Shown: piece after piece, positions 1 through 64,000 of the stretch
Layout of the letters: the number at the start of each line of letters is the position of its first letter
How positions within the stretch are numbered: the first letter of the stretch is position 1
Origin: a virus
Lineage: Duplodnaviria; Heunggongvirae; Uroviricota; Caudoviricetes
Virus record (IMG/VR): IMGVR_UViG_3300008114_000011
Reading direction: 5' to 3' (one strand)
DNA length: 64,000 nt
Translations under genes and position numbers: made by a program
Notes under the pieces: generated by a model
Databases searched by the model: none
What the model saw: only the letters and a program-made list of their open reading frames with translations
Told to the model about the DNA's origin: nothing

Positions 1-2
1 CA

Positions 3-266
3 TTGAGTTTAATTCATAAACAACAAACATCATACATGAGTTGGATTGATGAATTTATAACTGTTCGTAGAAGTAATTATATAAAATTAATTCATAAGAA
101 ACTACACACAAAAGATCTTACTTATTATAATATAAAGGTTATTGAACACCCATTTGAAATTAATAAGTCCTATTATGATTTAGAATTATGTGGTAATATC
201 CAAATAATAACAAATATCATAAAAGAGAAAATAAGAGACATAAAATTAAATCAATTAGGAATATAA
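3..266 (+). CDS. ELGI-tail family small protein (start uncertain, may extend beyond window edge)
   Basis: ORF open from window edge; C-terminus IRDIKLNQLGI matches recurrent tail motif. Confidence 0.5.
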   Translation: MSLIHKQQTSYMSWIDEFITVRRSNYIKLIHKKLHTKDLTYYNIKVIEHPFEINKSYYDLELCGNIQIITNIIKEKIRDIKLNQLGI

Positions 267-277
267 TATATTGTCAC

Positions 278-991
278 ATGGAACATAATGAAAATATTCT
301 AAATAAAATTAGATCCAATATAAAAGACTTTTGGAGATTGATTTCTATCGAGAAAAGTAAAGTTAAAGATGATAAATATTATGATATTACTTACATAAGT
401 TTAGAGTATTATAATAACAAACCACAATTTACTATTGAGTGTGAAATGCTTGATATAAAAGCTGAAGTTCGTGATAGTCTTATAGACTTCATCTTAAAAA
501 CAGATAGAGAAGAACTACCATCATTTGATGTAGAAAGTATTATCTATACACAAGAACAACAAAAACGATTAGAAGAACTTAGAACTCCAACTAAACAATA
601 TAAGTTTGATTATCGTCAAGTTATTGAAGCAAAGAAAGAATATTCAAAGTCTTTTGAAATAGGAGACCCAGTACACTACAATGGACACTATGGTATTATA
701 ACATTCAAACACCAATATCTTGGTGGTAACCAACTATGGAGTGTTAAAGTAGGAGATACCGAACATAGATATGTAGATGGTGTTTGTTTACGTAAACGAA
801 AAAAAGAAGATCTTACTAATATTTCAATTGATAAAAAACTTGATAAACTCTCTACTGAAAGACTTTTAAAGATGTATAAAAGAAGTTTGTTTATAAATCA
901 AGGAAGAGGAAATCTAAAAATAAAAAGAATACTTAACGAACGCGAACACGTTCAAAAAGGAGAAACTAAAGTAATAAATCACAAACACTAA
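278..991 (+). CDS. hypothetical protein
   Basis: 237-aa ORF with ATG start close to upstream stop; no motif recognised. Confidence 0.6.
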   Translation: MEHNENILNKIRSNIKDFWRLISIEKSKVKDDKYYDITYISLEYYNNKPQFTIECEMLDIKAEVRDSLIDFILKTDREELPSFDVESIIYTQEQQKRLEELRTPTKQYKFDYRQVIEAKKEYSKSFEIGDPVHYNGHYGIITFKHQYLGGNQLWSVKVGDTEHRYVDGVCLRKRKKEDLTNISIDKKLDKLSTERLLKMYKRSLFINQGRGNLKIKRILNEREHVQKGETKVINHKH

Positions 992-1272
992 TGGAAAAAA
1001 TATTCTGTATAAAAACTTTTATATTATCAGGAACAGAAAACATTCTTGTAGAAGAAGGTAAATGGTATGTTGGTGAAGAGTTTATGAATAAAGTATATAG
1101 AATATTTGGTGAAGGTAAATCAACACCATCTGAATTAGTTATACCAGAACCAACAGGATTTAAAGTTGATGGTGTTGATATTTATGATAATTATATCGGT
1201 ATGTTTATGAAAGAACTATTCATAAACCATACCATGTTTAGAGATGAAAAACTTAATAAGATATTAGAATGA
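991..1272 (+). CDS. small protein with degenerate ELGI-type tail
   Basis: 93 aa; TAATG stop/start overlap; C-term FRDEKLNKILE. Confidence 0.6.
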   Translation: MEKIFCIKTFILSGTENILVEEGKWYVGEEFMNKVYRIFGEGKSTPSELVIPEPTGFKVDGVDIYDNYIGMFMKELFINHTMFRDEKLNKILE

Positions 1273-1499
1273 AAGTTATTTGTATAGATGATTATGACTT
1301 AGCTGGACGTAAAGTAAAACTAACACCAGGTAAAATATATAATGTTGATTCAAATAAAAACGGTTATTTATTTGATAAAGATAAAGGAGCATGGGTCGTA
1401 ACAAATGATGCTGGTATACAAAGATGGTATTACAAGGATGTTTTAATGCCACTAGAAAAATGGAGAGAAATTAGAATAAAAGAATTGGGAATATCCTAG
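1269..1499 (+). CDS. ELGI-tail family small protein (MKVICI subfamily)
   Basis: 76 aa; N-term MKVICIDDYD; C-term EKWREIRIKELGIS; ATGA overlap. Confidence 0.7.
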   Translation: MKVICIDDYDLAGRKVKLTPGKIYNVDSNKNGYLFDKDKGAWVVTNDAGIQRWYYKDVLMPLEKWREIRIKELGIS

Positions 1500-1507
1500 A
1501 AAATTAT

Positions 1508-1515
1508 TATATTTG
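1508..1515 (+). promoter_or_regulatory. Bacteroidota-type -7 box TATATTTG
   Basis: Matches TAnnTTTG; 19 nt upstream of ATG at 1534 in an intergenic gap. Confidence 0.45.
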
Positions 1516-1533
1516 TTATAAAATCTAAAGAAT

Positions 1534-1986
1534 ATGGAAAAAACACCAATGCAACAACTTATCGATAAGATAGAACTTTATGACCAAAGAGGTGGTATTA
1601 ATATGCCTACACTTAAAGCAGTATTACAATCCTATCTTAGATTAGAAACTGAGTATTTAGAAAAACTAAAAGAAAATCAAACATCTAATATCAGTGAAGA
1701 TGCTTCTTTACTTATTGATAAGATAGATAAAGCAATTCAAAAGTTCGGCACTTACAGTTATGATGATAAAGGACCACATGAAGTAATGAACATGAATGAT
1801 ATCATAAAATTTCTAAAAAACAAACCTTTAAAAGAAATTGGTAAGATCCTATCCGAAGTATTAGACAACTACTCCAATTACTCAAGAGCATCTTATTTTG
1901 TTAATACTGTTATAGGAGAGTTTGATTATCTTCCTGAAGAAGAGTTTGAGCAATTACTTGATTGTGATAAAAGATTTGAATACTAA
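1534..1986 (+). CDS. hypothetical protein; N-terminal paralog of 11292..11528
   Basis: MEKTPMQQLIDKIELYDQRGGINMPTLKAVLQSYL vs MADKTPMEQLIDKIDLYDKNGGINMFTLKDVLQSYL. Confidence 0.65.
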   Translation: MEKTPMQQLIDKIELYDQRGGINMPTLKAVLQSYLRLETEYLEKLKENQTSNISEDASLLIDKIDKAIQKFGTYSYDDKGPHEVMNMNDIIKFLKNKPLKEIGKILSEVLDNYSNYSRASYFVNTVIGEFDYLPEEEFEQLLDCDKRFEY

Positions 1987-1990
1987 GAAT

Positions 1991-2386
1991 ATGAAAGTAC
2001 TGACAGCAGAATTAGTGGCATCAAACAGAAGAGAAAAAATATCTGGTGGTGTTTATATTGAATTCGAAACCACAGAGAATGTTAAGAAAGGCGATTACTT
2101 TAAAGTAAGAGTTGGTAATGATAATTATGACTTCAAAGCAACTGGTATTAAAGTAATTGGTGAGAAACTAATGATAACAGCTAAAGAGGTTGGTTATTGG
2201 GCATGGAAACTCGAAGATAAACCAGAGATACAAAATATAATTCTATGGGATGATTCTATGGATGTGTATGGTGTTTGGGATAAAATGCCAAATTGGAAAG
2301 AACTATTAGTGGCTTATAGAAAAACCATTTGGTTTAGTAAGAGCTTAGAAGATAAGAGAGATCAATTATTAAGGACGATATTATGA
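1991..2386 (+). CDS. hypothetical protein
   Basis: ATG at 1991 right after upstream stop preferred over the TTG at 1922 in the ORF track. Confidence 0.55.
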   Translation: MKVLTAELVASNRREKISGGVYIEFETTENVKKGDYFKVRVGNDNYDFKATGIKVIGEKLMITAKEVGYWAWKLEDKPEIQNIILWDDSMDVYGVWDKMPNWKELLVAYRKTIWFSKSLEDKRDQLLRTIL

Positions 2387-2727
2387 GTTTAGAAGATTGT
2401 TTTAACACACCATTTTTTGATTGGGTAATTGATAGTAATTATCCAAAATCAATTAAGTATTGGGATAAAATAACACATTCATTTAATAAAATGCCTCAAA
2501 GCACTCAGAAAGAATTAGAAGATGATATAGTTAAAGGAGCATTAGAAGAAATATATGATGTTCTTAAAAGAGAACCTCTTGCTGATTACTTCTGGTATAC
2601 CCATGATGGTAAACTAACTTGGACTACACCAGATTCTAAACTCGCACCTGGAGATTCATTAAGAATTAATAAAGAAAAGATTAAAGCCTTTTTTAGAGAA
2701 GAAAAATTAAATCAATTATTATCATGA
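2383..2727 (+). CDS. small protein with ELGI-type tail variant
   Basis: 114 aa; ATGA overlap; C-term FFREEKLNQLLS. Confidence 0.6.
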   Translation: MSLEDCFNTPFFDWVIDSNYPKSIKYWDKITHSFNKMPQSTQKELEDDIVKGALEEIYDVLKREPLADYFWYTHDGKLTWTTPDSKLAPGDSLRINKEKIKAFFREEKLNQLLS

Positions 2728-3110
2728 ATGTCTTAAAAACCAAGAATCTAAAGTTAGAAATGATAGAAAGAATTCTAAGCTATTTAGATAGAAACAATAA
2801 ATTAAAAATAAGTGGAGATGATTTAATGGGTTATAAACCTAATCTTTACTTATTCAGTAATCCGGTTATGCCATTCATTATAACTAATATCTACTTTAAA
2901 GGAGATGTTTTAAATATAGATATTAAATCTAATGATGATTTCTATAATTATCATAATAAACCCATCTTAGAAACCATAGAAATATCACATAAAGAAGAAT
3001 GTTATAGATTGAAGTCTGACTTAAAATACTTATTAAGTATTAAAGCTCTTAGGAGTTTAGAAGGAATATTATATACAAATCATATTAGATATGAAAGTAC
3101 TTTGTATTAA
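2724..3110 (+). CDS. hypothetical protein
   Basis: 128 aa; ATGA overlap with upstream gene. Confidence 0.55.
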   Translation: MNVLKTKNLKLEMIERILSYLDRNNKLKISGDDLMGYKPNLYLFSNPVMPFIITNIYFKGDVLNIDIKSNDDFYNYHNKPILETIEISHKEECYRLKSDLKYLLSIKALRSLEGILYTNHIRYESTLY

Positions 3111-3306
3111 TAATGATGATGTTAGTTCTATAACAGTTGGTAAGTGGTATAGAATTGCCGACCCCAAAGTATTTACTGAACAATTTAAGAATGGTAAATA
3201 TATAATATGTGATGATAAACATCGTTGGATTACTATAAGTCAAGATTTTTTTAAAACCATACAACAAATTAGAGAAGAAAAACTAAATGAATTAGGAATA
3301 TGTTAA
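3091..3306 (+). CDS. ELGI-tail family small protein (MKVICI subfamily)
   Basis: 71 aa; MKVLCINNDD...IREEKLNELGIC. Confidence 0.7.
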   Translation: MKVLCINNDDVSSITVGKWYRIADPKVFTEQFKNGKYIICDDKHRWITISQDFFKTIQQIREEKLNELGIC

Positions 3307-3749
3307 TAGTTATTATATGTTTGTCTATAGCACTGGTAATCTCTGCTATAACCATATCAAACCTCCTTGATAAAAACACTACACTCAGAACAGAATTAGA
3401 TTCTGCTAAAAAGGTAGTTGTAAAAGAAAAAGAGATATTTGATATAATGCCTGGTGATACTGGGATAATAAAGGACTATGGGATTGTAAACACCAACCCG
3501 AAAAGAGATCCTGTTAAAATAGAATATAAAGTAACTTATGAGGTAACCATCTTAGAAGTATCAAAAGATAGTGTTAAGGTTACTGCTACTGATTTCTCTT
3601 CATTTGATCTTTATCCAAGAGATCCTAATAACAGACCTAGTATAATTAACTTTATGAAAGAGAAGTGGATAGATAAGAGAATAGTAGAGATAGTTGTTGA
3701 TCAGAAAAAGATCAGAGATAGAAAATTATCAGAATTAGGAATAGAATAA
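3300..3749 (+). CDS. membrane-anchored ELGI-tail protein
   Basis: Hydrophobic N-term LIVIICLSIALVISAITI; C-term IRDRKLSELGIE. Confidence 0.65.
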   Translation: MLIVIICLSIALVISAITISNLLDKNTTLRTELDSAKKVVVKEKEIFDIMPGDTGIIKDYGIVNTNPKRDPVKIEYKVTYEVTILEVSKDSVKVTATDFSSFDLYPRDPNNRPSIINFMKEKWIDKRIVEIVVDQKKIRDRKLSELGIE

Positions 3750-3759
3750 ATATAAAATA

Positions 3760-3978
3760 ATGGGAAGTGGACTAGATAAAATGTATGATGATTACGACGA
3801 CTATCAATACATTTGTAAAAATTTAGGTGAGAAATCAACTCGTGGTTACACCGAGTTCCGTTCACATGAAACTCAGGTTTTAAGAAAACACGGGTTTAAA
3901 AGTAAATATGATTATTTTGATTATTTACACAAACAAGAAGAACGAGATAAAAAGATAGAGAATATACTTAAAAGATGA
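3760..3978 (+). CDS. small protein, degenerate tail
   Basis: 72 aa; C-term EERDKKIENILKR. Confidence 0.5.
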   Translation: MGSGLDKMYDDYDDYQYICKNLGEKSTRGYTEFRSHETQVLRKHGFKSKYDYFDYLHKQEERDKKIENILKR

Positions 3979-4142
3979 AAATATTTAATAACCTATTATA
4001 CTTAATCGTCATATCTTTTTGGTTTTTTTGTATAATTTTTGTATCATTTATATATTTAATGACACCTAAAAAGTATAAAGATTCTCTTAGAAGAAAATTA
4101 AAGATTTTTATAAATGATTAAAAGAATTTTAATATATAACTA

Positions 4143-4403
4143 ATGAAGTATATTAAAAATTTTAAGATGCTAAAAGAGCAATCTCATAAAGAGTTGCTTT
4201 CATTAAGTGAATTAAGAAAAAAATATCCAGAAGCAGTATTGACAATGGATACTAAACCTGGAGGTTATTTCGTTAGAGTGGATATAAAGACACAAGGTGG
4301 TGAACTGAAGTATATTGGTTCTCTTAGAGGAACTGTCTCAAAAGAGAAAGCTTTAGAGTTTCTTAATTCAACAATTGATGATAATTACGATAAGTATTAC
4401 TAA
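4143..4403 (+). CDS. MKYLK-head family small protein
   Basis: 86 aa; N-term MKYIKNFKMLKE. Confidence 0.55.
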   Translation: MKYIKNFKMLKEQSHKELLSLSELRKKYPEAVLTMDTKPGGYFVRVDIKTQGGELKYIGSLRGTVSKEKALEFLNSTIDDNYDKYY

Positions 4404-4419
4404 AAAATAAATAATGATT

Positions 4420-4692
4420 ATGAAATATTTACACAGATATAACGAAAGTAATGAAAATTTAGAAGGAGTTGCTCTTAAATTATATCCACCAGATCTATAT
4501 GAAGGAGATTATGGTAGCACCGAAGATTATAATAAAGATGTTAGAAATGCTTTCAAAGCTGGTGCTAAATGGCAATCAGAAAAAATGTACACCGAAGAAG
4601 ATATGAAACAATTTGGTTTATACTTAGGTGACAACCTTAAAAATTTAAAAGGTAAAACTATTGACGAGATTTTTGAAGAATTTATAAAGTAA
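4420..4692 (+). CDS. MKYLK-head family small protein
   Basis: N-term MKYLHRYNESNENLEG from ATG 4420 (alternative ATG 4414). Confidence 0.55.
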   Translation: MKYLHRYNESNENLEGVALKLYPPDLYEGDYGSTEDYNKDVRNAFKAGAKWQSEKMYTEEDMKQFGLYLGDNLKNLKGKTIDEIFEEFIK

Positions 4693-4697
4693 ATCAT

Positions 4698-4922
4698 ATG
4701 AAAGCTATTTGTATAAACGAATACGTCGGTGATACTTATATGGAACTAACTTTAGGTAAGATCTATAATGTCGTTAAAAAAGCTAAAGAAATAAAATTCC
4801 CGGATGATAAAATGAGATTCTTTATTATTAACGATGCTGGATATGGATCATACTATACGAGAAGAGTTATAATTCCATTAGATGAATGGAGAGAGAAACA
4901 ATTAAATGAATTAGGAATATGA
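4698..4922 (+). CDS. ELGI-tail family small protein (MKVICI subfamily)
   Basis: MKAICINEYV...DEWREKQLNELGI. Confidence 0.7.
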   Translation: MKAICINEYVGDTYMELTLGKIYNVVKKAKEIKFPDDKMRFFIINDAGYGSYYTRRVIIPLDEWREKQLNELGI

Positions 4923-5140
4923 AAGCAATCTGCATAAGAAAATCCCACCCTGGATACTGCAAATGGGACCTCACCCCAGGAAAGGCCTACGACGTGCTGG
5001 AACAGGGGAAAGACAACAACACCGAAGAGCCGATCTACCTAATACAGGACGACGAGGGAAACACATACTGGTACAGCAAGATCACGGTGATGCCGATAGA
5101 TGAATGGAGAGAGAAAAGGCTAAAAGAGATAGGAATATGA
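4919..5140 (+). CDS. ELGI-tail family small protein, GC-rich allele
   Basis: MKAICIRKSH...DEWREKRLKEIGI; hand count of first 120 nt gives about 51% G+C vs about 30% in neighbours. Confidence 0.7.
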   Translation: MKAICIRKSHPGYCKWDLTPGKAYDVLEQGKDNNTEEPIYLIQDDEGNTYWYSKITVMPIDEWREKRLKEIGI

Positions 5141-5189
5141 AAAAGATATTCATCTATAAAGTGAGACATATTGATTCAAAAAAGGAAGA

Positions 5190-5432
5190 ATGAAAGTTAT
5201 TTGTATAAACAACCATATGGATCAGATTCCACTTACTATGGGAAAAGTCTATGATATCAAACAAAGATTTTATAGATATGATTTTTCAAATATGAAATCT
5301 TTGTTTGATATAGAAGGAAAAGAACATTTTTCTATAAAGAACAACAAAGGTAAGGAATCTTGGTATACTAGAGAAGAAGTAGTTCCACTAGAAGAGTGGA
5401 GAGAAATTAAACTTAATGATTTATTAAAGTAG
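5190..5432 (+). CDS. ELGI-tail family small protein (MKVICI subfamily)
   Basis: MKVICINNHMD...EEWREIKLNDLLK. Confidence 0.7.
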   Translation: MKVICINNHMDQIPLTMGKVYDIKQRFYRYDFSNMKSLFDIEGKEHFSIKNNKGKESWYTREEVVPLEEWREIKLNDLLK

Positions 5433-5434
5433 TT

Positions 5435-5626
5435 ATGGAAATAAAATTTATTGAAAGTCACTCCTTCTTAGGGGAAGAAATGACTATGATAGTTAATGGT
5501 AATCATCACCGTTTAGAAATGAATAGGATGACATATGCTCAACATGCTGTAAAGATATTGAAAGATATTTATGATATTGATTTCAAACTAGAAGATGTTA
5601 AGTTTGAATGGGATGGGTATTTATAA
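5435..5626 (+). CDS. hypothetical small protein
   Basis: 63 aa ORF starting 3 nt after upstream stop. Confidence 0.45.
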   Translation: MEIKFIESHSFLGEEMTMIVNGNHHRLEMNRMTYAQHAVKILKDIYDIDFKLEDVKFEWDGYL

Positions 5627-5642
5627 AAAATTTGTTAATCAC

Positions 5643-5663
5643 TAAAAAGAATTAGGAATATGA
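5643..5663 (+). repeat. non-coding copy of the ELGI junction
   Basis: TAA AAA GAA TTA GGA ATA TGA: tail codons K-E-L-G-I directly after a stop; its ATATGA supplies the ATG of 5660..5887. Confidence 0.6.
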
Positions 5664-5887
5664 GAACATATGAAGAGTTAGTACCAGAGTTTGCTAGTAA
5701 AGGTAGAGAAGAGAAACAGAAATGGATTGATGAACTACCCATAGAAGAAATTAAAGTTCTTATAAATGGATTGAAGGGTGTTGCTTACACTGGTATATGG
5801 GATTCTTGGATTGAGTATATGGAAATGATTATACTTATAAAGATTGAATTGGAAAGAGAAAGGAAACTAAATGAACTTGGTATATGA
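5660..5887 (+). CDS. ELGI-tail family small protein
   Basis: 75 aa; C-term ELERERKLNELGI. Confidence 0.65.
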   Translation: MRTYEELVPEFASKGREEKQKWIDELPIEEIKVLINGLKGVAYTGIWDSWIEYMEMIILIKIELERERKLNELGI

Positions 5888-6231
5888 TGTTAGAAGACTT
5901 TTTAAAATTTGTAAAAGATATTGGATTCACTCTCACTATTATAAGAGATGAGTTTATCTACCTTTCTTATGGAAGATACACGATAACCATATACAATCCG
6001 GAAGAACATAGTGGATTCGAAAAAAGATATAGTCTGGGGTTTAAAAAAAATGAACACAACGTTACATATATCACAAGTGGTTCCGAAACAACTTTGAGTA
6101 GGACTACCATTTGGCTTGGCGAAAAAGTCACGTCTAACAAGATAAACTTCAAATTAGATGACTTTGAAGTACTTGAAAATGAATTCAAAGATATTATTAG
6201 AGAAAGGAAACTAAATGAACTTGGTATATGA
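5884..6231 (+). CDS. ELGI-tail family small protein
   Basis: 115 aa; ATGA overlap; C-term IIRERKLNELGI. Confidence 0.65.
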   Translation: MMLEDFLKFVKDIGFTLTIIRDEFIYLSYGRYTITIYNPEEHSGFEKRYSLGFKKNEHNVTYITSGSETTLSRTTIWLGEKVTSNKINFKLDDFEVLENEFKDIIRERKLNELGI

Positions 6232-6470
6232 ATGAGTTTAGAATAGGAGATATCGTAGTATGTATAGAAGGTGGAACAAATATACCATTCTCAGAAGGGA
6301 GATATCTAACGGAAGGTAAACAATATGAGATACAATCACTTAAATATTTAAATGGTAGAACCTATATATTCATAATTAACGATAGAAGGGCCAGGGAGAT
6401 ATATGATGTGAAAAGGTTCCGAAATTTTCAGAGAGAAAGAGATAATAAACTAAATGAACTTGGTATATGA
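6228..6470 (+). CDS. ELGI-tail family small protein
   Basis: 80 aa; ATGA overlap; C-term QRERDNKLNELGI. Confidence 0.65.
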   Translation: MNEFRIGDIVVCIEGGTNIPFSEGRYLTEGKQYEIQSLKYLNGRTYIFIINDRRAREIYDVKRFRNFQRERDNKLNELGI

Positions 6471-6700
6471 AAGTAGGAGACTTAATAAAACCCATCAACG
6501 GATTTAAATTTGGTAAAGGTAAAATGGAAATAATACAGATAATACCAGATACTAATATATCATCCGGACGAATACTCGTGAAGTACCATAATAGATCTAC
6601 ATTAAATAGAGAACCTTTAATGTCCTGGGAAGCCGCAGATGAATTTGTAGTAGATGTGGAGAGAATGAGAGATGAGAAATTAAACGAATTAGGAATATGA
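6467..6700 (+). CDS. ELGI-tail family small protein
   Basis: 77 aa; MKVGDLIKP...ERMRDEKLNELGI. Confidence 0.65.
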   Translation: MKVGDLIKPINGFKFGKGKMEIIQIIPDTNISSGRILVKYHNRSTLNREPLMSWEAADEFVVDVERMRDEKLNELGI

Positions 6701-6948
6701 ACGTAGGAGATTGGGTTAAGATAAGAAACATGGTAATGAAACCACACATTAAAATGAGAATAATAGAAATGAGGAAATACGTCGATCCGAACACATCCAC
6801 CAACTTCGTTATCGATCAGGTTCGCGTGAGGTACTATGATAAATGGTGGGTCAACGGAAAGGATATGTCTGGCTGGGAAAATGCATACGAATACGAATTG
6901 GATGTGGAGACAATGAGAGAAGAGAAACTTAAAGAACTGGGTATATGA
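6697..6948 (+). CDS. ELGI-tail family small protein
   Basis: 83 aa; MNVGDWVKIRN...ETMREEKLKELGI. Confidence 0.65.
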   Translation: MNVGDWVKIRNMVMKPHIKMRIIEMRKYVDPNTSTNFVIDQVRVRYYDKWWVNGKDMSGWENAYEYELDVETMREEKLKELGI

Positions 6949-7235
6949 AAGATTTAAGAATAAACCAATCAACATTCCCACTTAAAAATGGTGGCACTGG
7001 TGTAATAGCAATATTCATGTATGCCGGTGATGAAGATCCAAAACCTATATTAGAAGATGCTATAAGAAAATATACCGAAGGAACTGATAACTACGATACC
7101 TTTATTGATGCTCAAATGAATTGTCCATGGGTAAGAGTAATCATAAGTGGTATAAGTGAAATGGAACAAATGAATTTTAATGACTTTATAGTTCAATGGA
7201 GAAGAGATCAAAAACTAAATGAACTTGGAATATGA
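6945..7235 (+). CDS. ELGI-tail family small protein
   Basis: 96 aa; C-term QWRRDQKLNELGI. Confidence 0.65.
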   Translation: MKDLRINQSTFPLKNGGTGVIAIFMYAGDEDPKPILEDAIRKYTEGTDNYDTFIDAQMNCPWVRVIISGISEMEQMNFNDFIVQWRRDQKLNELGI

Positions 7236-7591
7236 TAAAAGTTAGGGCTATATTAAAAAGAACCGGTGAAGAATTTAACATAGATATAATAAGAACTTCT
7301 AAGGCAATGCCTGGTTCCATTACAATAAACGTTAGAGATTTAGAAAATAAACTAAATATTGTAAGTGTAAGATATGAAGAAGAAGAAAGACCAAAAGTTT
7401 GGAATGCCGACGGAACCCCTAAATATATTAGAATAGAAACTTTCCATGAGTTTAATAAATATTGGGATGTTATTTGGGTTGATGTTGATAGTTATGATAG
7501 ATTAGGATCTAATAAAGAAAGATATGAGATGATATATGGGAGCTTTAAAAGAATCATAAGAGATCAAAAGTTAAATGAGCTTGGTGTATGA
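7232..7591 (+). CDS. ELGI-tail family small protein
   Basis: 119 aa; C-term IIRDQKLNELGV. Confidence 0.65.
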   Translation: MIKVRAILKRTGEEFNIDIIRTSKAMPGSITINVRDLENKLNIVSVRYEEEERPKVWNADGTPKYIRIETFHEFNKYWDVIWVDVDSYDRLGSNKERYEMIYGSFKRIIRDQKLNELGV

Positions 7592-7782
7592 ACGATTTAC
7601 CGAATGATTTCGAAGAACTTATGAAAATTCTCTCAAAAAAGAGAAGTTCCGAACGTGATAAGAATAGGATAAAAGAAATCGATGATTTGACGAAATCATT
7701 TAGAGAGATGAGGTCAAAGAACAATTCTTTAAAAAGAAAGGGGTTTATTGAGAAGATTTTCCTATATTTGTATAAACATTAA
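7588..7782 (+). CDS. hypothetical small basic protein
   Basis: 64 aa; ATGA overlap with upstream gene. Confidence 0.5.
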   Translation: MNDLPNDFEELMKILSKKRSSERDKNRIKEIDDLTKSFREMRSKNNSLKRKGFIEKIFLYLYKH

Positions 7783-7787
7783 AGGAT

Positions 7788-8084
7788 ATGAGTAATTCTA
7801 AGAAGAAATCTTTAGAAAAGATAAGATTAAAAAATAGATACTTATCTGATCTTCATAAAAAACAGAATGAAGATTTTATGAAAAGTATAGGTAAAAATAT
7901 AGGTGAGTTTGTAACTTGTAAAAAAAGTCTTAAAGCACCTGGATTACTTGGTGGTTTCACAAAAGGTATATCATATAAAATACTTGGCTTTTGTGGTGAA
8001 CATGTTTGTTTATTAGATGATGAGAATAAAGAATATGATTCCATGGATTTATCCTTAAATTATTATAAAGAGTATTTTTATTAA
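7788..8084 (+). CDS. hypothetical protein
   Basis: 98 aa ORF in the co-directional chain. Confidence 0.5.
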   Translation: MSNSKKKSLEKIRLKNRYLSDLHKKQNEDFMKSIGKNIGEFVTCKKSLKAPGLLGGFTKGISYKILGFCGEHVCLLDDENKEYDSMDLSLNYYKEYFY

Positions 8085-8096
8085 ACAAAGACTAAT

Positions 8097-8318
8097 ATGA
8101 TAACAGAATACTCAACAACCGAACCAATAGTTACTAAAAGAGATATTATTAGATTAACCGTAAATATCATTCCGGTTGACTTTTATGTAGATGAAATAAT
8201 AGATGGAATTCCACAAATAAGTATTCTATTACCTTATCTCAATAATGTTGAATATACAGAGTATAGATTAGGAGCTACTCAACCTTTAAGAACAGGACAA
8301 GAATATGAAAAACTATAA
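8097..8318 (+). CDS. hypothetical protein
   Basis: 73 aa ORF in the co-directional chain. Confidence 0.45.
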   Translation: MITEYSTTEPIVTKRDIIRLTVNIIPVDFYVDEIIDGIPQISILLPYLNNVEYTEYRLGATQPLRTGQEYEKL

Positions 8319-8344
8319 CACATAATTTACTTTTAATATGGTTT

Positions 8345-8569
8345 ATGAAAGAAGGTGATATTGTTTTTTGTATTGATTCATCTGATCATGGTAAGAAACA
8401 GAAATTAACTTATGGTAAAGGATATACAATTAAAAGAATTGATAATTATAAATTAAATTCAAGTATATCCATTAAAAATGATAGTGGTGTAATTGGTATT
8501 TATAATTTTAATAGATTTATAACTCTCAAAGAATGGAGAGATAAGAAACTAAAAGAACTTGGGTTATGA
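8345..8569 (+). CDS. ELGI-tail family small protein
   Basis: 74 aa; C-term KEWRDKKLKELGL. Confidence 0.65.
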   Translation: MKEGDIVFCIDSSDHGKKQKLTYGKGYTIKRIDNYKLNSSISIKNDSGVIGIYNFNRFITLKEWRDKKLKELGL

Positions 8570-8835
8570 AAATGGTTTGTATAACAAATAAAATAAAAGG
8601 AAAAAACTTATCCAACCAATTAGTTGTTGGTAAAGAGTATGATTTCAAAGTGCAAGACTATGGTAGACTAACAAGTAATAGATATTGCTCTGTTTATTAC
8701 TATTGTACAAATGTTAGAGATAAATCAAATGCTTGGATAAGATTTACCGGTTCTGGTGGAGTTGATTGTATTTGGAGATGGTTTTCAACTAAACAGAATA
8801 TTAGAGATCAAAAACTAAAAGAGATTGGGATATGA
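8566..8835 (+). CDS. ELGI-tail family small protein (MKVICI subfamily)
   Basis: MKMVCITNK...NIRDQKLKEIGI. Confidence 0.65.
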   Translation: MKMVCITNKIKGKNLSNQLVVGKEYDFKVQDYGRLTSNRYCSVYYYCTNVRDKSNAWIRFTGSGGVDCIWRWFSTKQNIRDQKLKEIGI

Positions 8836-9032
8836 ATGTAGATGAAGATTTACTAAGATATTTTATTATACATTCACAAGGAATTAAACACGACGGTCCT
8901 TTATTTGATATCAGATTACTTGGTAATTCAATTATGTTTAGACTGAATCCTAATAGTGGTGCTTATGGTGTTGATTATAACTACTATAAGAGTTTATTAA
9001 GAGATAAGAAACTAAAAAATCTTGGGATATGA
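8832..9032 (+). CDS. ELGI-tail family small protein
   Basis: 66 aa; C-term LLRDKKLKNLGI; contains the 70-nt segment repeated at 15464. Confidence 0.65.
   Translation: MNVDEDLLRYFIIHSQGIKHDGPLFDIRLLGNSIMFRLNPNSGAYGVDYNYYKSLLRDKKLKNLGI
8888..8957 (+). repeat. 70-nt near-identical repeat (copy 1; partner 15464..15533)
   Basis: acacgacggtcctttatttgata...cctaatagt vs acacgagggtcctttatttgata...cctaatagt; about 3 mismatches by eye. Confidence 0.8.
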
Positions 9033-9247
9033 AAGAGATAAAGATTGGTACCAGATACCTTTGGATTGAAGATGGATATATCATAAGAGGAATTATAAAG
9101 GATATAAAAGAGAAAAACATAATCATACACTGGTATGGTAAGACAAACTATTCATACAAAATAGATTATTTTATGAATGAAACCAGAATACAGATGGATA
9201 AAGAGTATTATAGAGATCAGAAACTAAAAGATCTTCTGGGTATATAA
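9029..9247 (+). CDS. ELGI-tail family small protein
   Basis: 72 aa; C-term YYRDQKLKDLLGI. Confidence 0.6.
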   Translation: MKEIKIGTRYLWIEDGYIIRGIIKDIKEKNIIIHWYGKTNYSYKIDYFMNETRIQMDKEYYRDQKLKDLLGI

Positions 9248-9262
9248 AAATAAAAACGAATT

Positions 9263-16003: not shown

Positions 16004-16216
16004 ATGAAAAAGTTAATTAAAGAATATGAGAAGCTCAATCCTGGGTGTAAGATTAAGTACATACCTGAAAATTTTGCTTCTATTGAAATTTATAATAGTG
16101 GTGGATTAATTGCTATATTAGAGCCATTTGAATTGAGAGTGGAAGTGGAAAGAATGGTGAAAAATAAAGCTGAAGTTCGTGATAAAAAACTTAGTGAGTT
16201 ACTTGGAGAAAATTAA
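16004..16216 (+). CDS. small protein with ELGI-type tail variant
   Basis: 70 aa; C-term EVRDKKLSELLGEN. Confidence 0.55.
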   Translation: MKKLIKEYEKLNPGCKIKYIPENFASIEIYNSGGLIAILEPFELRVEVERMVKNKAEVRDKKLSELLGEN

Positions 16217-16308
16217 AACTAACGGTTATGGAGATATAAAGATTAACAACATTATAGAAACTAATTGAAAAAATTATTATCTTTGATGTGTAAATTAAAA
16301 CCACCAGA

Positions 16309-16638
16309 ATGGCATCATCCAGAAAACGAAGACTTAAAATTAAAAAAGGTGAAACTCATAAGAGTATAGAAATTAAATATTGTAAGCCAGAAATATCTAT
16401 ACAACATACTCGTGAATATTCAAAGATATTTGTTGAATGGGAAGATAAAAACGAAAAATCAGAAGATCTACGTAGAGAAGGTAAATACCATATAGTGTCA
16501 TATACTTATAGAAATAAACAAGAGTTGGATGATAATATCCAAAAGATCTCCGACTTAAAGAATATATTCCCATATCTAAGTATAAAATCATCACTTATTA
16601 AGTATTTGAAAACTCTAAGACCATTATCATATGTTTAA
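16309..16638 (+). CDS. hypothetical basic protein
   Basis: N-term MASSRKRRLKIKKGE resembles 18100 (MSSKKRRQALRK) and 20609 (MASKKARKKLRPK). Confidence 0.5.
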   Translation: MASSRKRRLKIKKGETHKSIEIKYCKPEISIQHTREYSKIFVEWEDKNEKSEDLRREGKYHIVSYTYRNKQELDDNIQKISDLKNIFPYLSIKSSLIKYLKTLRPLSYV

Positions 16639-16870
16639 AAAGGGAGATATATTAATTGCTAAAACGAGCTCAATTTATAATAACCATAATAAATTGACTA
16701 TTGGTAAAGAATATGTAATAAAAAATACATATGGTGGTCTAAATATTTATGATGATACTTTAAAAGCTTGGTTCTTTTCTCCAGATGAATATGATATTCA
16801 TTACTATGGGAAATTCTTTTATACCAAAGAGGAGTTGAGAGATATGAGATTATCCACTTTACTTGAATAA
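16631..16870 (+). CDS. small protein with ELGI-type tail variant
   Basis: 79 aa; C-term EELRDMRLSTLLE. Confidence 0.55.
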   Translation: MFKKGDILIAKTSSIYNNHNKLTIGKEYVIKNTYGGLNIYDDTLKAWFFSPDEYDIHYYGKFFYTKEELRDMRLSTLLE

Positions 16871-16930
16871 AATTGATAATATTTTATTTATATATTTTTC
16901 TTTGAAAAGAATTTTGAAATGATAGATATT

Positions 16931-16968
16931 TCATTATTCTTCATCATTATTTTCTGGTATCATATTAC
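16931..16968. repeat. 38-nt exact repeat (partner 10911..10948), orphan gene-end fragment
   Basis: Identical to the 3' end of - strand gene 10914..11210, but here intergenic. Confidence 0.85.
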
Positions 16969-16987
16969 TATTAAACTCCAACCTGCT

Positions 16988-17560
16988 TTATACACATACT
17001 TGAAGAAGTGAACCTTTATTTAATAATACTACTAATTTACCATCAATATTTAACCAATTATTCATGATGGTTTCTTTACTCCATTCCCACGCCTCCTTCT
17101 TGTATATATTCAATAAAAAACCATATCTCTCAAAAAACGACCAGATTGAAGTGCTTACGTAAATTCGTCTATCTCTACTTTTATCATAAAAAATTATATT
17201 GTCACCTGGATTATACCTATAAAGAACACATCCAGGGTGATCCTTACTCTCAACTTTTTCCATATCAGAAAAGTTTTTATTTAACCAATCAATACATACA
17301 TTCTCTATTGGTTTATCAGTAACTATAATTCCTTTACTTGTTTTATGAGAGTAATATCCTTCCTCTTCTATCCATGATTTTAAATGGTTTATTTTATCTT
17401 CACTAGGTTCTTCACTAAATTCAAATAAACGAAACATAGATGTATCTCCGTACTTCTCATCAAAGGTAACCTCATCAACCTCTATTGGATCTAAAGCAGA
17501 TGTTACAATCCATTTAGGATCTTCTCCATCGAAGTTTTCAAATAATTTTAAGTATTTCAT
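16988..17560 (-). CDS. MKYLK-head family protein
   Basis: 190 aa; N-term MKYLKLFENFDGE. Confidence 0.6.
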   Translation of the reverse strand: MKYLKLFENFDGEDPKWIVTSALDPIEVDEVTFDEKYGDTSMFRLFEFSEEPSEDKINHLKSWIEEEGYYSHKTSKGIIVTDKPIENVCIDWLNKNFSDMEKVESKDHPGCVLYRYNPGDNIIFYDKSRDRRIYVSTSIWSFFERYGFLLNIYKKEAWEWSKETIMNNWLNIDGKLVVLLNKGSLLQVCV

Positions 17561-17690
17561 ATTTCTATATATTATTTATTAAATGATTCAGATGGATAGA
17601 TTCATTAAATTTTCTTATCTTCATAAAGTATATATTAACTTTGTTTATTCTAAAAAAATTCATATCTTTATATAAACTAAAAATAGAATT

Positions 17691-17798
17691 ATGAAATTGT
17701 CTCCATTTACCTCATTAGTAATTAGTATGATATTCACCATCATTTGTACAATGGTCGTATTATCACATATACACCAAAACTTCCCTAATTGTAAATAA
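17691..17798 (+). CDS. possible 35-aa membrane peptide (below ORF-track cutoff)
   Basis: MKLSPFTSLVISMIFTIICTMVVLSHIHQNFPNCK; hydrophobic core; fills a gap. Confidence 0.35.
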   Translation: MKLSPFTSLVISMIFTIICTMVVLSHIHQNFPNCK

Positions 17799-17800
17799 TC

Positions 17801-17914
17801 ATGAAAGAAGGAGTACAACCATGGCATATCATTTTATCAGTAGTTCCACTGGTTATTACCGTCATAATTCTAATATTCATAGTACTCAAAAGAATATCAA
17901 AAGACTTAGATTAA
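17801..17914 (+). CDS. possible 37-aa membrane peptide (below ORF-track cutoff)
   Basis: MKEGVQPWHIILSVVPLVITVIILIFIVLKRISKDLD; ends 1 nt before next ATG. Confidence 0.35.
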   Translation: MKEGVQPWHIILSVVPLVITVIILIFIVLKRISKDLD

Positions 17915-17915
17915 A

Positions 17916-18098
17916 ATGAAAGGAATAAACAATATTAAATCAACCTCATCAGTAGATAAATTTACCGATGATGTATGTGTTTTTAGAGAACATAATGAAC
18001 TAAGACTTGAGTTCGATTGTCAAGAAACAATCATTCTCACATTAACAAAAGAACAATCAGAACAAATGATTCTTATGTTAGAGAAAATGTATAAATAA
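17916..18098 (+). CDS. hypothetical small protein
   Basis: 60 aa ORF in chain. Confidence 0.45.
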   Translation: MKGINNIKSTSSVDKFTDDVCVFREHNELRLEFDCQETIILTLTKEQSEQMILMLEKMYK

Positions 18099-18099
18099 T

Positions 18100-18399
18100 A
18101 TGAGTTCTAAGAAACGGAGACAAGCATTAAGAAAATGCTCACACCCTATGAATATATTAGAGGGTAAAGGCGTAAAGTTTACATCCGGCCCATGGGAAGG
18201 TTGTGATGCAAATATAGGACGTAGAAGTAAAAAGGGTATTTGGGACATAACGGTTCGATACCCGAAAAATGGGTCTTATCAAACCAATATTTGGTGGGAT
18301 CTTCATAAAATAAAAGATAAACACCTATTTGAATATTCAGAAGATGTTAGAATACTTCTGAGAGATGTTAGATTAGCAAACTTATTAAAAACTTATTAA
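18100..18399 (+). CDS. basic protein with ELGI-type tail variant
   Basis: N-term MSSKKRRQALRK; C-term LLRDVRLANLLKTY. Confidence 0.55.
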   Translation: MSSKKRRQALRKCSHPMNILEGKGVKFTSGPWEGCDANIGRRSKKGIWDITVRYPKNGSYQTNIWWDLHKIKDKHLFEYSEDVRILLRDVRLANLLKTY

Positions 18400-18400
18400 A

Positions 18401-18637
18401 ATGAAAACACAAATAACAATAGATGTTAGTGCTCACCTACCTAATGGTAAGTTTATAGGTGATGAACAATTAAAAATGATTATATGGCAATTTGAGAATA
18501 TTGGTGGGAAATATATTAATTCTCAATATATCAGACCAGAAAATCTTTCTCAACAGCCTTATTATAGTTCAACATTTGAATTTGAGTGTAAGGAAGATCC
18601 TTCATTCTTCACCCCATTAAGTATGAAAGTTATTTAG
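18401..18637 (+). CDS. hypothetical small protein
   Basis: 78 aa ORF starting 2 nt after upstream stop. Confidence 0.5.
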   Translation: MKTQITIDVSAHLPNGKFIGDEQLKMIIWQFENIGGKYINSQYIRPENLSQQPYYSSTFEFECKEDPSFFTPLSMKVI

Positions 18638-18676
18638 ATTTTAATCATTTTTATTTGAAAAGAGTAACAAAGTTAC

Positions 18677-18684
18677 TATATTTG
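18677..18684 (+). promoter_or_regulatory. -7 box TATATTTG
   Basis: TAnnTTTG 16 nt upstream of ATG 18700. Confidence 0.45.
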
Positions 18685-18699
18685 TAAAAGAGTTAAACT

Positions 18700-19062
18700 A
18701 TGAATACCACCAATATTTTAAATAAGTTAAAAGATTTCTTAGAGAAACATGATTATGTAAAAGATGCATTCCCTGAAATCTTAGAGAAACATAATGTAAC
18801 CAATATTAAATCAGAGTTCGCTGATAAACTGGATACAATAACAGATCCATTCGAAAGACTTATAGTAGGAATGCATATGGTGGACCTCATCGATGAAGAC
18901 CAGGCAGATGATCAAGTCCTATCCGACCTAAATGAAAGACACCAATCTCTTATTAAGGTTTGGTTATATATGAATGATAACAAAATACAAAGAGCAGAAG
19001 AATCTTTAAGAGTATATCTGGCTCAGATAAGAGATTCGAGACTTACACATTTAGGTATATAA
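18700..19062 (+). CDS. ELGI-tail family protein
   Basis: 120 aa; C-term AQIRDSRLTHLGI. Confidence 0.6.
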   Translation: MNTTNILNKLKDFLEKHDYVKDAFPEILEKHNVTNIKSEFADKLDTITDPFERLIVGMHMVDLIDEDQADDQVLSDLNERHQSLIKVWLYMNDNKIQRAEESLRVYLAQIRDSRLTHLGI

Positions 19063-19074
19063 TCTATTAAAACT

Positions 19075-19332
19075 ATGAAATTCGAAATAGACTTCAACGA
19101 TACTCATTACCAAAATGATGATCTCCTAATAAAATTAGGAGCCAAATTAGTACCCACTGGAAGTACTAAATATCCACCATTTGAAGTATTCGAAATTGAA
19201 ATCGATAGTTTAGATAAACTAAAAGATATTACTGAGATCGTAGATGAAGAACTCTACGCAATATCAAGTTTAGTTATATCATTTGATCCAGCAACTATAT
19301 TTATAGATTTCATGGAGAAAAAGAGATACTAA
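19075..19332 (+). CDS. hypothetical acidic protein
   Basis: 85 aa ORF. Confidence 0.5.
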   Translation: MKFEIDFNDTHYQNDDLLIKLGAKLVPTGSTKYPPFEVFEIEIDSLDKLKDITEIVDEELYAISSLVISFDPATIFIDFMEKKRY

Positions 19333-19667
19333 TGGATTATAGTACAGATTTAAATACTTTTACTAGCCAAAAAGTATTCAACTATGGTACTGATTGCCAA
19401 TTTTACCATGAGTTAAAGTCGCATTATGAGTGGAATATAACTCTTGATGGGTTTTATGATGATGAATACTCTGGTTGGAGATGGTCTATTAATATTAGTT
19501 ATCCAGGTGGAACTATGATGTGTGGTGGTTATGGAGATAATAATGAGATTCTATTTAAAACATATAAGGATGCTTTAGAATACGCAATTGAAATTATCTG
19601 TGGAAACAGATCTGATGGTAAAGAATTAAGAAGAGATATGAGATTAAAATTAATATTAGAATTATGA
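19332..19667 (+). CDS. hypothetical protein with degenerate tail
   Basis: 111 aa; C-term ELRRDMRLKLILEL. Confidence 0.55.
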   Translation: MDYSTDLNTFTSQKVFNYGTDCQFYHELKSHYEWNITLDGFYDDEYSGWRWSINISYPGGTMMCGGYGDNNEILFKTYKDALEYAIEIICGNRSDGKELRRDMRLKLILEL

Positions 19668-19822
19668 ATATATTCCAAATAAGAGAAATAATTGCTGAGA
19701 GTGGTAGACTAAAAGTTAAAGAAGTATTAGAATACTTTGAAAGTCTTCACCCTCAAGCTGATCCTAAAATCGTGGAGGAACAAGCTAAAGAAATGATTAA
19801 AGAAGCTAAAAAATACATATAA
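19664..19822 (+). CDS. possible 52-aa protein (below cutoff)
   Basis: ATGA-coupled; MNIFQIREIIAESGRLKVKEVLEYFESLHPQADPKIVEEQAKEMIKEAKKYI. Confidence 0.4.
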   Translation: MNIFQIREIIAESGRLKVKEVLEYFESLHPQADPKIVEEQAKEMIKEAKKYI

Positions 19823-19823
19823 A

Positions 19824-20084
19824 ATGAAAAATGTAATCTTAGGTGGTCTTATCACCATCATAACACTCGCTCTATTTAGTTATACAACAACTGATAATAG
19901 TCGCACCAATTATAATCATAGAACGATTTACAACATCCCTCTTAAACAAAGGAGAGTAATTACAACGAATGATATCAAAGTAGTAAATAAACTCGTTAAA
20001 GGAGGTTATAGAGTCGAATTCGTTACAGAGAATTGGTATAATAGTAATGGATCAGAAACAACTTATACTCTAATCTTATACTAA
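19824..20084 (+). CDS. secreted or membrane-anchored small protein
   Basis: N-term MKNVILGGLITIITLALFSY. Confidence 0.5.
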   Translation: MKNVILGGLITIITLALFSYTTTDNSRTNYNHRTIYNIPLKQRRVITTNDIKVVNKLVKGGYRVEFVTENWYNSNGSETTYTLILY

Positions 20085-20086
20085 AG

Positions 20087-20251
20087 ATGAAAAAATTAAT
20101 TTATTCACCAGCCATTTCACTAATACTACATATTTTTATGTTTTATATGTTGTGGTTTTATTGGTCACTTCCAATGATTATAGTTTGGTCTATTTTTCTT
20201 GTAATTTACAATGAGAGAAGATACAATTGGAAAAAGTCCAGAAAATACTAA
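20087..20251 (+). CDS. possible 54-aa membrane protein (below cutoff)
   Basis: MKKLIYSPAISLILHIFMFYMLWFYWSLPMIIVWSIFLVIY...; stop codon lies inside the 26-bp palindrome. Confidence 0.4.
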   Translation: MKKLIYSPAISLILHIFMFYMLWFYWSLPMIIVWSIFLVIYNERRYNWKKSRKY

Positions 20252-20271
20252 AATCCGCACGTTTTTTAGTA
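20246..20271. repeat. 26-bp palindromic element, copy 1 (core TCCGCACGTT)
   Basis: TACTAAAATCCGCACGTTTTTTAGTA; 8-bp perfect outer arms. Confidence 0.9.
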
Positions 20272-20364
20272 TTTTACTACGTAAAAATCTAAACTAAGTT
20301 TAGTATACCTGAGCTTGTGAAATCCAGATAAAATGCTTATCTTTGTTAATAATAATTTTATTAT

Positions 20365-20598
20365 ATGACAAAGTCCGAAATATTCAAATCTCAATTTCCC
20401 GATTTTTGTGGAACTCTTGGTTTCTATACTGAAGATTGCCAAATGGTAAACTTCATCGATGTTGAATCTGATATAGTTGAATTTGCAACATTAGTACCTA
20501 TGAGTTGTTCTAAAACCAAAGCACATTCAATTACATTATCCGAACTACTTGATGAAATGCCGGATAATGATTTTGAAAAATTCCTTGAAATTTTTTAA
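20365..20598 (+). CDS. hypothetical acidic protein
   Basis: 77 aa ORF downstream of a promoter-like TATCTTTG. Confidence 0.5.
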   Translation: MTKSEIFKSQFPDFCGTLGFYTEDCQMVNFIDVESDIVEFATLVPMSCSKTKAHSITLSELLDEMPDNDFEKFLEIF

Positions 20599-20608
20599 AT
20601 TATAAGAT

Positions 20609-20965
20609 ATGGCATCTAAGAAAGCTAGAAAAAAGTTAAGACCCAAAGAAGATAAACAAAATTATCTAAAAGCTTATGTTTCATGGGACTTTGGGTTTAA
20701 ATCATTCAGAATATTAAATCGTGATAATTTTGATGTTATTTCAGAAAGAAAACTAATTAAAGATGGTAAACAATGCTGGTTTGATCTATCTAACGTTAAA
20801 GATGAAGTTGAAAGATATGCCACAGAAAGAGATTTATCTACATGGGGTTTAGGAGAATTATACCAATGTATCGATGATGAAGGGTTTAGTTATTCACATA
20901 AAGATCCTAACTTAGAAGGAGTTAAATCAAAGGCGAAACAAAAATCAATTATATTGATAGATTAA
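20609..20965 (+). CDS. hypothetical basic protein
   Basis: N-term MASKKARKKLRPKEDKQ. Confidence 0.5.
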   Translation: MASKKARKKLRPKEDKQNYLKAYVSWDFGFKSFRILNRDNFDVISERKLIKDGKQCWFDLSNVKDEVERYATERDLSTWGLGELYQCIDDEGFSYSHKDPNLEGVKSKAKQKSIILID

Positions 20966-20977
20966 AATATAATACAT

Positions 20978-21163
20978 ATGAAAGTAAGAAAAGGTGATAG
21001 TGTTAAGTTATTAAACGGCTTTAAAGAGACTATAAATGAAATTGATGTACATAAAGGTAAATTCAATATAAATGGTGAATATAATTATATGTCATTTATT
21101 ATTGCTGATATTATAGAATTAAATGGCGTAGATGTTAGATATAATACAAATTTGACTTTTTAA
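20978..21163 (+). CDS. hypothetical small protein
   Basis: 61 aa ORF. Confidence 0.45.
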   Translation: MKVRKGDSVKLLNGFKETINEIDVHKGKFNINGEYNYMSFIIADIIELNGVDVRYNTNLTF

Positions 21164-21174
21164 AAAAATAAACT

Positions 21175-21330
21175 ATGATAGCAATTATTCTTATACCAAT
21201 AATAATCACCAGTTTCCTTATCGGGAAATATACAGAGAGATTTCAATGGAATAAACTAATCAAATTAGGTAGAATTCCTAAACCAAATAACCCTAATCTA
21301 AATCATTCAGATTATTGGGCAAATAACTAG
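21175..21330 (+). CDS. possible 51-aa membrane protein (below cutoff)
   Basis: MIAIILIPIIITSFLIGKYTERF... Confidence 0.35.
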   Translation: MIAIILIPIIITSFLIGKYTERFQWNKLIKLGRIPKPNNPNLNHSDYWANN

Positions 21331-21432
21331 ACTAAACAAACTAAAACATAAATATATGGAATACTTAGCTTATACATTTTTTGGAATGGTTATATACATT
21401 CTTGCTTATTTACTATTAAAACCTGAGAAATA

Positions 21433-21657
21433 ATGAATTTAGCAGACCAAATGAAAGCTGATATTAACTTTAATAAGATAATATCACAACTACAAAGAGA
21501 ATTCTCTTCCGGTAAATCTCAAGTTCTTATTGATAGCAACCTTTTAGAGAATAACATACAACGCCTTAGAGACGAAGGCTTCCATGTTGATACTGATGGT
21601 TTCCAATATAATGGTGGTGCCTACGTTTCATTCAAGAAGAAAAATCAATGGATGTAA
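21433..21657 (+). CDS. hypothetical small protein
   Basis: 74 aa ORF. Confidence 0.5.
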   Translation: MNLADQMKADINFNKIISQLQREFSSGKSQVLIDSNLLENNIQRLRDEGFHVDTDGFQYNGGAYVSFKKKNQWM

Positions 21658-21664
21658 ATCAGAT

Positions 21665-21982
21665 ATGATTAAAAATCCAAAATTTACTCAGATTGGTGAA
21701 GAAGTTCATGATGATATAATTGAACTAATTCAGGATATTACTGTTTCTGGTATTCATTATTCTTCAAAGCCATATAGTAATTGTGAAATCAAAATAAAGA
21801 GTATTCTACTTACACTCGTATTTGGTAAATGGTCATATCTTATCAATTATGAAATAGGTGATAAAAATATGAATTTCTATACTTCTGAGAGACATAGTTC
21901 ATTAGATAATAAAATTGAAGAATATTTAGATAAACATATGACCCAAATAATAAGGGATGAGAAAATAAGAGAAATACTTTGA
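21665..21982 (+). CDS. protein with degenerate ELGI-type tail
   Basis: ATG 21665 preferred over overlapping upstream start; C-term QIIRDEKIREIL. Confidence 0.5.
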   Translation: MIKNPKFTQIGEEVHDDIIELIQDITVSGIHYSSKPYSNCEIKIKSILLTLVFGKWSYLINYEIGDKNMNFYTSERHSSLDNKIEEYLDKHMTQIIRDEKIREIL

Positions 21983-21984
21983 AA

Positions 21985-22410
21985 ATGGTCTTTACCATGT
22001 CAATGAAACAAAAAACAAACCAAATGATTAACACACGTATCTTCAATATAAAGTCATTTAAAGGGTTCACCTTAGGTAAAGAGTATCTTATATTAGATAA
22101 CTCACCAGGGACTAAGAAATCACACGAAATCATTGGCTCAAATGATCATGACTGGATAGCATTCCACTATCAATATGATGGATATGTAAGTCCATATGAG
22201 TATTTTGATTACCTATCTAAAAGGAACGCTATGCGTAAAAAGAAAATAGGCAAACAAAAGAATGAAAAGAAAGAAAGATTCTATATCATAGATGATTTTG
22301 GAAAAAGAAGATCATTCACAAGAAATGAATTAAATATGATATTCACTAATAATAGTGATGATATAACTTTAGAAATACGTAACGCTAAACTAAATACTTT
22401 AAATATATGA
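21985..22410 (+). CDS. protein with ELGI-type tail variant
   Basis: ATG 21985; C-term EIRNAKLNTLNI. Confidence 0.5.
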   Translation: MVFTMSMKQKTNQMINTRIFNIKSFKGFTLGKEYLILDNSPGTKKSHEIIGSNDHDWIAFHYQYDGYVSPYEYFDYLSKRNAMRKKKIGKQKNEKKERFYIIDDFGKRRSFTRNELNMIFTNNSDDITLEIRNAKLNTLNI

Positions 22411-22577
22411 TAGATTTATTAGAAATAATACTTATAGTAGGATTATTGGTATTCACATTTTTTCTTTTTACCACACTTTGGTTATTAATTAAATACCCAA
22501 AGTATGCAAATAAAATGATAAGTAAAATGATATGGGGTAAAGAGTGGGTTAAAAAGAATAAAAAACTAAATCCATAA
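22407..22577 (+). CDS. possible 56-aa membrane protein (below cutoff)
   Basis: ATGA-coupled; MIDLLEIILIVGLLVFTFFLFTTLWLLIKYPKY... Confidence 0.4.
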   Translation: MIDLLEIILIVGLLVFTFFLFTTLWLLIKYPKYANKMISKMIWGKEWVKKNKKLNP

Positions 22578-22736
22578 GAAGTTGTTTTTATGAAATAAAA
22601 ACCCTACTCACTTGTGAGAGTCATATAAAATGACTATCTTTATAATGTCAATGAGAACATCGAAGACGGGTCCGTATAACTCCAATACGTAGAGGGTAAA
22701 CTCCAACCTGCTTATATAAATAATAAAACAAATAAA

Positions 22737-22762
22737 TACTAAAAAACGTGCGGATTTTAGTA
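22737..22762. repeat. 26-bp palindromic element, copy 2 (inverted core)
   Basis: TACTAAAAAACGTGCGGATTTTAGTA, the exact reverse complement of copy 1. Confidence 0.9.
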
Positions 22763-22780
22763 TTTTGTCTCATTTTTATT

Positions 22781-22788
22781 TATATTTG
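22781..22788 (+). promoter_or_regulatory. -7 box TATATTTG coupled to palindrome copy 2
   Basis: ttatatttgtataaactaaa; same string follows copy 4 at 23981. Confidence 0.5.
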
Positions 22789-22834
22789 TATAAACTAAAT
22801 GTTATGGCTAAAACTAATACTAAATTAAATAGAA

Positions 22835-23041
22835 ATGGAAAAGTTTTTTAAAATACTAATAATAGTTTGTGCAATATTTATAGTTGTGAATAATTACCAA
22901 AATGGAATTGATAAAAATTACCCAATAATGCAATTAGGTGTAACATCTTTATGGATGTTGGTATCTTTTATTCTGTATAAAAGTATTAATAGTAAAGGTA
23001 AACTAAAAAGAAAACCTTTAAATTTTGAGGAAAAATACTAA
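22835..23041 (+). CDS. small membrane protein
   Basis: FFKILIIVCAIFIVV and LGVTSLWMLVSFILY hydrophobic segments; stop inside palindrome copy 3. Confidence 0.5.
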   Translation: MEKFFKILIIVCAIFIVVNNYQNGIDKNYPIMQLGVTSLWMLVSFILYKSINSKGKLKRKPLNFEEKY

Positions 23042-23061
23042 AAAACGTGCGGATTTTAGTA
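23036..23061. repeat. 26-bp palindromic element, copy 3 (inverted core)
   Basis: TACTAAAAAACGTGCGGATTTTAGTA. Confidence 0.9.
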
Positions 23062-23080
23062 TAATCTAAACAAAGTTTAG

Positions 23081-23088
23081 TATATTTG
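23081..23088 (+). promoter_or_regulatory. -7 box TATATTTG coupled to palindrome copy 3
   Basis: Preceded by CTAAAC-aaa-GTTTAG mini-palindrome, also seen at 20290 and 25445. Confidence 0.5.
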
Positions 23089-23107
23089 TTCTACAAAACA
23101 AGTTCCT

Positions 23108-23386
23108 ATGAAAACTACCGAAGAATATAAAATGGATACTTTCCGTATGTGGGAAGGAGACTGCCACCCAGCTATATACAAGAAAAATAAAAAAGGTGAA
23201 TGGGATTACCTATTCCTCGTCAGTAGCAAAGAAGAGGGACAGGCATACCTGGAAGACCACTCCACCATAAAGAGACGATACATTCAGGACCGCGTACTAA
23301 TCTACACCCTTTTCGTGATACCAGCGTCAGCTCTGTTGTTATGGTCAATAATAGTAGGTATATTGGCAGTAACCGGGAATATGTAA
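23108..23386 (+). CDS. small C-terminally membrane-anchored protein, GC-rich allele
   Basis: C-term LIYTLFVIPASALLLWSIIVGILAV; visibly GC-rich relative to flanks. Confidence 0.55.
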   Translation: MKTTEEYKMDTFRMWEGDCHPAIYKKNKKGEWDYLFLVSSKEEGQAYLEDHSTIKRRYIQDRVLIYTLFVIPASALLLWSIIVGILAVTGNM

Positions 23387-23421
23387 TCAAGATTTAATGT
23401 AGGTAAAATTATTTTATTAAA

Positions 23422-23715
23422 ATGAAAACACATTTGACTAACCCCAAGACAAATAAAACATTAGTCTTGGACCACAATATAGAACAGACTGTTTTTGATT
23501 CAATATTTAATGATTCAAAAGAATTGTTTTATAATAAACAAGAAGAAATTGAAGAAATATATGGTGTTTCTTTTGATTTATGTGATTTGAAAATTGATGG
23601 TGAATTATTATATGGTTATTTTATCAACGATTTAACTTCAGATGAAATTTTAGAAGAAATATTTAACGATTTAAATAAATTCATCATAGATAATATTGGA
23701 GAAGTAATAAACTAA
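23422..23715 (+). CDS. hypothetical acidic protein
   Basis: 97 aa; stops inside an out-of-frame ELGI junction remnant. Confidence 0.5.
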   Translation: MKTHLTNPKTNKTLVLDHNIEQTVFDSIFNDSKELFYNKQEEIEEIYGVSFDLCDLKIDGELLYGYFINDLTSDEILEEIFNDLNKFIIDNIGEVIN

Positions 23716-23731
23716 AAGAATTAGGAATATG
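23712..23731 (+). repeat. out-of-frame or non-coding copy of the ELGI junction
   Basis: ctaaaagaattaggaatATG encodes L-K-E-L-G-I in a frame closed upstream; supplies the ATG of 23729. Confidence 0.55.
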
Positions 23732-23932
23732 GACCAACAAATGAATATTATATGTATAGCTGAAGGTACTTACAAAATAACTAAAGGCAAGACCTACCAA
23801 GTAAACGCACATTCAACTCACCAATATTGGATCATAGATGATGAAGGTCATATGCAATTGATAGGTAAAGACTTTTTCAGAACACAACAAGAAATAAGAG
23901 AAGAGAAGTTAAATGAACTTGGAATAATCTAA
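23729..23932 (+). CDS. ELGI-tail family small protein
   Basis: 67 aa; NIICIAEG...QEIREEKLNELGII. Confidence 0.65.
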   Translation: MDQQMNIICIAEGTYKITKGKTYQVNAHSTHQYWIIDDEGHMQLIGKDFFRTQQEIREEKLNELGII

Positions 23933-23947
23933 ATTTTACTAATAAAA

Positions 23948-23973
23948 TACTAAAATCCGCACGTTTTTTAGTA
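23948..23973. repeat. 26-bp palindromic element, copy 4
   Basis: TACTAAAATCCGCACGTTTTTTAGTA. Confidence 0.9.
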
Positions 23974-23982
23974 TTTATTTCT

Positions 23983-23990
23983 TATATTTG
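23983..23990 (+). promoter_or_regulatory. -7 box TATATTTG coupled to palindrome copy 4
   Basis: cttatatttgtataaactaaa. Confidence 0.5.
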
Positions 23991-24012
23991 TATAAACTAA
24001 AAATAAACAACC

Positions 24013-24177
24013 ATGATAACCTTATTCAAAAAACTATTCAATAAAGATTGTAATCACAAGTGGGAACTTGTACAAAACGATAAAAAACTAAATATCAAAG
24101 TCCACCAATGTGACAATTGCAATAAAAGAAAATTAAATGTATCAACATCATTCGGTAATGAAGTAATTGAATTATAA
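24013..24177 (+). CDS. possible 54-aa Cys/His protein (below cutoff)
   Basis: MITLFKKLFNKDCNHKWELVQNDKKLNIKVHQCDNCNKRKL... Confidence 0.4.
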   Translation: MITLFKKLFNKDCNHKWELVQNDKKLNIKVHQCDNCNKRKLNVSTSFGNEVIEL

Positions 24178-24182
24178 TCTTA

Positions 24183-24250
24183 AAGGTTAGATACAAACCT
24201 AATCAGCGTCCATCTCCATAATCCAATAGGAGGCAAATATATCTAACCTT
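24183..24250. repeat. long hairpin, 11-bp perfect arms
   Basis: AAGGTTAGATA ... TATCTAACCTT. Confidence 0.8.
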
Positions 24251-24281
24251 CAATGAAACTAAGGCATTGAGCCAAGATGCT

Positions 24282-24420
24282 GTTAGTGTGCGTTATTTAT
24301 TAGTAGAATGGCTTGAGGGCAACCCTATTATCGAATGTTTAGAGTATTGGAGTAATCTACCTAAATACGAAGGTTTTAAAATAGAACACACTATTTGTCG
24401 TATTACTAATGCACACTAAC
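24282..24420. repeat. long hairpin, 10-bp perfect outer arms plus inner arms
   Basis: GTTAGTGTGC...ATTAGTA // TACTAAT GCACACTAAC. Confidence 0.75.
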
Positions 24421-24509
24421 GTATCGGGGCTTTGCGTAGTAGTCCTTAGTAGAAACTTAAAATTAACCACGACACTTGATAGGGCTATTACACAAAGCCC
24501 TTGTTATGT
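24417..24509 (+). repeat. attC-like junction element (TAAC ... GTTATGT)
   Basis: TAACgtatcg-GGGCTTTGCGTAGTAGTCC ... GGGCTATTACACAAAGCCC-tt-GTTATGT; 19-nt arms with 3 mismatches. Confidence 0.55.
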
Positions 24510-24527
24510 GCCGTTAAATTTCACAAA

Positions 24528-24731
24528 ATGAGATACGAAGAAAAAATTATCGAACACACAGAAGAAGAAACAGACTTCTTACCACTCAAAGAAGCAATAG
24601 TGAATATCGAATTTTCTCAAGGTGACTTGATTGAAATGAGAGATATTTTAAGACAATTTAAGCCTAATTTATGGGCAAAAGGATTGTTGTCAGATATAGA
24701 AGCCACACTCGAAAAGGTGTCGGTGTATTAA
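24528..24731 (+). CDS. hypothetical small acidic protein (cassette ORF)
   Basis: ATG 24528; flanked on both sides by TAAC/GTTA hairpin elements. Confidence 0.5.
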   Translation: MRYEEKIIEHTEEETDFLPLKEAIVNIEFSQGDLIEMRDILRQFKPNLWAKGLLSDIEATLEKVSVY

Positions 24732-24813
24732 TGGCCCGTTTTGCGGTTTTGTGTTAGGCTACGAAGCCTTGGCATTGAGCGGTCGAGCAGCTTGCACAAA
24801 ACCGCTGTTATAC
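24729..24813 (+). repeat. attC-like junction element (TAAT ... GTTATAC)
   Basis: Stop TAA is part of TAATGG; arms GCGGTTTTGTG / CACAAAACCGC (11 bp perfect); then t-GTTATAC. Confidence 0.55.
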
Positions 24814-24871
24814 GCTGGCACGGGTAATTTAGTAGGAACTTAATTTGAAACACAAATAAAAATCAAAAGCA

Positions 24872-25174
24872 ATGGCAACAGTAATTTATGAAATACCAAA
24901 CTCCGTAAAGGAAATGTTTGAACAAGGCGAAAATAGTTATCGCATTATTGACTATTCAATACAGGAAATGGATAACATCCAAAGTATGCAACATTTCCTT
25001 GACTGTATAGGTGCAACAACGGATAATATCGAAACAGATGATGGAACGCAAGTAGTAGTAATTCATCCCGATTTTGACCACAAACTTGTAATTGATAGTG
25101 GTGGGTTGGGTGATTTTTATTCTCACGGTTATGACGTAACTCTCTATTCGGAAACGGTCAGTAGTGCTTGTTAA
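24872..25174 (+). CDS. hypothetical acidic protein
   Basis: 100 aa ORF. Confidence 0.5.
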   Translation: MATVIYEIPNSVKEMFEQGENSYRIIDYSIQEMDNIQSMQHFLDCIGATTDNIETDDGTQVVVIHPDFDHKLVIDSGGLGDFYSHGYDVTLYSETVSSAC

Positions 25175-25188
25175 ATATAAAAAACATC

Positions 25189-25398
25189 ATGAAAGATTAC
25201 AAGAAAGGTGATGAATTCACATCTAAAAACTCAGGGACTATTTCAACAATAATAGAGATTGCATCGGAAGATGTCCTAAACTGGTACGGATTAGAAGGTC
25301 CAGCGTTCTGGATAAATGAGAATGGAAGCTCTCAATTAAGACTTTGTACCATAGAAGGCCTCAAAGAACTATTCATTATACCCGAAGAGAAAAAATAG
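25189..25398 (+). CDS. hypothetical small protein
   Basis: ATG 25189 (MKDYKKGDEF...) preferred over TTG 25168. Confidence 0.5.
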   Translation: MKDYKKGDEFTSKNSGTISTIIEIASEDVLNWYGLEGPAFWINENGSSQLRLCTIEGLKELFIIPEEKK

Positions 25399-25474
25399 GT
25401 TTCTGACTTCGTGGAAAAATAGTGAACCTTCGTTAACTCAGGTACTAAACTTCGTTTAGAGTTTCTAAAGAAAC

Positions 25475-25500
25475 TACTAAAATCCGTGCGGATTTTAGTA
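25475..25500. repeat. 26-bp palindromic element, copy 5 (fully symmetric)
   Basis: TACTAAAATCCG-TG-CGGATTTTAGTA, 12-bp perfect arms. Confidence 0.9.
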
Positions 25501-25584
25501 TCATTAGCTTGTGATATACAGATAAAATCATTATCTTTATACTCACAGAGTGAGAGTATAAAATACTAAAACAAAATAAGAGAT

Positions 25585-26004
25585 ATGAACCTTGACACTA
25601 TAATAAAATCACAAATAATCGGATTAGAAATCGGAATAATAAACGTTATCAAAACAACCGAGTTTAACGTACACGCAATCGCAAACGAATTATCCGATAT
25701 ATTAGGTAAAGAAAATATCCAAATATTCAAAGTTGGTACCCACACAGGTATATCAATACCAGAAATCGTTAAACAATTCGATAACTTCGACTACTCTAAA
25801 CCAATCATAATCGTTACAAACAAAGACGCAATCTATAAACATATCATACCAAGAAACGGTAAAGTAATTCAATCTAAATGCCCAAAAACAGGCTTCCTAA
25901 TCCTAAACGATGTTAAATGGAAATTCACACGTTTCCAATCTACTTTCGAAGGAACAATAACTCAACTAAGAAGAGATTACCAATTAGAAACACTAATAAA
26001 TTAA
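25585..26004 (+). CDS. hypothetical protein with degenerate tail
   Basis: 139 aa; C-term QLRRDYQLETLIN. Confidence 0.55.
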   Translation: MNLDTIIKSQIIGLEIGIINVIKTTEFNVHAIANELSDILGKENIQIFKVGTHTGISIPEIVKQFDNFDYSKPIIIVTNKDAIYKHIIPRNGKVIQSKCPKTGFLILNDVKWKFTRFQSTFEGTITQLRRDYQLETLIN

Positions 26005-26014
26005 AAAATAGGTT

Positions 26015-26084
26015 AGGTGGGTAGCTCAACTGGAAAGAGCCTCTCATTAAGAGAGAGATTAAGGTTCGAATCCTGTCCCTTCTG
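26015..26084 (+). tRNA. tRNA-like element (type I size, loop ATTAAGA, possible UAA anticodon) with weak T stem
   Basis: D arm GCTC-AACTGGAAA-GAGC. Anticodon arm CTCTC-ATTAAGA-GAGAG. GGTTCGAATCC T-loop with only 3 T-stem pairs. Acceptor AGGTGGG/CCCTTCT has 1 mismatch. The helix extends 7 more bp (26008..26014 with 26084..26090). Confidence 0.45.
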
Positions 26085-26108
26085 ACCTATACTAAACTTC
26101 AGAGAAGA

Positions 26109-26134
26109 TACTAAAATCCGCACGTTTTTTAGTA
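26109..26134. repeat. 26-bp palindromic element, copy 6 (arms extended to 14 bp)
   Basis: agaagaTACTAAAATCCGCACGTTTTTTAGTAtcttct. Confidence 0.9.
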
Positions 26135-26348
26135 TCTTCTTTAGTTCTGATTGATCCGAGCCGCCCGAAATCACCGATTAAAATTGTTAAAAACCAGGTA
26201 AAAACCCAGTGGATTTTTTACTGAAAAATGACCCTCTGGAAACGTAAGCAGGTCAAGGCTTTCCGAGAGGTGTGTATATACAAATTGGTGCTGAAAATAA
26301 GGCTACTGGTAGAGAAAATGAAATGGCGATAGAGTTTACACAAAAATA

Positions 26349-26374
26349 TACTAAAAAACGACCGGATTTTAGTA
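26349..26374. repeat. 26-bp palindromic element, copy 7 (variant, inverted core)
   Basis: TACTAAAAAACGACCGGATTTTAGTA. Confidence 0.8.
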
Positions 26375-26389
26375 TGTTGAAAAATAAGG

Positions 26390-26415
26390 TACTAAAAAGT
26401 GTGCGGAATTTAGTA
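26390..26415. repeat. 26-bp palindromic element, copy 8 (degenerate)
   Basis: TACTAAAAAGTGTGCGGAATTTAGTA. Confidence 0.7.
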
Positions 26416-26571
26416 TTAACTAAAAGTGAAGTATGACTTTGAAATCGTTCCATTCAAATTAAATCAAAACTAATTCAAATTCTATAAACGTAAAATTGTT
26501 CACATTACACTATAATTTATTTTTATTATTCGTATAGAGTTCTTATATTTATTAAATCAAAACGAAAATAT

Positions 26572-26913
26572 ATGAATGTATTTGATCTAAAAAACAAAAA
26601 GGGATATTTCTTTGACGGATTTACACTTCTTTCTGGTTATATCGGTGGTGGTGAATCAGTATATAGTAGATACTTATCAGGTAAAGTTATTTATGACAAA
26701 CCAGTTTGGTTTTCCAGAACTTGGAGACACGGTTATAAATACGATAATTGGGATTTTAGTAATTTTGAATTCATACCATACGATACATTCAAAAACTTAG
26801 AAACTTATCTTAAATTCATTGAGAAAGCAACCTACAATGAAATTAAAATGTACTTCAAATTGAAAGAGGTAATGAAGTCAGAAGACTTTATAGAATGTGG
26901 GATTAAATTATAA
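26572..26913 (+). CDS. hypothetical protein
   Basis: 113 aa ORF; aromatic-rich. Confidence 0.5.
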   Translation: MNVFDLKNKKGYFFDGFTLLSGYIGGGESVYSRYLSGKVIYDKPVWFSRTWRHGYKYDNWDFSNFEFIPYDTFKNLETYLKFIEKATYNEIKMYFKLKEVMKSEDFIECGIKL

Positions 26914-27144
26914 AATAATATGAAACAGATTAATTTATTACTGGATAAGATTTCTAACATTCTTCTGAGTTAGAGGTTATAGTTTATACCAAGGGTATAG
27001 ATTTATTAAATGAGATGTATTAAAATTTTTTTACCTAACGGTAAGAAGTAGTTATTTTTTATTTATATTTGTAGAAATATCTCACTATGAAAGGACACAA
27101 TAGTTATGTGGGAATTAGGTTTATTTAATGGTAATTTATAAGTT

Positions 27145-27609
27145 ATGGAAGGTAGATTATTTAAGGTTGATGATGTTTGGAGGTTAGTCAATTCAAAGAA
27201 TTCAATAATAGCAACGAGTGATTTAGAGTATCAGAGAGCTTTTAGGTGTTATAAACTATCTAATGATAATTGTGAGTTTATATATGATTATGAAAAAATA
27301 TACAATGATTTTAAATTAAATAATCAGTATTGGTTTGCTAAACTTAAAGATGGTAGTATTTTATCTTGTGGATATGGATTAGTTGAAAACGAATTTAATG
27401 GTGATACTTGGTTTGAAATTGGTAAAATAATACCAGATGAGTTGAAAAGTATAGATGGGTATTATACTTTTGATGAGACTCATGATTTAATTAATAATAA
27501 TGGTATAAAAATTGGTAAATTAAGTGATATTGGATATAATAGTCATCCAGATGAAAATAGTTTTGTTCTGATACCTAAATCTGATATTATTGAAACTTAT
27601 TTCAAATAG
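27145..27609 (+). CDS. hypothetical protein (cassette ORF)
   Basis: 154 aa ORF followed by a TAAC...GTTATGT hairpin. Confidence 0.5.
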   Translation: MEGRLFKVDDVWRLVNSKNSIIATSDLEYQRAFRCYKLSNDNCEFIYDYEKIYNDFKLNNQYWFAKLKDGSILSCGYGLVENEFNGDTWFEIGKIIPDELKSIDGYYTFDETHDLINNNGIKIGKLSDIGYNSHPDENSFVLIPKSDIIETYFK

Positions 27610-27636
27610 CGAAGCTTTCATCAATTTTATTACTTA

Positions 27637-27687
27637 TAACGTCTGATGATAAATTATCGTTTTAATGTTGTTTATCATTTGTTATGT
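27637..27687 (+). repeat. attC-like junction element, CGTTTTAATG loop
   Basis: TAACgtctga-TGATAAA-ttatCGTTTTAATGttg-TTTATCA-ttt-GTTATGT. Confidence 0.55.
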
Positions 27688-27719
27688 GTAGGTTTTTAGT
27701 TAATTAAAAAAATATAAAT

Positions 27720-27860
27720 ATGAAAAAGATAATAGAAGAAATAGATTTTTTGTGGAAAGGTGATAGAAGTATGTTAATTACTATGTGGTTATGTATATTG
27801 TTAGCACTTGTAGTTTTAACTGAACTTGGTTTTAACATATACTTCACTTTTTTTAATTAA
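27720..27860 (+). CDS. possible 46-aa membrane peptide (cassette ORF, below cutoff)
   Basis: MKKIIEEIDFLWKGDRSMLITMWLCILLALVVLTELGFNIYFTFFN. Confidence 0.35.
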   Translation: MKKIIEEIDFLWKGDRSMLITMWLCILLALVVLTELGFNIYFTFFN

Positions 27861-27879
27861 TGTTAAGAAAACTTACACA

Positions 27880-27999
27880 TAACGGTTGAGAATATAAGCA
27901 GTTATTAACGAAAACTTAAATTGAAACACAGAACTTAATTATTAACAGACAACTTTTATTTGAAAGTAATGAAATAATTGCTTATATTTTTTGTTAGTT
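27880..27999 (+). repeat. attC-like junction element (long form)
   Basis: TAACGGTT-GAGAATATAAGCAGTTATT ... AATAATTGCTTATATTTTT-t-GTTAGTT; 19-nt arms with 3 mismatches. Confidence 0.55.
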
Positions 28000-28019
28000 T
28001 TAGTATTTAATTTTAATTC

Positions 28020-28274
28020 ATGATTATGAAAAAAACAGATTTGATTTCTTATTTAAAAATATTAGGTGGTTTATCACTTACATTTCCATTATCTCATGCG
28101 TTTTTTGCACTTGACTTTGGGTTAGTAAAAGGTGGATTTATAGCACTTGGTTTATATTTTTTGATGATGTTAATTGCAATACCAATGTTTAACTACCTTG
28201 AATATGGTAAATTTTGGTATTGGGTAAGTGATAAACATAGAGATAGTTTTGATAAAATTAAATATTGGAACTAA
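28020..28274 (+). CDS. small membrane protein (cassette ORF)
   Basis: Two hydrophobic spans LGGLSLTFPLSHAFFALDF and FIALGLYFLMMLIAIPMF; stop TAA is the TAAC of the next element. Confidence 0.55.
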   Translation: MIMKKTDLISYLKILGGLSLTFPLSHAFFALDFGLVKGGFIALGLYFLMMLIAIPMFNYLEYGKFWYWVSDKHRDSFDKIKYWN

Positions 28275-28362
28275 CGGTTGGTTGTATATGTAGGTTTTTT
28301 AATTCTAACCTTTAATATATACTATGACTTAATAAAAAACTTGCATATACACCTTGTTATAT
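28272..28362 (+). repeat. attC-like junction element with one unpaired T
   Basis: TAACGGTT-GGT[T]GTATATG ... CATATACACC-tt-GTTATAT. Confidence 0.55.
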
Positions 28363-28371
28363 ACCGTAAAA

Positions 28372-28803
28372 ATGTGGGATGGTAAAAAATTAAAATTAGA
28401 TATGAAACATAAAATAAAAACAACTCTACGAGAGTTTATTAGGGAAGAACTTGAAAAATTAGATTATTTTTCAACTAATATAGATGGACATCGTTTTGAA
28501 TTGTTGAAAGATGGTGAAGTGGTAGGTTGGACAATGTTTAGTAATGTCATTAAAAATAATAAATTCAATAATCAACCACATATAAGTTTGTGGGATTTAA
28601 TGATAAAAGAACAATATAGAAAGAAAGGATATTCTAAAATATTAATGGAAAAAGTTTTAGAATATTTAAGATACAGTGTAGATATTGTGGATTTACAGGT
28701 TATGGAACATAATAAACCTGCAGTAAATTTATATAAGAGTTTTGGATTTGAAATTTATCATAATACTGGACAAGGTGTTCTTTATATGTCAAAAAAATTT
28801 TAA
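28372..28803 (+). CDS. GNAT-family N-acetyltransferase (cassette ORF)
   Basis: Motif A-like QYRKKGYSKILMEKVLEYL; C-terminal NKPAVNLYKSFGFE; ATG 28372 preferred over TTG 28354. Confidence 0.7.
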   Translation: MWDGKKLKLDMKHKIKTTLREFIREELEKLDYFSTNIDGHRFELLKDGEVVGWTMFSNVIKNNKFNNQPHISLWDLMIKEQYRKKGYSKILMEKVLEYLRYSVDIVDLQVMEHNKPAVNLYKSFGFEIYHNTGQGVLYMSKKF

Positions 28804-28838
28804 TTTTTTTAAGAAGGGTGTAAAATTTTTATTGTATA

Positions 28839-28888
28839 TAACGGTTGAGAATATGTTTCGTTTCAATGATAAATATTCTTTGTTAGAT
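28839..28888 (+). repeat. attC-like junction element, CGTTTCAATG loop
   Basis: TAACGGTT-GAGAATAT-gttt-CGTTTCAATG-ataa-ATATTCT-tt-GTTAGAT. Confidence 0.55.
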
Positions 28889-28909
28889 TGCGTTTCAATG
28901 TGATCTAAC
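28882..28909 (+). repeat. hairpin with CGTTTCAATG loop, overlapping previous element
   Basis: GTTAGAT-tg-CGTTTCAATG-tg-ATCTAAC. Confidence 0.6.
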
Positions 28910-28968
28910 GATACTCAGATATATTTAGGTTTTCTTTTTAATATATACTTAAAAATAATAAACGAGTT

Positions 28969-29217
28969 ATGAATAAATTAACACACCTTAAAAGATTTAA
29001 CGAGTCAGAAGAAAACTTGAATATATCTGATGTTAGTGAGAGTAGATGGAATATGATTCCAGATAGATGTGAATATAATGGTAAAATATACAGAATTCTC
29101 AATATAGAACTACAAGGTGGATATTTTACACTACAAGATTTAGAAGCAGAAAGAGGTGACATTCAAGTTTTAGATGATATAGATATGGATAAATGTATTC
29201 CAGTCTATTCTCACTAA
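28969..29217 (+). CDS. MKYLK-head-like small protein (cassette ORF)
   Basis: MNKLTHLKRFNESEENLNISDVSES; leader and N-term paralogous to 29276; stop inside TAACGG. Confidence 0.5.
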   Translation: MNKLTHLKRFNESEENLNISDVSESRWNMIPDRCEYNGKIYRILNIELQGGYFTLQDLEAERGDIQVLDDIDMDKCIPVYSH

Positions 29218-29275
29218 CGGTCACAGATATATTTAGGTTTTCTTTTTAATATATAAACTAAAATAATTTACAAAG

Positions 29276-29644
29276 ATGAAAGGTAAAAATAACATACAAA
29301 GTTTCGAAGAGTTTAAAGAAAACTTGAATATATCTGATGTTAGTGAGAGTAAAACTATTGGAGATATAATAGATGATAACACTAAAGATTCTAATGGATT
29401 TTTTTGGGGTGTATTTTCTGATACTATGAATTTTTTCATTGTTGATAAGGGGTTTAATGTTATATTTGAAACACCTGCGTTTTTTAATGGAAAATGGACA
29501 AATGATGTAAAAGAAGCAATGAAAAAATATGGAATAGACGACAACAAATCAAGAATGAGAACTGATAATAACATAGAAAAATTAAAAAAATCCATTAAAC
29601 TAGAATATGATTTATGGAAAATGTATAGTGATAGAACTAAATAG
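29276..29644 (+). CDS. small protein paralogous at N-terminus to 28969 (cassette ORF)
   Basis: Shared FEEFKENLNISDVSES; shared upstream string cagatatatttaggttttctttttaatatata. Confidence 0.5.
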   Translation: MKGKNNIQSFEEFKENLNISDVSESKTIGDIIDDNTKDSNGFFWGVFSDTMNFFIVDKGFNVIFETPAFFNGKWTNDVKEAMKKYGIDDNKSRMRTDNNIEKLKKSIKLEYDLWKMYSDRTK

Positions 29645-29693
29645 TTTTATTCTCACTAATGGTTTGTGTATATGTATAGTTAAATTTTTTAAT

Positions 29694-29873
29694 ATGAAAG
29701 TTAAATGTATAAAAAACAGTATTGATTCAATGACAATACAAATGCCTTGGATAAAGGTAGGAGAAATTTATGAAGTAGTTGGTGAGCATTGGTCAAGGGA
29801 AGATTATTTTGCAGTAAAAGGTGAAGGCGGTTGTATTGCGTTTTATAGGAAGAGTTGGTTTGAAAAAATTTAA
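29694..29873 (+). CDS. MKVICI-type small protein lacking the ELGI tail
   Basis: ATG 29694: MKVKCIKNSIDSM...GEIYEVVGEHW. Confidence 0.45.
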   Translation: MKVKCIKNSIDSMTIQMPWIKVGEIYEVVGEHWSREDYFAVKGEGGCIAFYRKSWFEKI

Positions 29874-29887
29874 TTATTCATATACGC

Positions 29888-29916
29888 TGTTAGCAAATCG
29901 TTTTAATGTTTGCTAA
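29888..29916 (+). repeat. hairpin with CGTTTTAATG loop immediately upstream of the recombinase gene
   Basis: GTTAGCAAA-t-CGTTTTAATG-t-TTGCTAAC, 9-bp perfect stem. Confidence 0.6.
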
Positions 29917-29969
29917 CTAGATTATATCTCTAAATCAACATTAATAATTAATTTACAAATACTTAACAT

Positions 29970-30770
29970 ATGAAAAAGACAAATTATTACGAAATTTGTA
30001 ATCAAAAATTGAAGTATTTAAACTATTCAGATAGGACTATCAAGTCCTATCTTTATTATATTAATCAATTTTTAGAAAATACTAAAATACCACCAACCAG
30101 ATTAACAGCAACAGATTTCCAACAATATCTCAATAATTACAATTTTACCTCCACCTCACAACAAAATCAAGTCATAAACTCAATAAGATTCCTATACAAA
30201 GAATCACTTAATAAAAAATATGATAAGGTTGATTTTAAAAGACCTAGATCTGAAAAGAAACTACCAAAAGTAATTGATGGCGATTATATCAAATCTAAAC
30301 TTTCTAAAATAGAAAACCTTAAGCATAAAACTATACTTACTTTAACCTATTCAGTTGGTTTAAGAGTTTCCGAAATAATAAATCTTAAAATAGAAGATAT
30401 TGACTCCAAAAGAATGATTATTCATATTAAAAATGCTAAAGGTAAAAAAGATAGAATTGTACCACTTTCAGAAAACGTACAAAATCTAATAAAAATATAT
30501 TCAGAAAAATATACACCAAAAGAATATCTTTTTAATGGTCAATCCACAAACAAATATTCAATACAATCCTGTCAAAATATCTATAAAAAATATATTGATG
30601 AAAATTCATCTATACATACCCTCAGACACTCAGCCTTTACCAACCTCTTAGAAAATGGAACAGATCTAAGAATAATACAGAAAATAGCAGGTCACTCATC
30701 CACCAAAACAACAGAGATATATACACACGTTTCTAATCAACTTTTAAATAAAGTTAATCTACCAATTTAA
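29970..30770 (+). CDS. tyrosine recombinase, IntI/XerC/XerD-like (short, 266 aa)
   Basis: N-terminal SAM-like pattern LKYLNYSDRTIKSYLYYINQF; GLRVSEIINLK; AKGKKDRIVPLS; HTLRHSAFTNLLENGTDLRIIQKIAGHSSTKTTEIYTHV (R..HxxR..Y catalytic pattern). Confidence 0.85.
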   Translation: MKKTNYYEICNQKLKYLNYSDRTIKSYLYYINQFLENTKIPPTRLTATDFQQYLNNYNFTSTSQQNQVINSIRFLYKESLNKKYDKVDFKRPRSEKKLPKVIDGDYIKSKLSKIENLKHKTILTLTYSVGLRVSEIINLKIEDIDSKRMIIHIKNAKGKKDRIVPLSENVQNLIKIYSEKYTPKEYLFNGQSTNKYSIQSCQNIYKKYIDENSSIHTLRHSAFTNLLENGTDLRIIQKIAGHSSTKTTEIYTHVSNQLLNKVNLPI

Positions 30771-30799
30771 CTTTTCTTTGAAAAGAATTATTAAATGAT

Positions 30800-30807
30800 T
30801 ATATTTG
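30800..30807 (+). promoter_or_regulatory. -7 box TATATTTG
   Basis: TAnnTTTG 21 nt upstream of ATG 30828. Confidence 0.4.
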
Positions 30808-30827
30808 TATATAATCACACACATAAT

Positions 30828-31256
30828 ATGATAAAGTTTGTTAAGAAGTCGAGTTCGGGGTCTACAAAAGAGGTGGATTTAATATTATCTGATGTTAGTA
30901 ATTGTAAATCATTAGCATCTTCTATCTTATTAAGAAAATATTTAATGGAGATGGATGTGGATTATATAGAGAAGATGGATTTGATTAATAAACGTATTGA
31001 GTTTAGTAGAAGTTATTTAGAGAGTGTTTTATCTCGTGATGGTGATATTAAGTGTACTTATTGTGGTAAGGGAGATTTGGTTATTGAGTATGATGGGATG
31101 CGTGTCAAAGAAAGTATAAAGGCTACGATTGATCATATCGTTCCTGTATCAAGAGGAGGAGGTAGGTTTGATGTTAGTAATATAACTCCATGTTGTGGTG
31201 AGTGTAATGGTAAGAAGGGTAATAAGTCATTAGATGATTTTCTAAAGTCGATTTAA
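30828..31256 (+). CDS. HNH endonuclease
   Basis: CTYCGKG...ATIDHIVPVSRGGGRFDVSNITPCCGECNGKKGNK. Confidence 0.8.
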   Translation: MIKFVKKSSSGSTKEVDLILSDVSNCKSLASSILLRKYLMEMDVDYIEKMDLINKRIEFSRSYLESVLSRDGDIKCTYCGKGDLVIEYDGMRVKESIKATIDHIVPVSRGGGRFDVSNITPCCGECNGKKGNKSLDDFLKSI

Positions 31257-31257
31257 T

Positions 31258-31650
31258 ATGAATAAGATCACATTTTGTTTATCGGATAAGGCTGAATCAT
31301 TTTCATTTGATTTTGATTACTTTACTTTATTGGATGATGGTTCCATAACTTATAGTGGTGTAAATAGACATACTGGTTTTAGCACTAACGAGTTTTATGA
31401 TATTGAGAATATTTTTAAACAAAATGAGAGGTTTGATTTAATTGTATTGAGATGTTTTAGAATTAGAATAAATACTGTAAATAGGGTTATACATGGAGAG
31501 ATTACAAGTTTTGAGAGTTCTGGTCTTAGTAAGGTAAATTTAACTATTAAACCTAAGTTTATTTGGGATCTCGATCTTGGTGATGAGTTTTACAAACATT
31601 TACCAGCAATCAGAAGAGAAATAAAATTAAATAATATTATAGGAATATGA
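31258..31650 (+). CDS. protein with ELGI-type tail variant
   Basis: 130 aa; C-term AIRREIKLNNIIGI. Confidence 0.55.
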   Translation: MNKITFCLSDKAESFSFDFDYFTLLDDGSITYSGVNRHTGFSTNEFYDIENIFKQNERFDLIVLRCFRIRINTVNRVIHGEITSFESSGLSKVNLTIKPKFIWDLDLGDEFYKHLPAIRREIKLNNIIGI

Positions 31651-31946
31651 CATTAGAAGAATTAAGAGATCGTCCTTTAGAAGAAAAGGTAGATTATATA
31701 TGTGACTACGTTATCTCTCATGGATTGGGACCAAAGTTTAGAAATATTTCTTTCCGTGGAGTAATTGTTGAATATAAGGATATATTTGATGCTATTAGAG
31801 AAGTTAATAGGAGTTTAAGACCAGCTGAATATCATACCGATTGGTATCGATTAGGTGCTAATGTATTTAAAAATGAATTAGTTAAGGGAGTTTTAAATCA
31901 TGAATTGATATTCCCACGTATAAAAGAAGAAATATCAAAGTTATGA
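31647..31946 (+). CDS. hypothetical protein, tandem paralog A
   Basis: MTLEELRDRPLEEKVDYI...VKGVLNHELIFPRIKEEISKL. Confidence 0.6.
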   Translation: MTLEELRDRPLEEKVDYICDYVISHGLGPKFRNISFRGVIVEYKDIFDAIREVNRSLRPAEYHTDWYRLGANVFKNELVKGVLNHELIFPRIKEEISKL

Positions 31947-32242
31947 CATTAGAAGAGTTAAGAGAAAAGTCTTTAGAAGAAAAGGTGAATTATATTTTTG
32001 ATTATGTTACGTCTTATGCTCGTGAAAGAGAAGATAGGTTTAAAGATATACCTTTACGTGTATTAATTGATGAGTATGATGATATAATTGATGTTTTCAG
32101 AGAAGTTAATTATGGTCTAAGAAGATTTTGGAGTCAACCCGGATATCGAGCAAGTATTGAATATAAGAGAGAAGTAGTTAAGGGAGTTTTAAATCATGAA
32201 TTGTTATTCCCACGTATAAAAGAAGAAATATCAAAGTTATGA
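31943..32242 (+). CDS. hypothetical protein, tandem paralog B
   Basis: MTLEELREKSLEEKVNYI...VKGVLNHELLFPRIKEEISKL; same length (99 aa). Confidence 0.6.
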   Translation: MTLEELREKSLEEKVNYIFDYVTSYAREREDRFKDIPLRVLIDEYDDIIDVFREVNYGLRRFWSQPGYRASIEYKREVVKGVLNHELLFPRIKEEISKL

Positions 32243-32565
32243 GAGTGGTAACTGAAAGCCCAGAGAACTGGGTTATATTAAAAATTGACGGTGTTGATGG
32301 TGTTTACTATCGAGTTTTCGGTGGTTGGCGTGGTGGTTATGCCGGCAGTGATCGTTGGAAGATGAACTCTGGTATTGTTAAGGTGGAATCTGATAGTGAT
32401 TACTATTACTTTATAGGAGCTAGTGGTAGTTGTTATAAATGTCACAAGGAGAGTTATGCTGGTTTCAGTGGTTGGGTTTATGGAGTTTTGTCTAAGATAA
32501 TGGATGGAAGTCCGGTTCCTATTGAGGTTTTAGATGAAATGAATTTTGAGGAGTTAGGTATTTAA
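32239..32565 (+). CDS. hypothetical protein with short ELGI end
   Basis: 108 aa; C-term DEMNFEELGI. Confidence 0.55.
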   Translation: MRVVTESPENWVILKIDGVDGVYYRVFGGWRGGYAGSDRWKMNSGIVKVESDSDYYYFIGASGSCYKCHKESYAGFSGWVYGVLSKIMDGSPVPIEVLDEMNFEELGI

Positions 32566-32604
32566 TTTATTATACGGAATTTGTAAATTAAAAAAGATAT
32601 TAGG

Positions 32605-32865
32605 ATGAAAGATGGGATGGTTCAGTGTGTATCAAATGGTTGTGGTTATTACAAGAGTTTGAAGGTTGGTAAGTGGTATAAATTTAGAGAGGTATCTGAT
32701 TTAGTGGTCCCACCTCGGCTCGAAGGTCAATATTTAATTTACTTTGATGATTATGTTTCTGGACCAAAGGGTTCTCAAATGCTCAGATGTTCTTATCCAA
32801 AGAAATTATTTAGAACGGTTTCTGATAGAAGAGATTTTAAACTTAAAAAGATCGGTGTAATATAA
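32605..32865 (+). CDS. ELGI-tail family small protein (variant)
   Basis: 86 aa; C-term SDRRDFKLKKIGVI. Confidence 0.55.
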   Translation: MKDGMVQCVSNGCGYYKSLKVGKWYKFREVSDLVVPPRLEGQYLIYFDDYVSGPKGSQMLRCSYPKKLFRTVSDRRDFKLKKIGVI

Positions 32866-32870
32866 AAAAT

Positions 32871-33170
32871 ATGAATGGAATTTTAATATCATTAGTAGTC
32901 GTATTAGGAATTATTGCGATTGCTGTATTATTTTTAATTTGGAAGATTGTTTCTTTCAAAAGTAAAATTGAGGATACTGTTGTCGATAGTATCAAAGAGG
33001 TTATTGTAACAAGAGGACCTGAGGCTGTTAAGTATGTTAATGGTAAGATTAGTAAACCAAAACCACCAAGAAGTCAGATAATAAAAGAAGGGCGTGATCC
33101 AGTTCCTGCACCACCAAAAGATAGGATTTTAAAAGAAGGTGAACAACCACCTAAACCAGATAATTTATAA
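32871..33170 (+). CDS. membrane-anchored Pro/Lys-rich protein
   Basis: N-term ILISLVVVLGIIAIAVLFLIW; repeat PPRSQIIKEGRDP / PPKDRILKEGEQP. Confidence 0.55.
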   Translation: MNGILISLVVVLGIIAIAVLFLIWKIVSFKSKIEDTVVDSIKEVIVTRGPEAVKYVNGKISKPKPPRSQIIKEGRDPVPAPPKDRILKEGEQPPKPDNL

Positions 33171-33172
33171 AT

Positions 33173-33889
33173 ATGAGAAATAATTTAGTAGAGATATTTC
33201 ACGATACTCAAATCAAGTCCGTGAAGTTTAATGATGGTGTTACAACACAACATTCAAATAATGAGATAGTTGGACCTTATTTATCAGTTTATAAAGGTAA
33301 TGTTAAGGTCGTTAATTTAGATACGGTATCTGCTCTTGTAGAGTTATCTAAGTCTGGTAAAACTTGTGGCTTGAATATGGCTTCGTATAAGAAACCGGGT
33401 GGTGGAGTTCGTAATGGAGCCAGAGCTCAAGAAGAATGTTTATTTAGATGTTCTAACTTAATCAATTCAATTGTAGAAGATTTTTATCCATTAGAAGATG
33501 GTACTTGTCTTTATACATCAGATGCTACATTCTTTAAAGATAAGGATTATAATGATATGGAACCGGTTGAGTGTGATATTATTACGATAGCTGCTATAAA
33601 CTTAAACAGTCGTAGTTATGATAAAGAGACTTATGAAGAGATTACACTCCAAAAGATAAGATTGATGCTTACTATCCCATCTAAACATGGTGTTGAGAAC
33701 TTGGTTTTGGGAGCTTTTGGTTGTGGTGTTTTTGGGAATGATCCCCATGTGATGTCAGAATTATTTAGAAAGGTTTTAGTTGAAGAAGGTTATTCATCTT
33801 TATATAAAGAGGTTGTTTTTGCTGTTATAAACGATCATAATTCTGTTGGTAATAATTATAGTGTGTTTTCTGATAAATTCTACTCTTAA
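33173..33889 (+). CDS. macrodomain protein, microbial PARG-like (TIGR02452/DUF2263-type)
   Basis: LNMASYKKPGGGVRNGARAQEECLFRCSNL and LVLGAFGCGVFGNDP signature blocks. Confidence 0.7.
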   Translation: MRNNLVEIFHDTQIKSVKFNDGVTTQHSNNEIVGPYLSVYKGNVKVVNLDTVSALVELSKSGKTCGLNMASYKKPGGGVRNGARAQEECLFRCSNLINSIVEDFYPLEDGTCLYTSDATFFKDKDYNDMEPVECDIITIAAINLNSRSYDKETYEEITLQKIRLMLTIPSKHGVENLVLGAFGCGVFGNDPHVMSELFRKVLVEEGYSSLYKEVVFAVINDHNSVGNNYSVFSDKFYS

Positions 33890-34317
33890 CCAAATTGAAT
33901 TAAAATACTCATTGAATTATTAAAATTACCGCGCCCACTTAGAATAGATTTTCCATCTATATAATCTAAGTGTTCTTTCAGAAGAACAATAAAATTATTA
34001 AGTATTTCATTATCAGAAGGTGAAAAATCAAGTCTAGTTTTTTTAGATGTCTCAATCGAATTTTTGTGAATAACTAAAGAAATTCCATTTATCTTTTTTC
34101 TAGCTCTACCAGCATCTCTTGATGTGTTATAATCATCAACATTTATAAATGATTGTTTCCAATCTTTACTGAATTGAAAGGTATATTGAATATCAAATCC
34201 CTCATCTTCTATGATATATGATATACTTTTAATATCTTCTAGTATTTCATTAGCCTTTTTATTATTTTCAATGAGTTCTTCAATAGTGAATTTTTCAAAT
34301 AGTTTTAGATATTTCAT
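33886..34317 (-). CDS. MKYLK-head family protein
   Basis: 143 aa; N-term MKYLKLFEKFTIE. Confidence 0.6.
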   Translation of the reverse strand: MKYLKLFEKFTIEELIENNKKANEILEDIKSISYIIEDEGFDIQYTFQFSKDWKQSFINVDDYNTSRDAGRARKKINGISLVIHKNSIETSKKTRLDFSPSDNEILNNFIVLLKEHLDYIDGKSILSGRGNFNNSMSILIQFG

Positions 34318-34341
34318 AGTGTATATATTAAAATAATTTAG

Positions 34342-34349
34342 TATATTTG
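34342..34349 (+). promoter_or_regulatory. -7 box TATATTTG
   Basis: TAnnTTTG in divergent gap; only 4 nt before ATG 34354, so assignment is uncertain. Confidence 0.35.
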
Positions 34350-34353
34350 TTAT

Positions 34354-34503
34354 ATGAAACTAAAGAGATTTTTATTGAAGGAATTGAGACCTATTTTAGG
34401 TAGTCTTTTATTCTTTATATTCATAACAGCACTACATGGGTTGTTATGGGGATTTATAATCACTGTAATATTTGTTTCTCTTTGTTTATTTTTATATAGA
34501 TAG
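34354..34503 (+). CDS. possible 49-aa membrane protein (below cutoff)
   Basis: MKLKRFLLKELRPILGSLLFFIFITALHGLLWGFIITVIFVSLCLFLYR. Confidence 0.4.
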   Translation: MKLKRFLLKELRPILGSLLFFIFITALHGLLWGFIITVIFVSLCLFLYR

Positions 34504-34504
34504 T

Positions 34505-34717
34505 ATGGAAAATTTTATTAGAAATTTTATTGGAAAGGGACCAGATAAAGGGTTTAGGGGTATTTTAGTTGTAATAATACTATGTCTTTTATTATGGACA
34601 TCAATTTTCACAATCGAGTTTGTAACTGGTTTATTTATGCCAAGAATGTTGACTGGTGCGATTGCTGCCATATCAGGGGTTTTAATTGGAACTTGGGTTG
34701 GTCGTTTAACTGATTAA
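34505..34717 (+). CDS. small membrane protein
   Basis: ATG 34505; GILVVIILCLLLWTSIFTIEFV and AIAAISGVLIGTWVG spans. Confidence 0.5.
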   Translation: MENFIRNFIGKGPDKGFRGILVVIILCLLLWTSIFTIEFVTGLFMPRMLTGAIAAISGVLIGTWVGRLTD

Positions 34718-34718
34718 G

Positions 34719-35027
34719 ATGGAACATTTATTAAAAGATAAGAATTTCATGAAGTTAGTTAACATTGCTGAGGTGTTATCTGAATTCATAGTTAAGGAAT
34801 CAGAAAGTGGTTCATTACTTAGACTTTATAAGCAATGTGATTACATCAGAGATGCTGTTAATAAGTTCAATCAGAAGTTTGATGGTGAGAAAGCACTATT
34901 CTACAATAGAATATTTGAAAGAAGTTTAGAGAAGTCTATGAAGATATTGGAGATTGATGGGTTTCATCAATCTGAGATTTATTTTGTACAAGATTTATTA
35001 AGTCATATAAGATCATTTAAAAAATAA
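34719..35027 (+). CDS. hypothetical protein
   Basis: 102 aa ORF. Confidence 0.5.
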   Translation: MEHLLKDKNFMKLVNIAEVLSEFIVKESESGSLLRLYKQCDYIRDAVNKFNQKFDGEKALFYNRIFERSLEKSMKILEIDGFHQSEIYFVQDLLSHIRSFKK

Positions 35028-35029
35028 AT

Positions 35030-35233
35030 ATGAGATACGCAATTAAACACAAACCCACTAATACCTTTTTATATGAAGATGAGGGTGGTGCCTTTTTAAT
35101 TCCTGAGGAAGAGGCTTTTATAACATTTGGTAGAAAATTAGATGCTGAAGAAATGCTAGATTGTTATGATGATGTTATTTACACAGAGAATGGAGATTTT
35201 CCAGTTAATGAATTTGAAGTAGTTGAAATATAA
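35030..35233 (+). CDS. hypothetical small acidic protein
   Basis: 67 aa ORF. Confidence 0.5.
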   Translation: MRYAIKHKPTNTFLYEDEGGAFLIPEEEAFITFGRKLDAEEMLDCYDDVIYTENGDFPVNEFEVVEI

Positions 35234-35236
35234 GTT

Positions 35237-35674
35237 ATGAGTTATACAAAAGAAGAATTTTACAAAGCGTTTATTGAAACGCAAAAGTTAACAGGTCAGG
35301 GAACATCTGGAATTGTTAAAGTTGCTGGTGGTCCAACAATCGCAAAGATACTTGATGATTTAATCGAAGAAGGTCTTTGCGTGGCTGAGAATACTGGTGG
35401 TTCATTAGGTCACCCAGAGTCTAATATCTTTTACATGCCATCAAAAGGTTATAATGTTTGGCGAGAAGAAAACAGTATGGCGGCGTTAGAGTGTGTTAGG
35501 TATTACATTGCTAAACAAAGAGGTGAGAAATATAGTGGAGATCGTTTCTTAAAGATTGACGAGAGTTCGTTTGAAGAAGGTGGTCCATTCCACGAGTTCT
35601 ATAATAATTGGTTAGAACGAAATAGAGAGGAGTTAGATGTGATGATGAATCTATCAGATGTTTATCCGAATTAA
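35237..35674 (+). CDS. hypothetical protein
   Basis: 145 aa ORF followed by a strong terminator. Confidence 0.55.
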   Translation: MSYTKEEFYKAFIETQKLTGQGTSGIVKVAGGPTIAKILDDLIEEGLCVAENTGGSLGHPESNIFYMPSKGYNVWREENSMAALECVRYYIAKQRGEKYSGDRFLKIDESSFEEGGPFHEFYNNWLERNREELDVMMNLSDVYPN

Positions 35675-35680
35675 ATAAAA

Positions 35681-35706
35681 GTCCTGATGAAAATCAGGAC
35701 TTTTTT
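35681..35706 (+). terminator. rho-independent terminator
   Basis: GTCCTGAT-gaaa-ATCAGGAC followed by TTTTTT. Confidence 0.8.
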
Positions 35707-35722
35707 ATTTAATATATAATGA

Positions 35723-35884
35723 ATGAGATACTTAAAGTTATACGAAGCTTACTTCAAGAAAGAAGATATTGATATACAAAAGGTTTGTGATATTTATGAA
35801 GATGTTAAGTCAATTGGATATATTCTTTTGATGAGAGTTTTATTAAGGTTGAAGGTTGGAGACCACCACAAAGAAAAGATATAA
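35723..35884 (+). CDS. possible truncated MKYLK-head ORF (53 aa, below cutoff)
   Basis: MRYLKLYEAYFKKEDIDIQK... Confidence 0.3.
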   Translation: MRYLKLYEAYFKKEDIDIQKVCDIYEDVKSIGYILLMRVLLRLKVGDHHKEKI

Positions 35885-35915
35885 TTATATCAAAAAATTA
35901 TTTTATGGAAAAGGT

Positions 35916-36203
35916 TTAGGTCCAAAGTGATTTTCTGATTTTCATAAGACGAAGTAACATTTCATCATCTTCATCATCAGAGTTTAACTTCCAATCTCTA
36001 TCTGAACGAATTTTCCACCATTGATAAAGAAATCTTACTTCATCTACAAAATCTTTGTGAGCTTCATAATTACAATGAGTGTCAACTCCTTCTTTTTCAA
36101 CACAATCTACAAGAATTTGAAAGCAAGAGTGTAACATAATGACATCTCGATCAATCCAAGCGTCTGATGCTTTTGGAAGTGTTGTTATTTTAACAAGTCT
36201 CAT
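35916..36203 (-). CDS. hypothetical protein
   Basis: 95 aa; overlaps upstream - strand gene end. Confidence 0.5.
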   Translation of the reverse strand: MRLVKITTLPKASDAWIDRDVIMLHSCFQILVDCVEKEGVDTHCNYEAHKDFVDEVRFLYQWWKIRSDRDWKLNSDDEDDEMLLRLMKIRKSLWT

Positions 36204-37002
36204 ATAAATCTGTTATTTCAATTTTAAATTTCTGATAAGTTTCATCACTTATACCTAATTTTTCTAACCAATTCTTAAAGTATTGATCTAATTCATTACT
36301 TCTCGGATGTGTTCCTAAATGATAAAGTTCAAAATCTTTTCTATTTTGAATTTTATCAGCGATCAACATATCATTTACATCTTTTAAAGGAGATAATCTA
36401 ATTTCTTCTAAAGAATTAATCTCTCTTTTAGATAAGTATTCATTTGCTACTGAACGATATTCTGTTAAAGCAATTATAGTCTTTGTATCAAATTCCTTTA
36501 ATTGGTCATAGTTTTGTTTTAATGCCTCATCACTTTGAATAATAGGGTGTAACATATAAGCCTTTTTAGCTGTTTCTGATGCTCCTATTTTTTCTAAAAT
36601 ATAAAGACCTTCATCTATGTGGTTCATTAAGTAAACACCACTACGAGTTGCCTTTTGATCACCATAAAATTGTGATATTGTTTTGTATTCTTTCGTATCT
36701 TCAAAATCTACTTCTACGAATGGTATATCATTCTTTTTTAAGTAATCTGAAATGTTACAATCAGTTGACGTTATAATTTTATTTGTTATCCACTCTTTGT
36801 AAATTCCTTTACCTCGGTACCCATCTAATATATAAATTGATTGGTATGGTAGTCCACCTTTAATAAAATAAGCAATAACAACACCTTCATCCGGAGTTAT
36901 TATTTCATTTAATGAAAAACCAAATCGTAACAATTGTTTAGCTCTCGCCATAAAATATTCAATTGCTTCATCAGTTGTTTTAGCGTCGTGGTTAAATCTC
37001 AT
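36190..37002 (-). CDS. hypothetical protein
   Basis: 270-aa ORF; no motif confidently recognised. Confidence 0.6.
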   Translation of the reverse strand: MRFNHDAKTTDEAIEYFMARAKQLLRFGFSLNEIITPDEGVVIAYFIKGGLPYQSIYILDGYRGKGIYKEWITNKIITSTDCNISDYLKKNDIPFVEVDFEDTKEYKTISQFYGDQKATRSGVYLMNHIDEGLYILEKIGASETAKKAYMLHPIIQSDEALKQNYDQLKEFDTKTIIALTEYRSVANEYLSKREINSLEEIRLSPLKDVNDMLIADKIQNRKDFELYHLGTHPRSNELDQYFKNWLEKLGISDETYQKFKIEITDLYETC

Positions 37003-37423
37003 TTATAATTTGTTTTAGTTTTAATTCTCTATTCCAAGAAACAGACTCTTCTATTATCCCCTCTGATATTAGTATATCAATTTTTTCAATAAAAGGTTTT
37101 TTATCAAAGAATGTTCCAATGGTTCTCACACCATCACCATCATATGACTTTATAGTAGGATTTATGATATTGATATTATCAACATCTTTGGTATGTTCTT
37201 TTGTTTTTATTTCACCTGATTCATCTTTATAAAGATTTTGTTCTGAATAGATAACTCTTCTTAATATAAAGACTTCCTCTGATTTAGAAGAATAATTACT
37301 ATTCCAGAATCCACTTTCAATGAAAAATGAATCTCCATTTTCTAAATGAATACCATAATCAACCTTTTCTTTATTATGAAAAGAAAGTTCTATACTTTTA
37401 ATAACTTTATATGCTTTTAACAT
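36992..37423 (-). CDS. hypothetical protein with ELGI-type tail variant (- strand)
   Basis: 143 aa; C-term WNRELKLKQIINEI. Confidence 0.55.
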   Translation of the reverse strand: MLKAYKVIKSIELSFHNKEKVDYGIHLENGDSFFIESGFWNSNYSSKSEEVFILRRVIYSEQNLYKDESGEIKTKEHTKDVDNINIINPTIKSYDGDGVRTIGTFFDKKPFIEKIDILISEGIIEESVSWNRELKLKQIINEI

Positions 37424-37567
37424 TAGTTATAATAAGTTAAATCATAGATAAGTGCGTCTAAAGCAATCGCTTTTGTCATAAGTTTTATTAGTTCTGTGTC
37501 AAAGTAGTCTTCGTACTGGTTCATGATTTTTATTTTTATATAAATATAGTTATTTTAAATTAAAAAA

Positions 37568-37590
37568 GAGGTCTGTGACCTCTTTTTTTT
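37568..37590. terminator. bidirectional hairpin terminator
   Basis: AAAAAA-GAGGTC-tgt-GACCTC-TTTTTTTT immediately downstream of the - strand ATPase gene. Confidence 0.7.
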
Positions 37591-38272
37591 ATGAGTTAAT
37601 CATATAACTTGCTAAGTTTTTCCAAGTATCTGGGTAACAACATCTGATTTTTGAAATCATAATTAATGTTCTCATATTCAACTCACACTTATCTTTGTTA
37701 AGATCTAAGAAGTTTAATGCTTCTTCTTTTACTTTAATGTCATAGTCTGGTAAGATATTTGGTAGGATAAATTTCATACGTTGTATCTTTTCAGATGGAG
37801 TCATTGACAAGTCAACAGTTAAAGATCTTGATAAAACTGCTTGATCAATACTAGACTTATTTTTATTTGAAATAAAGATGATATTACCTGTAAACTTAAA
37901 TTGTTGTGGGTATTCATCACTCTTATTCATTTTAGCCATCCAAGAAATTTCACGAGTATCATAAGAGTCAAGTGCTGACTTTAAGATATTAACAGCAACT
38001 CTATCATCTAGTACTGAGTCACAATCGTCAAAAATAATCAACTTACCATTGTTATCGTAAAGAGTATTATAAAGACCTCTTGCTGTTGAGTAACCTTTAA
38101 AGAAAACATAATCATCTGGTTGTAAACCACTCTCATTAATAGATTCTTTAACTGTATGAGTTTTACCTAAACCACCTTCACCAGTTACTAAGATAGAAGG
38201 AGTTATACCAGCTACTACCATTGAGGTTAAGTCTTGTAAGAAATTAAATTTTTGATTGATGTCGTATACCAT
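37589..38272 (-). CDS. P-loop AAA-type ATPase
   Basis: Walker A VTGEGGLGKTHTV; Walker B-like KLIIFDDCDSVLDD. Confidence 0.75.
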   Translation of the reverse strand: MVYDINQKFNFLQDLTSMVVAGITPSILVTGEGGLGKTHTVKESINESGLQPDDYVFFKGYSTARGLYNTLYDNNGKLIIFDDCDSVLDDRVAVNILKSALDSYDTREISWMAKMNKSDEYPQQFKFTGNIIFISNKNKSSIDQAVLSRSLTVDLSMTPSEKIQRMKFILPNILPDYDIKVKEEALNFLDLNKDKCELNMRTLIMISKIRCCYPDTWKNLASYMINS

Positions 38273-38315
38273 TTTTCTCAGATTTTGTTTAACAAATATA
38301 GTGAAAAATGTTTAT

Positions 38316-38507
38316 TTAATTCGTGTATTTTGGTTTTTTTCTAAATTTTTTTGTTCTTCTACCACTTGAACATTTTTTTCTTACCTTATGAACTTCGTGA
38401 AACATTTTGATAGAATCTTCTTTTCTATCATTCATTCTTTGTTGGTATATATTGTAATTATTACAAGAAGTTAAAATTAATACTATTATAATTAATACTA
38501 TTTTCAT
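38316..38507 (-). CDS. small lipoprotein-like basic protein
   Basis: MKIVLIIIVLILTSCNNY (lipobox-like LTSC). Confidence 0.5.
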   Translation of the reverse strand: MKIVLIIIVLILTSCNNYNIYQQRMNDRKEDSIKMFHEVHKVRKKCSSGRRTKKFRKKPKYTN

Positions 38508-38854
38508 ACTAAATCATCTAAATTTTTTCTTCTTCTATATTTCTTTTTTGATTCTTCTAATTGTTTATCAGCGTTTCTATAATCAGCACTCTTAAATATT
38601 AATAAAGTAGCATCATTAAGATTTTCTTTTATACAATCATCACATATAGCAATAATGAATTGGTCCATATCATGGACAGATCCGTATCCAGCATCAATTA
38701 TATGTATAATACCATTATTGATCATTTCATTATTGATGGTTAATCTTCTACCTTGTTTCTCAACAGATCTCCAAAGTAAATCTTCTTCGGTTTCATCAAG
38801 ATTTTTATCAATAAATGGTGATACATTATTTTTCTTACAACAGATACAATACAT
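38504..38854 (-). CDS. hypothetical Cys-containing protein
   Basis: 116 aa; MYCICCKKN...AICDDCIKEN. Confidence 0.5.
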   Translation of the reverse strand: MYCICCKKNNVSPFIDKNLDETEEDLLWRSVEKQGRRLTINNEMINNGIIHIIDAGYGSVHDMDQFIIAICDDCIKENLNDATLLIFKSADYRNADKQLEESKKKYRRRKNLDDLV

Positions 38855-39060
38855 TACTTTTTCTTTTTAAGTTTTTTTGTGAATTCAACCATTGAAATAC
38901 AAATATCATTCACACCTTTAATATAATCTGTTTCTTCACAATCGTTGTGATGACACCATTGATAGTTTCTATAAACATGATACCTTAATTTTTCAATTAC
39001 TTTATCAAGCTTATCATTTTTCTTTTTTAATTTATTCTTTTTTTTCTTGTCTTTTTTCAT
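38854..39060 (-). CDS. small lysine-rich protein
   Basis: MKKDKKKKNKLKKKNDKL... Confidence 0.5.
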   Translation of the reverse strand: MKKDKKKKNKLKKKNDKLDKVIEKLRYHVYRNYQWCHHNDCEETDYIKGVNDICISMVEFTKKLKKKK

Positions 39061-39128
39061 ACAACATATTTAGTGTAAAATTAAATAAAGTTTTTTAAAA
39101 TTCATATCGATTTAAAAAAAATATTTTT

Positions 39129-39136
39129 TATATTTG
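39129..39136 (+). promoter_or_regulatory. -7 box TATATTTG
   Basis: TAnnTTTG 17 nt upstream of ATG 39153 in divergent gap. Confidence 0.45.
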
Positions 39137-39152
39137 TCAAAAATTGTATTAA

Positions 39153-39794
39153 ATGAGTAAGATTTGGAAAATAACAAGTAAGAAGTATTATGGTCAGAAT
39201 AACCAATATACTTACAACAACATAACATATGTTTATAGCGAGAAAAAACTAAATCAAGAGTTAAAAAAGTCAACAGAGGGTACAGTTGAAGTTTTTGAAT
39301 TAACCAAAACTTTTGATATCGCAGCTCATTTATCTTCTTTAGTTAGAGATAATCAACTAGATAGTTTACTTTGTGTTGATGATGAAAAATCAATTCTTCA
39401 CTCTAAATTTATTGAGTTATTAGAAAGTGCTAACACACCTAATAGAGAATATGATAGACGTTATCTCAACTCTCTTAAAAAAGAATGGGACTTCTTAAAG
39501 AAAAGTGATGAACCAGCACTTAAAAAGTTTTTTGCGAAATATAGAACTTACTTATTACATTATGCTAATGATAGTGTTGAGTGGTATCAAACACTTTTAA
39601 GTATTTACAATTTTGCTGATATAAAACCAATTTATACTTCAAATTGGACTTATAATAGAGTAACTAACCGACATGAAAGTGTTAAAAAGTTAGTTCTTGA
39701 TTTAACAGAAGATCAAAAAACCAATTTTGCTGAAGCCAAGAAAGTAGTAAGTGCTGAGAAAAAGGCTAAAAAGAAACTTAAATTACAAAAGTAA
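39153..39794 (+). CDS. hypothetical protein
   Basis: 213 aa; Lys-rich C-terminus. Confidence 0.55.
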   Translation: MSKIWKITSKKYYGQNNQYTYNNITYVYSEKKLNQELKKSTEGTVEVFELTKTFDIAAHLSSLVRDNQLDSLLCVDDEKSILHSKFIELLESANTPNREYDRRYLNSLKKEWDFLKKSDEPALKKFFAKYRTYLLHYANDSVEWYQTLLSIYNFADIKPIYTSNWTYNRVTNRHESVKKLVLDLTEDQKTNFAEAKKVVSAEKKAKKKLKLQK

Positions 39795-40057
39795 TGAAAC
39801 TATTTCTACTTAGATGTTACCTAATAATTCTACATTTATTTGATTTAAACCTTTTTTATTTCTTCACAAAATATATATTAGGTGTAGATTTAATTTTTGG
39901 TAATATACCACTAGTTTTCAAATTATTAATGTTATACATAATGTATAATATGATTAAGTGGATTATTAAAAAAAGTGAATTAGATCAAACATTCGAATCA
40001 TTAATAGAAAAAGAACTATCTAAAAATGATATACAAGATAGAAATAGAGATAAATAA
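39794..40057 (+). CDS. small membrane protein
   Basis: Hydrophobic N-terminal half LFLLRCYLIILHLF / IPLVFKLLMLYIMY. Confidence 0.45.
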   Translation: MKLFLLRCYLIILHLFDLNLFYFFTKYILGVDLIFGNIPLVFKLLMLYIMYNMIKWIIKKSELDQTFESLIEKELSKNDIQDRNRDK

Positions 40058-40526
40058 AACCACTTTTTTGTCTGGTGATAGATGGGGTAATAACTTAACA
40101 AAAGTTATTGAATCTATTTATCACCAAACTAATAGTTTGATGTTACATTCATATTCAAGTCAAGAAACTTGGGGCAATAGTTATTGTTTAAAAAACATTA
40201 AAAAGTTTAATTTAGACAGATTGAAACACAAAAGAGTTTTCATTAGAGATTTAAGAATGTTTCACGAAGAAGATGGTGGTAGATTTCTAAAAGAAGAAAC
40301 AAGTGAGTTTTTAAAACATTTTACAGGTGATGTAGATATTTATCTACCTTTTTATCATAATCAACATTATCATGAGAATAAATGGATTACTAAGTTGGGA
40401 GATTTCTTTTCTTATGTAGAAGAAAACTTCGATGTGAAAGACTTTATCAAATTTTCTGATAATGATGCTTACTCCACCATTTCAAAAAACATAATTAGAG
40501 ATATTAAACTAAGTGATTTAATCTAA
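40026..40526 (+). CDS. protein with ELGI-type tail variant
   Basis: 166 aa; C-term NIIRDIKLSDLI. Confidence 0.5.
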   Translation: MIYKIEIEINKTTFLSGDRWGNNLTKVIESIYHQTNSLMLHSYSSQETWGNSYCLKNIKKFNLDRLKHKRVFIRDLRMFHEEDGGRFLKEETSEFLKHFTGDVDIYLPFYHNQHYHENKWITKLGDFFSYVEENFDVKDFIKFSDNDAYSTISKNIIRDIKLSDLI

Positions 40527-41150
40527 AGAGTTTCTTAACCAATCAACCTTTGATTCGTGTACTAACAAACAAGGACTTGATGTGAAAAACTCAACACCTC
40601 CACGTAAATTAGCTTTATCTAATTTAGATAAGTCTTCTAAAGGAACTTTAAAATCTGGAGTATAATTAACCATTATAAAATTATCTTTACTAATTTGTTT
40701 TCTACCAACTAATTCACTTCCACCAGGTCTATCATTAGATAAAGCCCATAAGTCAACAATTGGACAAAAAACAATTTCTGAATTATCATAAGGTATAACT
40801 AAGAACATATCACTATCAACTAAAAATTTCAGTGTATCAAGATTGGTACCACCAATCAACGAATTCTTTCTTTTAACTGGGAAATTAGGATCATCAGCTA
40901 TGTCATTAAAAAATTTAGGAAATGCAACTGGTCTAGCATTACGAGGACTTGGTTGAAATAATTGTAAATCAGACTTACTAACTTTATTTTTACCTCTCCA
41001 CAACAAATCATTACTAAATGAGAAGTTTTTACAATTTTGTCTTAATAAGTCTAAGAATTCCTGTTCGTTAAGATCTTTACATCTTTCTATTCTTTCTAAA
41101 TTTGTATCAACACCAGCAATACTCTCTTTAAATGATTTTAAATATTTCAT
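40518..41150 (-). CDS. MKYLK-head family protein
   Basis: 210 aa; N-term MKYLKSFKESI. Confidence 0.6.
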   Translation of the reverse strand: MKYLKSFKESIAGVDTNLERIERCKDLNEQEFLDLLRQNCKNFSFSNDLLWRGKNKVSKSDLQLFQPSPRNARPVAFPKFFNDIADDPNFPVKRKNSLIGGTNLDTLKFLVDSDMFLVIPYDNSEIVFCPIVDLWALSNDRPGGSELVGRKQISKDNFIMVNYTPDFKVPLEDLSKLDKANLRGGVEFFTSSPCLLVHESKVDWLRNSLD

Positions 41151-41331
41151 AGATTATATATTAAACTTTTAGCTTTATTTTATTATATTTGTAATGTACC
41201 TTCTGGTAGTTATATAATACTTGATATATAAAATGATTATAACTTTACAGAGACCAACCGAAGAGGAACCGAACAGCAACAAGAATATAGAAGTGGTGTT
41301 GTGGGTACATTTTTAATAAATAAATTTAAAT

Positions 41332-41820
41332 ATGAAGATTTTGATTCTTGGTAACATGAGGTCTGGAAAAGACACACTCGCTGAATTATTAAATGAGTAT
41401 TTCGGAATGACTTACAGATCTTCATCCGAAATGGCAAATGAGCTATTCATTTACGACACAATTAAAGATGAATATGGTTACCAATCAATCGAAGAGTGTT
41501 TTGAAGATAGAGTAAACCATAGAAGTTTATGGTATAAACTTATCTGTTTCTTCAACAAAGAAGATAAAGCCAAGTTAGCAAAAGCCATCTTGAAAGAAAA
41601 TGATTGTTATGTTGGAATGAGAGATTTAGAAGAGTTTGAAGCGTCTAAACATCTTTTTGATATAATCATATGGGTTGATGCTTCAAAGCGTCTTGGTAAC
41701 TCTGAAATCACAAATAAAATATCAATCGAAGATGCTCATATTGTTGTACATAATAATGGTACATTTGAAGAGTTTCAAGAAAAAGCAAAAGTAATCGGTA
41801 AATTATTGTTTAAAAAATGA
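41332..41820 (+). CDS. deoxynucleoside monophosphate kinase-like P-loop kinase
   Basis: MKILILGNMRSGKDTLAELL resembles the T4 gp1-type GxxRSGKDT P-loop. Confidence 0.65.
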   Translation: MKILILGNMRSGKDTLAELLNEYFGMTYRSSSEMANELFIYDTIKDEYGYQSIEECFEDRVNHRSLWYKLICFFNKEDKAKLAKAILKENDCYVGMRDLEEFEASKHLFDIIIWVDASKRLGNSEITNKISIEDAHIVVHNNGTFEEFQEKAKVIGKLLFKK

Positions 41821-42071
41821 AGATTGATATCGATGTAATGAGGAAGATACTAATTATCTTAAAAGAAGAAAACACAGCAAATGTAAATGATATTTGGTTT
41901 GATGATTGTGTTGAGGTTATTAGACTTAGAGAAATCCACGTAGAAATGTTATCAGTTGATTTATTCCACCCGGAACGCAGAATAATGGGTAATTTTTATT
42001 TCGGTAAATGTAGAGTTAATGAGGTTTTAAGAAAAGAAAGAGAAAATAAATTAAATGAGTTAGGTATTTAA
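41817..42071 (+). CDS. ELGI-tail family small protein
   Basis: 84 aa; C-term RKERENKLNELGI. Confidence 0.6.
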   Translation: MKIDIDVMRKILIILKEENTANVNDIWFDDCVEVIRLREIHVEMLSVDLFHPERRIMGNFYFGKCRVNEVLRKERENKLNELGI

Positions 42072-42103
42072 AATATTTTTATTATCTTTACAAAAAAAAC
42101 AAT

Positions 42104-42394
42104 ATGATATTTAGATTTTTAATCGCATTTGTTCCACTTATTATAGTCATGATTATGATCTATAAGGTATTGGAAAAACCAAAGAAAGTACGTGAACCCA
42201 GTAAGTTTATGACTTTAATCAACAAACCTTTTTTTAAAATACCGATTGGTATTATTATTTCACTAATCTCAATCTTATTAGCTCTGAGATTTGCGAAAGT
42301 CTTACCACTTGTTGGTAAAATCGCGGTGATTGGATTAGAATTCACAATCATCTATTTAGTAGTAAATTATTTAATAATCAATAAACAAAAATAA
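42104..42394 (+). CDS. small multi-span membrane protein (possible NfeD-like partner of the SPFH gene)
   Basis: Three hydrophobic segments; directly upstream of the prohibitin-like gene. Confidence 0.5.
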   Translation: MIFRFLIAFVPLIIVMIMIYKVLEKPKKVREPSKFMTLINKPFFKIPIGIIISLISILLALRFAKVLPLVGKIAVIGLEFTIIYLVVNYLIINKQK

Positions 42395-42396
42395 AA

Positions 42397-43242
42397 ATGG
42401 AAATGACACCAAAAAACATCATTAAATTAGTAGCGATTTCTTTAGTTTCGCTTATCAGTATTATCATCTTTATCACGTCTTGGGAAGATGTAGAACAAGG
42501 TTCAGAAGGGTTCCTTTATAAACCATATAGTGGAGGTATCCAAAAAGAAGTAATCTATGACGAGGGTACTTACTTTGTAGCTCCTTGGAACGAAATGGTT
42601 ACTTACAACATTCGTCAACAATCAAAACGTGATACAACAACCGTAATGGATATCAACGGTACAGATATCACAGTTGTTTTATCAACTAACTATTCAGCGG
42701 CTAAAGGTAAAACACCTAAACTACACTTAAAACACGGACCTGGTTATATCCAAGTTATTGATGATAAAGTGAAAGGTGCTATTAAAGACGTAATTGGTCG
42801 ATATACTTACCAAGAGGTTTACTCAACTAAACGTGAAGCACTTGAAGAAGAGATTGAGGAAATCCTAAGAGAAGACTTTTCTAAAAACTTTATAACATTG
42901 AACTATGTTGAGTTAGCAGACGTAAACTTACCAGGAGCAATTGCGAATGAGATTGTTAGTAAAGAAACTCAAAAACAGCGAAACTTAACTTCTGAGTTAA
43001 AGAAAACTGAAGAGAAAAACTTAGCAGACGCTAGAATTGAAAAAGCACGTGGTGACTCTTCTTTAATCATTACAGCAACCTTTAAAGCAGAAGCAATTAA
43101 GAAAGAGGCTCAACAATTAAATAAAAACCCTCAGTATATCGAATACATTAAGTGGAAAGGATACGCTGATGGTCAAGGTTCACCTTATGGTTCTGGCAAC
43201 GTCTTTGGTTCAGGGACTACTGTGATAAAAGGAATTAAGTAA
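42397..43242 (+). CDS. SPFH/band-7 (prohibitin/HflC-like) protein
   Basis: N-terminal TM then GSEGFLYKPYSGGIQKEVIYDEGTYFVAPWNEMVTYNIRQQ; coiled Glu/Lys-rich C-terminal region. Confidence 0.75.
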   Translation: MEMTPKNIIKLVAISLVSLISIIIFITSWEDVEQGSEGFLYKPYSGGIQKEVIYDEGTYFVAPWNEMVTYNIRQQSKRDTTTVMDINGTDITVVLSTNYSAAKGKTPKLHLKHGPGYIQVIDDKVKGAIKDVIGRYTYQEVYSTKREALEEEIEEILREDFSKNFITLNYVELADVNLPGAIANEIVSKETQKQRNLTSELKKTEEKNLADARIEKARGDSSLIITATFKAEAIKKEAQQLNKNPQYIEYIKWKGYADGQGSPYGSGNVFGSGTTVIKGIK

Positions 43243-43258
43243 TAAACAGTTTAACTAA

Positions 43259-43290
43259 ATGAGTCACCTAAATGGTGACTCATTTTTATT
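43259..43290 (+). terminator. rho-independent terminator
   Basis: ATGAGTCACC-taaat-GGTGACTCAT followed by TTTTATTT. Confidence 0.65.
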
Positions 43291-43300
43291 TATAATAAAT

Positions 43301-43897
43301 ATGAATATCTTTAAAAGACTTTACAATTACTTTTTAGAAAAAGTTGAGAAACAAAAAGAAATAATTGAGGAAAAAGAAATAGAACGCAAGGTAGAAAAAG
43401 CTCTTAACAATGTATGTAAAAGTTGTAATGGTATTGGAATAGTAGATCATGAAAATGCTGAGTTTCGAACTGTTAAACATTGGTGTAACTGTAAAGTGCA
43501 TGAAAATGGTAGACCACCAGGTGATGCTTGGTCATTTGATATTAGATGGAGAGAGTGTTATAAGATGATTATAATGTCTAATTCTGAATTTGATAAACCA
43601 AACATGACATCTATTTCCGAAATTAAAACATCTCTACCAAGACCGGAACTAGTATTTGAACCTTATATAAAACTTTATATACATGAAGATAATAAAGTAG
43701 TAAAGATTGTTACATTTGAGAAAAAATATGGGTATAATAGATTCTTAGGTTTAGGAAATTATAAACCAGAAGTATCAAATACAAAAAAAGTTTTTTATTG
43801 GGATCATATTGATGTTCAATCGTGGATCACAGATGAAGATAATAAAATTTTTCTTAGTGAATTAAGAGATATTAAATTAAAAGAACTCGGAATATAG
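43301..43897 (+). CDS. ELGI-tail family protein with CxxC pairs
   Basis: ATG 43301 (the track start lies inside the terminator); CKSCNG...CNCKVH; C-term ELRDIKLKELGI. Confidence 0.6.
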   Translation: MNIFKRLYNYFLEKVEKQKEIIEEKEIERKVEKALNNVCKSCNGIGIVDHENAEFRTVKHWCNCKVHENGRPPGDAWSFDIRWRECYKMIIMSNSEFDKPNMTSISEIKTSLPRPELVFEPYIKLYIHEDNKVVKIVTFEKKYGYNRFLGLGNYKPEVSNTKKVFYWDHIDVQSWITDEDNKIFLSELRDIKLKELGI

Positions 43898-43920
43898 TTT
43901 ATTTTCCATATCTTTGTTAT

Positions 43921-44130
43921 ATGGAAAAAATAAACAAAATATTGAACAACGGCTTTAGTGATATAAAAGTATTTTATGAAAAAGTTGATGATGAATATAT
44001 TGTTTATCAAAAGTATAATTTTTTCTGGGTGAAATTTAAAAGTAAAGTTATTTCTTGTAGAAATTTTGAAACTTTAAAAGAAGTAGATAATAGATGTAAT
44101 TTAGGACTATTTGAGAAATCCTCAAAATAG
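43921..44130 (+). CDS. hypothetical small protein
   Basis: 69 aa ORF. Confidence 0.45.
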   Translation: MEKINKILNNGFSDIKVFYEKVDDEYIVYQKYNFFWVKFKSKVISCRNFETLKEVDNRCNLGLFEKSSK

Positions 44131-44152
44131 ATAATTAATATCATGATGTTAC

Positions 44153-44410
44153 ATGAAAGTTAAATGTATTTCCAATCAAAAGAGATGGGGTGGGTCAGTT
44201 AGTACCTACCCTTTAGTAGTTGGTAAAGTATATAATGTTATATCAACTGGTCACGTACCATTTGTTTCGAGAAGATATGATGATTATAGTGGACCTTTCT
44301 ATAAAGTCACTAATGAAGATGGTGTAGAGGGTAATTATAGTGATGATATTATGAGACCATTAAATAAGTCTGAAATGAGAGACGAATTGTTAAAAGAGTT
44401 GGGTATATGA
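44153..44410 (+). CDS. ELGI-tail family small protein (MKVICI subfamily)
   Basis: MKVKCISNQ...SEMRDELLKELGI. Confidence 0.65.
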   Translation: MKVKCISNQKRWGGSVSTYPLVVGKVYNVISTGHVPFVSRRYDDYSGPFYKVTNEDGVEGNYSDDIMRPLNKSEMRDELLKELGI

Positions 44411-44625
44411 TTGGAATTATTTGGGTTTGTGTTGACAATACTGCTAATGAACATAGACTAACTGTTGGTAAAAAATATACCGAGATTTTAAATAAATTTG
44501 CTGATCTTGATTGTATTTTAATAAAAGATGATAATGGTATGATATCAGAGGTTTATCAACCTGGTTTCTTTATTAAAATTGATGAATGGAGAGATAGTCA
44601 GTTAAGAAAAATTGGAATAAAATGA
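44407..44625 (+). CDS. ELGI-tail family small protein
   Basis: 72 aa; C-term DEWRDSQLRKIGIK. Confidence 0.65.
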   Translation: MIGIIWVCVDNTANEHRLTVGKKYTEILNKFADLDCILIKDDNGMISEVYQPGFFIKIDEWRDSQLRKIGIK

Positions 44626-44858
44626 TAAAAGTAATTTGTATAAATGAACCAGATATTTCTTATACAAGAAATAAAAAGTTAGAATTGAATAAACAATACA
44701 ACGCTAAAACCAATGAGGTTTCTTTAGGTTTTTCATATGGTATTGTTTATATGTATAAGATATTTGATGGTAATAACTATCTTGGTGAGTATTATAGACG
44801 TGATTTTCTCACTGTTGAAGAATATCGTGATAAAAAATTAGAATCAATTTTAGACTAA
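44622..44858 (+). CDS. ELGI-tail family small protein (MKVICI subfamily)
   Basis: MIKVICINEPD...EEYRDKKLESILD. Confidence 0.65.
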   Translation: MIKVICINEPDISYTRNKKLELNKQYNAKTNEVSLGFSYGIVYMYKIFDGNNYLGEYYRRDFLTVEEYRDKKLESILD

Positions 44859-45163
44859 TGAAATTCTTCACTGATTATAAAAATTTAAAATGTAACTATG
44901 AACAATTTGAGTTCATAAAACCTTATCTTTATGCTGATGGTTGGGATTGGTATAATGGTGATATATTCTTGTATGACGAATCAAATGAAAATATTGATGA
45001 TTATCTTGATGATTTAGTTATGATACAACCACATTATAAATATGAAGAAGATAAAAATCATAAATTCTTTATTCCTTATTATGAAGATGAAATTGAATAC
45101 TTAAAATTTGAAAAAGATGTTAAAGAAATAATCAGAGAAATTAAATTAAATGAATTATTATGA
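44858..45163 (+). CDS. ELGI-tail family protein
   Basis: 101 aa; C-term IIREIKLNELL. Confidence 0.6.
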   Translation: MKFFTDYKNLKCNYEQFEFIKPYLYADGWDWYNGDIFLYDESNENIDDYLDDLVMIQPHYKYEEDKNHKFFIPYYEDEIEYLKFEKDVKEIIREIKLNELL

Positions 45164-45411
45164 GCCCGTATAAAATATCTGGTGTAGAAAGGCGAAAACT
45201 CAAAAAAGAACTTTCTGAATTAAAATACTTTGTTAAAATGTTTTGGCACTTCGAAGATATAGATAGAGTTTATGGTGGTGGTTTAACAGACAAAGAATGT
45301 GATGATTTAATAGAAGAAAAGAATAAAGAAATAGAAAAGTTAGAAAGTTTATTAAATGAACCTTCTGATCAAATAGTTAGAGATTTTAAATTAAATGAAT
45401 TAGGTATATGA
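45160..45411 (+). CDS. ELGI-tail family small protein
   Basis: 83 aa; C-term QIVRDFKLNELGI. Confidence 0.6.
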   Translation: MSPYKISGVERRKLKKELSELKYFVKMFWHFEDIDRVYGGGLTDKECDDLIEEKNKEIEKLESLLNEPSDQIVRDFKLNELGI

Positions 45412-46004
45412 TAGTTTTAGTATTGTTATTGATAGCATCACAAGTTTTTCTATTTGTGAAATATTCAGAGTTATTAAAAGTAAAGAAAGAAAGTGAAGAG
45501 GTTATTGAAAAGTATAAAGATGTTAAGATAGTTGCTAATATACCTGAAGAGCCTCAATATGAAGATATCGAACCTGATTATAAAACATTTTATAATTTTA
45601 TGGAGAACATAAAGTTAGAAAACTGGAAGGTAAAGATTGATGATGATTATTGTACGGATACTTATTCATATTGGACGGTTTTGATTGAGTCACATGATGG
45701 TGAATATTGTATGTATATTTCATTAAATTGTTACGATGGTAAACAAGTTGAATTTTCAACTTGTCGAATTGGTAGAACACAATTAGGTGTCGGTAATACA
45801 GAACATCATCTATACATAAAAAGTACAACAAAACACCAAATTAAGAAAGATGTTACTATATTTGCATGGGATTATATTATCAAATATTATGAAGATAAAA
45901 ATCAGAAAATATTTGATAAAATAAAAGATAATATTGATGTTATCAATAAGAGTATGAAAACATTAAATCGTAGTAATAGATTGGATGGTATTTTAAAATT
46001 TTAA
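45408..46004 (+). CDS. membrane-anchored protein with degenerate tail
   Basis: N-term MIVLVLLLIASQVFLFV; C-term LNRSNRLDGILKF. Confidence 0.55.
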   Translation: MIVLVLLLIASQVFLFVKYSELLKVKKESEEVIEKYKDVKIVANIPEEPQYEDIEPDYKTFYNFMENIKLENWKVKIDDDYCTDTYSYWTVLIESHDGEYCMYISLNCYDGKQVEFSTCRIGRTQLGVGNTEHHLYIKSTTKHQIKKDVTIFAWDYIIKYYEDKNQKIFDKIKDNIDVINKSMKTLNRSNRLDGILKF

Positions 46005-46006
46005 TT

Positions 46007-46366
46007 ATGAATATTAAAATAGGAGAACGAGAATACAAAACCATGGATATGCTTGGGAAAGCATCAGAATTAAAAAAAGCCGGAACTGTTGTACTTCATC
46101 TTTATGATTGTGTTGAAGATGATTTAAATTACTTAAAATCATTTCCGGAAATTGATAAAATGGTGTGTATGAAAAGACATTACACTTGGGTATTCTTGAA
46201 TTGTGAGATTCAGACTTTACATTTCGCTCCTGCGAGATGGAGTTATAATCATGAACACAAAGATTTAATTGTTACTTTTAAATTCAAAGATATAGTTGGC
46301 TCACATAGTGATGAATTGGTAAAAGGTAAAATCAGAGATAAAAAATTAAAAGAATTATTAAAATAA
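46007..46366 (+). CDS. ELGI-tail family protein
   Basis: 119 aa; C-term GKIRDKKLKELLK. Confidence 0.6.
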   Translation: MNIKIGEREYKTMDMLGKASELKKAGTVVLHLYDCVEDDLNYLKSFPEIDKMVCMKRHYTWVFLNCEIQTLHFAPARWSYNHEHKDLIVTFKFKDIVGSHSDELVKGKIRDKKLKELLK

Positions 46367-46404
46367 TTTCCCGTCTGAGGGAGTAAGTTTTTTATATATA
46401 GATA

Positions 46405-47193
46405 ATGGGAAAACATTATTTATATAAACATATAAGAAATGATAGTAATATCATTTTCTATATTGGTATAGGGACAAAAAATAAATCTGATATAACTTAT
46501 AATAAGTATAGTAGGGCTTTTAATAAAAAAAGGAGAAATAAACATTGGTTAAATACAGTTTCTTTATTGAATGATGATTATTCAATTGAGATAGTATGTG
46601 AGACCGATGATTATGAATATGTGAAAAGTCTAGAAAAAAATCTGATTTTATTTTATGGTAGAAAGGATCTAGGTTTAGGTAATTTAGTAAATATGACAGA
46701 TGGTGGTGATGGTCAAATAAAAAGAGTTTGGAGTGAAGAGTCTAGGAAGAAGGCATCTAAATCACACATTGGTAAAGTAATTGATGGTGAGTGGAAGAAA
46801 AATTTAATAAAAGCTAGATTTGGAAATAAATCACATTCTGGTCGAACTTTTTCAGATGAACATAGAAAAAAAATATCAGAAGCAGGTAAGGGAAAAATAC
46901 CTTGGAATAAGAATAGAGAATTATCCAATGATGAGATTGAAAAAATAAAAAAGGGTATAGAAGAAAATAAAAAAATTTGTTATATTTGTAATGTTGAGTG
47001 TGACTCTGCTAATTATAATAGATGGCATGGTGATAAATGTGAGATGGGATCTATTTTAGATAGGGTTGATGAGATAAAGGATTTATTGTATAATAAAGTT
47101 CCTTTACTTAGGATTAGTAGAGTTTTAGGAATAAAGTATAAATTATTGAGAAGATTAAAAGAGTCAGTTTTATTTAAAGAAGAATTATTATGA
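46405..47193 (+). CDS. GIY-YIG homing endonuclease with NUMOD3-like repeats
   Basis: HYLYKHIRNDSNIIFYIGIGT (GIY...YIG); repeats SEESRKKASKSHIGK and SDEHRKKISEAGKGK. Confidence 0.75.
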   Translation: MGKHYLYKHIRNDSNIIFYIGIGTKNKSDITYNKYSRAFNKKRRNKHWLNTVSLLNDDYSIEIVCETDDYEYVKSLEKNLILFYGRKDLGLGNLVNMTDGGDGQIKRVWSEESRKKASKSHIGKVIDGEWKKNLIKARFGNKSHSGRTFSDEHRKKISEAGKGKIPWNKNRELSNDEIEKIKKGIEENKKICYICNVECDSANYNRWHGDKCEMGSILDRVDEIKDLLYNKVPLLRISRVLGIKYKLLRRLKESVLFKEELL

Positions 47194-47963
47194 AATATTT
47201 AAAAAAGAAATATCCGGATGGTAGCTTTTATGTTGAAGTAGAGGATTTTAGTGAACCTATAATAACCGAAAGAATAAATTCATATGAGGACCTTTTTTTC
47301 ATAAAATCCATCAAAGAGGTTTGTGATTTTAATGGAATTAAAGATGTTGAGTTATTTATACCATGTATGTTTCAACAGCAACATGACCGTAGATTTTTTG
47401 ATAATCAATCATTTGAACTAAAGATAGTTTGTGACTTTATCAACTCATGTAATTTTAGTAAAGTTTATGTTTTCCATCCACATTCTGATTCCACTCAAAT
47501 GGGATTGAATAATATTAGAGTTGTTGATAATTCTAAATTTATATCAAGTGTTTTAAGTAGAATTGATTCTAATCCAATATTATTTTCAACAGATGCTGGT
47601 TCATTTAAATGGATAAATAAATTAGTTGATAAAATAGGATTTAATGGTGATGTTTATTGTGCTAGTAAGTCTAGAGATTTAAAAACACATGATTTGAAGC
47701 AAGTTATTGATTGTTCTGATTTTGGTGGTAGAGATATATTAGTATTGGATGATTTATGTGTAAAGGGTGGTACATTTATAGGTCTATTGAATATGTTAAA
47801 GGAGAGAAATGTTGGTAAGATATACTTAGCAGTTAGTCATATGACTATTCAAGATCCAAATACAAGTCTTGAGTGTTATGATAAGATATTTACTACTAAT
47901 AGTAAGTATGACTATTATGTTCTAAATAATTTAGAATTGATTGATTATAAAAGTATTATATAA
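47190..47963 (+). CDS. prs: ribose-phosphate pyrophosphokinase (PRPP synthetase)-like protein
   Basis: LFIPCMFQQQHDRRF resembles the Prs xPYxxYxRQDR block; PRPP-binding loop DILVLDDLCVKGGTF. Confidence 0.6.
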   Translation: MKYLKKKYPDGSFYVEVEDFSEPIITERINSYEDLFFIKSIKEVCDFNGIKDVELFIPCMFQQQHDRRFFDNQSFELKIVCDFINSCNFSKVYVFHPHSDSTQMGLNNIRVVDNSKFISSVLSRIDSNPILFSTDAGSFKWINKLVDKIGFNGDVYCASKSRDLKTHDLKQVIDCSDFGGRDILVLDDLCVKGGTFIGLLNMLKERNVGKIYLAVSHMTIQDPNTSLECYDKIFTTNSKYDYYVLNNLELIDYKSII

Positions 47964-47968
47964 AAGAT

Positions 47969-48826
47969 ATGAAAAACTTTAAAATAGGAGGTGTTCCCGA
48001 ACACTTCAACTTACCTTGGCGTTTAGCCATTGAAGAAGGAAGATTAAATGATTTAGATGTAAATCTACACTGGTCTGATATGACTGGTGGTACTGGTCAA
48101 ATGATTAAAGGTTTACAAGCAGGTTCAATTGACATCGCAGTTCTTCTTACTGAAGGAATTACAAAAGCAATTTTAGATGGTTTGGATGCCAAAATATTAA
48201 CAGTTTATGTTAAAAGTCCATTACGATGGGGTATTCACGTACCTTTTAATTCAGAAATGAAAACTTCTGATGATATCAAAGGTAAAACATTTGCTATCTC
48301 AAGAGAAGGTTCTGGTTCACACTTAATGGCTTATGTAAACTCATTTCAAAGAGGTTGGAATACCGATGATTTAAAGTTTGAAGTTGTTGGTGATGTTTAT
48401 GGTGGTTTATGGGCTTTAGAGAATGGGCAGTCTGATGTTTTCTTATGGGAAAAGTTTACAACTTATCCATTTGTTAAAGCAGAGAAATGTAAATGTATCG
48501 GTGAAGTTGTAACACCTTGGCCCTGTTTCGTAGTTGCTGTTAGAAACGAGATCTATGAACAACACAAAGATTTGTTAAGAGAAGTTATGAAAGTCGTTGG
48601 TGGTGTCGCAAATGAGATTAAAAACCCATCATTACATGATTTCTATTCAAATGAAATTTCTTGGAGATATAACTTAGAAAAAGATCAAGCTTCTACTTGG
48701 TTGAATGAAGTAGAATGGAACTACACTGGTGATAATGATGTTAATGATTATGAATTAGTAGTTGATTATCTACAAAAAATATCTCTTATTGAAGAAAATA
48801 AAGACTGGAAATCTAAATTATTTTAG
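47969..48826 (+). CDS. NMT1/THI5-like periplasmic-binding-fold protein (tentative)
   Basis: N-term KIGGVPEHFNLPW recalled as typical of the NMT1/THI5-like family; assignment from memory only. Confidence 0.4.
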   Translation: MKNFKIGGVPEHFNLPWRLAIEEGRLNDLDVNLHWSDMTGGTGQMIKGLQAGSIDIAVLLTEGITKAILDGLDAKILTVYVKSPLRWGIHVPFNSEMKTSDDIKGKTFAISREGSGSHLMAYVNSFQRGWNTDDLKFEVVGDVYGGLWALENGQSDVFLWEKFTTYPFVKAEKCKCIGEVVTPWPCFVVAVRNEIYEQHKDLLREVMKVVGGVANEIKNPSLHDFYSNEISWRYNLEKDQASTWLNEVEWNYTGDNDVNDYELVVDYLQKISLIEENKDWKSKLF

Positions 48827-48871
48827 AGGTAATAGGTTCTTATATATATAAGTATAAAAGAAGTGATACTT

Positions 48872-49846
48872 ATGTTAGAAGAATTTATAAAAAAATCGAT
48901 AGTTAAATTTGGTAATAAATTTGATTATAGTAAGTTTAATTATGTGAATGCTAAAACTAAATCTATAATCATATGCCCAGTACATAAAGATTTTTTTCAA
49001 ACACCTGATAAGCATTTACGTTCAAAATATGGATGTAAATTATGTTGGGAAATTGAAAAAAAGAAAATAAAAAGAGATTATGTAAAGGGTCCAAATATCA
49101 TTTCAAAAGATGAGTTCTTGGGTAGATGTTATGAGAAGTTTGGTGATAAATTCAAATACGATTTATCAAACTACAATGGGTTTGTTGGTGATTATATAAA
49201 AATAACTTGTTCAGAACATGGTGATTTTTATACAAAACCGAATATACATTTATTAAGTAATAACACCTATGGGTGTAAATTATGTGCTAATGATAATAGA
49301 GTACTCAATAAAACACAAACCTATGATGATGTTATAGAAAAATTATCAAATATTTATAATGATAAATATATTTATCCTGAATATAATAGAGATACTTATA
49401 TTAACAAGAGGTCGAAAATAGATATAATTTGTCCGGATCATGGGCTATTTGTTAAGAGTGTTCAAAAACACCAAAGCGGTCAATATTGTTTTGAGTGTAA
49501 AATTAAGAATATGGTTTTTAATAATATTTTAGTTGGTGGTTACACTGAGAAATTATTTGAAGATAAACCAGAATTAAAGGATAAAAAATCTAAATTATAT
49601 TATTTGAGAATAAATAATGGTGATTATTATAAAATAGGAATAACAACAGTTTCGGTTGAAAGTAGAATAAAGTCATTGAAGAGTAAATCTAAAGGTTTTA
49701 TAAAAGATGTTGAGATTTTATTTGAAAAGGAAATGTCTTTATATGAATCATATATCATGGAGAGTAAAATATTAAATGATAATATAGATAGTAGAGTTTA
49801 TAAAAAATGGAGTACTGAAATTTTCAACAAAAATGTTTTGGAATAA
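48872..49846 (+). CDS. homing-endonuclease-like protein (repeated Cys modules plus T5orf172/GIY-YIG-like C-terminal domain)
   Basis: Three repeats of FG.KF.Y....Y......I.C..HG.F......HL....GC..C; C-term LYYLRINNGDYYKIGITTVSVESRIKSLKS. Confidence 0.55.
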   Translation: MLEEFIKKSIVKFGNKFDYSKFNYVNAKTKSIIICPVHKDFFQTPDKHLRSKYGCKLCWEIEKKKIKRDYVKGPNIISKDEFLGRCYEKFGDKFKYDLSNYNGFVGDYIKITCSEHGDFYTKPNIHLLSNNTYGCKLCANDNRVLNKTQTYDDVIEKLSNIYNDKYIYPEYNRDTYINKRSKIDIICPDHGLFVKSVQKHQSGQYCFECKIKNMVFNNILVGGYTEKLFEDKPELKDKKSKLYYLRINNGDYYKIGITTVSVESRIKSLKSKSKGFIKDVEILFEKEMSLYESYIMESKILNDNIDSRVYKKWSTEIFNKNVLE

Positions 49847-49881
49847 TAGAATAATTATTATCTTTATAAAAAATAAAAACT

Positions 49882-51462
49882 ATGAACTTTTTAGAAATTT
49901 ATTATACCGATGTGTATAAAACAGGACACAAACCAATGCTACCAGTGGGTAGTGTTTTGATGCAATCAAATTTTACACCAAGGAGTGGTAAATATAGCAA
50001 TTGTCCAAATAATGGTAAAATTGTTTCGTTTGGTCAACAAATGATGGTGAGAAAAATGAAACAAGATTGGGATGTTAACTTTTTTCAAAGACCAATTGAA
50101 GAAATCGATCAATTTGGGAAGGATTTAACAGATATGTTAATGCTGAGTGATCCTTTTGATGTTACTCACTTCAAAGAACTACATAAATTGGGATATCTTC
50201 CGATTGAGTTTAGAGCAATCACTGAAGGTGAGAGAATTCCGTATAAAATACCATTATCGACTATCGTTAATACTAAACCTTTAAATGGTCAAGTTTTTGA
50301 CTGGATAGTTAATTACTTAGAAACTATTAATTCTGCTGAATCTTGGCAAGCACCAACTTCAGCGACGCTATCATTCGCATTAAGAGAGTTATCAACAAAG
50401 TGGATCACAAAAACAGATCCGGAGAGTTTGTGGTTTGTTGACTATCAAAATCATGATTTCTCAATGAGAGGTATGGGTGGTAAATCAGCTATTGTTAATA
50501 GTGGTTTAGGATTTGCTACTTGTTCGAGAGGTTCAGATACACTACCTGTTATACCAGCTGCTAGAATGTATTATGATGAAAAAGATGTTTGTATCAACTC
50601 TGTTATCGCATCTGAACATGCTATTATGTGTTCATTGACTGGATTTTTCATTAAGACTAAAGATGGTTCTTGGGATAAGGTTGGTAACTTTGAAGTTGAG
50701 ACATTTAGGTATTTATTAAGAACTTTTCCAACTGGAATATTGTCATTAGTATCTGATACTTGGGATTTATGGAGAGTTATTACGGAGTACTGTCAAATAT
50801 TAAAAGATGAAATTTTAGCAAGAGATGGCAAACTTGTTATCCGTCCTGACTCTGGTGATCCAGTAGATATTATTTGTGGTAGCATAACTCCAGATATGTC
50901 TTCTTATAATGAAAGATACAAACAACCTCAATATAAAGGTGTTATCGAGTTATTATGGGATATCTTTGGTGGTACTGAAACATCAACCGGATATAAAAAA
51001 TTAGACTCACACATTGGTGCTATCTATGGTGACTCTATTAACTATAAGAGAGCTGAGAGTATTTATGAAAGATTATCAGCTAAAGGATTTGCAACAACAA
51101 ACATCGTTCTCGGTGTGGGATCCTATTCACTTCAGATGGTAACACGCGATACACATGGTATGGCTCAAAAAGCAACCTACATCGAAATTGAAGTTGATGG
51201 TGATGTTGAAGGTATCAACATCTTTAAAGACCCTATCACTGATGATGGTACTAAAAAATCAGCAACTGGATTACTAAAAGTAGTTAAAGTTGATGGTGAG
51301 TTTACATTAATTGATAAATGTACTTGGGATGATGTTAACTCGGAAGATAATGAGCTGAAAGTTATCTTCAAAGATGGTAAGTTCTATAACGAAACGACTT
51401 TGACCATCATACGTGGGAAGTTAGAGGATCTTGTTTCTAAAGAACAACCTGAATTAGTTTAA
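49882..51462 (+). CDS. nadV: nicotinamide phosphoribosyltransferase (NAMPT/NadV)
   Basis: 526 aa; N-term YYTDVYKTGHKPM; length and blocks SDTWDLW, IRPDSGDP, GAIYGDSI fit NAMPT. Confidence 0.8.
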   Translation: MNFLEIYYTDVYKTGHKPMLPVGSVLMQSNFTPRSGKYSNCPNNGKIVSFGQQMMVRKMKQDWDVNFFQRPIEEIDQFGKDLTDMLMLSDPFDVTHFKELHKLGYLPIEFRAITEGERIPYKIPLSTIVNTKPLNGQVFDWIVNYLETINSAESWQAPTSATLSFALRELSTKWITKTDPESLWFVDYQNHDFSMRGMGGKSAIVNSGLGFATCSRGSDTLPVIPAARMYYDEKDVCINSVIASEHAIMCSLTGFFIKTKDGSWDKVGNFEVETFRYLLRTFPTGILSLVSDTWDLWRVITEYCQILKDEILARDGKLVIRPDSGDPVDIICGSITPDMSSYNERYKQPQYKGVIELLWDIFGGTETSTGYKKLDSHIGAIYGDSINYKRAESIYERLSAKGFATTNIVLGVGSYSLQMVTRDTHGMAQKATYIEIEVDGDVEGINIFKDPITDDGTKKSATGLLKVVKVDGEFTLIDKCTWDDVNSEDNELKVIFKDGKFYNETTLTIIRGKLEDLVSKEQPELV

Positions 51463-51514
51463 TTTAAACAAGGCACCAAACTTGTAAACTAATTTCTTTA
51501 TTCACTCGTTAAAA

Positions 51515-51536
51515 AACCCACTCAATTGAGTGGGTT
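51515..51536. terminator. bidirectional terminator between convergent genes
   Basis: AAAAAA-CCCACTCAA/TTGAGTGGG-TTTTTT perfect palindrome. Confidence 0.8.
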
Positions 51537-51548
51537 TTTTGTTTATAG

Positions 51549-51932
51549 TTATTCAAATATAGATACTTTTATTTGTGGATTTCTAATAAGTTCTCCATAT
51601 TCCATACCATCATCATATGTTATTACACATTCGTAATTTGGATATTCATCTTTTACTTTTTTAATACCACTATTTATATCATTCATTATATCTTTTGTAA
51701 TTTGGAGATCTTTTATATAATCTTCAATTTTCATAAGAGGTGATCCATCCCAATTATTTCGATAATCTACTTTTGGCTCTGGTAACTTTTCAAACTCTAT
51801 TAAAACAAAATCTTCATCATCAATATATTTGATTTTATCAGACTCTATTAAATCAATAAAGCATAATTTTACATAGTCGTAGTCAAAACTATCATCTTCA
51901 ATATTCTCATTAAACTTTTTTAAGTGTTTCAT
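51549..51932 (-). CDS. MKYLK-head family protein
   Basis: 127 aa; N-term MKHLKKFNENIED. Confidence 0.6.
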   Translation of the reverse strand: MKHLKKFNENIEDDSFDYDYVKLCFIDLIESDKIKYIDDEDFVLIEFEKLPEPKVDYRNNWDGSPLMKIEDYIKDLQITKDIMNDINSGIKKVKDEYPNYECVITYDDGMEYGELIRNPQIKVSIFE

Positions 51933-51947
51933 ATTTATCTTTATATT

Positions 51948-53663
51948 TTATGTACAATCTGGACAATCAATTCTACCATCACCATCACATCGATTACACC
52001 AAATTCTACCTTCACCATCACAATCACCACACTCTCTGGTACCATCACCACCACATCTATCACATTCGTTAGTACAGTCACCCTCACATTCAGAACAATC
52101 TTGTTTACCTGATCCACTACAATAAGAACACTCATTTCCCTCATCATCTTCTCCAGTTCCATCACAACTAGAACAGTCTTCTTTTCCAGTTCCTTCGCAG
52201 TTATCACAAGGTAGAGTACCGTGTCCATCACAATTAGAACATTCTACTTCACCAGAGGCACCACATTCTTCACAATCATATCTTCCATCACCCTCACATT
52301 CATAGCAATCAATTCTTTCATCACCACCACATCTTTCACATTCTTCTCCATTACCACCATCAGTTTCTCTTAGTTCGTAATAGTTACTATTTATTACTAA
52401 TTTTTGCTCATTTGTTAAGAATCCATAATCCCATTCATAATAACAAAGAGTATCTAAATAAGGGTATTTACTAAAGCCGTTCATTTCTAAATCAACTTTA
52501 ATTGTTCCGATGTTTGAATCAGAACCATTAAACATAAACTCTTCCTCTGAAATATTTTGATTTTTCTTATAAACATATCCCATTTTAATTGCGTATTTAA
52601 TAAACAATTCTTGGTCTGGTGAATTACTCACATAAATTCTATCCATAAATGGTTTTCCTTCTGATTCGGTATGTTTTACTAAATTATATTTCGTTATTAC
52701 TCCTTCATCATCACCACCATCCCATGGCATATATTCTGGTTTTTTCCAAAGAAGAGCTCTACCTATAATTTTAGTTGGATCTTCTTTAGATTTTAATATA
52801 ACTAATCCAACACTTTTAGGATTTTTAGAATATATGTTTAAGTAGTCTTGACATCTAGCATGTCTCATACAAGATGCTCCTAAAGTATGATTACCACCTC
52901 GATAATAATTACCTTCATAATAAAACTTTTTAATATCATCACCTTCAACCAATTCAAAATCAGAGAATATATTTTCTTTTTTAGCTTTAGTGGCAATTGA
53001 AAACTTAGTTACAAAATCTTCAACTTCAGTTCCTTTAACTTCTTTACCAGCTTTCTTCAATAGTGATTGAACGAATGATCCAACTCTAACTTCTTGTGAG
53101 GAAACCGCTCCCTCACCAATTTTAAGACCATAATCTTCAATGATAAGATCAATATTCTCACCACTTCTATTAAATCTTATATGATAAATTTTACGTCCTT
53201 GATCAAGATACCATTTTAATCTATTTTTTACATCCTCATCATTAAAATCATCAATACTTGTTATCTGTTTAGTAATAGTAGCTTTTTGGTTTCTTTGAAG
53301 TAATTCATACCAATTCAAAAAACCTTTTTCGACTCTTGGATCTTCAAATAATTTAGCAAATGATGTAAATATTTCTTTTGATAAGATAGACAATGATGCG
53401 CCAAAATCAATTATAACACAAGAGTTTTTAGACTTTTTATCGGATTTAAATTGTATAAAGTTGTCTTTATCATCAGAAATATCAATAAAGTTTGTATCAA
53501 CATCAACGTCAACACCCTCTAAATCTAAAATCTCTTTTGAAAGTGGACTATTAACCGACTTCAAAATTTCTTTGAAATCATCTTTATAAACCATATTACC
53601 TTCAAGTAGTAAATTGAGTTTACTCTCGTTTAGGAAACTATCATATCTTAAAATATTACTCAT
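51948..53663 (-). CDS. large protein with about 12 tandem CxxCxGxG (DnaJ-type zinc-finger-like) repeats at the C-terminus
   Basis: C-term CERCGGD..CYECEGDG..CEECGASG..CSNCDGHG..CDNCEGTG..CSSCDGTG..CSYCSGSG..CDRCGGDG..CGDCDGEG..CNRCDGDG..CPDC. N-terminal domain paralogous to 61155..62276. Confidence 0.75.
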   Translation of the reverse strand: MSNILRYDSFLNESKLNLLLEGNMVYKDDFKEILKSVNSPLSKEILDLEGVDVDVDTNFIDISDDKDNFIQFKSDKKSKNSCVIIDFGASLSILSKEIFTSFAKLFEDPRVEKGFLNWYELLQRNQKATITKQITSIDDFNDEDVKNRLKWYLDQGRKIYHIRFNRSGENIDLIIEDYGLKIGEGAVSSQEVRVGSFVQSLLKKAGKEVKGTEVEDFVTKFSIATKAKKENIFSDFELVEGDDIKKFYYEGNYYRGGNHTLGASCMRHARCQDYLNIYSKNPKSVGLVILKSKEDPTKIIGRALLWKKPEYMPWDGGDDEGVITKYNLVKHTESEGKPFMDRIYVSNSPDQELFIKYAIKMGYVYKKNQNISEEEFMFNGSDSNIGTIKVDLEMNGFSKYPYLDTLCYYEWDYGFLTNEQKLVINSNYYELRETDGGNGEECERCGGDERIDCYECEGDGRYDCEECGASGEVECSNCDGHGTLPCDNCEGTGKEDCSSCDGTGEDDEGNECSYCSGSGKQDCSECEGDCTNECDRCGGDGTRECGDCDGEGRIWCNRCDGDGRIDCPDCT

Positions 53664-53753
53664 AACTTATATATAAAAATGTTTAACTTAAAAAAATTTT
53701 TTCACATTTTATGAAAAGAAACTTTTCGATTTTGATAATAAATATATACTATT

Positions 53754-54587
53754 ATGGAAAAGGGATATATTTATAAAATAATTTCACCAACTAACAGGAT
53801 TTATATTGGTAAAACTTTTAATTTGGAAAAGAGAGTAAGATCTTATAAAGGTTTATGGTGTAAAAAACAAAGAGTTTTGTATAAATCATTAGTTAAATAT
53901 GGTTGGGATAAACATAGTTTTGAGATACTATTTGAAGATTTTTGTAGTGAGGAATATTTATCTGAGTTGGAGACAAAGTATATAATTGAATATAATAGTT
54001 TTCGAAGATACAACTATAAATTTGGAATGAATTTAACTCTTGGTGGTGAAGGATCTTGTGGATTAAAACATACGGATAAAACTAAAAAAATGATATCCGA
54101 AACTAAGAAAAAGGCTAAAAGAACGGAGAAAGAGATTTTAGCAAGTGAAAAAAGAAGAGGGACTAAGGTTTATAAAAGTGAAGAGTGGATTAAAAATAAC
54201 GCAGAGAGTATAAAAAAACCAATATTGCAATATGATTTGGATGGTAATTTTATCAAAGAATGGAAAAGTGCTAAAGATATTGAATTGGAATTGGGATTTT
54301 CTAGGAAAAACATTTCCTGTAATGTTAGATATAAAAGTAATAGTGCATTTAACTTTATATGGATTTTTAAAAATGCCGATCTTAAAATAGATGATATTCT
54401 AATAAGGAGAAAAAGAGAAAGAAAAAAACCAACTAATAGTATTAAGGTTTTAGATATTGAATGTAATATTGTCTATGATAGTATAATGGATGTAGTTAAA
54501 AATACTAACATGACATATGCTAAAGTTTATCGAGTTATATACAGTAATGATGAGAATAAAAAGTATATTATATATGAAGAGAAATAA
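53754..54587 (+). CDS. GIY-YIG homing endonuclease
   Basis: GYIYKIISPTNRIYIGKTFNLEKRVRSY; NUMOD-like HTDKTKKMISETKKKA. Confidence 0.8.
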   Translation: MEKGYIYKIISPTNRIYIGKTFNLEKRVRSYKGLWCKKQRVLYKSLVKYGWDKHSFEILFEDFCSEEYLSELETKYIIEYNSFRRYNYKFGMNLTLGGEGSCGLKHTDKTKKMISETKKKAKRTEKEILASEKRRGTKVYKSEEWIKNNAESIKKPILQYDLDGNFIKEWKSAKDIELELGFSRKNISCNVRYKSNSAFNFIWIFKNADLKIDDILIRRKRERKKPTNSIKVLDIECNIVYDSIMDVVKNTNMTYAKVYRVIYSNDENKKYIIYEEK

Positions 54588-54594
54588 AATATCT

Positions 54595-54978
54595 ATGGAT
54601 TTTGATAGCACTATGTCACGTAAAGATGTACAAGAATACGCAACCAAACTAGTAAATGAAGGTTATGAAGTTTGGATTGTAACAAGTCGATGTGCTACTG
54701 AACCAGCTTTAGCCAAGGGTTGGTGGTGGGTTGAAAAACAAAATCAAGAGTTATATGATGTTGCTGAATTGGTTGGTATTCCAAGAGAAAGAATACAATT
54801 TACAGAACACGTTGATAAGATTGAGTTTTTAGAAGGTAAAAACTTTATTTTTCATTTAGATGATGATCCGGATGAATTATGGGCTATTATTAGAAGTGGT
54901 GATCCTTGTAAACCGGTAAATGTTGAACATTTTGAATGGTTAGAAACTTGTAAAGAAATTTTAAAAAAATGTAAATAA
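54595..54978 (+). CDS. HAD-like phosphatase (tentative)
   Basis: MDFDSTMS (DxDxT motif I) at N-terminus, VTSR, HLDDDPDE; alternative ATG at 54574. Confidence 0.45.
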   Translation: MDFDSTMSRKDVQEYATKLVNEGYEVWIVTSRCATEPALAKGWWWVEKQNQELYDVAELVGIPRERIQFTEHVDKIEFLEGKNFIFHLDDDPDELWAIIRSGDPCKPVNVEHFEWLETCKEILKKCK

Positions 54979-55133
54979 TATTAAACTTTTTTTTATTTTT
55001 GTAAAAAAAGTAATTATGAATAAGTGTAGAAGTAGAGAAATTAAACCGTTGAAAAGAAGATATAGAAAACAAGTTAAATTTCATAATTATTTGAAAGAAT
55101 TTTTGTTCGATTTAAGAATTTTATTACAGTAAT

Positions 55134-55571
55134 ATGATTAATATAGGTGATAAACAAATAGAATGTTCTGTTCATGTTGTTCAGACATCAAAATTATCAA
55201 ATATAAGACGATTTGATGATACTTATGATATTTTAGGTAAGAATATACCAGGTGGTGAAAATTGTTTATTAGAGTTTCGTATTTTTGATAAAGTAGTTGC
55301 TACTTCTGACTTAGAAGATGAATACCCAAATATCGGATATGATTTTATTTGGACTTGGATTAAAAGTCCAAGTATTAGATCAGTTAAGGTTTCCTATGAT
55401 AGTGATAACAAAGTTAAAATACACAATGGTGTTGTAGTTGTTTCACCAGTTAAAAAGTTATATTCTGAAACAGATGTTATTGATATGTTATCATATGCTT
55501 TAACTAGTGATAGTAGTGAAAATATTAAAGAAAAAATAATTGAAGTGTTGGGTTGGTTTAAAACTAAATAG
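55134..55571 (+). CDS. hypothetical protein
   Basis: 145 aa ORF. Confidence 0.5.
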   Translation: MINIGDKQIECSVHVVQTSKLSNIRRFDDTYDILGKNIPGGENCLLEFRIFDKVVATSDLEDEYPNIGYDFIWTWIKSPSIRSVKVSYDSDNKVKIHNGVVVVSPVKKLYSETDVIDMLSYALTSDSSENIKEKIIEVLGWFKTK

Positions 55572-55576
55572 TTTTT

Positions 55577-56014
55577 ATGAGGAGTTGGATTTTGTTTTTG
55601 ATTTTTTTACCATTTGTTACTTTCTCTCAATGGAATTTACATGAGGAAGTAACAAGTGGTTTAGATGCTTATAGAGTTGCTGATATTAAATCAGGTAATA
55701 GTGAATTGTTATTACAAGAGTATTATGAAGATGTTATGTTTTGTTTACATGACTCTACTTTTATTTCTGATACACAGACCGTAGTTTTAGAAATAACATA
55801 TGGTTTAGAAACAAAAACTTTTATCCTAAAAGACTTAATTGTTAATGACTATACTATTATACTATCTCCTGATGTAAAAAAAGAAGAATATTTTAATTAT
55901 TTGGAATTATCAAGGTCTATTAAAATTTCTTTAGTAGGAACTTCACCAACAAAGTGTTATCAGTTTAGTACAATAGGTACTATTAATGCTTATAACTACA
56001 TTATAGATTTATAA
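55577..56014 (+). CDS. secreted hypothetical protein
   Basis: Signal-like N-term MRSWILFLIFLPFVTFSQ. Confidence 0.55.
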   Translation: MRSWILFLIFLPFVTFSQWNLHEEVTSGLDAYRVADIKSGNSELLLQEYYEDVMFCLHDSTFISDTQTVVLEITYGLETKTFILKDLIVNDYTIILSPDVKKEEYFNYLELSRSIKISLVGTSPTKCYQFSTIGTINAYNYIIDL

Positions 56015-56024
56015 ATTAAGAAAC

Positions 56025-57749
56025 ATGAAAAGAATATTATTTTTACTAACACTATTATTATCATTTAGTTCATTAGCAACTAATTATTATATTAGTTCAA
56101 CCGGAAACAATACAAACAATGGAACATCATCTATTACACCAAAATTAACATTAGCAAACGTTTTCAGCACCTATAATTTAGGTTCTAATGATACTATTTT
56201 CGTTGAAGCAGGAACTTATTCTGAGACAGGTATTACTGTTGGTACTGATGATGAAGGTTTTGTAATTTCTGGTGCGGCTTTATCATCTGGTGTACCTACA
56301 TCTATTTTTGATGCAGGTAGTACCGCAAGATGGTTATTGTTAAATAACACAAATAATGATAATATCACAATCACTAAATTAATTATAAAGGATCATAAAA
56401 ATTCTGATGGAGGTGATCCAGGAGGTGGTGGAGCAATTAAAATAATTGCTGGATGTACAGGATTTAAAGCAACTTATTGTCAGTTTGATAATTGTGATAC
56501 AAGAACTGCCTCTTTACATCACCGAGGTGGTGTTATTTATTCTGCTGAGGGAATAACCATCGATTATTGTACTTTCAAAAATTGTAATGCTGAATATTAT
56601 GGTGGTGCTATTTCAATAGAATTATCACCAACATCATCATCATCAATAAAACATTCAATTTTTTATTCAAATACCGCTACTAATTACGGAGGTGCTATAT
56701 TCTTTGGTGTTGGATCTACCTCTACTCTAACATTAGAAAACTGTTTATTTTATGAAAATAATACATCATCAGGAGAGGCTGTTATTGTTGCTATGAATAC
56801 ATATAGTACATTAAATATTATGAACTGTACTATAACTGCTAATGGTAATGCTTCTGTTGGAACTGGAGGTGTTTTGGCTTTATCATCAGCTAAAATAAAT
56901 TTAATAAATACAATTATTTATAATAATTTAGGTAATACTTTCAATGATGTTTATAATAATGCCGCTACCGTTAACATGACAAATTGTTGTTATGGAAATT
57001 CAGCTGAGATAAAATCAGCTACATCAAATACATCACCGTTAATATCAAATCCACTATTCACAAATAGTGCTAGTGATGATTATACACTTTCTGGTACATC
57101 ACCTTGTATAGATTGGGGAACAACAACCGGAGCACCAACTGATGATTTGAGACATTATAGTCGTATTGGTAATCCAGATGTTGGATGTTATGAATCAAAT
57201 GGTATTGCTTTACCAATTGAGTTGATTTACTTTAAAGTTAAATTTGAAGATGGTGTTGTTAAATTAAGATGGTCAACAGCATCAGAACACAATAATGATT
57301 ATTTCACAATTGAAAAGTCAAAAGATGGTTTAGATTATGATATAGTTACAACTCTACCAGGTGCTGGTAATTCAACTCAAAGAATAAACTATCAAGCAAT
57401 TGATCGAAATATTGAAACTGGAATAACTTACTATCGATTAAAACAAACTGATTATAATGGTGATTATAAAAGAACAGATTGGGAGTCTATATTAATTCAA
57501 TTAAATATTGAGAACTTAACGGTTTATCCAAATCCAATTACAAATGAAATAAATGTTTCTTTACATTCATCTTTTAGTAAGGTTGAAGACTTATTGATAT
57601 ATGATTTAACCGGTAAACAATTTTATAAAAAATCATTAGATTTACAATTAGGTGATAATTATTTTGATGTAGAGTTACCACAACTTTCTAAAGGTCTTTA
57701 CATACTACAAATAGGTGATAAGAAACTTAAACTTGAATATAATGATTAA
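56025..57749 (+). CDS. secreted beta-helix-like protein with T9SS C-terminal sorting domain
   Basis: Signal peptide MKRILFLLTLLLSFSSLA. Repetitive G/N/T-rich segments (GGAI.I, YGGAIS, YGGAIFF). C-term LTVYPNPITNEINVSL...DLTGKQFYKKSL...LSKGLYILQIGDKKLKLEY is typical of the Por/T9SS CTD. Confidence 0.75.
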   Translation: MKRILFLLTLLLSFSSLATNYYISSTGNNTNNGTSSITPKLTLANVFSTYNLGSNDTIFVEAGTYSETGITVGTDDEGFVISGAALSSGVPTSIFDAGSTARWLLLNNTNNDNITITKLIIKDHKNSDGGDPGGGGAIKIIAGCTGFKATYCQFDNCDTRTASLHHRGGVIYSAEGITIDYCTFKNCNAEYYGGAISIELSPTSSSSIKHSIFYSNTATNYGGAIFFGVGSTSTLTLENCLFYENNTSSGEAVIVAMNTYSTLNIMNCTITANGNASVGTGGVLALSSAKINLINTIIYNNLGNTFNDVYNNAATVNMTNCCYGNSAEIKSATSNTSPLISNPLFTNSASDDYTLSGTSPCIDWGTTTGAPTDDLRHYSRIGNPDVGCYESNGIALPIELIYFKVKFEDGVVKLRWSTASEHNNDYFTIEKSKDGLDYDIVTTLPGAGNSTQRINYQAIDRNIETGITYYRLKQTDYNGDYKRTDWESILIQLNIENLTVYPNPITNEINVSLHSSFSKVEDLLIYDLTGKQFYKKSLDLQLGDNYFDVELPQLSKGLYILQIGDKKLKLEYND

Positions 57750-58476
57750 ACAAAAATTAGACGAATACTTAGAGTTTGATTCATCTTTGTTATTTGGTGA
57801 TGATACTTTCATCACTAATGAATTAAAAGATCGTGGAATAATTTATAATAAGTTAGTTAGAGTTTTTGGTGGAGCTTTAAGAGATATTATAGCCGGTCAA
57901 AAAATCAATGATGTGGATATATTAATTGGTACTAAATCAATGAATTTTGTTGATAAAGTATTAGTTGAGAATGGATATATTTATCATGAAAATTTAGCAC
58001 CTAAAGATCTATCATCTGTTTATGATATGAATATGGTTATATCTGAACCCTATTCTTATGTTAAAGGAACTAAAGTGGTTCAACTTATAAGACCAAGAGT
58101 TATGTCTGTTGAAAGACCATCCGATGTTACTCAAGATTTATACACGCAAACGTTTATTGATTTGATTGCTAATGTTGATATTAGTTGTTGTGGTATATCT
58201 TATGATGGTAAAAACTTATATCAAAACTATCCAGGTGCTATTTCACATGCTAAACATAGAAAGTTTCTTGTAAATAACTTAGCTAAAATGTATAATCAAA
58301 AAAGAATTAGTTCTAGAAGATGGAAGCTGATAAATAGAGGTTGGGAAGAGTTGAATGGAGTTGCTGATTATAGAGATTTTAAAATAGATGCTATTTTTGA
58401 TATCGAAAATTTTGAATATATAGATGAATCAAAAACCATAAATAAAAAGAAGAATAAAGAGTTCGATTTGTGGTAA
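57742..58476 (+). CDS. nucleotidyltransferase of the CCA-adding/poly(A) polymerase family (head domain)
   Basis: VRVFGGALRDIIAGQKINDVDILIG matches the GGxVRDxLLG..x.DxD motif; ATG 57742 overlaps upstream stop. Confidence 0.65.
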   Translation: MIKQKLDEYLEFDSSLLFGDDTFITNELKDRGIIYNKLVRVFGGALRDIIAGQKINDVDILIGTKSMNFVDKVLVENGYIYHENLAPKDLSSVYDMNMVISEPYSYVKGTKVVQLIRPRVMSVERPSDVTQDLYTQTFIDLIANVDISCCGISYDGKNLYQNYPGAISHAKHRKFLVNNLAKMYNQKRISSRRWKLINRGWEELNGVADYRDFKIDAIFDIENFEYIDESKTINKKKNKEFDLW

Positions 58477-58499
58477 TAAAAATAAAAAATAAAAAATAA

Positions 58500-59033
58500 A
58501 TGAGAAAACCCTTTAAGAGAGTAGAACCAAAAAGAAAACACAAAATTAATTTAGAAATAACATCAAGTGATGTTAGATTGATTGGTAATGGAGAACCAAT
58601 CGTTATTTCTAGAAATGAAGCTATTAGAATGGCTGAAGCAGAGGAAAAAGATTTGATTATGATTAATGAAAATCAAACTCCACCTATTGTTAGAATTGAG
58701 GACTACAACAAATTTCTTTATAATCAAGAAAAGATTGAGAAAGAGAAAAAGAAAAATGCTGTTAAATCCTCTTTAAAAGAAATACAATTATCGGTTAATA
58801 TATCAGATCATGATTTAGAAACTAAATCTAAAAAAGGTAGAGAGTTTTTAAGTGACGGTGATAAAGTAAAAGTTGTTATCTCTTTAAAAGGTAGAGAGAA
58901 AGCATCTCCAGAAAGAGGTGAGTTAGTTATGTTAAAATTTGCTCAATCCGTTGAAGAGTTTGGTACACCAGAGGCACTTCCTAAATTAGAATCCGGAAAG
59001 TGGTTAATGATTTTGAAATGTAAAAAGAAATAA
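58500..59033 (+). CDS. infC: translation initiation factor IF-3
   Basis: INLEITSSDVRLIGNGEPIVISRNEAIRMAEAEEKDLIMINENQTPPIVRIEDYNKFLY...KEIQLSVNISDHDLETKSKKGREFLSDGDKVKVVISLKGRE follows the two-domain IF-3 pattern. Confidence 0.85.
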   Translation: MRKPFKRVEPKRKHKINLEITSSDVRLIGNGEPIVISRNEAIRMAEAEEKDLIMINENQTPPIVRIEDYNKFLYNQEKIEKEKKKNAVKSSLKEIQLSVNISDHDLETKSKKGREFLSDGDKVKVVISLKGREKASPERGELVMLKFAQSVEEFGTPEALPKLESGKWLMILKCKKK

Positions 59034-59136
59034 CTATCTTCACTTTATGAAGAAAACCATTCTAATATTAGGATTTTTTTTAGGAGCTATTGCCGGTATG
59101 ATAGCTTATAAATTAGAAAAACTATTCAAATGAGTA

Positions 59137-61158
59137 TTAAACCCATTTATCATTTTTTCTTTTAAGAAGTTTATCTCCTTCTAATTTATAAAACTTATAT
59201 TTTTTATCAATAGAAGTTATAACATAATATTTATCTGGTCCTAATTCCTTATATCTTTTCATATTACCAGTTACCTTAACACCATCCACTTCACCACCCA
59301 TTTGTTTGGCATAAGCCCATTTAATATAGTGTGGATCAACGTGTCTCGATCTTAATTTATCTTGTTCAATTGATGTTTCTAATGTAGATAATAAGTGAAT
59401 AAAAACTATTTCATATCCATTCTCTCTTGCTAAATCAAATATATCCTTAATGTGTTCATAACCAGTATCAGTATATTCTTTACCAGCACCGGTTGTATCA
59501 TAGATAAAGTTTTGACCAGTTTTCATAAAACCTTTCATCTTCATTAAGTTTAATTCAGACGCATTTTTTGTTCTACCACCTTCTTCTTTTTCTTTTCCTT
59601 TATAATAAACATTTGGATCTTTTGTGTAAAGAAGTGAAATATCATCAGTTGAGAAGTCTTTAATGTTTGTATTTTTTGTATGTAAATAATTATTCACAAA
59701 GTGTGAATTATGTAGTATTGTTGGTAAGTTACCACCTATGAAGTTATGATGTTTATCTAAGACTATATCATAAACATAATCATTATGTTCTATTGTTGAT
59801 ATATTAGTTATTTTATCAAAAAATAAGTTATTGTGATGATTAATATATGTTTCTGGTATATAAACATTATTCTCATTTAAAAAATTACATATTTTATTAA
59901 AACGTTTTTTCGTTATTACTCTTCTATATTTATAACTTCTAGTAAATCTATATCCAGTTTCATCTTCTGGTATAAATTCGGTAATAAAAAATAAAAAAAC
60001 AAATTTAAATAATAAGGATTTTTTATCATATATAGTCAGGGTAACAAGTGATGATTTTAATTTATTTGGAGAAATATTAAATAAATATATTAGATGTAGT
60101 AGAAAAAAAATTAAACCAATTGAAAAAACTAATACAAATATTGGTGGATTTATACCAAATGATGACATGGTGGAATTAATTTATAATAATAAATTAAACA
60201 TTAAAAGTGCATAAGATAAATCAGTAGCCATTTCATATGACGATGTGTAATATTCAACTCTATTTTCAAATACAGAACCATCACAAGATAAATAACTACC
60301 TAAGAAATGTTTTAATGATTCACTGTTTGATATTATATCATCCGGAATTCTAACTTTATGTGATTTGTTGCCAAAAATATAATCACCACATATTTCAGAA
60401 ATATTTGAAATAAAATCATATTTATCTTTTTTAAATCTTCGATTTCCTAATTTAATATCATCTGAATATTGAACACTATGTCTTATTTTTTTAGATTTTA
60501 CTGTTAATATTTTATTTTCTTTTTCGACACATTTTCTAAAATCATCTATTATATCAATATCTATATTTGTTAGTGTTAGAAATTTACTATTTTTATTTTT
60601 TATAAAATTACCATCACTTAACGAATAACCAATAATCCTTGATAATTCATTACTTATTTTTGATTTATTATTAAAAGTGTTATTTATTATTCTAGGTCTG
60701 GCTAACTTATCATCTATTGTTATTTCTGATGATTTTTTCCAAATAATATCACCGTTTTTTTCTAAAACTAATAATGGGTGTATAGGTGTAACTTTTATAT
60801 CAACACCCGTTTGTGTTTTTATATTTATTAACTTTTCTGAATAGCCTCTATATAAACTCGAAATCTCATTTTCCACAAACTCACCACTATCATTTAATGA
60901 TTTAACATATAAGTTTTTAACAGGAATATTTATTTCACCAATTTTTGATTCGGTGTTATAGTTATCTATCAATTTACCAATTTTAGTCATTTTATTATTC
61001 ACTAAAATGGGTGTATTATATTCTAAGCACTTTCCAATACCGGGAGCACCGATTAGGAAAACAGCTAATCCTTTTTCTTTATCTAATATTTCTGGAATTG
61101 GTTCATTCTTTGACCATTCTTCTTTTATGTAATTGAAAAATTCTTTTATATATCTCAT
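59137..61158 (-). pseudogene. intein-containing P-loop kinase, reading frame broken by one in-frame TAA (60181..60183)
   Basis: ORFs 60181..61158 and 59137..60168 are in the same frame. N-extein ends GAPGIGK. C-extein starts SHFVNNYL...IYDTTGAGKE (zeta/AAA_33-like kinase pattern). Confidence 0.6.
59707..61029 (-). mobile_element. class 1 intein with LAGLIDADG homing-endonuclease domain
   Basis: Block A CLEYNTPILV directly after the P-loop Lys. Block B VTPIHPLLV. LAGLIDADG motifs IIGYSLSDGNF and FLGSYLSCDGSV. Blocks F/G YVYDIVLDKHHNFIGGNLPTILHN|S. Confidence 0.8.
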
Positions 61159-62276
61159 ACTAATCTATTTATTTTAGTTTCAATTCCTTTTCTTTTCAAA
61201 AAGATGTGACCATCTCCACAAACATCACAGATTCCATTGTAACTTGAGAAACATTCACCATCACATTCATAACATTGATCATCACCACCATCCGTTTCAT
61301 GTAACCAATTACAATTCTTAGATGGTAAGTTTGATAACTTTTTACCTTTTAAGAAACAAAGTGTATCAATGAATGGATATTTATTGAAGTTTGATTTTTC
61401 TAATTTGACAGATATTTCGCCAAAAAATTCCTTATTATCATATAAAAAACAAACATTTGTTTCCGTATGACTATTCATTTTCTGTTTATATAAAAATTTA
61501 TTCTCATTAGCAAAATTTTTAAACTTTATAACATCAGAATCATTATTTACATAAACTCTATCCATAAAATATTTAGCATCACAAGGTGACTTTTTTAGTT
61601 TCCAAACTAAAGCTCGACCACAAATTTGATCAGTTTCTTTATTGTGTAGAATTAAAAGACCAACTTTATTATCATTCTCCACATATAGTTTTAATTTACC
61701 CCTAGCATCACCCATACAAGATCCTCCTAAAGTCCCATTAGTGTTTAAGTAATTAGATGTGTTATAATATTTGATAATATCATCACCTTTAACAATTTTA
61801 AACTGCCATTTATCATTTATTTCTAATGATTTATATGCGTTCACAAAGTCTTCAACATCTTTATCGGTTAAATTAAAATTAATAGATTTTGAACTTTGTA
61901 TCATAGACACAATAGATCTCAAAACTCTACCAATTTTCATTTCAGATCTCCCTAATGTGTATGGCAAATCTGGATCTTCATCATTATCCCAATCTTTAGG
62001 AACTTTATCATTCATAGTGAAACTAACCATATCAACTCGATTGGTAGTATCAAAAAAGTTTTGAGTTATTGAATCATCTTTTAATTGATGAAATGGATCT
62101 GCTTTTCTATTTAAGAATTCATCAATGATTTTAGAAATATCACCCACTCTACCAGATTGTCTAGATAATTCGGAAATCTTTCTATGAAATTCGGATGTCG
62201 AATATAAATACCCCTCTAATAAGATGACTAAATCATTATTTAATTTTTCTAAAATAAATTGGTTATACTTTCTCAT
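61155..62276 (-). CDS. paralog of 51948..53663 with a single short Cys cluster
   Basis: Shared blocks GDDIIKYY, LGGSCMGDA, VGLLILH, ICGRALVWKL, FMDRVYVNN, YPFIDTLCF, ETDGGDDQCYECDGEC. Confidence 0.7.
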   Translation of the reverse strand: MRKYNQFILEKLNNDLVILLEGYLYSTSEFHRKISELSRQSGRVGDISKIIDEFLNRKADPFHQLKDDSITQNFFDTTNRVDMVSFTMNDKVPKDWDNDEDPDLPYTLGRSEMKIGRVLRSIVSMIQSSKSINFNLTDKDVEDFVNAYKSLEINDKWQFKIVKGDDIIKYYNTSNYLNTNGTLGGSCMGDARGKLKLYVENDNKVGLLILHNKETDQICGRALVWKLKKSPCDAKYFMDRVYVNNDSDVIKFKNFANENKFLYKQKMNSHTETNVCFLYDNKEFFGEISVKLEKSNFNKYPFIDTLCFLKGKKLSNLPSKNCNWLHETDGGDDQCYECDGECFSSYNGICDVCGDGHIFLKRKGIETKINRLV

Positions 62277-62294
62277 TTCTTATATATTTAATCT

Positions 62295-62906
62295 TTATCT
62301 TTTAATTCTTTTAATAGCACCTTTTATAACAGATTTATGATCAAATGCCATATCAACAATAGTTTCACCACTATAACTAACATCAATCCAATCACATTCA
62401 TCAGCATCATCAGCCGCGGATGTTTCAGGTATATCACTTAAAATAACTGAGAAAGCATAAGAAATACAATTCTTATTTCTTGGATCTCTCCACGGTTCAT
62501 TGAATACATCAATAAATCTCAAATATCTTTTAGGTACTTTTAAACTTGTTTCTTCTTCCAACTCACGAATAGCAGCATCTATTGGTTCTTCACCTTCGTC
62601 AATGTTCCCACCAGGACAAGCCCACTTGCCTTTAAATGGATCTTTATTTCTTAGAATTGCCAACATCTTATAATTTGAGCCAGTATCAACTAAAATAACT
62701 AAATCGACACAAGACATACCCGTATCAACTATCATATCACCATTCAATCTAAAAACATATGTATAACCTTTCTTTATTTGATTTATAGAATTATTTACAA
62801 AATTTCCAGAAGTTGTATAAACTTTACGATCTTTTATATCTAGAACCTTAACAGGTCCAAACCAATCACTCGAATTAAATTGGTTATAAGTTTTAATTTT
62901 TAACAT
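62295..62906 (-). CDS. Nudix hydrolase with MKYLK-like head
   Basis: Nudix box GGNIDEGEEPIDAAIRELEEETSL; N-term MLKIKTYNQFNSS. Confidence 0.8.
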   Translation of the reverse strand: MLKIKTYNQFNSSDWFGPVKVLDIKDRKVYTTSGNFVNNSINQIKKGYTYVFRLNGDMIVDTGMSCVDLVILVDTGSNYKMLAILRNKDPFKGKWACPGGNIDEGEEPIDAAIRELEEETSLKVPKRYLRFIDVFNEPWRDPRNKNCISYAFSVILSDIPETSAADDADECDWIDVSYSGETIVDMAFDHKSVIKGAIKRIKR

Positions 62907-62937
62907 AATGTATATATAAAATATTAAAAAAATTTTT

Positions 62938-62945
62938 TAATTTTG
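62938..62945 (+). promoter_or_regulatory. -7 box TAATTTTG
   Basis: TAnnTTTG 5 nt before ATG 62950 in divergent gap; spacing is short. Confidence 0.35.
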
Positions 62946-62949
62946 TAGA

Positions 62950-63375
62950 ATGAATTTAGATAGTTTAAGAGATTGGCTTGACTCAGAAGAAGGTCAACAA
63001 AGTATTATTGAGTTTGGTGAAAAACTCAAAAGAAAAAGAGAAAGACAAGAAAGATATACTCAATATATCCATGATAACTTCAGAGATAATCTCGATGAAC
63101 TTATTCAAAAGATTTATGATAAGTATAGTTCTGATAAGTATCGTGATCGTGAATATAGTTTAGGTAGAGAACCTATGGAAGTTCTTTACTGGACACTACT
63201 TGAGTATTCTAAAGAATATGGTGTAGAGTTTACTGAACAAGAGTATGAAGATTATTCTTGTATGTTTACCGGTGAAATGTATTACTTAGGTGATTGGGTA
63301 TTTGAGGTTCTTCACGGACAAGGATCTTGTGTAGAAGTTTATAAAAAAGACCAATTAAAAAGAAACTCTCAATAA
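62950..63375 (+). CDS. hypothetical acidic protein
   Basis: 141 aa ORF. Confidence 0.55.
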   Translation: MNLDSLRDWLDSEEGQQSIIEFGEKLKRKRERQERYTQYIHDNFRDNLDELIQKIYDKYSSDKYRDREYSLGREPMEVLYWTLLEYSKEYGVEFTEQEYEDYSCMFTGEMYYLGDWVFEVLHGQGSCVEVYKKDQLKRNSQ

Positions 63376-63954
63376 TTATTGAGAGTTTTTCTTTGTTAGG
63401 TTTTCAATATCTTTTAAAATTGATTGTTGCCAAGGAATATCACCACCTATATAAGGTATAACAACGTCCAGGTCTTCGTTTATAGGTAATTCAGTAATAT
63501 CATCATTATCTAAGTTGAATATATTTAATATATTTTCTTTATATTTCTCCTTAAACTCGTTTATATTATCACCTGTATATTCATAAATAGGATAAGCATC
63601 AATTCTTGAGTATCCAAGAGATTTTAAATCTTTATGAATAAATATCTTATCCAACTTAAATGCTGATCTTTTAACATTATACTTTTGTTTAATCTCTTCC
63701 GCGAGTTTCTTAGTTCTTGTATCATAATCATCATCTAACTTAATAACACAACTATCATTTTCTATTTCTCTTAATAAAACTTGAGAAGCCCACTCACCAA
63801 TATTTAAATTTAATTCACTACAATACTTTTTAATAGTAGAATGAGTTTTACCAGGTATTGTAATCGTTTTTGGTTTATTTTTTTCTCTCAATTCTTTTTC
63901 CATTTGCTTAACCTTCTTCTTCATTTCGATTAAGTCTTCTTCTGTAAAGTCCAT
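63376..63954 (-). CDS. hypothetical protein, possible ribbon-helix-helix DNA-binding N-terminal region
   Basis: TITIPGKTHSTIKKYCSELNLNIGEWASQVLLREI has a strand-helix-helix look; tentative. Confidence 0.45.
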   Translation of the reverse strand: MDFTEEDLIEMKKKVKQMEKELREKNKPKTITIPGKTHSTIKKYCSELNLNIGEWASQVLLREIENDSCVIKLDDDYDTRTKKLAEEIKQKYNVKRSAFKLDKIFIHKDLKSLGYSRIDAYPIYEYTGDNINEFKEKYKENILNIFNLDNDDITELPINEDLDVVIPYIGGDIPWQQSILKDIENLTKKNSQ

Positions 63955-64000
63955 ATAATTATTTTTATTTTTAATTATATATATAATAATTATCTCTCCC

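Follow-up and report, generated by a model that had tools for sequence, protein, structure and literature searches.

NARP1 (NAD+ reconstitution pathway 1) consists of Adps and Namat and converts ADP-ribose (ADPR) into ADPR-PP and then directly into NAD+; it worked without the host enzymes that use NMN (Osterman et al. 2024, bioRxiv 10.1101/2024.02.11.579819), and structures of Namat are available (9W5X/9W5W; PMC12774641). Two extended forms have been described, the three-gene NARP1-AP operon with the order Adps-Adpp-Namat (bioRxiv 10.64898/2026.01.28.702374) and RyDEP+NARP1 (bioRxiv 10.64898/2026.05.28.727677), in which the accessories broaden the range of NAD+-derived inputs. Here we analysed 64,000 nucleotides of a phage genome (the window) and find that the locus at 46405-51462 is best read as the known system NARP1 in a three-gene form, invaded by two selfish endonuclease genes. 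The conserved third gene, which makes this a three-gene variant, was previously unreported with NARP1. Taken jointly, the assignment to NARP1 and the status of the third gene as a selected component of the module, whatever its specific ligand, are in our view quite probable.

Organization of the locus

The five ORFs of the original prediction are all present on the plus strand, and the domain labels given to them agree with the profile matches. They encode, in this order, a homing endonuclease (46405-47193, 262 aa), the Prs-family enzyme Adps (47190-47963, 257 aa), a Ca3427-family protein (47969-48826, 285 aa), a second homing endonuclease (48863-49846, 327 aa) and the Nampt-like enzyme Namat (49882-51462, 526 aa). 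The second endonuclease ORF starts with GTG, and its first ATG, at 48872, is the start that had been proposed. The stop codon of the first endonuclease overlaps the start codon of Adps (ATGA), and only 5 nt separate the Adps stop from the start of the Ca3427-like gene. Terminator-like sites flank the five-gene set on both sides, the strong one being an intrinsic-terminator-like hairpin on the plus strand (51510..51541, 14-bp stem and T-run) at the 3' end of the unit. An identical layout was found on 19 contigs from several samples, and the whole of 46405-51462 would form a single transcription unit encoding NARP1. The hairpin on the left (46368..46383, plus strand) is weak, a consensus match only, with a 5-bp stem followed by a T-run; it lies 3' of the ORF 46007-46366 and may mark where the transcription unit is bounded on the left.

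The two enzymes and the pathway

The protein encoded at 47190 is best read as Adps (ADP-ribose pyrophosphate synthetase), the enzyme with which NARP1 begins; its sequence is of the megaphage/jumbo-phage type. It matches Pribosyltran/Prs-like profiles and phrog_619 (6e-43, 148 bits) and fails the bacterial Prs cutoffs, with 68 bits against TIGR01251 for a cutoff of 113. As in validated Adps, a segment of ~28 aa found at the N terminus of Prs is missing, and so is one of ~20 aa at the C terminus. In our trees, which are neighbour-joining trees of few sequences without bootstrap support, it groups with the Adps of FADO and SPbetaL1, apart from the Prs of E. coli and Crocinitomicaceae, and its K160 aligns with the catalytic K162 of SPbetaL1. 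Searching with this protein by tblastn gave matches in 1,322 phage records, FADO among them; it is 68-70% identical to the Adps of compact Adps-Namat operons, in which the gaps are 2-10 nt, and only 26-27% identical to validated Adps. We infer its specificity for ADPR from clade membership and gene adjacency, because the residues selecting ADPR versus ribose-5-phosphate are not defined in the source papers.

The product of 49882-51462 is likewise best read as Namat (nicotinamide ADP-ribose transferase), the second NARP1 enzyme. It matches the NAPRTase family (2.4e-28) and phrog_448 (1.7e-156), and phmmer against the PDB retrieved 9W5X/9W5W, the crystal sequence of SPbetaL1 Namat, with 372 bits (4e-110), versus 154 and 128 bits for the true Nampt of Xcc and human NAMPT. 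The residues of the catalytic core are all conserved, and D13, Y15, F189, R192, D215, R306 and D308 (SPbetaL1 numbering) are kept without exception. The clamp motif is GSYSLQMVTRD; Prs-adjacent homologs read GS[FY][ST]xQ[YFM]xTRD, and the protein groups with all of them in the neighbour-joining tree and the motif table, whereas the NMNAT-adjacent NadVs, whose motif is GGALLQ[QK]L[ND]RD, are the outgroup of the tree. The latter come from the bacterial NadV and NMNAT/Nudix pairs of Ralstonia and Methylosinus, used here as NARP2 controls. Position 7 of the clamp is Met, against an aromatic residue in the published signature and Phe in the closest relative (L224), and the long SCL loop shares with FADO a K in place of R40.

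With canonical NARP1 the locus shares an Adps-clade Prs-family enzyme with the catalytic Lys and a Namat-clade enzyme whose core is conserved, as is most of its adenine clamp; the two genes have a strand and a unit in common, in a phage genome with no NMNAT in the window. It differs in that the two genes, adjacent in the canonical pair, are split by the third gene and a homing endonuclease, in the Met of its Namat clamp, in an SCL loop that is the longest of those compared, and in a short Adps (257 aa) of a type otherwise found on contigs of 200-620 kb. By homology to the validated enzymes, Adps would use ATP to pyrophosphorylate ADP-ribose, which would be supplied as the product of SIR2/TIR/SEFIR-type NADase defences, and Namat would join nicotinamide and the resulting ADPR-PP directly into NAD+, making NMNAT unnecessary.

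The original prediction of an NAD+-restoring counter-defence module is supported by these results, but its pathway, in which a PRPP synthetase and a NAMPT led to NMN with the NMNAT step missing, has to be replaced, the enzymes grouping in the Adps and Namat clades. It had rightly stated that no NMNAT is recognisable: in the window, NMNAT motifs occur in no ORF of at least 60 aa. Since NARP1 needs no NMNAT, there is no missing step in the pathway, and neither the third protein nor the N-terminal extension of the Nudix hydrolase at 62295-62906 is required to supply one, as had been suggested; this extension counts ~70 aa, and the bifunctional NMNAT/Nudix models match by their Nudix half only. 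The parallel drawn with the KVP40-type NadV and NMNAT (NARP2) concerns a different system, as the NMNAT-adjacent NadVs differ in motif and fall outside the clade of the window protein. NARP2 and the window have in common a Nampt-superfamily enzyme raising NAD+ with nicotinamide and an ADPR-pyrophosphatase-type Nudix, present elsewhere in the window. In contrast to NARP2, the window contains no NMNAT, its transferase bears the motif of Namat in place of that of NadV and is partnered by a Prs-like enzyme instead of NMNAT, and the Nudix, which has no NMNAT domain, is encoded apart from the operon, 11 kb away and on the other strand.

A classical salvage, in which the enzyme encoded at 47190 would produce PRPP, that encoded at 49882 would form NMN from nicotinamide, and NMNAT would come from the host or from the phage outside the window, appears very unlikely to us. 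Its attraction lies in the Pfam/NCBIfam names of the two proteins (Prs-like and NAPRTase/NAMPT-like), in the Met at clamp position 7, in some PRPP-dependent NMN synthesis kept in vitro by SPbetaL1 Namat, and in the scope of the NMNAT search, which covers the 64 kb of the window, whereas the genome measures at least 172 kb. Yet the first protein scores far under every Prs model cutoff and shares the shortened ends of validated Adps; the second belongs to the Prs-adjacent (Namat) clade and not to that of the NMNAT-adjacent NadVs, and combines the clamp residues S2/Y3/T9 with a long SCL loop. In a published survey, moreover, Namat was a neighbour for 97% of Adps-clade genes and rarely for bacterial prs.

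The third gene

The product of 47969-48826 is a cytoplasmic protein with the Ca3427-family type-2 binding-protein (Venus-flytrap) fold: it matches PBP2_Ca3427_like at 3e-13 and NMT1 weakly (0.002), and no signal peptide was found in it. Candida albicans Ca3427 (PDB 2X7P/2X7Q), the founding member of PF22384, resisted co-crystallisation trials (PMC3073944); no ligand has been reported for any member of the family, and neither the Ca3427 paper nor the literature searched links it to NAD+, ADP-ribose or phage-host conflict. Unlike the Candida protein, the window copy is phage-encoded and lies within an NAD+ reconstitution operon. It has no PHROG family and no homologs in 50,697 isolated phages, and other phage groups have two-gene NARP1 operons that lack the gene. 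Among uncultured phages, 8 of the 9 lineages sampled carry it between Adps and Namat, and in 7 of the 8 linked to NARP1 it stands directly 5' of Namat (20-92 nt). Adps is present in 25 of 28 phage-type loci, Namat in 24 and an ABC gene in none, while an adjacent ABC exporter is present in 77 of 80 bacterial loci and Namat in none; in bacteria, the linkage of the homologs is with an ABCB-type exporter and not with NAD genes. The phage copies fall into a single clade within sequences of the Crocinitomicaceae type, and the gene would have been acquired long ago from a host of the Crocinitomicaceae/Flavobacteriales clade. Its dN/dS of 0.11-0.25 indicates purifying selection.

Comparison with an L008-type phage bears on the history of the operon. 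The backbone genes of the two phages are 70-97% identical and the Ca3427-like proteins 76%, but the identity falls to 31% for Adps and 48% for Namat, which indicates, at the level of sequence, that distant xenologs of megaphage type took the place of the enzymes on either side and that the third gene stayed where it was. The un-swapped state, free of homing endonuclease genes, is represented by L141, whose Ca3427-like protein is 93% identical to the window copy.

Like NARP1-AP and RyDEP+NARP1, the window operon adds an accessory gene to NARP1, and in Vibrio phage Gary the accessory also sits between Adps and Namat. Whereas those accessories are a Poa1p-like Macro phosphatase and a RyR-domain glycosidase, the one in the window has a Ca3427-type binding-protein fold and no evident catalytic activity, and adjoins Namat rather than feeding Adps. 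By analogy, we tentatively suggest that its role may be small-molecule binding in support of NARP1. Its ligand would be a small metabolite of anionic or heteroaromatic nature (nicotinamide or a derivative of ADP-ribose), which the protein would keep for Namat or pass on to it, in a functional parallel to the add-ons Adpp and RyDEP, which supply the pathway with substrate.

Two other explanations have to be weighed against support of NARP1. The protein could act in counter-defence on its own, as a sponge for an ADPR-derived or other immune signal or as a host-protein mimic disturbing the ABC-exporter/Ca3427 pair, its location in the operon resulting merely from the clustering of anti-defence genes. 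The Venus-flytrap fold fits ligand sequestration, and in one phage lineage (P0004) the gene, with no NARP1 next to it, is found three genes downstream of the Thoeris inhibitor Tad3 (97.7 bits). The phage-clade substitutions K124N and R/K213T do away with positive charges that the bacterial copies have; situated outside the E11/H12/E161/T164 columns, they could reflect a lost interface with a host partner. The gene also tolerated replacement of both its neighbours by xenologs of 31-48% identity, so the protein would need no co-adapted partner. We nevertheless judge this explanation unlikely, considering that the gene directly precedes Namat in most of the lineages linked to NARP1 and that the predicted binding-site cluster is the same as in the housekeeping bacterial proteins, which points to the ancestral ligand rather than a new immune signal.

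It is also doubtful that we are dealing with an unrelated auxiliary metabolic gene of host origin, persisting in a recombination-tolerant interval without a role in NAD+ conflicts. The interval between Adps and Namat does carry other cargo: L001 has a DNA methylase there, L008, L011, L094 and L096 have small ORFs, and the window phage has homing endonuclease genes. The bacterial homologs, moreover, are housekeeping genes without a NAD link. These other inserts, however, vary by lineage, whereas the Ca3427-like gene is unchanged in position and orientation, shows purifying selection and outlasted the replacement of both flanking genes. Its constancy in 8 of 9 lineages and its absence from isolated phages and from two-gene operons therefore make the association with NARP1 lineage-wide, not random.

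Homing endonucleases and neighbouring genes

The seg and mob genes of T4 are the paradigm of free-standing homing endonucleases in large phages. In the window, the first endonuclease (46405-47193) matches NUMOD3 (9.7e-8), phrog_314 'homing endonuclease' (7.5e-16), phrog_655 and phrog_19446; it is assigned to GIY-YIG by an N-terminal YLY-x10-YIG motif only, the Pfam GIY-YIG model giving no match at E<=0.01. The second (48863-49846) just reaches the T5orf172 cutoff with 20.0 bits, has a match of 3e-40 to phrog_681 'endonuclease', and combines DUF723-like N-terminal repeats with a T5orf172/MUG113-type C-terminal nuclease. Both had been placed between pathway genes, which is correct for the second, located between the Ca3427-like gene and Namat, and not for the first, located upstream of Adps. 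The proposed invasion of the locus is borne out by versions of the operon without these genes in L141, L223 and L224, and the gap that the second endonuclease fills is 20-92 nt long and ORF-free in relatives. The first endonuclease and Adps form a block (46278-47933) that is 83% nucleotide-identical in L220 with diverging flanks; on this alignment, the endonuclease travels as a block with Adps. Each endonuclease adjoins a core gene replaced by a megaphage-type distant xenolog. As in the T4 type, these are intergenic, same-strand ORFs of the GIY-YIG superfamily, polymorphic in presence among related genomes and lying beside mosaic, replaced flanking genes; unlike it, their homing is predicted from sequence, and the GIY-YIG domain of the first is recognisable by motif only.

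Two further genes lie outside the operon, as originally predicted. The Nudix gene (62295..62906) is on the minus strand, and its product (2e-17), an ADPR-pyrophosphatase/NtrR-like hydrolase, has its best matches in NtrR and the Nudix half of NadM-Nudix models. The TIGR02452-type macrodomain (33173..33889, plus strand) scores 130 bits for a cutoff of 50 and matches PARG_cat_microb at 1e-20, with an intact GGG-x7-QEE signature of the bacterial PARG type. It is the sole macrodomain of the window and, unlike Adpp in NARP1-AP, is of the PARG type (PF10021), lies 13 kb away from the operon and does not belong to the Macro families PF14519, PF01661 and PF20016 that define Adpp; it may be another ADP-ribose-related counter-defence gene.

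Pathway assignment of the five-gene locus

The locus comprises five genes on the plus strand: the NUMOD3 homing endonuclease HEG1 (46405-47193), the Prs-like phosphoribosyltransferase-fold protein Adps (47190-47963), a PBP2_Ca3427_like/NMT1-like protein (47969-48826), the T5orf172-type endonuclease HEG2 (48863-49846) and the NAPRTase/NAMPT-family protein Namat (49882-51462). The ORF listing placed them where the original prediction had, and its domain labels were reproduced by Pfam, NCBIfam and PHROG scans. According to a scan for terminator-like hairpins, Adps and Namat, with two genes in between and all on one strand, belong to one unit bracketed by terminators, a weak one 5' of the first gene and one with a 14-bp stem 3' of the last. 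The G+C content of the window is 25-34% throughout, and a sigma-70 promoter scan was uninformative in this 27% GC DNA (45 sites versus 39 expected). Several samples yielded metagenomic contigs with the identical five-gene layout, 19 in all, and the longest one listed measures 171.8 kb; in isolated phages, a megablast search with the entire locus gave no match.

In NARP1, Adps pyrophosphorylates ADP-ribose (ADPR) to ADPR-PP, which Namat couples with nicotinamide to form NAD+, and the pathway is functional in an E. coli strain without NMN-using enzymes (bioRxiv 10.1101/2024.02.11.579819). A Prs-like gene beside a NAMPT-like gene, in the absence of NMNAT, is the signature of this pathway. Judging from sequence, the 47190 product is predicted to convert ADPR and ATP into ADPR-PP, the 49882 product to join ADPR-PP and nicotinamide into NAD+, and the unit to confer protection from NAD+-depleting defences. 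The earlier interpretation as a NAD+ counter-defence module was borne out, both enzymes falling in the NARP1 groups; the PRPP/NMN salvage chemistry attached to it was wrong, since they group with Adps and Namat and not with Prs and NadV. That no NMNAT is recognisable holds for the window, the motifs GxFxPxHxGH and ISSTxxR being present in no ORF of at least 60 aa within these 64 kb of a genome of at least 172 kb. This absence is not a gap, because NARP1 requires no NMNAT, and the idea of a missing step was mistaken. The best-supported reading of the locus is NARP1 plus an accessory gene; the core system is already known, and the novelty lies in a third gene that is conserved and Ca3427-like, and in the exchange of enzymes around it.

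In an alignment and a neighbour-joining tree built without bootstrap, the 47190 protein groups with the Adps of FADO and SPbetaL1, from which validated enzymes are known, apart from the Prs of E. coli and six Prs of Crocinitomicaceae; its identity is 26-27% with Adps, compared with 17-19% with Prs. It scores 68 bits against the Prs subfamily model TIGR01251 (cutoff 113) and 148 bits against phrog_619. The active-site lysine of SPbetaL1 Adps, K162, whose K162A mutant is inactive, is kept as K160 in the window protein and aligns with K168 of FADO and K194 of E. coli Prs. The N- and C-terminal segments of Prs are absent, as they are from all Adps. We also considered that HEG1 insertion had truncated the gene (257 aa, compared with about 293 aa in relatives) and rejected this, since all Adps, validated ones included, start just before the FPDG motif without the Prs N-terminus, and since relatives of the two-gene type are 255-256 aa long.

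For Namat, the crystal sequences of SPbetaL1 Namat (9W5X/9W5W) match the 49882 protein at 4e-110 and 372 bits, compared with 154 bits for Xanthomonas Nampt and 128 bits for human NAMPT. All seven catalytic-core residues (D13, Y15, F189, R192, D215, R306 and D308, SPbetaL1 numbering) are identical. At the position of the published Namat clamp signature (PMC12774641), the window protein reads GSYSLQMVTRD, with S2, Y3, T9, R10 and D11 Namat-like; its sole deviation from the published aromatic is Met at position 7, which is Phe in the 70%-identical Namat of locus L224. The SCL loop is long, and at the R40 position it has Lys, like the FADO Namat, which is validated; NMNAT-adjacent NadVs have a short SCL loop and the clamp sequence GGALLQ[QK]L[ND]RD. 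Homologs on plasmids served as natural controls: at about 30% identity to the window Namat they adjoin NMNAT/Nudix genes (Ralstonia, Methylosinus), and, among those 38-46% identical, the two with neighbours examined adjoin a Prs-like gene (a B. thuringiensis plasmid and Persicobacter). In a joint alignment and neighbour-joining tree, the window Namat shares a group with the validated Namats of SPbetaL1 and FADO and with every homolog that adjoins a Prs-like gene; the outgroup consists of the NMNAT-adjacent NadVs.

The locus differs from NARP2, the NadV and NMNAT salvage route. The 49882 protein does not look like a NadV-type Nampt, which would use PRPP as preferred donor: it is placed apart from the NMNAT-adjacent NadVs, to which it is 30-31% identical, and its clamp motif, position 7 excepted, and its loop are of the Namat type. 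Nor was a phage NMNAT of NadM/NadR type, often fused to Nudix, found within the window. The predicted Nudix hydrolase is real and lies on the minus strand (62295-62906), and it matches only the Nudix half of bifunctional models, which gives no support to the proposal that its N-terminal extension supplies a missing step. It resembles most closely the ADPR-pyrophosphatase half of NadM-Nudix proteins and NtrR, a repressor responsive to ADPR; a Nudix that cleaves ADPR would draw on the same substrate as Adps.

The known NARP1 accessories are the Macro phosphatase Adpp (bioRxiv 10.64898/2026.01.28.702374), which Vibrio phage Gary encodes between its Adps and Namat, and RyDEP, a glycosidase (bioRxiv 10.64898/2026.05.28.727677), both of which supply linear ADPR to NARP1; the third gene of the window belongs to neither class. 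What defines the Adps-Adpp-Namat operon, NARP1-AP, is a phosphatase for ADPR-1''-phosphate with a Macro domain (PF14519, PF01661 or PF20016), encoded no more than two genes away from those of NARP1. The five genes of the operon here encode no Macro domain, since the only macrodomain of the window, of the PARG type (PF10021/TIGR02452), sits 13 kb upstream at 33173-33889. This gene, already noticed in the original prediction, is real and on the plus strand; it is of TIGR02452/bacterial PARG type with an intact GGG-x7-QEE signature (GGGVRNGARAQEE) and belongs to no PHROG family. It lies outside the operon and differs from the Adpp-type Macro; it could free ADP-ribose from ADP-ribosylated targets and relate to NAD+/ADPR conflicts.

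The Ca3427-like third gene and its distribution

We are confident that the 47969 protein is a member of the Ca3427 family: it scores 50.5 bits (3e-13) against PF22384 (PBP2_Ca3427_like; curated cutoff 27), and phmmer aligns it with 2x7p at 5e-27. It has a type-2 periplasmic-binding-protein fold superposable on Ca3427 and is devoid of a signal peptide. The inter-domain polar cluster of Ca3427 (E11, H12, E164, T167) corresponds to E11, H12, E161 and T164 of the window protein, which do not vary among the 28 phage and bacterial sequences aligned and are invariant or near-invariant in a set of 148. The paper describing the Ca3427 structure assigns the family no function (PMC3073944), and our literature search found neither a later function for Ca3427 nor any binding-protein accessory of NARP1. 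Ligands of the next-nearest structures are sulfonates, the thiamin pyrimidine FAMP, thiamin, PQQ or nitrate; among these structures is an ABC transporter's cytoplasmic regulatory domain.

Homologs are found by the thousands in metagenomes. None was detected by tblastn against 50,697 isolated phage genomes, a PHROG scan returned no family, and a scan of viral_contigs gave nothing with the single protein and one locus, L007, with an alignment. A metagenome search with the pattern GSGSHLMAYVN, meant to be phage-specific, was unspecific outside the Crocinitomicaceae-type subfamily: it retrieved 120 loci, mostly distant bacterial homologs of 40-50% identity, of which 6 were informative.

The closest bacterial copies (51-65% identity) come from Crocinitomicaceae, Fluviicola, Lishizhenia and other Flavobacteriales, and look like housekeeping genes. 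Their sole constant partner is a generic ABCB-type exporter, immediately upstream in 76 of the 79 closest loci, and Namat is nearby in none. The exporter/Ca3427-like pair of these Crocinitomicaceae and Flavobacteriales (L014-L093) is flanked divergently by upp in 27 of 79 loci and by prs in 26 of 79; both handle PRPP, which could be chance or could point to the native ligand of the family, and, as a clue to function, the presence of one or the other divergently upstream in about two-thirds of the bacterial loci was judged too weak.

Copies from phages make up a single clade within the bacterial sequences, and dN/dS between them is 0.11-0.25. Among 28 phage-type loci, Adps is present in 25, Namat in 24 and the ABC gene in none. 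All sampled phage branches but one show the order Adps, variable inserts, Ca3427-like gene and Namat. After Adps, L001 carries a DNA methylase, L008 two small ORFs, L011 and L094 one ORF each, and L096 four ORFs, whereas L141 has no insert. In L007, a separate IMG/VR lineage (57% identity), the gene is likewise placed between Adps and Namat. The one branch that departs from this order is the P0004 lineage, which has no Adps within 13 kb upstream of the gene and no adjoining Namat, and in which the gene is found three genes downstream of Tad3, a Thoeris inhibitor. Locus L098 4784-7864 (JGI Ga0304730_1001222) carries, in this order, Endonuclease_NS, Tad3, a 2OG-Fe(II) oxygenase, two small ORFs and the Ca3427-like gene with no adjacent NARP1, and constitutes a candidate anti-defence cluster.

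Replacement of the core enzymes and possible role of the third gene

The window phage is related to the L008-type phage, with which it shares synteny: identity is 70-97% for flanking proteins (96.8% for Band_7, 91.9% for IF3) and 76% for the Ca3427-like protein, compared with 31% for Adps and 48% for Namat. The window enzymes match instead the compact two-gene Adps-Namat operons carried by 211-kb and 624-kb contigs, with identities of 68-70% for Adps and, for Namat, 50-65% by tblastn and 55% and 70% by alignment. Locus L141 is the un-swapped state: a homolog of the window's upstream ORF, an L008-type Adps, the Ca3427-like gene and an L008-type Namat follow one another directly, both endonucleases being absent. 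Its Ca3427-like protein is 93% identical to that of the window (91% at the nucleotide level), the nucleotide match being limited to the ORF and 22 nt. From this sharp block we had first concluded that the gene was imported as a cassette, and reversed this view because of the backbone synteny, in which the flanks and the Ca3427-like gene are L008-like and Adps and Namat foreign. These sequence comparisons indicate that both core enzymes were replaced by xenologs and the third gene retained. Within the window Namat, the 3' third (50800-51464) and the C-terminal tail (…NETTLTIIRGKLEDLVSKEQPELV) resemble the L008/L096-type Namat and the remainder matches the L224 type, which suggests a recombination junction inside the gene.

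Of the endonucleases, HEG1 is placed directly upstream of the foreign Adps and HEG2 directly upstream of the mostly foreign Namat. HEG1 matches NUMOD3 and phrog_314/655/19446, the GIY-YIG Pfam model falling short of E<=0.01; HEG2 matches phrog_681/559, with a T5orf172 score at its cutoff. HEG1 and Adps together (46278-47933) form a block 83% identical in nucleotides to locus L220, the flanks and other genes being far more divergent, a pattern that fits endonuclease-associated co-conversion. The proposed invasion of the module by endonucleases is supported by its HEG-free relatives, L141 and also L223 and L224, where Adps adjoins Namat. No paralogs of the two HEGs were found within the window. 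The locus offers a clear case, in nature, of anti-defence genes replaced by xenologs in association with homing endonucleases, and HEG-free and un-swapped relatives exist for comparison.

What the third gene does can be argued from its fold and its position. The Ca3427 fold makes the protein most likely a small-molecule binder, and tight adjacency to Namat favours the supply or retention of nicotinamide or an ADPR derivative, a role that we consider possible and short of probable. A more specific proposal, which on our own estimate is rather unlikely, makes the protein a true third NARP1 component in phages of Crocinitomicaceae and related Flavobacteriales: a cytoplasmic Venus-flytrap capturing nicotinamide or a non-canonical NAD+ breakdown product for Namat. 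Retention of the gene through the exchange of both enzymes argues for selection in that position, and also suggests that it does not depend on a co-adapted partner. The protein may instead be a stand-alone sponge or mimic, a reading to be set beside the P0004 lineage on one side and the recurrent position between Adps and Namat on the other. It may also be a hitchhiking host gene, and in that case the locus would be just another, ordinary NARP1 operon; survival of the gene through the exchange weighs on the other side.

NARP1 is a recently discovered and widespread phage means of undoing NAD+-depleting immunity, and Adpp and RyDEP reveal a bacteria-phage escalation over which NAD+ fragments get recycled. 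A third kind of accessory, with a binding-protein fold, borrowed from the host and kept through replacement of the core enzymes, would point to another layer of this arms race, for which substrate capture, nicotinamide retention and the handling of an unknown NAD+ derivative are possible roles. If the Ca3427-like protein is indeed a third component, NARP1 would be extended to conditions or defences beyond the reach of the two-enzyme pathway, and a family conserved from Bacteroidota to fungi, without a known ligand since its 2011 structure, would receive its first function. The gene would also offer an experimental handle on this orphan family.

Other genes of the window and its relatives

Just downstream of the NARP1 unit lies a third free-standing homing endonuclease (53754-54587, plus strand; GIY-YIG and NUMOD1, phrog_5123), not similar to HEG1 or HEG2. 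On the minus strand at 59137-61158, an intein that carries a LAGLIDADG domain splits a P-loop kinase-like gene inside the P-loop (GAPGIGK|C...); the same gene is uninterrupted in the relatives L011 and L095 (248 aa). In the endonuclease part of the intein, a TAA lies in frame at 60181-60183, with about 70 junk-like codons after it; this looks like a decaying intein or pseudogene, possibly a nested insertion.

An IF3 homolog (translation initiation factor; IF3_N and IF3_C) is encoded at 58500-59033 (plus strand), and a 574-aa protein at 56025-57749 (plus strand) carries Por_Secre_tail, the C-terminal sorting domain of type IX secretion, pointing to a host among the Bacteroidota. Two large minus-strand genes (51948-53663 and 61155-62276) form a paralog-like pair with an N-terminal region in common and long Cys-rich CxxC/GDG repeat ends, for which Pfam gave no match. 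Runs of small ORFs at 32239-32865 and 44153-46004 share alike C-terminal endings (…ELGI, …KIGIK, …LNELGI), which suggests a tandem paralog family ahead of the NARP1 unit. Finally, in L223 (8316-9470), the 211-kb contig with a two-gene operon of the window's Adps type, the gene directly after Namat encodes a NADAR domain (174 bits); next come a 70-aa ORF and a gene resembling nucleoside 2-deoxyribosyltransferase. These may be further NARP1-linked accessories.

Follow-up and report, generated by a model that had tools for sequence, protein, structure and literature searches.

The closest described counterparts of the tail of the protein analysed here are DnaJ, BSD2 and Anti-TRAP. In the cysteine-rich domain (CRD) of DnaJ the motifs are arranged as a hairpin, in which the outer motifs 1 and 4 and the inner motifs 2 and 3 each make a Zn(Cys)4 site, and thiol-disulfide redox activity has been reported for domains of this type. 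BSD2 is an assembly factor that consists of a CRD only, and Anti-TRAP, which is CRD-like, binds proteins. The CRD of BSD2 (6EKB; PF25436) is a short two-site domain and Anti-TRAP (PF15777) a one-site domain, and to our knowledge neither has been described with an extended ladder, an acidic rod or a fused head domain. In the papers searched, neither extended CxxCxGxG arrays nor the head family presented below is described.

The window, by which we mean the whole stretch of 64,000 nucleotides that was analysed, contains an ORF at 51948..53663 on the minus strand, with an ATG start and 571 aa followed by a stop, that comprises an N-terminal region, a GNAT-like core (together the head) and a zinc-hairpin rod, the last two as predicted. 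This ORF is a real, expressed-type gene, and an identical 571-aa protein is present on 17 independent metagenome contigs. The protein is predicted to be cytoplasmic, as neither a signal peptide nor a TM-like segment was found in it (maximum KD19 of 1.33). Its rod shares the CxxCxGxG zinc-knuckle repeat with the DnaJ CRD (E. coli 1EXK; PF00684), and the nesting predicted for it is the same, whereas it has 12 units and six predicted sites against the 4 units and two sites of DnaJ, keeps a strict period of 11 aa, is strongly acidic and forms the very C-terminus, behind an unrelated head. Unlike DnaJ, the protein lacks a J domain, a G/F region and the DnaJ C-terminal domains; indeed, neither J domain nor DnaJ_C matches were found in it or in 83 relatives. 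When compared with the PDB, the family profile matches the DnaJ CRD 1EXK with an E of 7.6e-7 and BSD2 with an E of 1.5e-5, and BSD2_CRD (PF25436) is matched by 73 of the 83 relatives (best E 9.5e-8), while the 571-aa protein alone falls below the Pfam threshold for a DnaJ-type CRD (13.4 bits, where the cut-off is 27). The rod is a DnaJ-type CRD, as an extended variant rather than the canonical four-motif domain, and was apparently derived by stretching the two-zinc hairpin of DnaJ to six predicted sites. The preliminary description of this DNA had not recognised the architecture, and the libraries searched do not recognise it either, as Pfam, NCBIfam and PHROGs all gave zero matches to the N-terminal part; a well-characterised family with the same tail was looked for and none was found.

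The cysteine-rich rod

The rod occupies aa 442-571 (51951..52340, minus strand) and contains twelve 11-aa CxxC(xGxG) units, beginning at aa 442, 453, 464, 475, 486, 497, 512, 523, 534, 545, 556 and 567, where about 0.1 CxxC would be expected by chance in 571 aa at about 1.5% Cys. The spacing between units is exactly 11 aa with the sole exception of a 15-aa step from unit 6 to unit 7, and the protein ends one residue past its last CxxC. The last 135 or so residues had first been described as one run of C-x2-C-x-G-x-G, which holds in that 12 CxxC units fill 130 aa and fails in that the strict motif is found in 8 of the 12; units 1 (CERCGGDE), 3 (CEECGASG) and 8 (CSECEGDC) are degenerate forms, and the end of the protein truncates unit 12 (CPDCT). 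The linkers, earlier given as 3-6 residues, are of 3 residues with a central one of 7, and that twelve units are unusual beside the usual four of DnaJ is a remark we share. Across the family the units share the consensus C-x-x-C-[DG]-G-x-G-x-[VI]-[ED]. The only long linker (EDDEGNE, aa 505-511, at 52131..52151 on the minus strand) lies between units 6 and 7 at the predicted tip of the hairpin, and similar tips, such as DGSGEDEEGNE, are present in close relatives. The repeats are old and diverged and their DNA has no strong periodicity, with TRF reporting a 33-nt unit in only 2.2 copies at 75% match (52259..52332), which does not bear out the earlier idea that periodic DNA gave rise to the alternative-frame ORFs here. 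Two of these had been listed as antisense; 51924..52112 does lie on the plus strand, and 51941..52231 is on the minus strand in another frame.

We propose a model in which the rod folds as a single antiparallel nested hairpin, the pairing of its cysteines being predicted from the symmetry of the sequence and not from geometry. Unit i would pair with unit 13-i (1 with 12, 2 with 11, and so on to 6 with 7), each contributing two Cys to a Zn(Cys)4 site, and the chain would turn at aa 505-511. The resulting six zinc rungs would amount to the two-site hairpin of DnaJ and BSD2 extended threefold, in a rigid rod that we estimate at roughly 5-7 nm in length and that would evolve in length by single-rung steps. 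Several observations fit this arrangement. The unit count is even in 196 of the 217 relatives that have at least 4 units, and the odd-count relatives that were examined have C-x3/4-C variants overlooked by the pattern. The longest single spacer is exactly central in 165 of the 196 even-count relatives, and the last CxxC is at most 3 aa from the protein end in 190 of the 217. Where long linkers occur away from the centre, 28 of 47 have a long partner in the mirror-image position, while shuffled linkers give 6.7 +/- 3.1 mirror pairs with a maximum of 18, and none of 2000 shuffles reaches 28. Furthermore, the AF2 model of the rod (pLDDT about 85) has 5 + 5 short strands placed symmetrically around the centre. 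Together the even counts, the central spacer, the mirror-symmetric insertions and the symmetric model support the nesting indirectly. Variation of repeat number among relatives had been suggested as a check; this comparison, the most informative of those suggested, showed that counts range between 2 and 22 and change by two units at a time, symmetrically about the centre.

The rod contains 38 D/E against 10 K/R in 130 aa, for a pI of 4.05 and a net side-chain charge of about -28, and rods across the family average 27% D/E against 6% K/R with a mean net charge of -25. Neither the acidity nor the perfect symmetry is universal, as in one group of the family a 17-aa linker occurs on one side only and in one 22-unit member the second arm is basic. 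Compared with an 82%-identical homolog, the core is 91% identical whereas rod positions besides C and G are 43% identical, and dN/dS is 0.09 for the core and 0.73 for the non-C/G rod positions, by one pairwise Nei-Gojobori estimate with the same homolog. With its surface near neutral, the rod could equally be a mere spacer or solubility tag. A word-index protein search with the rod only returned three matches, and the rod module is also found joined to unrelated domains in other proteins.

The head and its family

The N-terminal region (aa 1-185; 53109..53663, minus strand) is family-specific and predicted to be alpha/beta with an SH3-like barrel. It carries the motif Y7..F..E....LLLE21-x-N, and N58 and F72 are also conserved. 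The conserved core that follows (aa 186-438; 52350..53108, minus strand) is predicted to have a GNAT-like fold, in an AF2 model of the whole protein with a mean pLDDT of 85.7. The sequence blocks pointed out at the outset are all present as claimed, namely LGASCMRH (261-268), VGLVILK (285-291), IIGRALLW (299-306), FMDRIYVSN (339-347) and YPYLDTLCYY (400-409), and the invariant residues of the core are Y248, Y253, S264-C265-M266, Y278, N281, R302, W306, R342, Y344, P401 and D404. This invariant polar set (S-C-M, two Arg, three Tyr, Asn, Trp and Asp) suggests a pocket in the core. The S264-C265-M266 triplet (52866..52874, minus strand) is invariant both in 83 and in 37 aligned sequences, and DSSP on the AF2 model assigns residues 265-267 to a helix, which goes on at 269-279. 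C265, at the N-terminal end of this short helix, is a candidate nucleophile or ligand contact.

By sequence the head has no match in the PDB. Structure matches of the GNAT-like core include aminoacyl-tRNA transferases, a group within the GNAT (GCN5-related N-acyltransferase) fold to which MprF, ATE1 and L/F-transferase belong. No acetyltransferase is present among the 25 most frequent of the 30 Pfam families matched by 37 core sequences at E<=10, nor among the 25 listed of the 56 matched by 83 full-length relatives at E<=1. The acetyl-CoA pyrophosphate-binding motif A (Q/R-x-x-G-x-G/A) expected at the beta4-alpha3 junction is absent from the core; the strand at 339-345 (FMDRIYV) is followed by S-N-S-P-D-Q-E-L-F, for which the family consensus is x-N-x-x-x-D-x-x-L-F, without a Gly. 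A relation to PcfJ had also been put forward. PcfJ-like proteins (PF14284; pCF10 and many Firmicutes phages) have a similar local layout, with LxHCVG in place of LGxSCM followed by a helix and two hydrophobic strands, and both families are found in phages and mobile elements, PcfJ in Firmicutes phages and the head family in Bacteroidota phages and megaphages. We rejected this lead, as hhalign of the core profile gave a probability of 0.1% against pCF10 PcfJ and 0.3% against a 9-sequence PcfJ profile, composed of pCF10 PcfJ and eight phage PcfJ C-termini, and zero Pfam matches were found. A word-index search for varied PcfJ relatives yielded only close Enterococcus copies. Foldseek did give a match to a PcfJ-like phage protein, a faint one (E 6.9e-3, probability 0.57).

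We found 334 homologs, and of the 120 listed more than 100 are full length, while the core profile reached 5588 clusters at 50% identity. Heads joined to a rod of this design are common among giant phages. The family belongs to phages of Bacteroidota and to megaphages, with 7-15 core sites per megaphage record and one per Callevirus (Cellulophaga phage) genome, and looks phage-restricted, as 185,579 species genomes gave one match only, on a 3.8-kb Flavobacteriaceae MAG contig. A scan of IMG/VR with the single protein gave no match; pattern scanning used a 9-sequence alignment. The same head is present in members that lack the rod, which often have other acidic repeat tails, as does gp037 of Cellulophaga phage phi38:1. 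The phi38:1 homolog is located on the replication/metabolism arm and lacks the label 'structural', which its record does apply to other proteins; the phi38:1 transcriptome study (PMC5335546) numbers the genes differently. One relative, P0230, has a weak, sub-threshold phosphoribosyltransferase (Pribosyltran) domain fused to it. This single case was discarded as a clue to function, the fused domain having no similarity to the PRTase of the window or to that of phi38:1.

The paralog and the neighbourhood

A family HMM finds two copies in the window, the ORF described above and 61155..62276 on the minus strand (373 aa; E 2.1e-63), which has the same N-terminal motif and core. The proposed paralogy of the two is confirmed by BLASTP, with 33% identity and an E of 6e-32. 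The MKYLK-like start that they were said to share is not there in literal form; their N-termini are MSNILRYDSFLNES and MRKYNQFILEKL, and what they have in common is the motif Y..F..E....LLLE[AG]N. The Cys cluster reported for the paralog (CYECDGEC...CDVC, aa 335-353; 61218..61274, minus strand) consists of two CxxC units, at aa 335 and 350 and thus 15 aa apart, which would form a single predicted zinc site. A tail of two units fits the family series of 2, 4, 6 and so on up to 22. The paralog directly follows a NUDIX gene and runs at its end into the start of an intein-bearing P-loop gene, with which it overlaps.

The gene for the 571-aa protein is surrounded by genes for NAD salvage, IF3, nucleotidyltransferase and homing endonuclease. 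Downstream, 16 nt past its stop, is a gene for 127 aa (51549..51932, minus strand) that is probably co-transcribed with it; this small gene is called on all contigs that have 51948..53663, has no family match and is not conserved beside other family members. Between it and the convergent NAMPT gene a consensus scan picked out a terminator-like hairpin of 14 pairs (51510..51541), a pattern match only, which is likely to mark the end of the transcription unit. A scan for sigma-70-like promoters gave nothing above shuffles, and the Bacteroidetes -7 motif TAnnTTTG shows no enrichment and does not occur upstream of 51948..53663. Recoding of TAG or TGA was considered for the ORF-poor regions and set aside, since it barely alters coverage.

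The genes flanking the two copies in the window include NAMPT, a PRTase-like gene and NUDIX, and similar neighbours stand beside the relatives P0018 and P0109. A link to NAD salvage was nevertheless rejected, as among 85 family loci only 6 have NAMPT or a PRTase at a distance of up to 10 kb, and this neighbourhood looks like the synteny of one sub-lineage. Nor is there a conserved neighbour gene that points to a pathway.

Models for function

The model that we favour, whose chances we put at about even and whose functional part we hold with low confidence, is that a conserved head and a nested six-zinc acidic rod together form a non-virion effector. The 571-aa protein would act inside the cell, its polyanionic rod offering basic, nucleic-acid-binding proteins of the host or the phage an arm to dock on or a decoy that resembles nucleic acid, and its head would bind or modify the captured partner or a small ligand. 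The non-virion reading is drawn from the metabolic and translation neighbours, the position of the phi38:1 homolog and the absence of a signal peptide or TM segment. For the rod, a charge of -28 together with a formal -2 per Zn(Cys)4 over a few nm would be of the order of that of duplex DNA. The DNA mimics Ocr and ArdA, anti-restriction proteins which have no sequence or fold relation to the rod, come from phages or mobile elements, are elongated, rigid and highly acidic like the predicted rod and offer a functional analogy only. A bolder form of the model, speculative and in our judgement unlikely, would regard the rod as a novel protein module, a zinc-stapled, length-quantised polyanionic hairpin of 1 to 11 rungs, one for each pair of 11-residue units, that acts as a rigid nucleic-acid mimic or molecular ruler; giant phages would deploy families of such rods fused to GNAT-like heads, themselves undescribed until now, to decoy or modify DNA- or RNA-binding defence and housekeeping proteins of the host, and an arms race would diversify the rods in length and surface.

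Among the alternatives, the one that survives best, itself improbable, is an enzyme head, for example one catalysing a nucleotide- or tRNA-linked group transfer, joined to a rod that passively stabilises or solubilises it, takes part in thiol-disulfide redox or stores zinc. It would account for strong purifying selection on the head (the dN/dS of 0.09) beside a nearly neutral rod surface, and the GNAT-like fold with its aminoacyl-tRNA transferase matches, the PRTase domain in P0230 and the nucleotide-metabolism genes close by in several loci all agree with it. However, the exact 11-aa register, the mirror-symmetric insertions and the one-rung steps are unexpected for a passive tag, the rod module is also carried by unrelated domains, and the PRTase fusion is single, sub-threshold and unlike the PRTase of the window.

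We give rather little credence to a chaperone or holdase, in which the extended CRD would bind non-native clients, for instance during assembly of a very large virion, with specificity provided by the head. Homology of the tail to the DnaJ and BSD2 CRDs, the precedents of BSD2 and Anti-TRAP and the GroEL/GroES also encoded by Cellulophaga phages that have a family member speak for such a role, but the J domain and the other DnaJ parts are absent by Pfam, the strongly acidic rod with its unconserved exposed positions would be odd as a client-binding surface, and the head stays the same when the rod is missing or replaced by acidic repeats. Equally doubtful is a virion or injected protein, with the rod as a thin fibre, whisker or decoration, or packaged and ejected, and the paralogs as structural variants. 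Some jumbo-phage structural families also have many paralogs, and the rod-like shape, the 7-15 paralogs of each megaphage and the faint match of one family member to the PhiKZ_gp244 capsid decoration protein (E 0.0025) would suit this role. Against it, the gene lies among metabolic and translation genes and not structural ones, the replication/metabolism strand carries the phi38:1 homolog, which is not annotated as structural, and the searches turned up neither an oligomerisation motif nor a match in fold with fibre or decoration proteins already known. Finally, the idea that the array expanded recently by slippage, or that faulty assembly of a low-complexity region produced it, as the alternative-frame ORFs overlapping the repetitive region might suggest, is already refuted and has virtually no likelihood left, given the diverged DNA repeats, the 17 independent contigs and a Cys/Gly scaffold kept in hundreds of homologs while other positions diverge.

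Returning to the conserved head with its acidic rod, predicted to be zinc-stapled, the nested six-zinc hairpin, if real, would be a natural modular way to a stiff rod of set length from a very simple repeat, extending the DnaJ/BSD2 CRD far past its known two-site form, and would be of interest to protein design as well as to the structural biology of zinc fingers. Should the acidic rods turn out to decoy host nucleic-acid-binding proteins, they would represent a new class of factors for counter-defence or takeover by phages. The head family is very large and is missed by Pfam, NCBIfam and PHROGs; with a name and an activity for it, a visible share of the 'dark' genes that giant phages of marine and fresh waters carry would be annotated, and gp037 of Cellulophaga phage phi38:1 provides a culturable way in. 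Against the model that we favour, 7-15 paralogs per genome are unusual for a metabolic enzyme.

The C-terminal CxxC array

The gene 51948..53663(-) opens with ATG and encodes 571 residues, which we divide into a head, comprising an N-terminal region (residues 1-185) and a core (186-438), and a C-terminal rod (442-571). Within these last 130 residues lie 12 CxxC units, starting at residues 442, 453, 464, 475, 486, 497, 512, 523, 534, 545, 556 and 567, with a period of exactly 11 residues broken solely where units 6 and 7 start 15 residues apart, and the protein ends one residue past the last CxxC. Eight of the 12 are strict C-x2-C-x-G-x-G units, units 1, 3 and 8 being degenerate and unit 12 shortened by the C-terminus, in agreement with the preliminary description of about 12 CxxCxGxG-like units. 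The tail is a cysteine-rich domain of the DnaJ type with 12 units in strict register. In DnaJ itself (1EXK) four motifs form two nested sites in a hairpin, motif 1 with 4 and motif 2 with 3, whereas here the same hairpin is apparently extended to 12 motifs.

The nested hairpin best explains the symmetry seen in rod sequences throughout the family. A chain of at least four units is present in 217 of 259 relatives, and the number of units is even in 196 of the 217; in those apparently odd-numbered rods that were examined, C-x3-C or C-x4-C variants fell outside the unit pattern used. Among the 196 even-numbered rods, 165 have their single longest spacer at the exact centre and most of the remainder a distinct short central turn. 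A non-central linker lengthened to at least 13 residues has a lengthened mirror-image partner in 28 of 47 cases, as compared with 6.7 +/- 3.1 (maximum 18) in 2000 within-rod linker shuffles, none of which reached 28. As symmetric linkers occur in rods of 8, 10, 12 and 14 units they do not stem from a single inherited event. The last CxxC lies no more than three residues from the protein end in 190 of the 217 relatives, placing both ends of the rod at the head with the turn facing away. Repeat number does vary among relatives, a point raised in the preliminary description, with counts of 0, 2, 4, 6, 8, 10, 12, 14, 16 and 22. In the AF2 model each half of the rod contains five short strands, which occupy positions 9-11 in units 1-5 and in units 7-11; pairing of the linker that follows unit i with the one that follows unit 12-i should give this arrangement, and on such symmetry units would pair across the hairpin. 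We infer six predicted Zn(Cys)4 sites and a rod that is probably rigid, with a length of a few nanometres.

The repeat DNA had been described as periodic enough to create spurious antisense ORFs, but it is weakly periodic: TRF returns only 2.2 copies of a 33-nt unit at 75% match, indicating that the repeats are old and have undergone no recent slippage expansion. One of the two overlapping ORFs previously called antisense does run antisense, while the other lies on the same strand in a different frame. An artefactual array is excluded by this weak periodicity, by the identical protein called on 17 metagenome contigs and by the even-numbered, centrally spaced pattern of the family. The representative of the protein's 90% cluster, P0001, differs in the rod by G539V and C545F, the latter removing a predicted zinc-ligand cysteine of unit 10 through either natural variation or assembly error.

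Composition and divergence of the rod

The family consensus unit is C-x-x-C-[D/G]-G-x-G-x-[V/I]-[E/D], and rods average 27% D/E against 6% K/R with a mean net charge of -25. Here the 130-residue rod holds 38 acidic and 10 basic residues (pI 4.05), the N-terminal part having a pI of 5.1. Compared with its closest homolog, P0002 (82% identity overall), the protein is 84% identical in the N-terminal region, 91% in the core and 62% in the rod, falling to 43% at rod positions other than C and G, and pairwise Nei-Gojobori dN/dS by region is 0.34, 0.09, 0.45 and 0.73, respectively. The scaffold and acidity of the rod are maintained while its surface changes fast, through either drift or diversification.

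Where family members lack a rod, a tail of another acidic, repetitive kind is frequent. In L054:4774-6756(-), L060:4835-6889(-), L069:14614-16740(+) and L099:4939-7077(-) this is a C-terminal repeat of about 16 residues in several copies, of a 'DAVYSE...Y' type such as D-[DE]-A-V-[YW]-S-[ED]-x5-Y-[IL], and gp037 of Cellulophaga phage phi38:1 (L008:23070-24398(-)) has an acidic tail of 170 residues and no zinc rod. The longest rods seen, in L058:8354-10342(+) and L067:9635-11623(+), have 22 CxxC units (11+11) and long central linkers; in a 22-unit rod an acidic first arm is followed by a basic, lysine-rich second arm, as opposed to the uniformly acidic rods elsewhere. The small proteins P0280-P0282 contain an acidic, centre-symmetric rod of about 7 or 8 CxxC units in an N-terminal or middle position. 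Since the rod there accompanies unrelated domains, and may stand at either protein end, it constitutes a mobile module.

The head and its family

The gene is real and belongs to a very large, apparently phage-restricted family. Among 5.8 billion proteins searched, 334 homologs were found; of the 120 listed, over 100 align along the full length of the protein, and all those with a source name among the matches listed are labelled 'hypothetical protein'. A core profile (trimmed alignment A2, residues 186-438) scored against 1.84 billion cluster representatives matched 5588 clusters at E<=1e-3, of which 2272 reached E<=1e-30, and a 9-sequence alignment recovered 205 relatives from IMG/VR. By tblastn the core is found in 12 of 50,697 phage records: it recurs at 7-15 places in each of five uncultured megaphages of 634-735 kb and occurs once in each of seven Cellulophaga Callevirus genomes. 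When 185,579 species genomes were scanned with a pattern, and within the limits of that pattern, one relative came up, on a Flavobacteriaceae MAG contig of 3.8 kb. Along with the Cellulophaga relatives and a type-IX-secretion sorting domain in the window, this speaks for a Flavobacteriia/Bacteroidota phage and for a family confined to phages.

Two to five family genes lie inside 20 kb at 30 of 85 analysed IMG/VR loci. An HMM from 120 homologs matches exactly two genes in the window, the second being 61155..62276(-). The paralogy previously proposed for this pair stands, residues 186-484 aligning with residues 107-360 of the paralog (BLASTP, 33% identity, E 6e-32), and the C-terminus of the latter carries two CxxC units at a distance of 15 residues, so that the window holds one 12-unit and one 2-unit copy. 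All the blocks named earlier for the N-terminal part were found. The supposed 'MKYLK-like head' of both proteins is actually the family N-terminal motif Y..F..E....LLLE[AG]N.

The head, whose predicted fold appears GNAT-like, is strongly conserved. The acetyl-CoA motif is absent, strand 339-345 (FMDRIYV) being followed by S-N-S-P-D-Q, where the family consensus is without glycine. Y248, Y253, S264, C265 (at a helix start in the model), M266, Y278, N281, R302, W306, R342, Y344, P401 and D404 are invariant in 83 aligned sequences, among which no histidine is. So many invariant polar residues, with the low dN/dS of the core, suggest a functional pocket that may bind or transform something. Pfam, NCBIfam and PHROGs gave no match to the head (this protein, 83 full-length relatives and 37 core sequences), nor was a solved-structure relative found by sequence. 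Foldseek against BFVD gave 13 significant matches, all uncharacterised or unnamed phage proteins, one labelled just 'Putative hydrolase' and nine from 'uncultured marine phage' records (271-1113 aa); faint matches were to a PcfJ-like protein, an N-myristoyltransferase and a GNAT. The suggested kinship with PcfJ fails at profile level, with hhalign probabilities of 0.1% and 0.3%. On plasmid pCF10 the PcfJ gene (L009:15874-17217(-)) overlaps another, at 17208-17984(-), whose annotation is Cas9 inhibitor AcrIIA9 family, and lies in a block with DpnD/PcfM, a hint that PcfJ itself lies within an anti-defence region. The cysteine-rich domain is a known kind, of which this protein is an extended variant joined to an unannotated domain family; the literature and libraries searched hold no description of the head or of an extended, acidic, length-quantised zinc ladder of 12 units, or up to 22 in relatives.

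Possible role and genomic setting

We propose, as a guess, that the rod could dock basic proteins, or act on them as a nucleic-acid-like decoy, and that the head would act on the partner so captured. Rival readings are a chaperone or holdase, a virion or injected protein, and an enzyme bearing a passive, redox or metal appendage. We infer that the protein is not a virion component: in the phi38:1 record gp037 does not carry the label 'structural' given to other proteins and lies in the replication/metabolism arm with DNA polymerase, primase, RtcB, PRTase and GroEL/ES genes, and the window protein has no signal peptide or membrane segment. The architecture is structurally neat and widespread, and gp037 offers a culturable entry point.

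The rod-bearing gene is convergent with a NAMPT-family gene (49882..51462(+), 526 aa), and a PRTase/Prs-like gene lies at 47190-47963(+) (257 aa). With the NUDIX gene directly preceding the paralog (62295-62906(-)) these have the look of a phage set for NAD+ salvage or reconstitution, similar to the 'NARP1' pair (Adps+Namat) or to 'NARP2', which is based on NAMPT. Both NAMPT and a PRTase-like gene also adjoin P0018, a 45%-identical ortholog on a 629-kb contig, and the pair stands beside family members on six contigs other than that of the window. NAMPT or PRTase lies within 10 kb at only 6 of 85 family loci, and at other loci inspected gene by gene the family member sits amid mostly unannotated small genes. 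On the JGI 3300010160 contig L020 (genes at 5590-5997, 6001-7416 and 8342-9907) NAMPT is 87.5% identical to that of the window and P0109, with 8 units and directly after NUDIX, is 34-35% identical to either window copy, suggesting paralog turnover at a stable site, by replacement or very fast divergence.

The window is AT-rich (GC 25-34%) and densely packed with small genes, shows no evidence of stop-codon recoding and has a sole tRNA, tRNA-Leu (anticodon TAA; 26015-26084(+)). A 127-aa gene on the minus strand begins 16 nt downstream of the rod-bearing gene and is followed by a terminator-like hairpin (51510..51541). Homing-endonuclease-like genes are scattered between the metabolic genes within less than 10 kb, at 46405-47193(+) (NUMOD3), 48863-49846(+) (DUF723) and 53754-54587(+) (GIY-YIG+NUMOD1), the last divergent from the rod-bearing gene. 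The sorting-domain protein (56025-57749(+), 574 aa) has a signal-like N-terminus, and its C-terminal sorting domain (Por_Secre_tail E 1.5e-9) is a host-type (Bacteroidota) secretion tag borne by a phage gene. A 253-aa nucleotidyltransferase (57715-58476(+); weak PolyA_pol head/Gad2-like match) adjoins a full-length translation initiation factor IF3 (58500-59033(+); IF3_N E 5e-19, IF3_C E 9e-26). A P-loop gene (GAPGIGK-C...) with an intein and LAGLIDADG endonuclease occupies two ORFs 12 nt apart (59137-60168(-) and 60181-61158(-)), a state also called on other contigs, which may reflect an intein that is interrupted or degenerate, or a gene that is truly split.

Follow-up and report, generated by a model that had tools for sequence, protein, structure and literature searches.

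A divergent viral initiation factor IF-3 and a neighbouring core-only class II-type nucleotidyltransferase in DNA of a probable Bacteroidota phage

Huge and jumbo phages are already known to encode initiation factor IF-3 (PMC7162821, PMC7824862). The proteins catalogued there and in PHROG 9787 are, like the one described here, full-length two-domain factors from very large genomes, encoded alongside tRNAs and other translation genes, and they have been proposed to redirect or support host initiation. The present IF-3 comes from a stretch of metagenomic viral DNA of 64,000 nucleotides, the whole of which we refer to as the window. Its identity to the catalogued phage IF-3s is no more than 35-42%, and it falls in a separate, mostly marine metagenomic clade, with 65-94% identity within the clade and Bacteroidota-type signals. 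The order of its domains, its Lys-rich linker and the greater part of its core residues agree with bacterial IF-3 (TIGR00168; the E. coli, Thermus and Geobacillus factors; PDB 5lmn, 5me0 and 8jsg). The phage gene differs in that it starts with ATG, where a non-canonical start is common in cellular infC, lies outside a thrS-infC-rpmI-rplT operon and carries clade-specific substitutions.

The gene directly upstream encodes a putative nucleotidyltransferase (NTase), for which three kinds of described protein offer a comparison. The class II tRNA nucleotidyltransferases and poly(A) polymerase (3wfo, 4wby, 3h37, 1miv and 3aql) share with it the Pol-beta head, the GGxxRD...DxD motif, a helical neck and a conserved Arg where the spacing predicts one, but the phage protein lacks body and tail, has NVD in place of RRD, has no conserved base-selecting Asp, carries an insertion of ~18 residues in the head and scores below the Pfam gathering threshold. 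Gad2 (Gabija anti-defence 2; SPbetaL7 ORF_159, PF26128) and the short phage “PolyA_pol head” NTases are likewise phage-borne predicted NTases. In these proteins the N-terminal helix is similar and a GGA...INDVD motif is present; however, homology extends over ~41 residues only, and Gad2 lacks the RD after GG and is a 400 aa protein with an extra C-terminal half. NP_344798.1 (PDB 2la3), a stand-alone CCA-enzyme head-domain protein, is bacterial and 191 aa long, and the phage NTase adds neck-like helices to such a head. The features discussed below are as follows.

12126..12215, + strand: tRNA-like gene (Rfam RF00005, 40.3 bits), without encoded CCA
26015..26084, + strand: tRNA-Leu(UAA) gene (ARAGORN and Rfam), without encoded CCA
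56025..57749, + strand: upstream co-directional gene for a secreted beta-helix-like protein with a T9SS C-terminal sorting domain
57742..58476, + strand: stand-alone class II-type (PolyA_pol head-like) NTase catalytic core, 244 aa
57868..57918, + strand: NTase motif A, G43 G44 xx R47 D48 ... D57 x D59, with the catalytic carboxylates; invariant in 54 homologues
58477..58499, + strand: A-rich leader of 23 nt with no Shine-Dalgarno motif; its last three bases are an in-frame TAA that directly abuts the IF-3 ATG
58500..59033, + strand: phage infC, full-length IF-3 of 177 aa with ATG start (Pfam, TIGR00168, phrog_9787 and PDB chains)
58545..58748, + strand: IF-3 N-terminal domain, residues 16-83 (Pfam IF3_N, 68.8 bits against a cut-off of 26.9)
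58749..58769, + strand: Lys-rich inter-domain linker, residues 84-90, within a wider basic stretch at ~76-92
58770..59021, + strand: IF-3 C-terminal domain, residues 91-174 (Pfam IF3_C, 90.2 bits against a cut-off of 34.8)

The source of the window is most likely a very large marine phage with a Bacteroidota host. The parent contig is at least 171 kb long, relatives measure 190-690 kb, and the huge phages LR745206.1 and LR756502.1 (634-642 kb) resemble the window at the DNA and protein level. No virion hallmark gene was found among the window proteins scanned, and the designation as phage is based on the relatives, IMG/VR membership and gene content. Assignment to a Bacteroidota phage follows from the depletion of Shine-Dalgarno motifs and from the sorting domain encoded next door (Por_Secre_tail, 38.4 bits against a cut-off of 27). 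An initial annotation, made from the sequence alone, had already taken the DNA to be that of a phage and had named Bacteroidota infC for comparison; the sequence is indeed phage-like and very probably from a phage of Bacteroidota. It had also regarded IF-3 as uncommon outside very large phages. The gene is indeed rare (found in 92 of 50,697 phage records, for the most part of jumbo or huge phages), but it is not unusual here: since the parent contig and its relatives are so large, an IF-3 gene is to be expected in this lineage (PMC7162821, PMC7824862). The NTase ATG overlaps the stop of the upstream secreted-protein gene by 8 nt, and the same gene order is present in two further loci (L136 and L137). 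The surrounding 30 kb hold several anti-defence-type genes, namely PARG, an Adps/Namat-like NAD+ reconstitution pair and NUDIX, and on the other side of IF-3 lies a P-loop protein with weak polynucleotide-kinase-like similarity (phrog_505 at 30 bits). A scan for sigma-70 promoters was uninformative (34 sites against 36.6 expected). Recoding was rejected as an explanation for the in-frame stop of the window's intein gene, given that TAA is the commonest stop (99 of 142) and that the sequence downstream looks degenerate. Taken as a whole, the locus is probably best explained as part of a very large phage that encodes a viral IF-3 and, as a separate and faster-evolving gene, an NTase reduced to a head-and-neck core.

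By its sequence, the open reading frame at 58500..59033 is a bona fide full-length IF-3, as the initial annotation had proposed. IF3_N and IF3_C follow each other in the cellular order, both above their curated thresholds; the NCBIfam infC equivalog TIGR00168 is matched with 142.5 bits (cut-off 60) over model positions 2-170 of 170, and phrog_9787, “translation initiation factor”, with 143 bits. Solved IF-3 chains in the PDB align with it end to end (E-values of 4e-28 to 2e-26). The linker region reads ...QEKIEKEKKKNAVKSSLKE..., and the protein has no extensions or extra domains.

The NTase is less easily placed. Its motif A, FGGALRDIIAGQKINDVD, is an exact match to GGxxRDxxxGxxxxDxD, the head motif noticed in the initial annotation, and this is the only stretch of the protein matched by Pfam PolyA_pol, E. 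coli CCA and Gad2. The PolyA_pol match is itself below threshold (20.3 bits, cut-off 23; 29 residues matched, within residues 40-68). PolyA_pol_RNAbd gave no match, nor did any NCBIfam family at E<=0.1, the cca and pcnB models included. Profile alignment to E. coli CCA and pairwise Smith-Waterman comparison likewise aligned motif A only; a second local match proved spurious. In contrast, class II tRNA nucleotidyltransferases and poly(A) polymerase are the sole matches to the AlphaFold model of the NTase, and on the strength of this model a Pol-beta head of the class II type is a firm prediction. The structure thus sides with class II and not with the antibiotic or CBASS-type NTases, which had been named as the families that would speak against a tRNA nucleotidyltransferase. 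Antibiotic NTases, CD-NTases, MenT toxins and anti-STING NTases were each considered, and none is the closest structural or motif match; the anti-STING phage family was rejected because its motifs do not fit.

The model ends after three neck-like helices, with body and tail absent (244 aa, against 340-450 aa in the solved enzymes). Motifs B and D have no significant alignment behind them and were mapped by spacing and motif context: the putative motif B position reads N144-V145-D146 instead of RRD, with N and V invariant, and an invariant R188 stands at the spacing expected for EDxxR, with the Asp position (N185) variable. No invariant acidic residue occurs in residues 170-200. Homologues of greater length (307-362 aa) have N-terminal extensions only, without a Pfam domain, and so offer no informative fusion. 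The modelled structure therefore suggests a protein that consists of the head and neck core of a class II (CCA-adding/poly(A) polymerase-type) enzyme, which probably transfers an NTP to an RNA 3′ end or to another small substrate. The earlier assignment to the CCA-adding/poly(A)-polymerase family thus stands as far as the class II structural match goes, but the sub-gathering Pfam score and the missing cca model match do not support it.

An alternative view of the NTase, which we consider unlikely if still deserving of attention, is that it is a Gad2-type anti-defence enzyme that disarms host immunity, has nothing to do with translation and is adjacent to IF-3 by chance. Precomputed PF26128 matches are listed for the window protein (weak) and for ~40% of the listed homologues, although a separate Pfam profile search of the NTase did not recover Gad2. 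In hhalign, the probability for the validated SPbetaL7 Gad2 is slightly higher than for E. coli CCA (65.6% against 33.9%), but nothing aligns beyond Gad2 residue 70; the BLASTP match (E-value 7e-4) covers only 42 residues, and homology is limited to 41 columns at motif A. In BFVD the NTase is matched best by short podophage NTases, and some such proteins carry a Gad2-family annotation elsewhere. The NTase also evolves fast and looks as if it had been exchanged between close relatives, being 55% identical at a dS of 1.37 beside an IF-3 with 93% identity and a dS of 0.62, and the anti-defence-type genes in the 30 kb around it would be fitting company. Against this, the RD of GGxxRD is invariant in the NTase family and missing from Gad2, whose C-terminal half has no counterpart in the NTase, and two huge phages were the only ones to match when 50,697 phage records were searched with the NTase by tblastn, SPbeta-like phages being absent. 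The label would moreover predict little, since the mechanism of Gad2 itself is still unknown (PMC12904381).

We regard it as rather improbable that IF-3 and NTase form a phage translation module, in which the NTase, as a CCA-adding enzyme, would mature or repair the tRNAs that the phage encodes without CCA. CCA-adding enzymes are known from huge and jumbo phages (PMC7162821, PMC7824862), and the invariant GGxxRD...DxD motif and the distance from NVD to R188, which equals the 40 residues between RRD and EDxxR in E. coli CCA, are compatible with such an activity. The weakly polynucleotide-kinase-like P-loop neighbour may hint at RNA repair. It is also correct, as first noted, that no tRNA in the window encodes its 3′ CCA: in the two detectable tRNA-like genes the bases past the discriminator are CGA (12126..12215) and ACC (26015..26084). 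However, tRNA genes without CCA are ordinary, and the host CCA enzyme can mature them. The NTase is also missing the body and tail, the parts with which CCA enzymes hold the tRNA acceptor and T-arm (PMC3925840). Together with NVD for RRD and the unconserved base-templating Asp, this speaks against a CCA-adding identity, as do the weak PolyA_pol score and the lack of PolyA_pol_RNAbd and cca matches; CCA addition is unproven. Genomic context speaks against it too. IF-3 and NTase are indeed neighbours here, but apart from near-identical genomes, only two close relatives have them within 6 kb of each other, and this holds for none of 22 other IF-3 loci and none of 27 NTase loci. A tRNA gene lies within 6 kb of an NTase homologue at 5 of 24 loci, none of them in close relatives, and no neighbour of the NTase is conserved across 23 loci, the best family being present in 6.

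The probable role of IF-3 has to be judged against the translation signals of the window. Of 142 genes called heuristically, only 6 are preceded by a Shine-Dalgarno-like 4-mer, whereas random positions give 10.7%; none of the 142 has a strong 5-mer upstream, and the leaders are 50% A. ATGA-type overlaps of 4 nt join 23 of 120 same-strand neighbouring pairs. Both traits had been pointed out before, and an IF-3 gene was thought notable in a genome chained in this way. The latter link is disfavoured, because overexpression of IF-3 in E. coli reduces re-initiation at coupled or overlapping genes (PMC2268962), which is the opposite of what such chaining would need.

An ATG start is available in 11 of 12 loci of the clade and in 10 of 13 other IMG/VR loci. 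Among 75 GTDB genomes, infC has no ATG, GTG or TTG start at all in 37 and ATG in only 10; in E. coli the start is ATT. The organisation of cellular infC, with its AUU/AUA-type start and thrS-infC-rpmI-rplT neighbourhood, is not that of the phage gene. Because its start is AUG and not AUU or AUA, the phage gene probably escapes start-codon autoregulation, if the mechanism of E. coli is assumed to operate in the host. Every effect proposed for extra phage IF-3 is extrapolated from E. coli biochemistry. The factor would be synthesised early, from an A-rich message that starts with AUG and has no Shine-Dalgarno motif, and would dock on the platform of the host 30S subunit like cellular IF-3. There its anti-association and recycling activity may enlarge the pool of initiation-competent 30S subunits and keep start-site selection strict, which would suit a genome with AUG-started genes. 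It would do so outside the negative autoregulation through the start codon that limits cellular infC.

Conservation of residues was assessed at columns kept in at least 80% of 52 cellular IF-3s, a set drawn from a pattern-based genome scan that is biased and holds no labelled Bacteroidota infC, by comparison with 120 sequences of the phage clade. The clade retains most of these columns, and ~11 differ clade-wide. In the N-domain the equivalents of E. coli R25 and R66 are kept, and in the C-domain (E. coli numbering) K94, D106, K110, F117, L118, G121, D122, K123, K125, G132, R133, P162 and M172. Changes throughout the clade are Q33E, L51K, C65V, G71N, R129S and R168G, and G35 is variable. Since these positions are nearly invariant among the sampled cellular IF-3s, the substitutions make an altered, even antagonistic, behaviour on the ribosome possible.

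A stronger version of this idea, that the phage IF-3 is a hijacker which displaces host IF-3 and either changes the rules of start-site choice to the benefit of phage leaders or shuts down host mRNAs, seems doubtful to us. Q33 is one of the three contacts of IF-3 with the initiator-tRNA elbow (PMC9723500), two C-domain arginines are lost (R129S and R168G), the clade stands deeply apart from cellular IF-3, and the phage leaders are A-rich and lack Shine-Dalgarno motifs. Nevertheless, the cores of both domains are conserved, basic residues adjoin the sites of the lost arginines, the protein has neither extensions nor added domains, and the evidence looks alike for more of the same activity and for different rules. 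Equally hard to favour is a joint reading, in which the IF-3 clade would be specialised for the Shine-Dalgarno-independent Bacteroidota ribosome, favouring phage leaders and freed by its AUG from autoregulation, and the NTase would be a new minimal class II enzyme without tRNA-binding domains, active in trans-acting RNA 3′-end repair or as an anti-defence enzyme of a new kind.

The explanation that we prefer, a viral IF-3 kept by a very large phage, is in keeping with the evolutionary evidence, which places the protein in a viral clade long diverged from cellular infC. An exhaustive HMMER scan of 1.84 billion cluster representatives found identities of 81, 74, 59, 57, 54 ... 46%, followed by the bulk at 37-45%, and only 21 clusters at E<=1e-30. 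The nearest copy in a cellular context (P0251) is 46% identical. The clade occurs on phage contigs of 100-600 kb. Its relatives in IMG/VR lie on viral contigs of 83-436 kb, and all inspected contexts of clade members (contigs of 48-258 kb) are of the phage type, with DNA_pol_B, HNH, Phage_base_V, GIY-YIG, UvrD and ligase genes. A crude neighbour-joining tree, which carries no support values, unites the viral IF-3s in one group separate from all labelled bacteria. The dN/dS ratio against orthologues is 0.08-0.13, indicating strong purifying selection, while the NTase has a ratio of 0.27-0.31 and other neighbouring genes range over 0.16-0.72; IF-3 appears to be a predicted functional, vertically maintained phage gene. 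That it is instead host DNA, from a mis-binned bacterial contig or a recent passenger capture, is very improbable: some public “phage” IF-3 records do look contaminated by host flanks (small records with the match at the end), but here the identical protein is found on 18 contigs from several projects, with constant phage-like neighbours and on none of the 18 beside thrS, rpmI or rplT, and this context, the ceiling of ~46% identity to the cellular IF-3s found and the purifying selection within the viral clade led us to discard contamination.

For the NTase, these results define a family of core-only, uncharacterised enzymes restricted to huge phages, for which annotation as CCA-adding is unwarranted without an assay. 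Phage-encoded IF-3 has, to our knowledge, been catalogued and never characterised. The clade described here is abundant in marine metagenomes, strongly conserved and tied to hosts in which initiation is free of Shine-Dalgarno pairing, and it is therefore a reasonable candidate for viral manipulation of this kind of initiation. The AUG start of the viral genes, against the non-canonical starts of cellular infC, leads to the prediction that autoregulation has been lost.

Exactly two co-directional genes lie within 57742..59033, and they close a tightly packed string of five genes (55134..59033; gaps of 5, 10, -8 and 23 nt), whose last three members are:

56025..57749, + strand, type IX secretion system (T9SS) sorting-domain protein of 574 aa (Por_Secre_tail, 38.4 bits), just upstream of the nucleotidyltransferase gene
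57742..58476, + strand, nucleotidyltransferase (NTase) gene, 244 aa, carrying FGGALRDIIAGQKINDVD
58500..59033, + strand, IF-3 gene, 177 aa, the second of the pair

The identification of the last gene as IF-3, made initially from sequence patterns, is borne out by Pfam IF3_N (68.8 bits, residues 16-83) and IF3_C (90.2 bits, residues 91-174), by the NCBIfam infC equivalog (142.5 bits, cut-off 60), by phrog_9787 "translation initiation factor" (143 bits) and by end-to-end alignment to solved Geobacillus, Thermus and E. coli IF-3 chains (E 4e-28 to 2e-26). Integrity was assessed by aligning 120 members of its viral clade with 52 cellular IF-3s, E. coli among them, taking as conserved any column identical in 80% or more of the cellular sequences (E. 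coli numbering). Most such columns are kept in the clade, including N16, V24, R25, A42, A46, D52, L53, P62, I67, D69, Y70, K72, K79 and E83, followed by K94, D106, K110, F117, L118, G121, D122, K123, K125, G132, R133, P162 and M172. The conserved C-domain residues, on which the initial annotation had let the assignment hang, are thus mostly retained. About 11 columns are changed clade-wide, including G35, L51K, C65V, G71N, R129S and P176, as is R168G, at a column where R occurs in 63% of the cellular set. Three N-domain residues, R25, Q33 and R66, touch the initiator-tRNA elbow (PMC9723500); two are kept, and Q33 is replaced by E in 91% of the clade. The dN/dS of IF-3 against two close orthologues is 0.08-0.13, lower than that of the NTase (0.27-0.31) and of other neighbours (0.16-0.72). 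The window carries a genuine, well-conserved phage IF-3.

The same protein is encoded on 18 contigs from several projects (longest 171,766 bp), always with the same neighbours and on none of them beside thrS, rpmI or rplT. Homologues at 65-94% identity lie on contigs of 48-258 kb among DNA_pol_B, HNH, Phage_base_V, CHAP and many small unannotated ORFs, with contigs of up to 623 kb given in the search table for members of these clusters, and relatives in IMG/VR occur on viral contigs of 83-436 kb. In an exhaustive HMMER search of 1.84 billion cluster representatives, identity drops through 81, 74, 59, 57 and 54% to 46%, followed by the bulk at 37-45%. Phage-like gene context persists at 57%, 51% and 46% identity; the nearest copy in a cellular context (P0251, 46% identical) is Bacteroidota-like, judged cellular because it sits with housekeeping, outer-membrane and Peptidase_C25 genes. 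Across 185,579 species genomes, a pattern-limited scan returned no IF-3 above 46% identity. In a crude neighbour-joining tree, whose labelled bacteria do not include Bacteroidota infC, viral IF-3s form one group separate from every labelled bacterium. The identity fall-off, the phage-like contexts and the separate viral group argue against recent capture from a host, and the phage IF-3 appears to represent an old viral lineage. A phage IF-3 is indeed uncommon, as had been proposed (found in 92 of 50,697 phage records, chiefly those of jumbo Escherichia, Erwinia, Salmonella and Pectobacterium phages, of Atu_ph07 and of huge metagenomic phages; a few small records resemble host flanks). It is not unusual for a huge-phage lineage, however, since IF3 has already been reported there, together with IF1 and CCA-adding enzymes, by Al-Shayeb et al. 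(PMC7162821), and in jumbo phages by Iyer et al. (PMC7824862).

The assignment of the upstream gene to the CCA-adding/poly(A)-polymerase family is sound as to fold and unproven as to CCA addition. The head-domain motif described initially is present as FGGALRDIIAGQKINDVD, and the invariant residues include G43, G44, R47, D48, D57, D59, E102, N144, V145, D155, R188, R192 and R199. AlphaFold gives a good model (pLDDT 84.5, pTM 0.83), and in a Foldseek search of the PDB each of the 45 matches at E<0.02 is to a class II tRNA NTase or poly(A) polymerase. Scores are about 5 for antibiotic NTases and 4 for MenT; no CD-NTase is among the listed matches. BFVD viral structure models add "PolyA_pol head" proteins, short ones from phages and giant viruses (TM ~0.45-0.5). 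The modelled fold is soundly of the class II tRNA NTase/poly(A) polymerase type. However, Pfam PolyA_pol reaches 20.3 bits over 29 residues, under its cut-off of 23, no NCBIfam model matches, and at 244 aa, versus 340-450 aa for the solved class II enzymes, the protein lacks the body and tail domains that recognise the tRNA acceptor and T helices (PMC3925840). By spacing, NVD occupies the RRD position and Y-N-Q-K-R that of EDxxR, where only the Arg is conserved. The protein is an uncharacterised catalytic core, for which the CCA-adding label should not be used.

Among its 178 homologues, precomputed Pfam assignments are either blank or PF26128, Gabija anti-defence 2 (Gad2), and a Gad2-type anti-defence enzyme remains a live alternative. 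Against the validated SPbetaL7 Gad2, taken from the supplementary table of the original paper, hhalign reaches a probability of 65.6% across 41 columns, marginally above E. coli CCA (33.9%), and BLASTP an E of 7e-4 across 42 residues. Both the Gad2 and the CCA matches fall, however, on the same motif-A stretch, and Gad2 is 400 aa long and lacks the RD that is invariant in the phage family. What keeps this alternative alive is the fast evolution of the NTase and its anti-defence-like surroundings:

33173..33889, + strand, microbial-type poly(ADP-ribose) glycohydrolase (PARG) domain (PARG_cat_microb, 75 bits)
47190..47963, + strand, PRPP-synthetase-like protein (phrog_619, 148 bits), close to the next
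49882..51462, + strand, NAPRTase-family protein, 526 aa
62295..62906, - strand, NUDIX gene, near the pair

The PARG may counter ADP-ribosylation-based defence. The PRPP-synthetase-like and NAPRTase-family pair resembles Adps and Namat of the phage NAD+ reconstitution pathway NARP1. A separate feature, at 59137..61158 on the - strand, is a P-loop gene (GAPGIGK|C...) into which an intein carrying a LAGLIDADG region is inserted. It reads as two in-frame ORFs with a TAA between them (60181..60183), after which the hydrophobic sequence looks degenerate. A close relative (L136, 10624..11322, - strand) has an intein-less 232-aa version with weak matches to AAA_33 (23 bits, under the cut-off of 27) and to a PHROG polynucleotide kinase (30 bits), and the window gene may be an RNA-repair-type kinase holding a decayed or split intein.

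The order T9SS protein, NTase, IF-3 is repeated in L136 and L137, both close relatives. Farther out, 22 IF-3 loci all lack the NTase within 5-6 kb, and 27 NTase loci all lack a nearby IF-3. No other neighbour of the NTase is conserved across the 23 loci compared, and tRNA genes lie close to it in 5 of 24 loci. The L136 IF-3 is 93% identical and its NTase only 55% (dS 0.62 versus 1.37), which suggests replacement of the NTase allele between close relatives. Nothing indicates that the two proteins act jointly. Only two curated phage genomes carry the NTase, both of huge phages (634-642 kb), and about half of its IMG/VR relatives are on contigs above 200 kb (range 9-676 kb).

The window holds ~142 mostly small genes at ~90% coding density, including homing endonucleases, PARG, the PRPP-synthetase-like and NAPRTase-family pair, NUDIX and the intein, as well as:

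12126..12215, + strand, tRNA-like gene, 90 nt (Rfam, 40.3 bits; no ARAGORN match)
29970..30770, + strand, tyrosine recombinase/integrase (Phage_integrase, 120.5 bits; phrog_1, 140 bits)

The phage that carries the integrase appears to be very large, and the surplus length of the tRNA-like gene, in the anticodon and variable region, may be an intron or a long arm. Distant DNA similarity links 56000..62000 to the huge phages LR745206.1 and LR756502.1 (634-642 kb). GC is 25-34% over 2-kb windows, mostly 27-30%. As initially described, Shine-Dalgarno leaders are few (found at 6 of 142 genes, compared with 10.7% of random positions; none is a strong motif, and leaders are 50% A) and 4-nt overlaps recur (23 of 120 same-strand pairs). 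To our knowledge, T9SS is restricted to Bacteroidota and relatives; the sorting domain, GC, Shine-Dalgarno depletion and phage features, taken together, point to a Bacteroidota host. The T9SS product has a signal-peptide-like N-terminus and, kept in close relatives, looks like phage-encoded cargo for the host secretion system. The proposed tie between IF-3 and the ATGA overlaps is doubtful, because overexpressed IF-3 in E. coli markedly cuts re-initiation at a coupled gene pair, besides blocking M13 propagation (PMC2268962).

The IF-3 ATG lies directly 3' of an in-frame TAA, and the 23-nt leader before it is A-rich and lacks a Shine-Dalgarno motif. Two weak terminator-like hairpins within the coding sequence (58579..58602 and 58903..58920, + strand) are probably chance, given stems with just 3 G-C pairs; 4 such sites occur in the 4.9-kb region scanned, where 1.0 +/- 1.0 would be expected. 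Just 3' of IF-3 is a hydrophobic 28-aa ORF, MKKTILILGFFLGAIAGMIAYKLEKLFK (59047..59133, + strand), for which one identical contig has a gene call. In a comparison of loci L010-L085 with L006-L009, L088, L091-L108, L136 and L137, an ATG is present at the right place in 21 of 25 viral loci (11/12 in the clade, 10/13 elsewhere in IMG/VR), versus only 10 of 75 for cellular infC, where 37 of 75 lack all of ATG, GTG and TTG before the conserved N-terminus. The start codon of E. coli infC is ATT, and the gene autoregulates through this AUU. Because an ATG is available, the phage copies look exempt from such a brake. The phage would then add extra IF-3, free of regulation, which may keep 30S subunits free and initiation-competent and maintain strict start selection in an AUG-starting genome, where ATG is the first available start in 50 of the 58 window ORFs of at least 120 aa.

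What the first reader, a model, noticed from the sequence alone, without database searches (positions are those of the whole stretch)
56025..57749. Phage gene for a signal-peptide-bearing beta-helix-like protein with a T9SS C-terminal sorting domain
Seen in sequence:
- The N-terminus is MKRILFLLTLLLSFSSLA.
- A long G/N/T/S-rich repetitive body follows, with recurring YGGAI segments suggestive of a right-handed beta-helix.
- Then comes a segment typical of Flavobacteriia surface proteins: LRWSTASEHNNDYFTIEKSKDG...YYRLKQTDYNGDY.
- The protein ends in a canonical Por/T9SS CTD: LTVYPNPITNEINVSL...GLYILQIGDKKLKLEY.

Inference: the phage appears to use the host type IX secretion system to export a protein, possibly a polysaccharide depolymerase or surface-modifying enzyme, rather than building it into the virion. 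This also pins the host to T9SS-bearing Bacteroidota.
Basis: partly seen in the sequence, partly recalled or inferred. Interest (0 to 1): 0.6.

Follow-up and report, generated by a model that had tools for sequence, protein, structure and literature searches.

The report
Phage-borne T9SS-sorted secreted beta-helix protein

Summary
ORF 56025..57749 (+, 574 aa) encodes four parts:
- a Sec/SPase I signal peptide
- an FN3/Ig-like module that Pfam and NCBIfam do not recognise
- a type A T9SS C-terminal domain that passes the curated cut-offs (PF18962 38.4/27 bits; TIGR04183 31.9/23 bits).

The window looks like the accessory region of a large phage: NAMPT, PRPP synthetase, IF3, clamp loader, endonuclease VII, many homing endonucleases and an intein. 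The gene is syntenic in related metagenomic phage contigs. dN/dS is about 0.25 in every domain, including the signal peptide and the CTD.

Homologs at 55-64% identity lie in ordinary Bacteroidota chromosomes, some next to PorP/SprF and other T9SS cargo, and in at least two unrelated phage-like contigs. The family therefore moves between hosts and phages.

The 3' half of the beta-helix is a recombining cassette. The C-terminus switches between a full CTD and a conserved ~40-aa "mini-tail".

Export through the host T9SS is strongly inferred but not shown. No enzymatic activity can be assigned. Phage-encoded T9SS cargo was already reported (Bellas 2020; de Jonge 2019), so this is a new member of a known kind.

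The parts
56025..57749 (+). Complete gene, 574 aa plus TAA stop: signal peptide, beta-helix, Ig-like module, T9SS type A CTD
   Evidence: ORF list; Pfam and NCBIfam hits; AF2 model pLDDT 90.6; orthologs at 82% and 71% identity in syntenic phage contigs
56025..56078 (+). Sec/SPase I signal peptide, aa 1-18 (MKR / ILFLLTLLLSF / SLA|T)
   Evidence: Sequence and hydrophobicity profile; predicted N-terminal helix 2-15; conserved in homologs, including P0009 once its start is corrected; dN/dS 0.17
56079..57209 (+). Right-handed parallel beta-helix passenger, aa 19-395, pectate-lyase-like fold with GGAI-type turns
56625..57164 (+). Recombining (mosaic) cassette inside the beta-helix, aa ~201-380
   Evidence: Sliding identity: P0001 vs P0003 are ~100% identical at aa 1-200 and 385-574 but 38-80% at aa 201-380; the window vs P0001 is 95-98% at aa 221-380 and 58-85% elsewhere
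57072..57197 (+). Choice-of-anchor Q domain, aa 350-391, the C-terminal cap of the beta-helix
   Evidence: NF041518 28.8 bits, cut-off 25
57210..57497 (+). FN3/Ig-like beta-sandwich module, aa 396-491 (LPIEL...W.T..E.NN..F.IE.S.DG...YYRLKQ.D.NG), a spacer between passenger and CTD
   Evidence: AF2 strands 399-491; tandem FN3-like Foldseek matches; no Pfam or NCBIfam family; found before CTDs in >=594 Bacteroidota genome loci and in 104 IMG/VR contigs
57507..57740 (+). T9SS type A C-terminal sorting domain, aa 495-572 (HMM match 500-567); contains YPNP, GLY and KLKL
   Evidence: PF18962 38.4/27 bits; TIGR04183 31.9/23 bits; family profile matches the PDB CTD chains 8glk_D (E 4e-4) and 8glj_D; beta-sandwich at pLDDT ~90; dN/dS 0.25

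Best explanation
The gene encodes an exported cargo protein that a large, probably jumbo, phage of Bacteroidota shares with its hosts.

Proposed route:
1. The N-terminal signal peptide sends the protein through Sec and is cut after SLA18.
2. The beta-helix, the Ig-like module and the CTD fold in the periplasm.
3. The type A CTD is recognised by the host T9SS (PorV/SprA-type translocon), and the protein crosses the outer membrane.
4. The CTD is removed by the PorU-type sortase, and the protein is either released or tethered to the cell surface. The Ig-like module acts as a spacer.
5. Outside the cell, the beta-helix binds or cleaves a surface or extracellular glycan of the infected cell.

The aim would be to change the infected cell's surface, either to mask or destroy a receptor (superinfection exclusion, keeping progeny from sticking to doomed cells) or to give access to a polymer.

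Shown here: the domain architecture, HMM membership of the CTD, the fold, the phage context, purifying selection on every domain, host orthologs in chromosomal T9SS contexts, and a recombining cassette in the helix.

Inferred only: actual Sec/T9SS transport, CTD cleavage, the glycan ligand and the benefit to the phage.
For: Architecture:
- Signal peptide, conserved in homologs.
- CTD above the curated cut-offs of two libraries, and similar to solved T9SS CTD chains.
- AF2 model at pLDDT 90.6 with a beta-helix and two sandwiches.
- Passenger / Ig-like module / CTD order, with the CTD ending 7 aa before the stop.

Phage context:
- Window gene content.
- NAMPT's best cultured match is the jumbo Tenacibaculum phage PTm1.
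- The 347-kb scaffold carrying homolog P0009 has a virion structural protein (phrog_23837, E 9e-37) 5 kb away.

Retention by the phage:
- 21-28 window ORFs are collinear with contigs L011 and L007.
- dN/dS is 0.17-0.26 in the signal peptide, helix, module and CTD.
- Gene GC is 29.7% against 28.5% for the window.

Host origin and T9SS link:
- P0010, P0011, P0025, P0031 and P0007 lie in bacterial contexts, next to PorP/SprF, OmpA, CHU_C or other T9SS cargo.

Precedent:
- Phage T9SS cargo is reported in PMC7468147 and PMC6949934.
- BFVD holds an uncultured Caudovirales protein named 'Secretion system C-terminal sorting domain'.

A specificity-type region:
- Mosaic cassette at aa ~201-380.
Against: - No experiment and no SignalP run; secretion is inferred from sequence.
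- The window contains no capsid, terminase or tail gene, so its phage nature rests on accessory and replication genes and on related contigs.
- No catalytic motif of any PL or GH family was found. Conserved residues in the wide alignment are mostly Gly, Asn and Tyr, which are structural.
- Sister homologs replace the CTD with a 40-aa mini-tail not known to be a T9SS signal, so T9SS dependence is not universal in the family.
- Timing of expression is unknown, and promoter/terminator scans were uninformative.
Confidence: 0.72

Rival explanations
1. Virion tailspike or depolymerase. The beta-helix would be a tail enzyme, and the two C-terminal beta-sandwiches would be Ig-like decoration or receptor-binding domains that merely resemble a T9SS CTD.
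Against: - The cleavable-type signal peptide is conserved, with dN/dS 0.17.
- There is no N-terminal particle-binding domain; the helix starts at aa 20.
- No PHROG hit.
- The gene lies among NAMPT, IF3 and nucleotidyltransferase genes, not in a structural module.
- Orthologs at 55-64% identity are chromosomal bacterial genes in T9SS neighbourhoods.
Confidence: 0.06
2. Secreted non-enzymatic surface coat or adhesin. It would be exported as in the best explanation, but the beta-helix only binds. It could coat the infected cell or occupy the T9SS and attachment sites, blocking further phage adsorption or altering adhesion and gliding.
For: - GGAI/FxxN-like turns recall Pmp-type adhesin beta-helices; PF02415 is precomputed on distant homologs.
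- No conserved catalytic residues were found.
- Other viral-contig cargo proteins carry binding-type passengers: MAM, GEVED, FN3.
- P0007 and P0011 sit beside giant adhesin-like cargo genes.
Against: - The Pmp repeat model is below its cut-off (9.7 vs 15 bits).
- The helix is rather conserved (55-64% identity between phage and bacterial copies, dN/dS ~0.2), more than is usual for fast-evolving adhesins.
Confidence: 0.3
3. Neutral hitch-hiker. The gene would be a recently captured host gene with no role in the phage life cycle, or the window would be a bacterial genomic island or other mobile element and not a phage.
For: - Close homologs exist in bacterial chromosomes, some next to integrases.
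- The window has an integrase-family gene at 29970-30770 and no virion genes.
- Lineage-specific proteins are absent from IMG/VR, and there is no megablast match to deposited phages.
Against: - Collinear conservation across divergent relatives, with dS 0.46-0.77 and dN/dS ~0.25 in all domains.
- Gene GC matches the window.
- The window is dominated by phage-type genes (PHROG NAMPT 1.7e-156, IF3 1.5e-41, clamp loader, endonuclease VII, many homing endonucleases) and small ORFan genes. No cellular housekeeping family was matched among the ORFs scanned.
- The family recurs in at least two other unrelated phage-like contigs.
Confidence: 0.07

Closest known systems
Phage-encoded T9SS cargo genes of 'Cryophage' (Bellas et al. 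2020, PMC7468147) and T9SS sorting-domain ORFs on crAss-like contigs (de Jonge et al. 2019, PMC6949934)
   Same: Uncultured phages of Bacteroidota encode proteins with a type A T9SS sorting domain. They are interpreted as hijacking the host T9SS. In Cryophage the genes vary between phage variants; here a mosaic cassette is seen. Both cases are computational only.
   Different: The passenger here is a choice-of-anchor Q beta-helix, not an endoglucanase, GH39, PA14 or BACON protein. This phage lineage is different (low-GC, NAMPT/IF3-bearing, probably jumbo). Here host chromosomal orthologs, purifying selection and CTD/mini-tail switching are documented.
Cellular T9SS type A cargo proteins of Bacteroidota (TIGR04183 / PF18962). 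From my own knowledge, P. gingivalis RgpB has the same order of catalytic domain, Ig-like domain and CTD. The CTD chains in PDB 8glk and 8glj are solved examples.
   Same: Sec signal peptide, passenger, Ig-like spacer and a C-terminal ~75-aa beta-sandwich with YPNP, GxY and K..K motifs. HMM scores are above the cut-offs, and the family profile matches 8glk_D and 8glj_D.
   Different: The gene is encoded by a phage. Secretion, CTD cleavage and surface attachment are untested.
Rhombotarget A (PDB 9cdu) and the 'choice-of-anchor Q' beta-helix class (NF041518)
   Different: Only 18% identity. From my own knowledge, Rhombotarget A uses a rhombosortase/GlyGly-CTERM signal in Proteobacteria. No function for it is given in the sources seen here, so the match gives no activity.
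Beta-helix polysaccharide lyases and hydrolases, and phage tailspike depolymerases (for example 5mqp BT_1002, 5olq RG lyase, PL6 alginate lyases, Klebsiella phage depolymerases)
   Different: - 10-18% identity, and no family-specific catalytic motif identified.
- No sequence-level match: the PDB profile search gives only E 0.27 to 5olq, over the N-terminal cap.
- Not seen to be trimeric, and no virion adaptor domain.

Membership tests
T9SS type A cargo (Por_Secre_tail, PF18962 / TIGR04183) | CTD HMM score above the curated cut-off | tested here: met
   PF18962 38.4 bits vs 27; TIGR04183 31.9 bits vs 23
T9SS type A cargo (Por_Secre_tail, PF18962 / TIGR04183) | Domain at the extreme C-terminus, with the conserved motifs (PxP as in YPNP, GxY, terminal K..K) | tested here: met
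   HMM match at aa 500-567 of 574. VYPNP at 499-503; GLY and KLKL both lie between aa 555 and 572. The motif definitions are from my own knowledge of the CTD literature.
T9SS type A cargo (Por_Secre_tail, PF18962 / TIGR04183) | N-terminal Sec signal peptide | tested here: met
   MKR + ILFLLTLLLSF + SLA|T by sequence and hydrophobicity; conserved in homologs. SignalP itself was not run.
T9SS type A cargo (Por_Secre_tail, PF18962 / TIGR04183) | Ig-like beta-sandwich fold of the CTD | tested here: met
   AF2 strands at 495-572 with pLDDT ~88-94; Foldseek match to the PorU C-terminal region and to tandem FN3 domains
T9SS type A cargo (Por_Secre_tail, PF18962 / TIGR04183) | T9SS-dependent export and CTD removal in a host that has a T9SS | not testable with these tools
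   Needs the host or a surrogate, comparing wild type with T9SS mutants. Indirect support only: all cellular homologs are in Bacteroidota.
Choice-of-anchor Q domain proteins (NF041518) | HMM score above the curated cut-off | tested here: met
   28.8 bits vs 25, aa 350-391
Right-handed parallel beta-helix (pectate-lyase-like) carbohydrate-active enzymes | Beta-helix fold | tested here: met
Right-handed parallel beta-helix (pectate-lyase-like) carbohydrate-active enzymes | Catalytic residues or a sequence signature of a defined PL or GH family | tested here: inconclusive
   No Pfam or NCBIfam enzyme family hit. The PDB profile search gives only E 0.27 to an RG lyase cap. Conserved columns are mainly Gly/Asn/Cys/Tyr.
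Chlamydial-type polymorphic membrane protein (Pmp) repeat adhesins (TIGR01376 / PF02415) | Repeat HMM above its cut-off (GGAI / FxxN repeats) | tested here: not met
   TIGR01376 9.7 bits vs 15. Only 3 GGAI and 2 FxxN motifs.
Phage tailspike / virion depolymerase | N-terminal virion-attachment domain, membership of a structural PHROG, location in a tail module | tested here: not met
   A signal peptide is followed directly by the helix. No PHROG hit below E 0.1. Neighbours are NAMPT, a homing endonuclease, a nucleotidyltransferase and IF3.
Phage-encoded T9SS cargo (as described for Cryophage, PMC7468147) | Gene resides on a phage genome | tested here: met
   Phage-type gene content of the window and collinear relatives. 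A virion structural protein lies near the homolog on a 347-kb scaffold. Caveat: there is no hallmark capsid or terminase gene inside the window itself.

The most novel reading that the evidence does not exclude
Two readings that the evidence does not exclude.

1. Phages of Bacteroidota may routinely load the host T9SS with their own cargo, to re-surface the infected cell for superinfection exclusion or receptor destruction.

2. The Ig-like module plus the conserved ~40-aa 'mini-tail' (N.lGQEV....Y.G[LIV].I..Y.DG...K) may be a short C-terminal sorting signal that has not been described.
- It replaces the type A CTD repeatedly in this family.
- It ends 71 of 83 module-bearing ORFs in the IMG/VR loci examined; 62 of the 67 complete ones carry a signal peptide by the hydrophobicity heuristic.
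- It is used by both phages and their hosts.
Probability: 0.15. Interest if true: 0.7.

Novelty: new member of a known kind. Interest (0 to 1): 0.4.

Why it matters
If the inference holds, this phage makes its host secrete or display a phage-chosen protein through a secretion system found only in the Bacteroidota group. That gives a handle on how large aquatic phages remodel the surface of infected cells, and it provides a phylum-level host marker for uncultured phages.

The gene is shared with host chromosomes at about 60% identity. It has a recombining cassette and an interchangeable C-terminal signal, which makes it a tractable case of host-phage exchange of surface proteins.

The significance is limited. 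The concept has been published twice from metagenomes, nothing has been tested experimentally, and the protein's activity is unknown.

Tried and rejected
- Megablast of 39 kb of the window against 50,697 phage records: no match.
- tblastn of the target against the same records: only four huge uncultured phages, and only the C-terminal modules.
- PHROGs on the target: nothing below E 0.1.
- IMG/VR scan with the lineage-specific 571-aa neighbour: no relative. IMG/VR also holds no full-length beta-helix homolog.
- Pmp-repeat adhesin membership: rejected, below the cut-off.
- Sigma-70 promoter and terminator scan around the gene: promoter count equals the shuffled expectation, and the terminator-like hits lie inside ORFs, so it was uninformative. 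Bacteroidota-type promoters are not covered by that tool.
- Functional link to the two upstream 145-aa ORFs: they are not paralogs, and they are absent next to the homologs in L001, L009 and L178. No link is supported.
- 'The mini-tail is phage-specific': rejected. P0011 and P0025, both with mini-tails, are chromosomal.
- 'One acquisition followed by vertical descent': rejected. L001 and L178 share essentially only this gene with the window, and phage and bacterial copies interleave in the NJ tree (a rough tree without support values).

Full report
**1. Observation**

The ORF is at exactly the stated coordinates: 56025..57749, + strand, ATG to TAA, 574 aa. It is the longest open stretch in the window. 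At this base composition (A 38%, T 34%) the chance of 574 stop-free codons is about 5e-24.

Every quoted sequence is present.
- The N-terminus has a basic n-region (MKR), an 11-residue hydrophobic core (mean Kyte-Doolittle up to 2.85) and SLA|T, with no lipobox cysteine. This is the pattern of a Sec/SPase I signal peptide.
- The body is 39% T/S/N/G, with five GG[AGV][ILV] turns.

**2. Domains**

- Pfam places PF18962 (Por_Secre_tail) at aa 500-567 with 38.4 bits against a cut-off of 27.
- NCBIfam gives TIGR04183 at 31.9 bits against 23, and NF041518 (choice-of-anchor Q) at aa 350-391 with 28.8 bits against 25. The Pmp repeat model is below its cut-off.
- No PHROG matches.
- An AF2 model built on a 60-sequence alignment has mean pLDDT 90.6. 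It shows a signal helix at 2-15, a right-handed beta-helix at ~20-355 with a loop-rich cap to ~395, a beta-sandwich at 399-491 and a second beta-sandwich at 495-572.
- No function for Rhombotarget A is given in the paper titles and abstracts returned for it; the crystal structure with a bound peptide matches a macrocycle-design study.
- A profile of the family matches the CTD chains of PDB 8glk (E 4e-4) and 8glj.
- The middle module (aa 396-491) has no Pfam or NCBIfam family. It looks FN3/Ig-like by Foldseek.
- The order passenger, Ig-like domain, CTD is the usual build of T9SS cargo (my own knowledge, for example RgpB).

**3. Is it a phage?**

The window has no capsid, terminase or tail gene. 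It does hold these phage-type genes:
- NAMPT (phrog_448, E 1.7e-156), PRPP synthetase and NUDIX hydrolases;
- dNMP kinase, endonuclease VII and a clamp loader;
- an IF3 (phrog_9787, E 1.5e-41) and one tRNA-Leu;
- many HNH, GIY-YIG and LAGLIDADG endonucleases and an intein;
- dozens of small ORFan genes.

None of the ORFs scanned matched a cellular housekeeping family. NAMPT's best cultured match is the 225-kb Tenacibaculum phage PTm1. No deposited phage is close at the DNA level.

Contigs L011 and L007 share 21-28 collinear ORFs with the window. Their gene order is NAMPT, a 534-aa gene on the minus strand, 133-, 145- and 145-aa ORFs, the target, a 247-aa nucleotidyltransferase-like gene and IF3.

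A homolog (P0009) lies on a 347-kb scaffold, 5 kb from a protein that matches 'virion structural protein' (E 9e-37).

I take the phage origin as well supported but not proven from the window alone.

**4. Family and evolution**

The large protein collection holds about 30 clusters of full-length homologs at 50-82% identity.

Contexts sampled:

| Type | Members |
|---|---|
| Phage-like | window, P0001, P0003, P0009, P0016, P0021; NAMPT/NAPRTase-family genes are nearby |
| Clearly bacterial (Bacteroidota) | P0010 (gyrB, guaA, lolA), P0011 (PorP/SprF, OmpA, giant CHU_C cargo), P0025 (gcvP, lptC), P0031 (PorP/SprF, ilv genes), P0007 (an integrase and three other T9SS cargo genes) |

- L001 and L178 share essentially only this gene with the window. 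Phage and bacterial copies interleave in a rough NJ tree. The gene has therefore moved repeatedly between hosts and several phage lineages.
- Within the window's own lineage it is under purifying selection in all parts. dN/dS is 0.17 for the signal peptide, 0.25 for the helix, 0.25 for the module and 0.25 for the CTD, against P0001 at dS 0.46. Its GC matches the phage.
- P0009 seemed to lack a signal peptide, but an upstream ATG restores MKTFFTILLFMSHLVCHS.
- The gene is mosaic. P0001 and P0003 are about 100% identical at aa 1-200 and 385-574 but 38-80% identical at aa 201-380. The window is 95-98% identical to P0001 only at aa 221-380. This fits the variability of T9SS cargo genes reported for Cryophage.

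**5. C-terminal signal variants**

In the beta-helix tree the C-terminus switches several times between a full CTD and a ~40-aa mini-tail.

The same mini-tail ends most module-bearing ORFs in the IMG/VR loci. Its consensus is ...N.lGQEVd....Y.G[LIV].I..Y.DGs..K... It is found in 71 of 83 such ORFs, and 62 of the 67 complete ones pass a signal-peptide heuristic.

- Pfam and NCBIfam do not recognise it.
- In P0016 it is predicted as three short strands at pLDDT ~64-72.
- It is not phage-specific, because P0011 and P0025 are chromosomal.
- Whether it is a sorting signal is unknown.

In species-representative genomes, the module followed by a full CTD is very common in Bacteroidota: at least 594 loci, including Crocinitomicaceae, Flavobacteriales, Cyclobacteriaceae, Chitinophagaceae and Saprospiraceae.

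**6. Mechanism**

The best-supported account is Sec export, then T9SS transport directed by the type A CTD, then CTD removal and either release or surface attachment, with the Ig-like module as spacer and the beta-helix acting on or binding a surface or extracellular glycan.

- The export route is inferred from architecture, selection and host orthologs. I give it about 0.7.
- The activity is open. I lean slightly towards a glycan-active or glycan-binding role because of the fold and the cassette-like variable region, with a non-enzymatic coat or adhesin as a serious alternative (~0.3).
- A virion tailspike (~0.06) and a neutral passenger or non-phage origin (~0.07) are disfavoured.

**7. Comparison and novelty**

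Phage-encoded T9SS cargo was reported for Cryophage, with endoglucanase, GH39 and PA14 passengers (PMC7468147). It was also noted on crAss-like contigs (PMC6949934). BFVD/UniProt already holds uncultured-phage proteins with this tail, one of them named 'Secretion system C-terminal sorting domain'. Huge phages such as LR756504 encode a signal peptide + module + CTD-like ORF.

This case is therefore a new member of a known kind. What it adds is a new passenger class, clear host orthology, selection data, mosaicism and the CTD/mini-tail alternation.

Interest is moderate (0.4): a sound and testable example, but not a surprise to specialists.

Noticed in passing
IMG/VR loci L013-L092; homologs P0011, P0016, P0021, P0025, P0029 (aligned to window aa ~495-574): A conserved ~40-aa C-terminal 'mini-tail' (N.lGQEVd....Y.G[LIV].I..Y.DGs..K) follows the Ig-like module in place of a full type A CTD. 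It ends 71 of 83 module-bearing viral ORFs, nearly all with signal peptides, and also occurs in bacterial copies. Pfam and NCBIfam do not recognise it. It is predicted as three short beta-strands. It may be a minimal sorting signal.
   Followed up: partly
window 56625-57164 (aa ~201-380 of the target): A recombination cassette lies inside the beta-helix. P0001 and P0003 are ~100% identical outside it and 38-80% identical inside it. The window is 95-98% identical to P0001 inside it and 58-85% outside it.
   Followed up: yes
window 58500-59033 (+): A full-length translation initiation factor IF3 homolog (IF3_N + IF3_C; phrog_9787, E 1.5e-41). It is 91% identical in the related contigs L011 and L007.
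   Followed up: partly
window 59137-61158 (-): A P-loop ATPase / polynucleotide-kinase-like gene, 232 aa and uninterrupted in L011 and L007, is split here at its Walker A motif (GAPGIGK|C...ILHN|S). The insertion is a ~1.3-kb in-frame intein with a LAGLIDADG domain. The endonuclease part contains an in-frame TAA followed by a garbled stretch, so the intein is probably decaying.
   Followed up: partly
window 53754-54587 (+): A GIY-YIG + NUMOD1 homing endonuclease is inserted here relative to the collinear contigs L011 and L007. The window as a whole is very rich in HNH, GIY-YIG and LAGLIDADG endonucleases (for example 46405-47193 and 48863-49846).
   Followed up: partly
window 47190-47963, 49882-51462, plus NUDIX ORFs: An NAD+ salvage set: PRPP synthetase (phrog_619), NAMPT (phrog_448) and NUDIX hydrolases. 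A NAMPT/NAPRTase-family gene lies within a few kb of the beta-helix gene in all six phage-like contexts, even in contigs that share nothing else with the window.
   Followed up: partly
window 55577-56014 (+): A 145-aa ORF directly upstream of the target also starts with a signal peptide (MRSWILFLIFLPFVTFSQ). It has no family match. It is conserved (69% identity) in L011 and L007 but absent next to more distant homologs.
   Followed up: partly
window 29970-30770 (+): A tyrosine recombinase / integrase-family gene (phrog_1, E 2.4e-40) lies in an otherwise lytic-looking large-phage region. Its role (integration, dimer resolution or a mobile element) is unknown.
   Followed up: no
window 1269-1499, 4698-4922, 4919-5140, 5190-5432, 8345-8569 (+): Five paralogous ~75-aa ORFs (31-37% identity to one 70-aa ORF of L011 and L007) form a small multicopy gene family of unknown function.
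   Followed up: no
window 26015-26084 (+): A single tRNA-Leu (anticodon TAA), matching the AT-rich codon usage.
   Followed up: no
L175 3539-4528 (LR756504.1, a 636-kb uncultured phage): A 329-aa ORF with a signal peptide, a Cys-rich passenger, the same Ig-like module and a divergent CTD-like end that lacks YPNP. Pfam and NCBIfam do not recognise any of it.
   Followed up: partly
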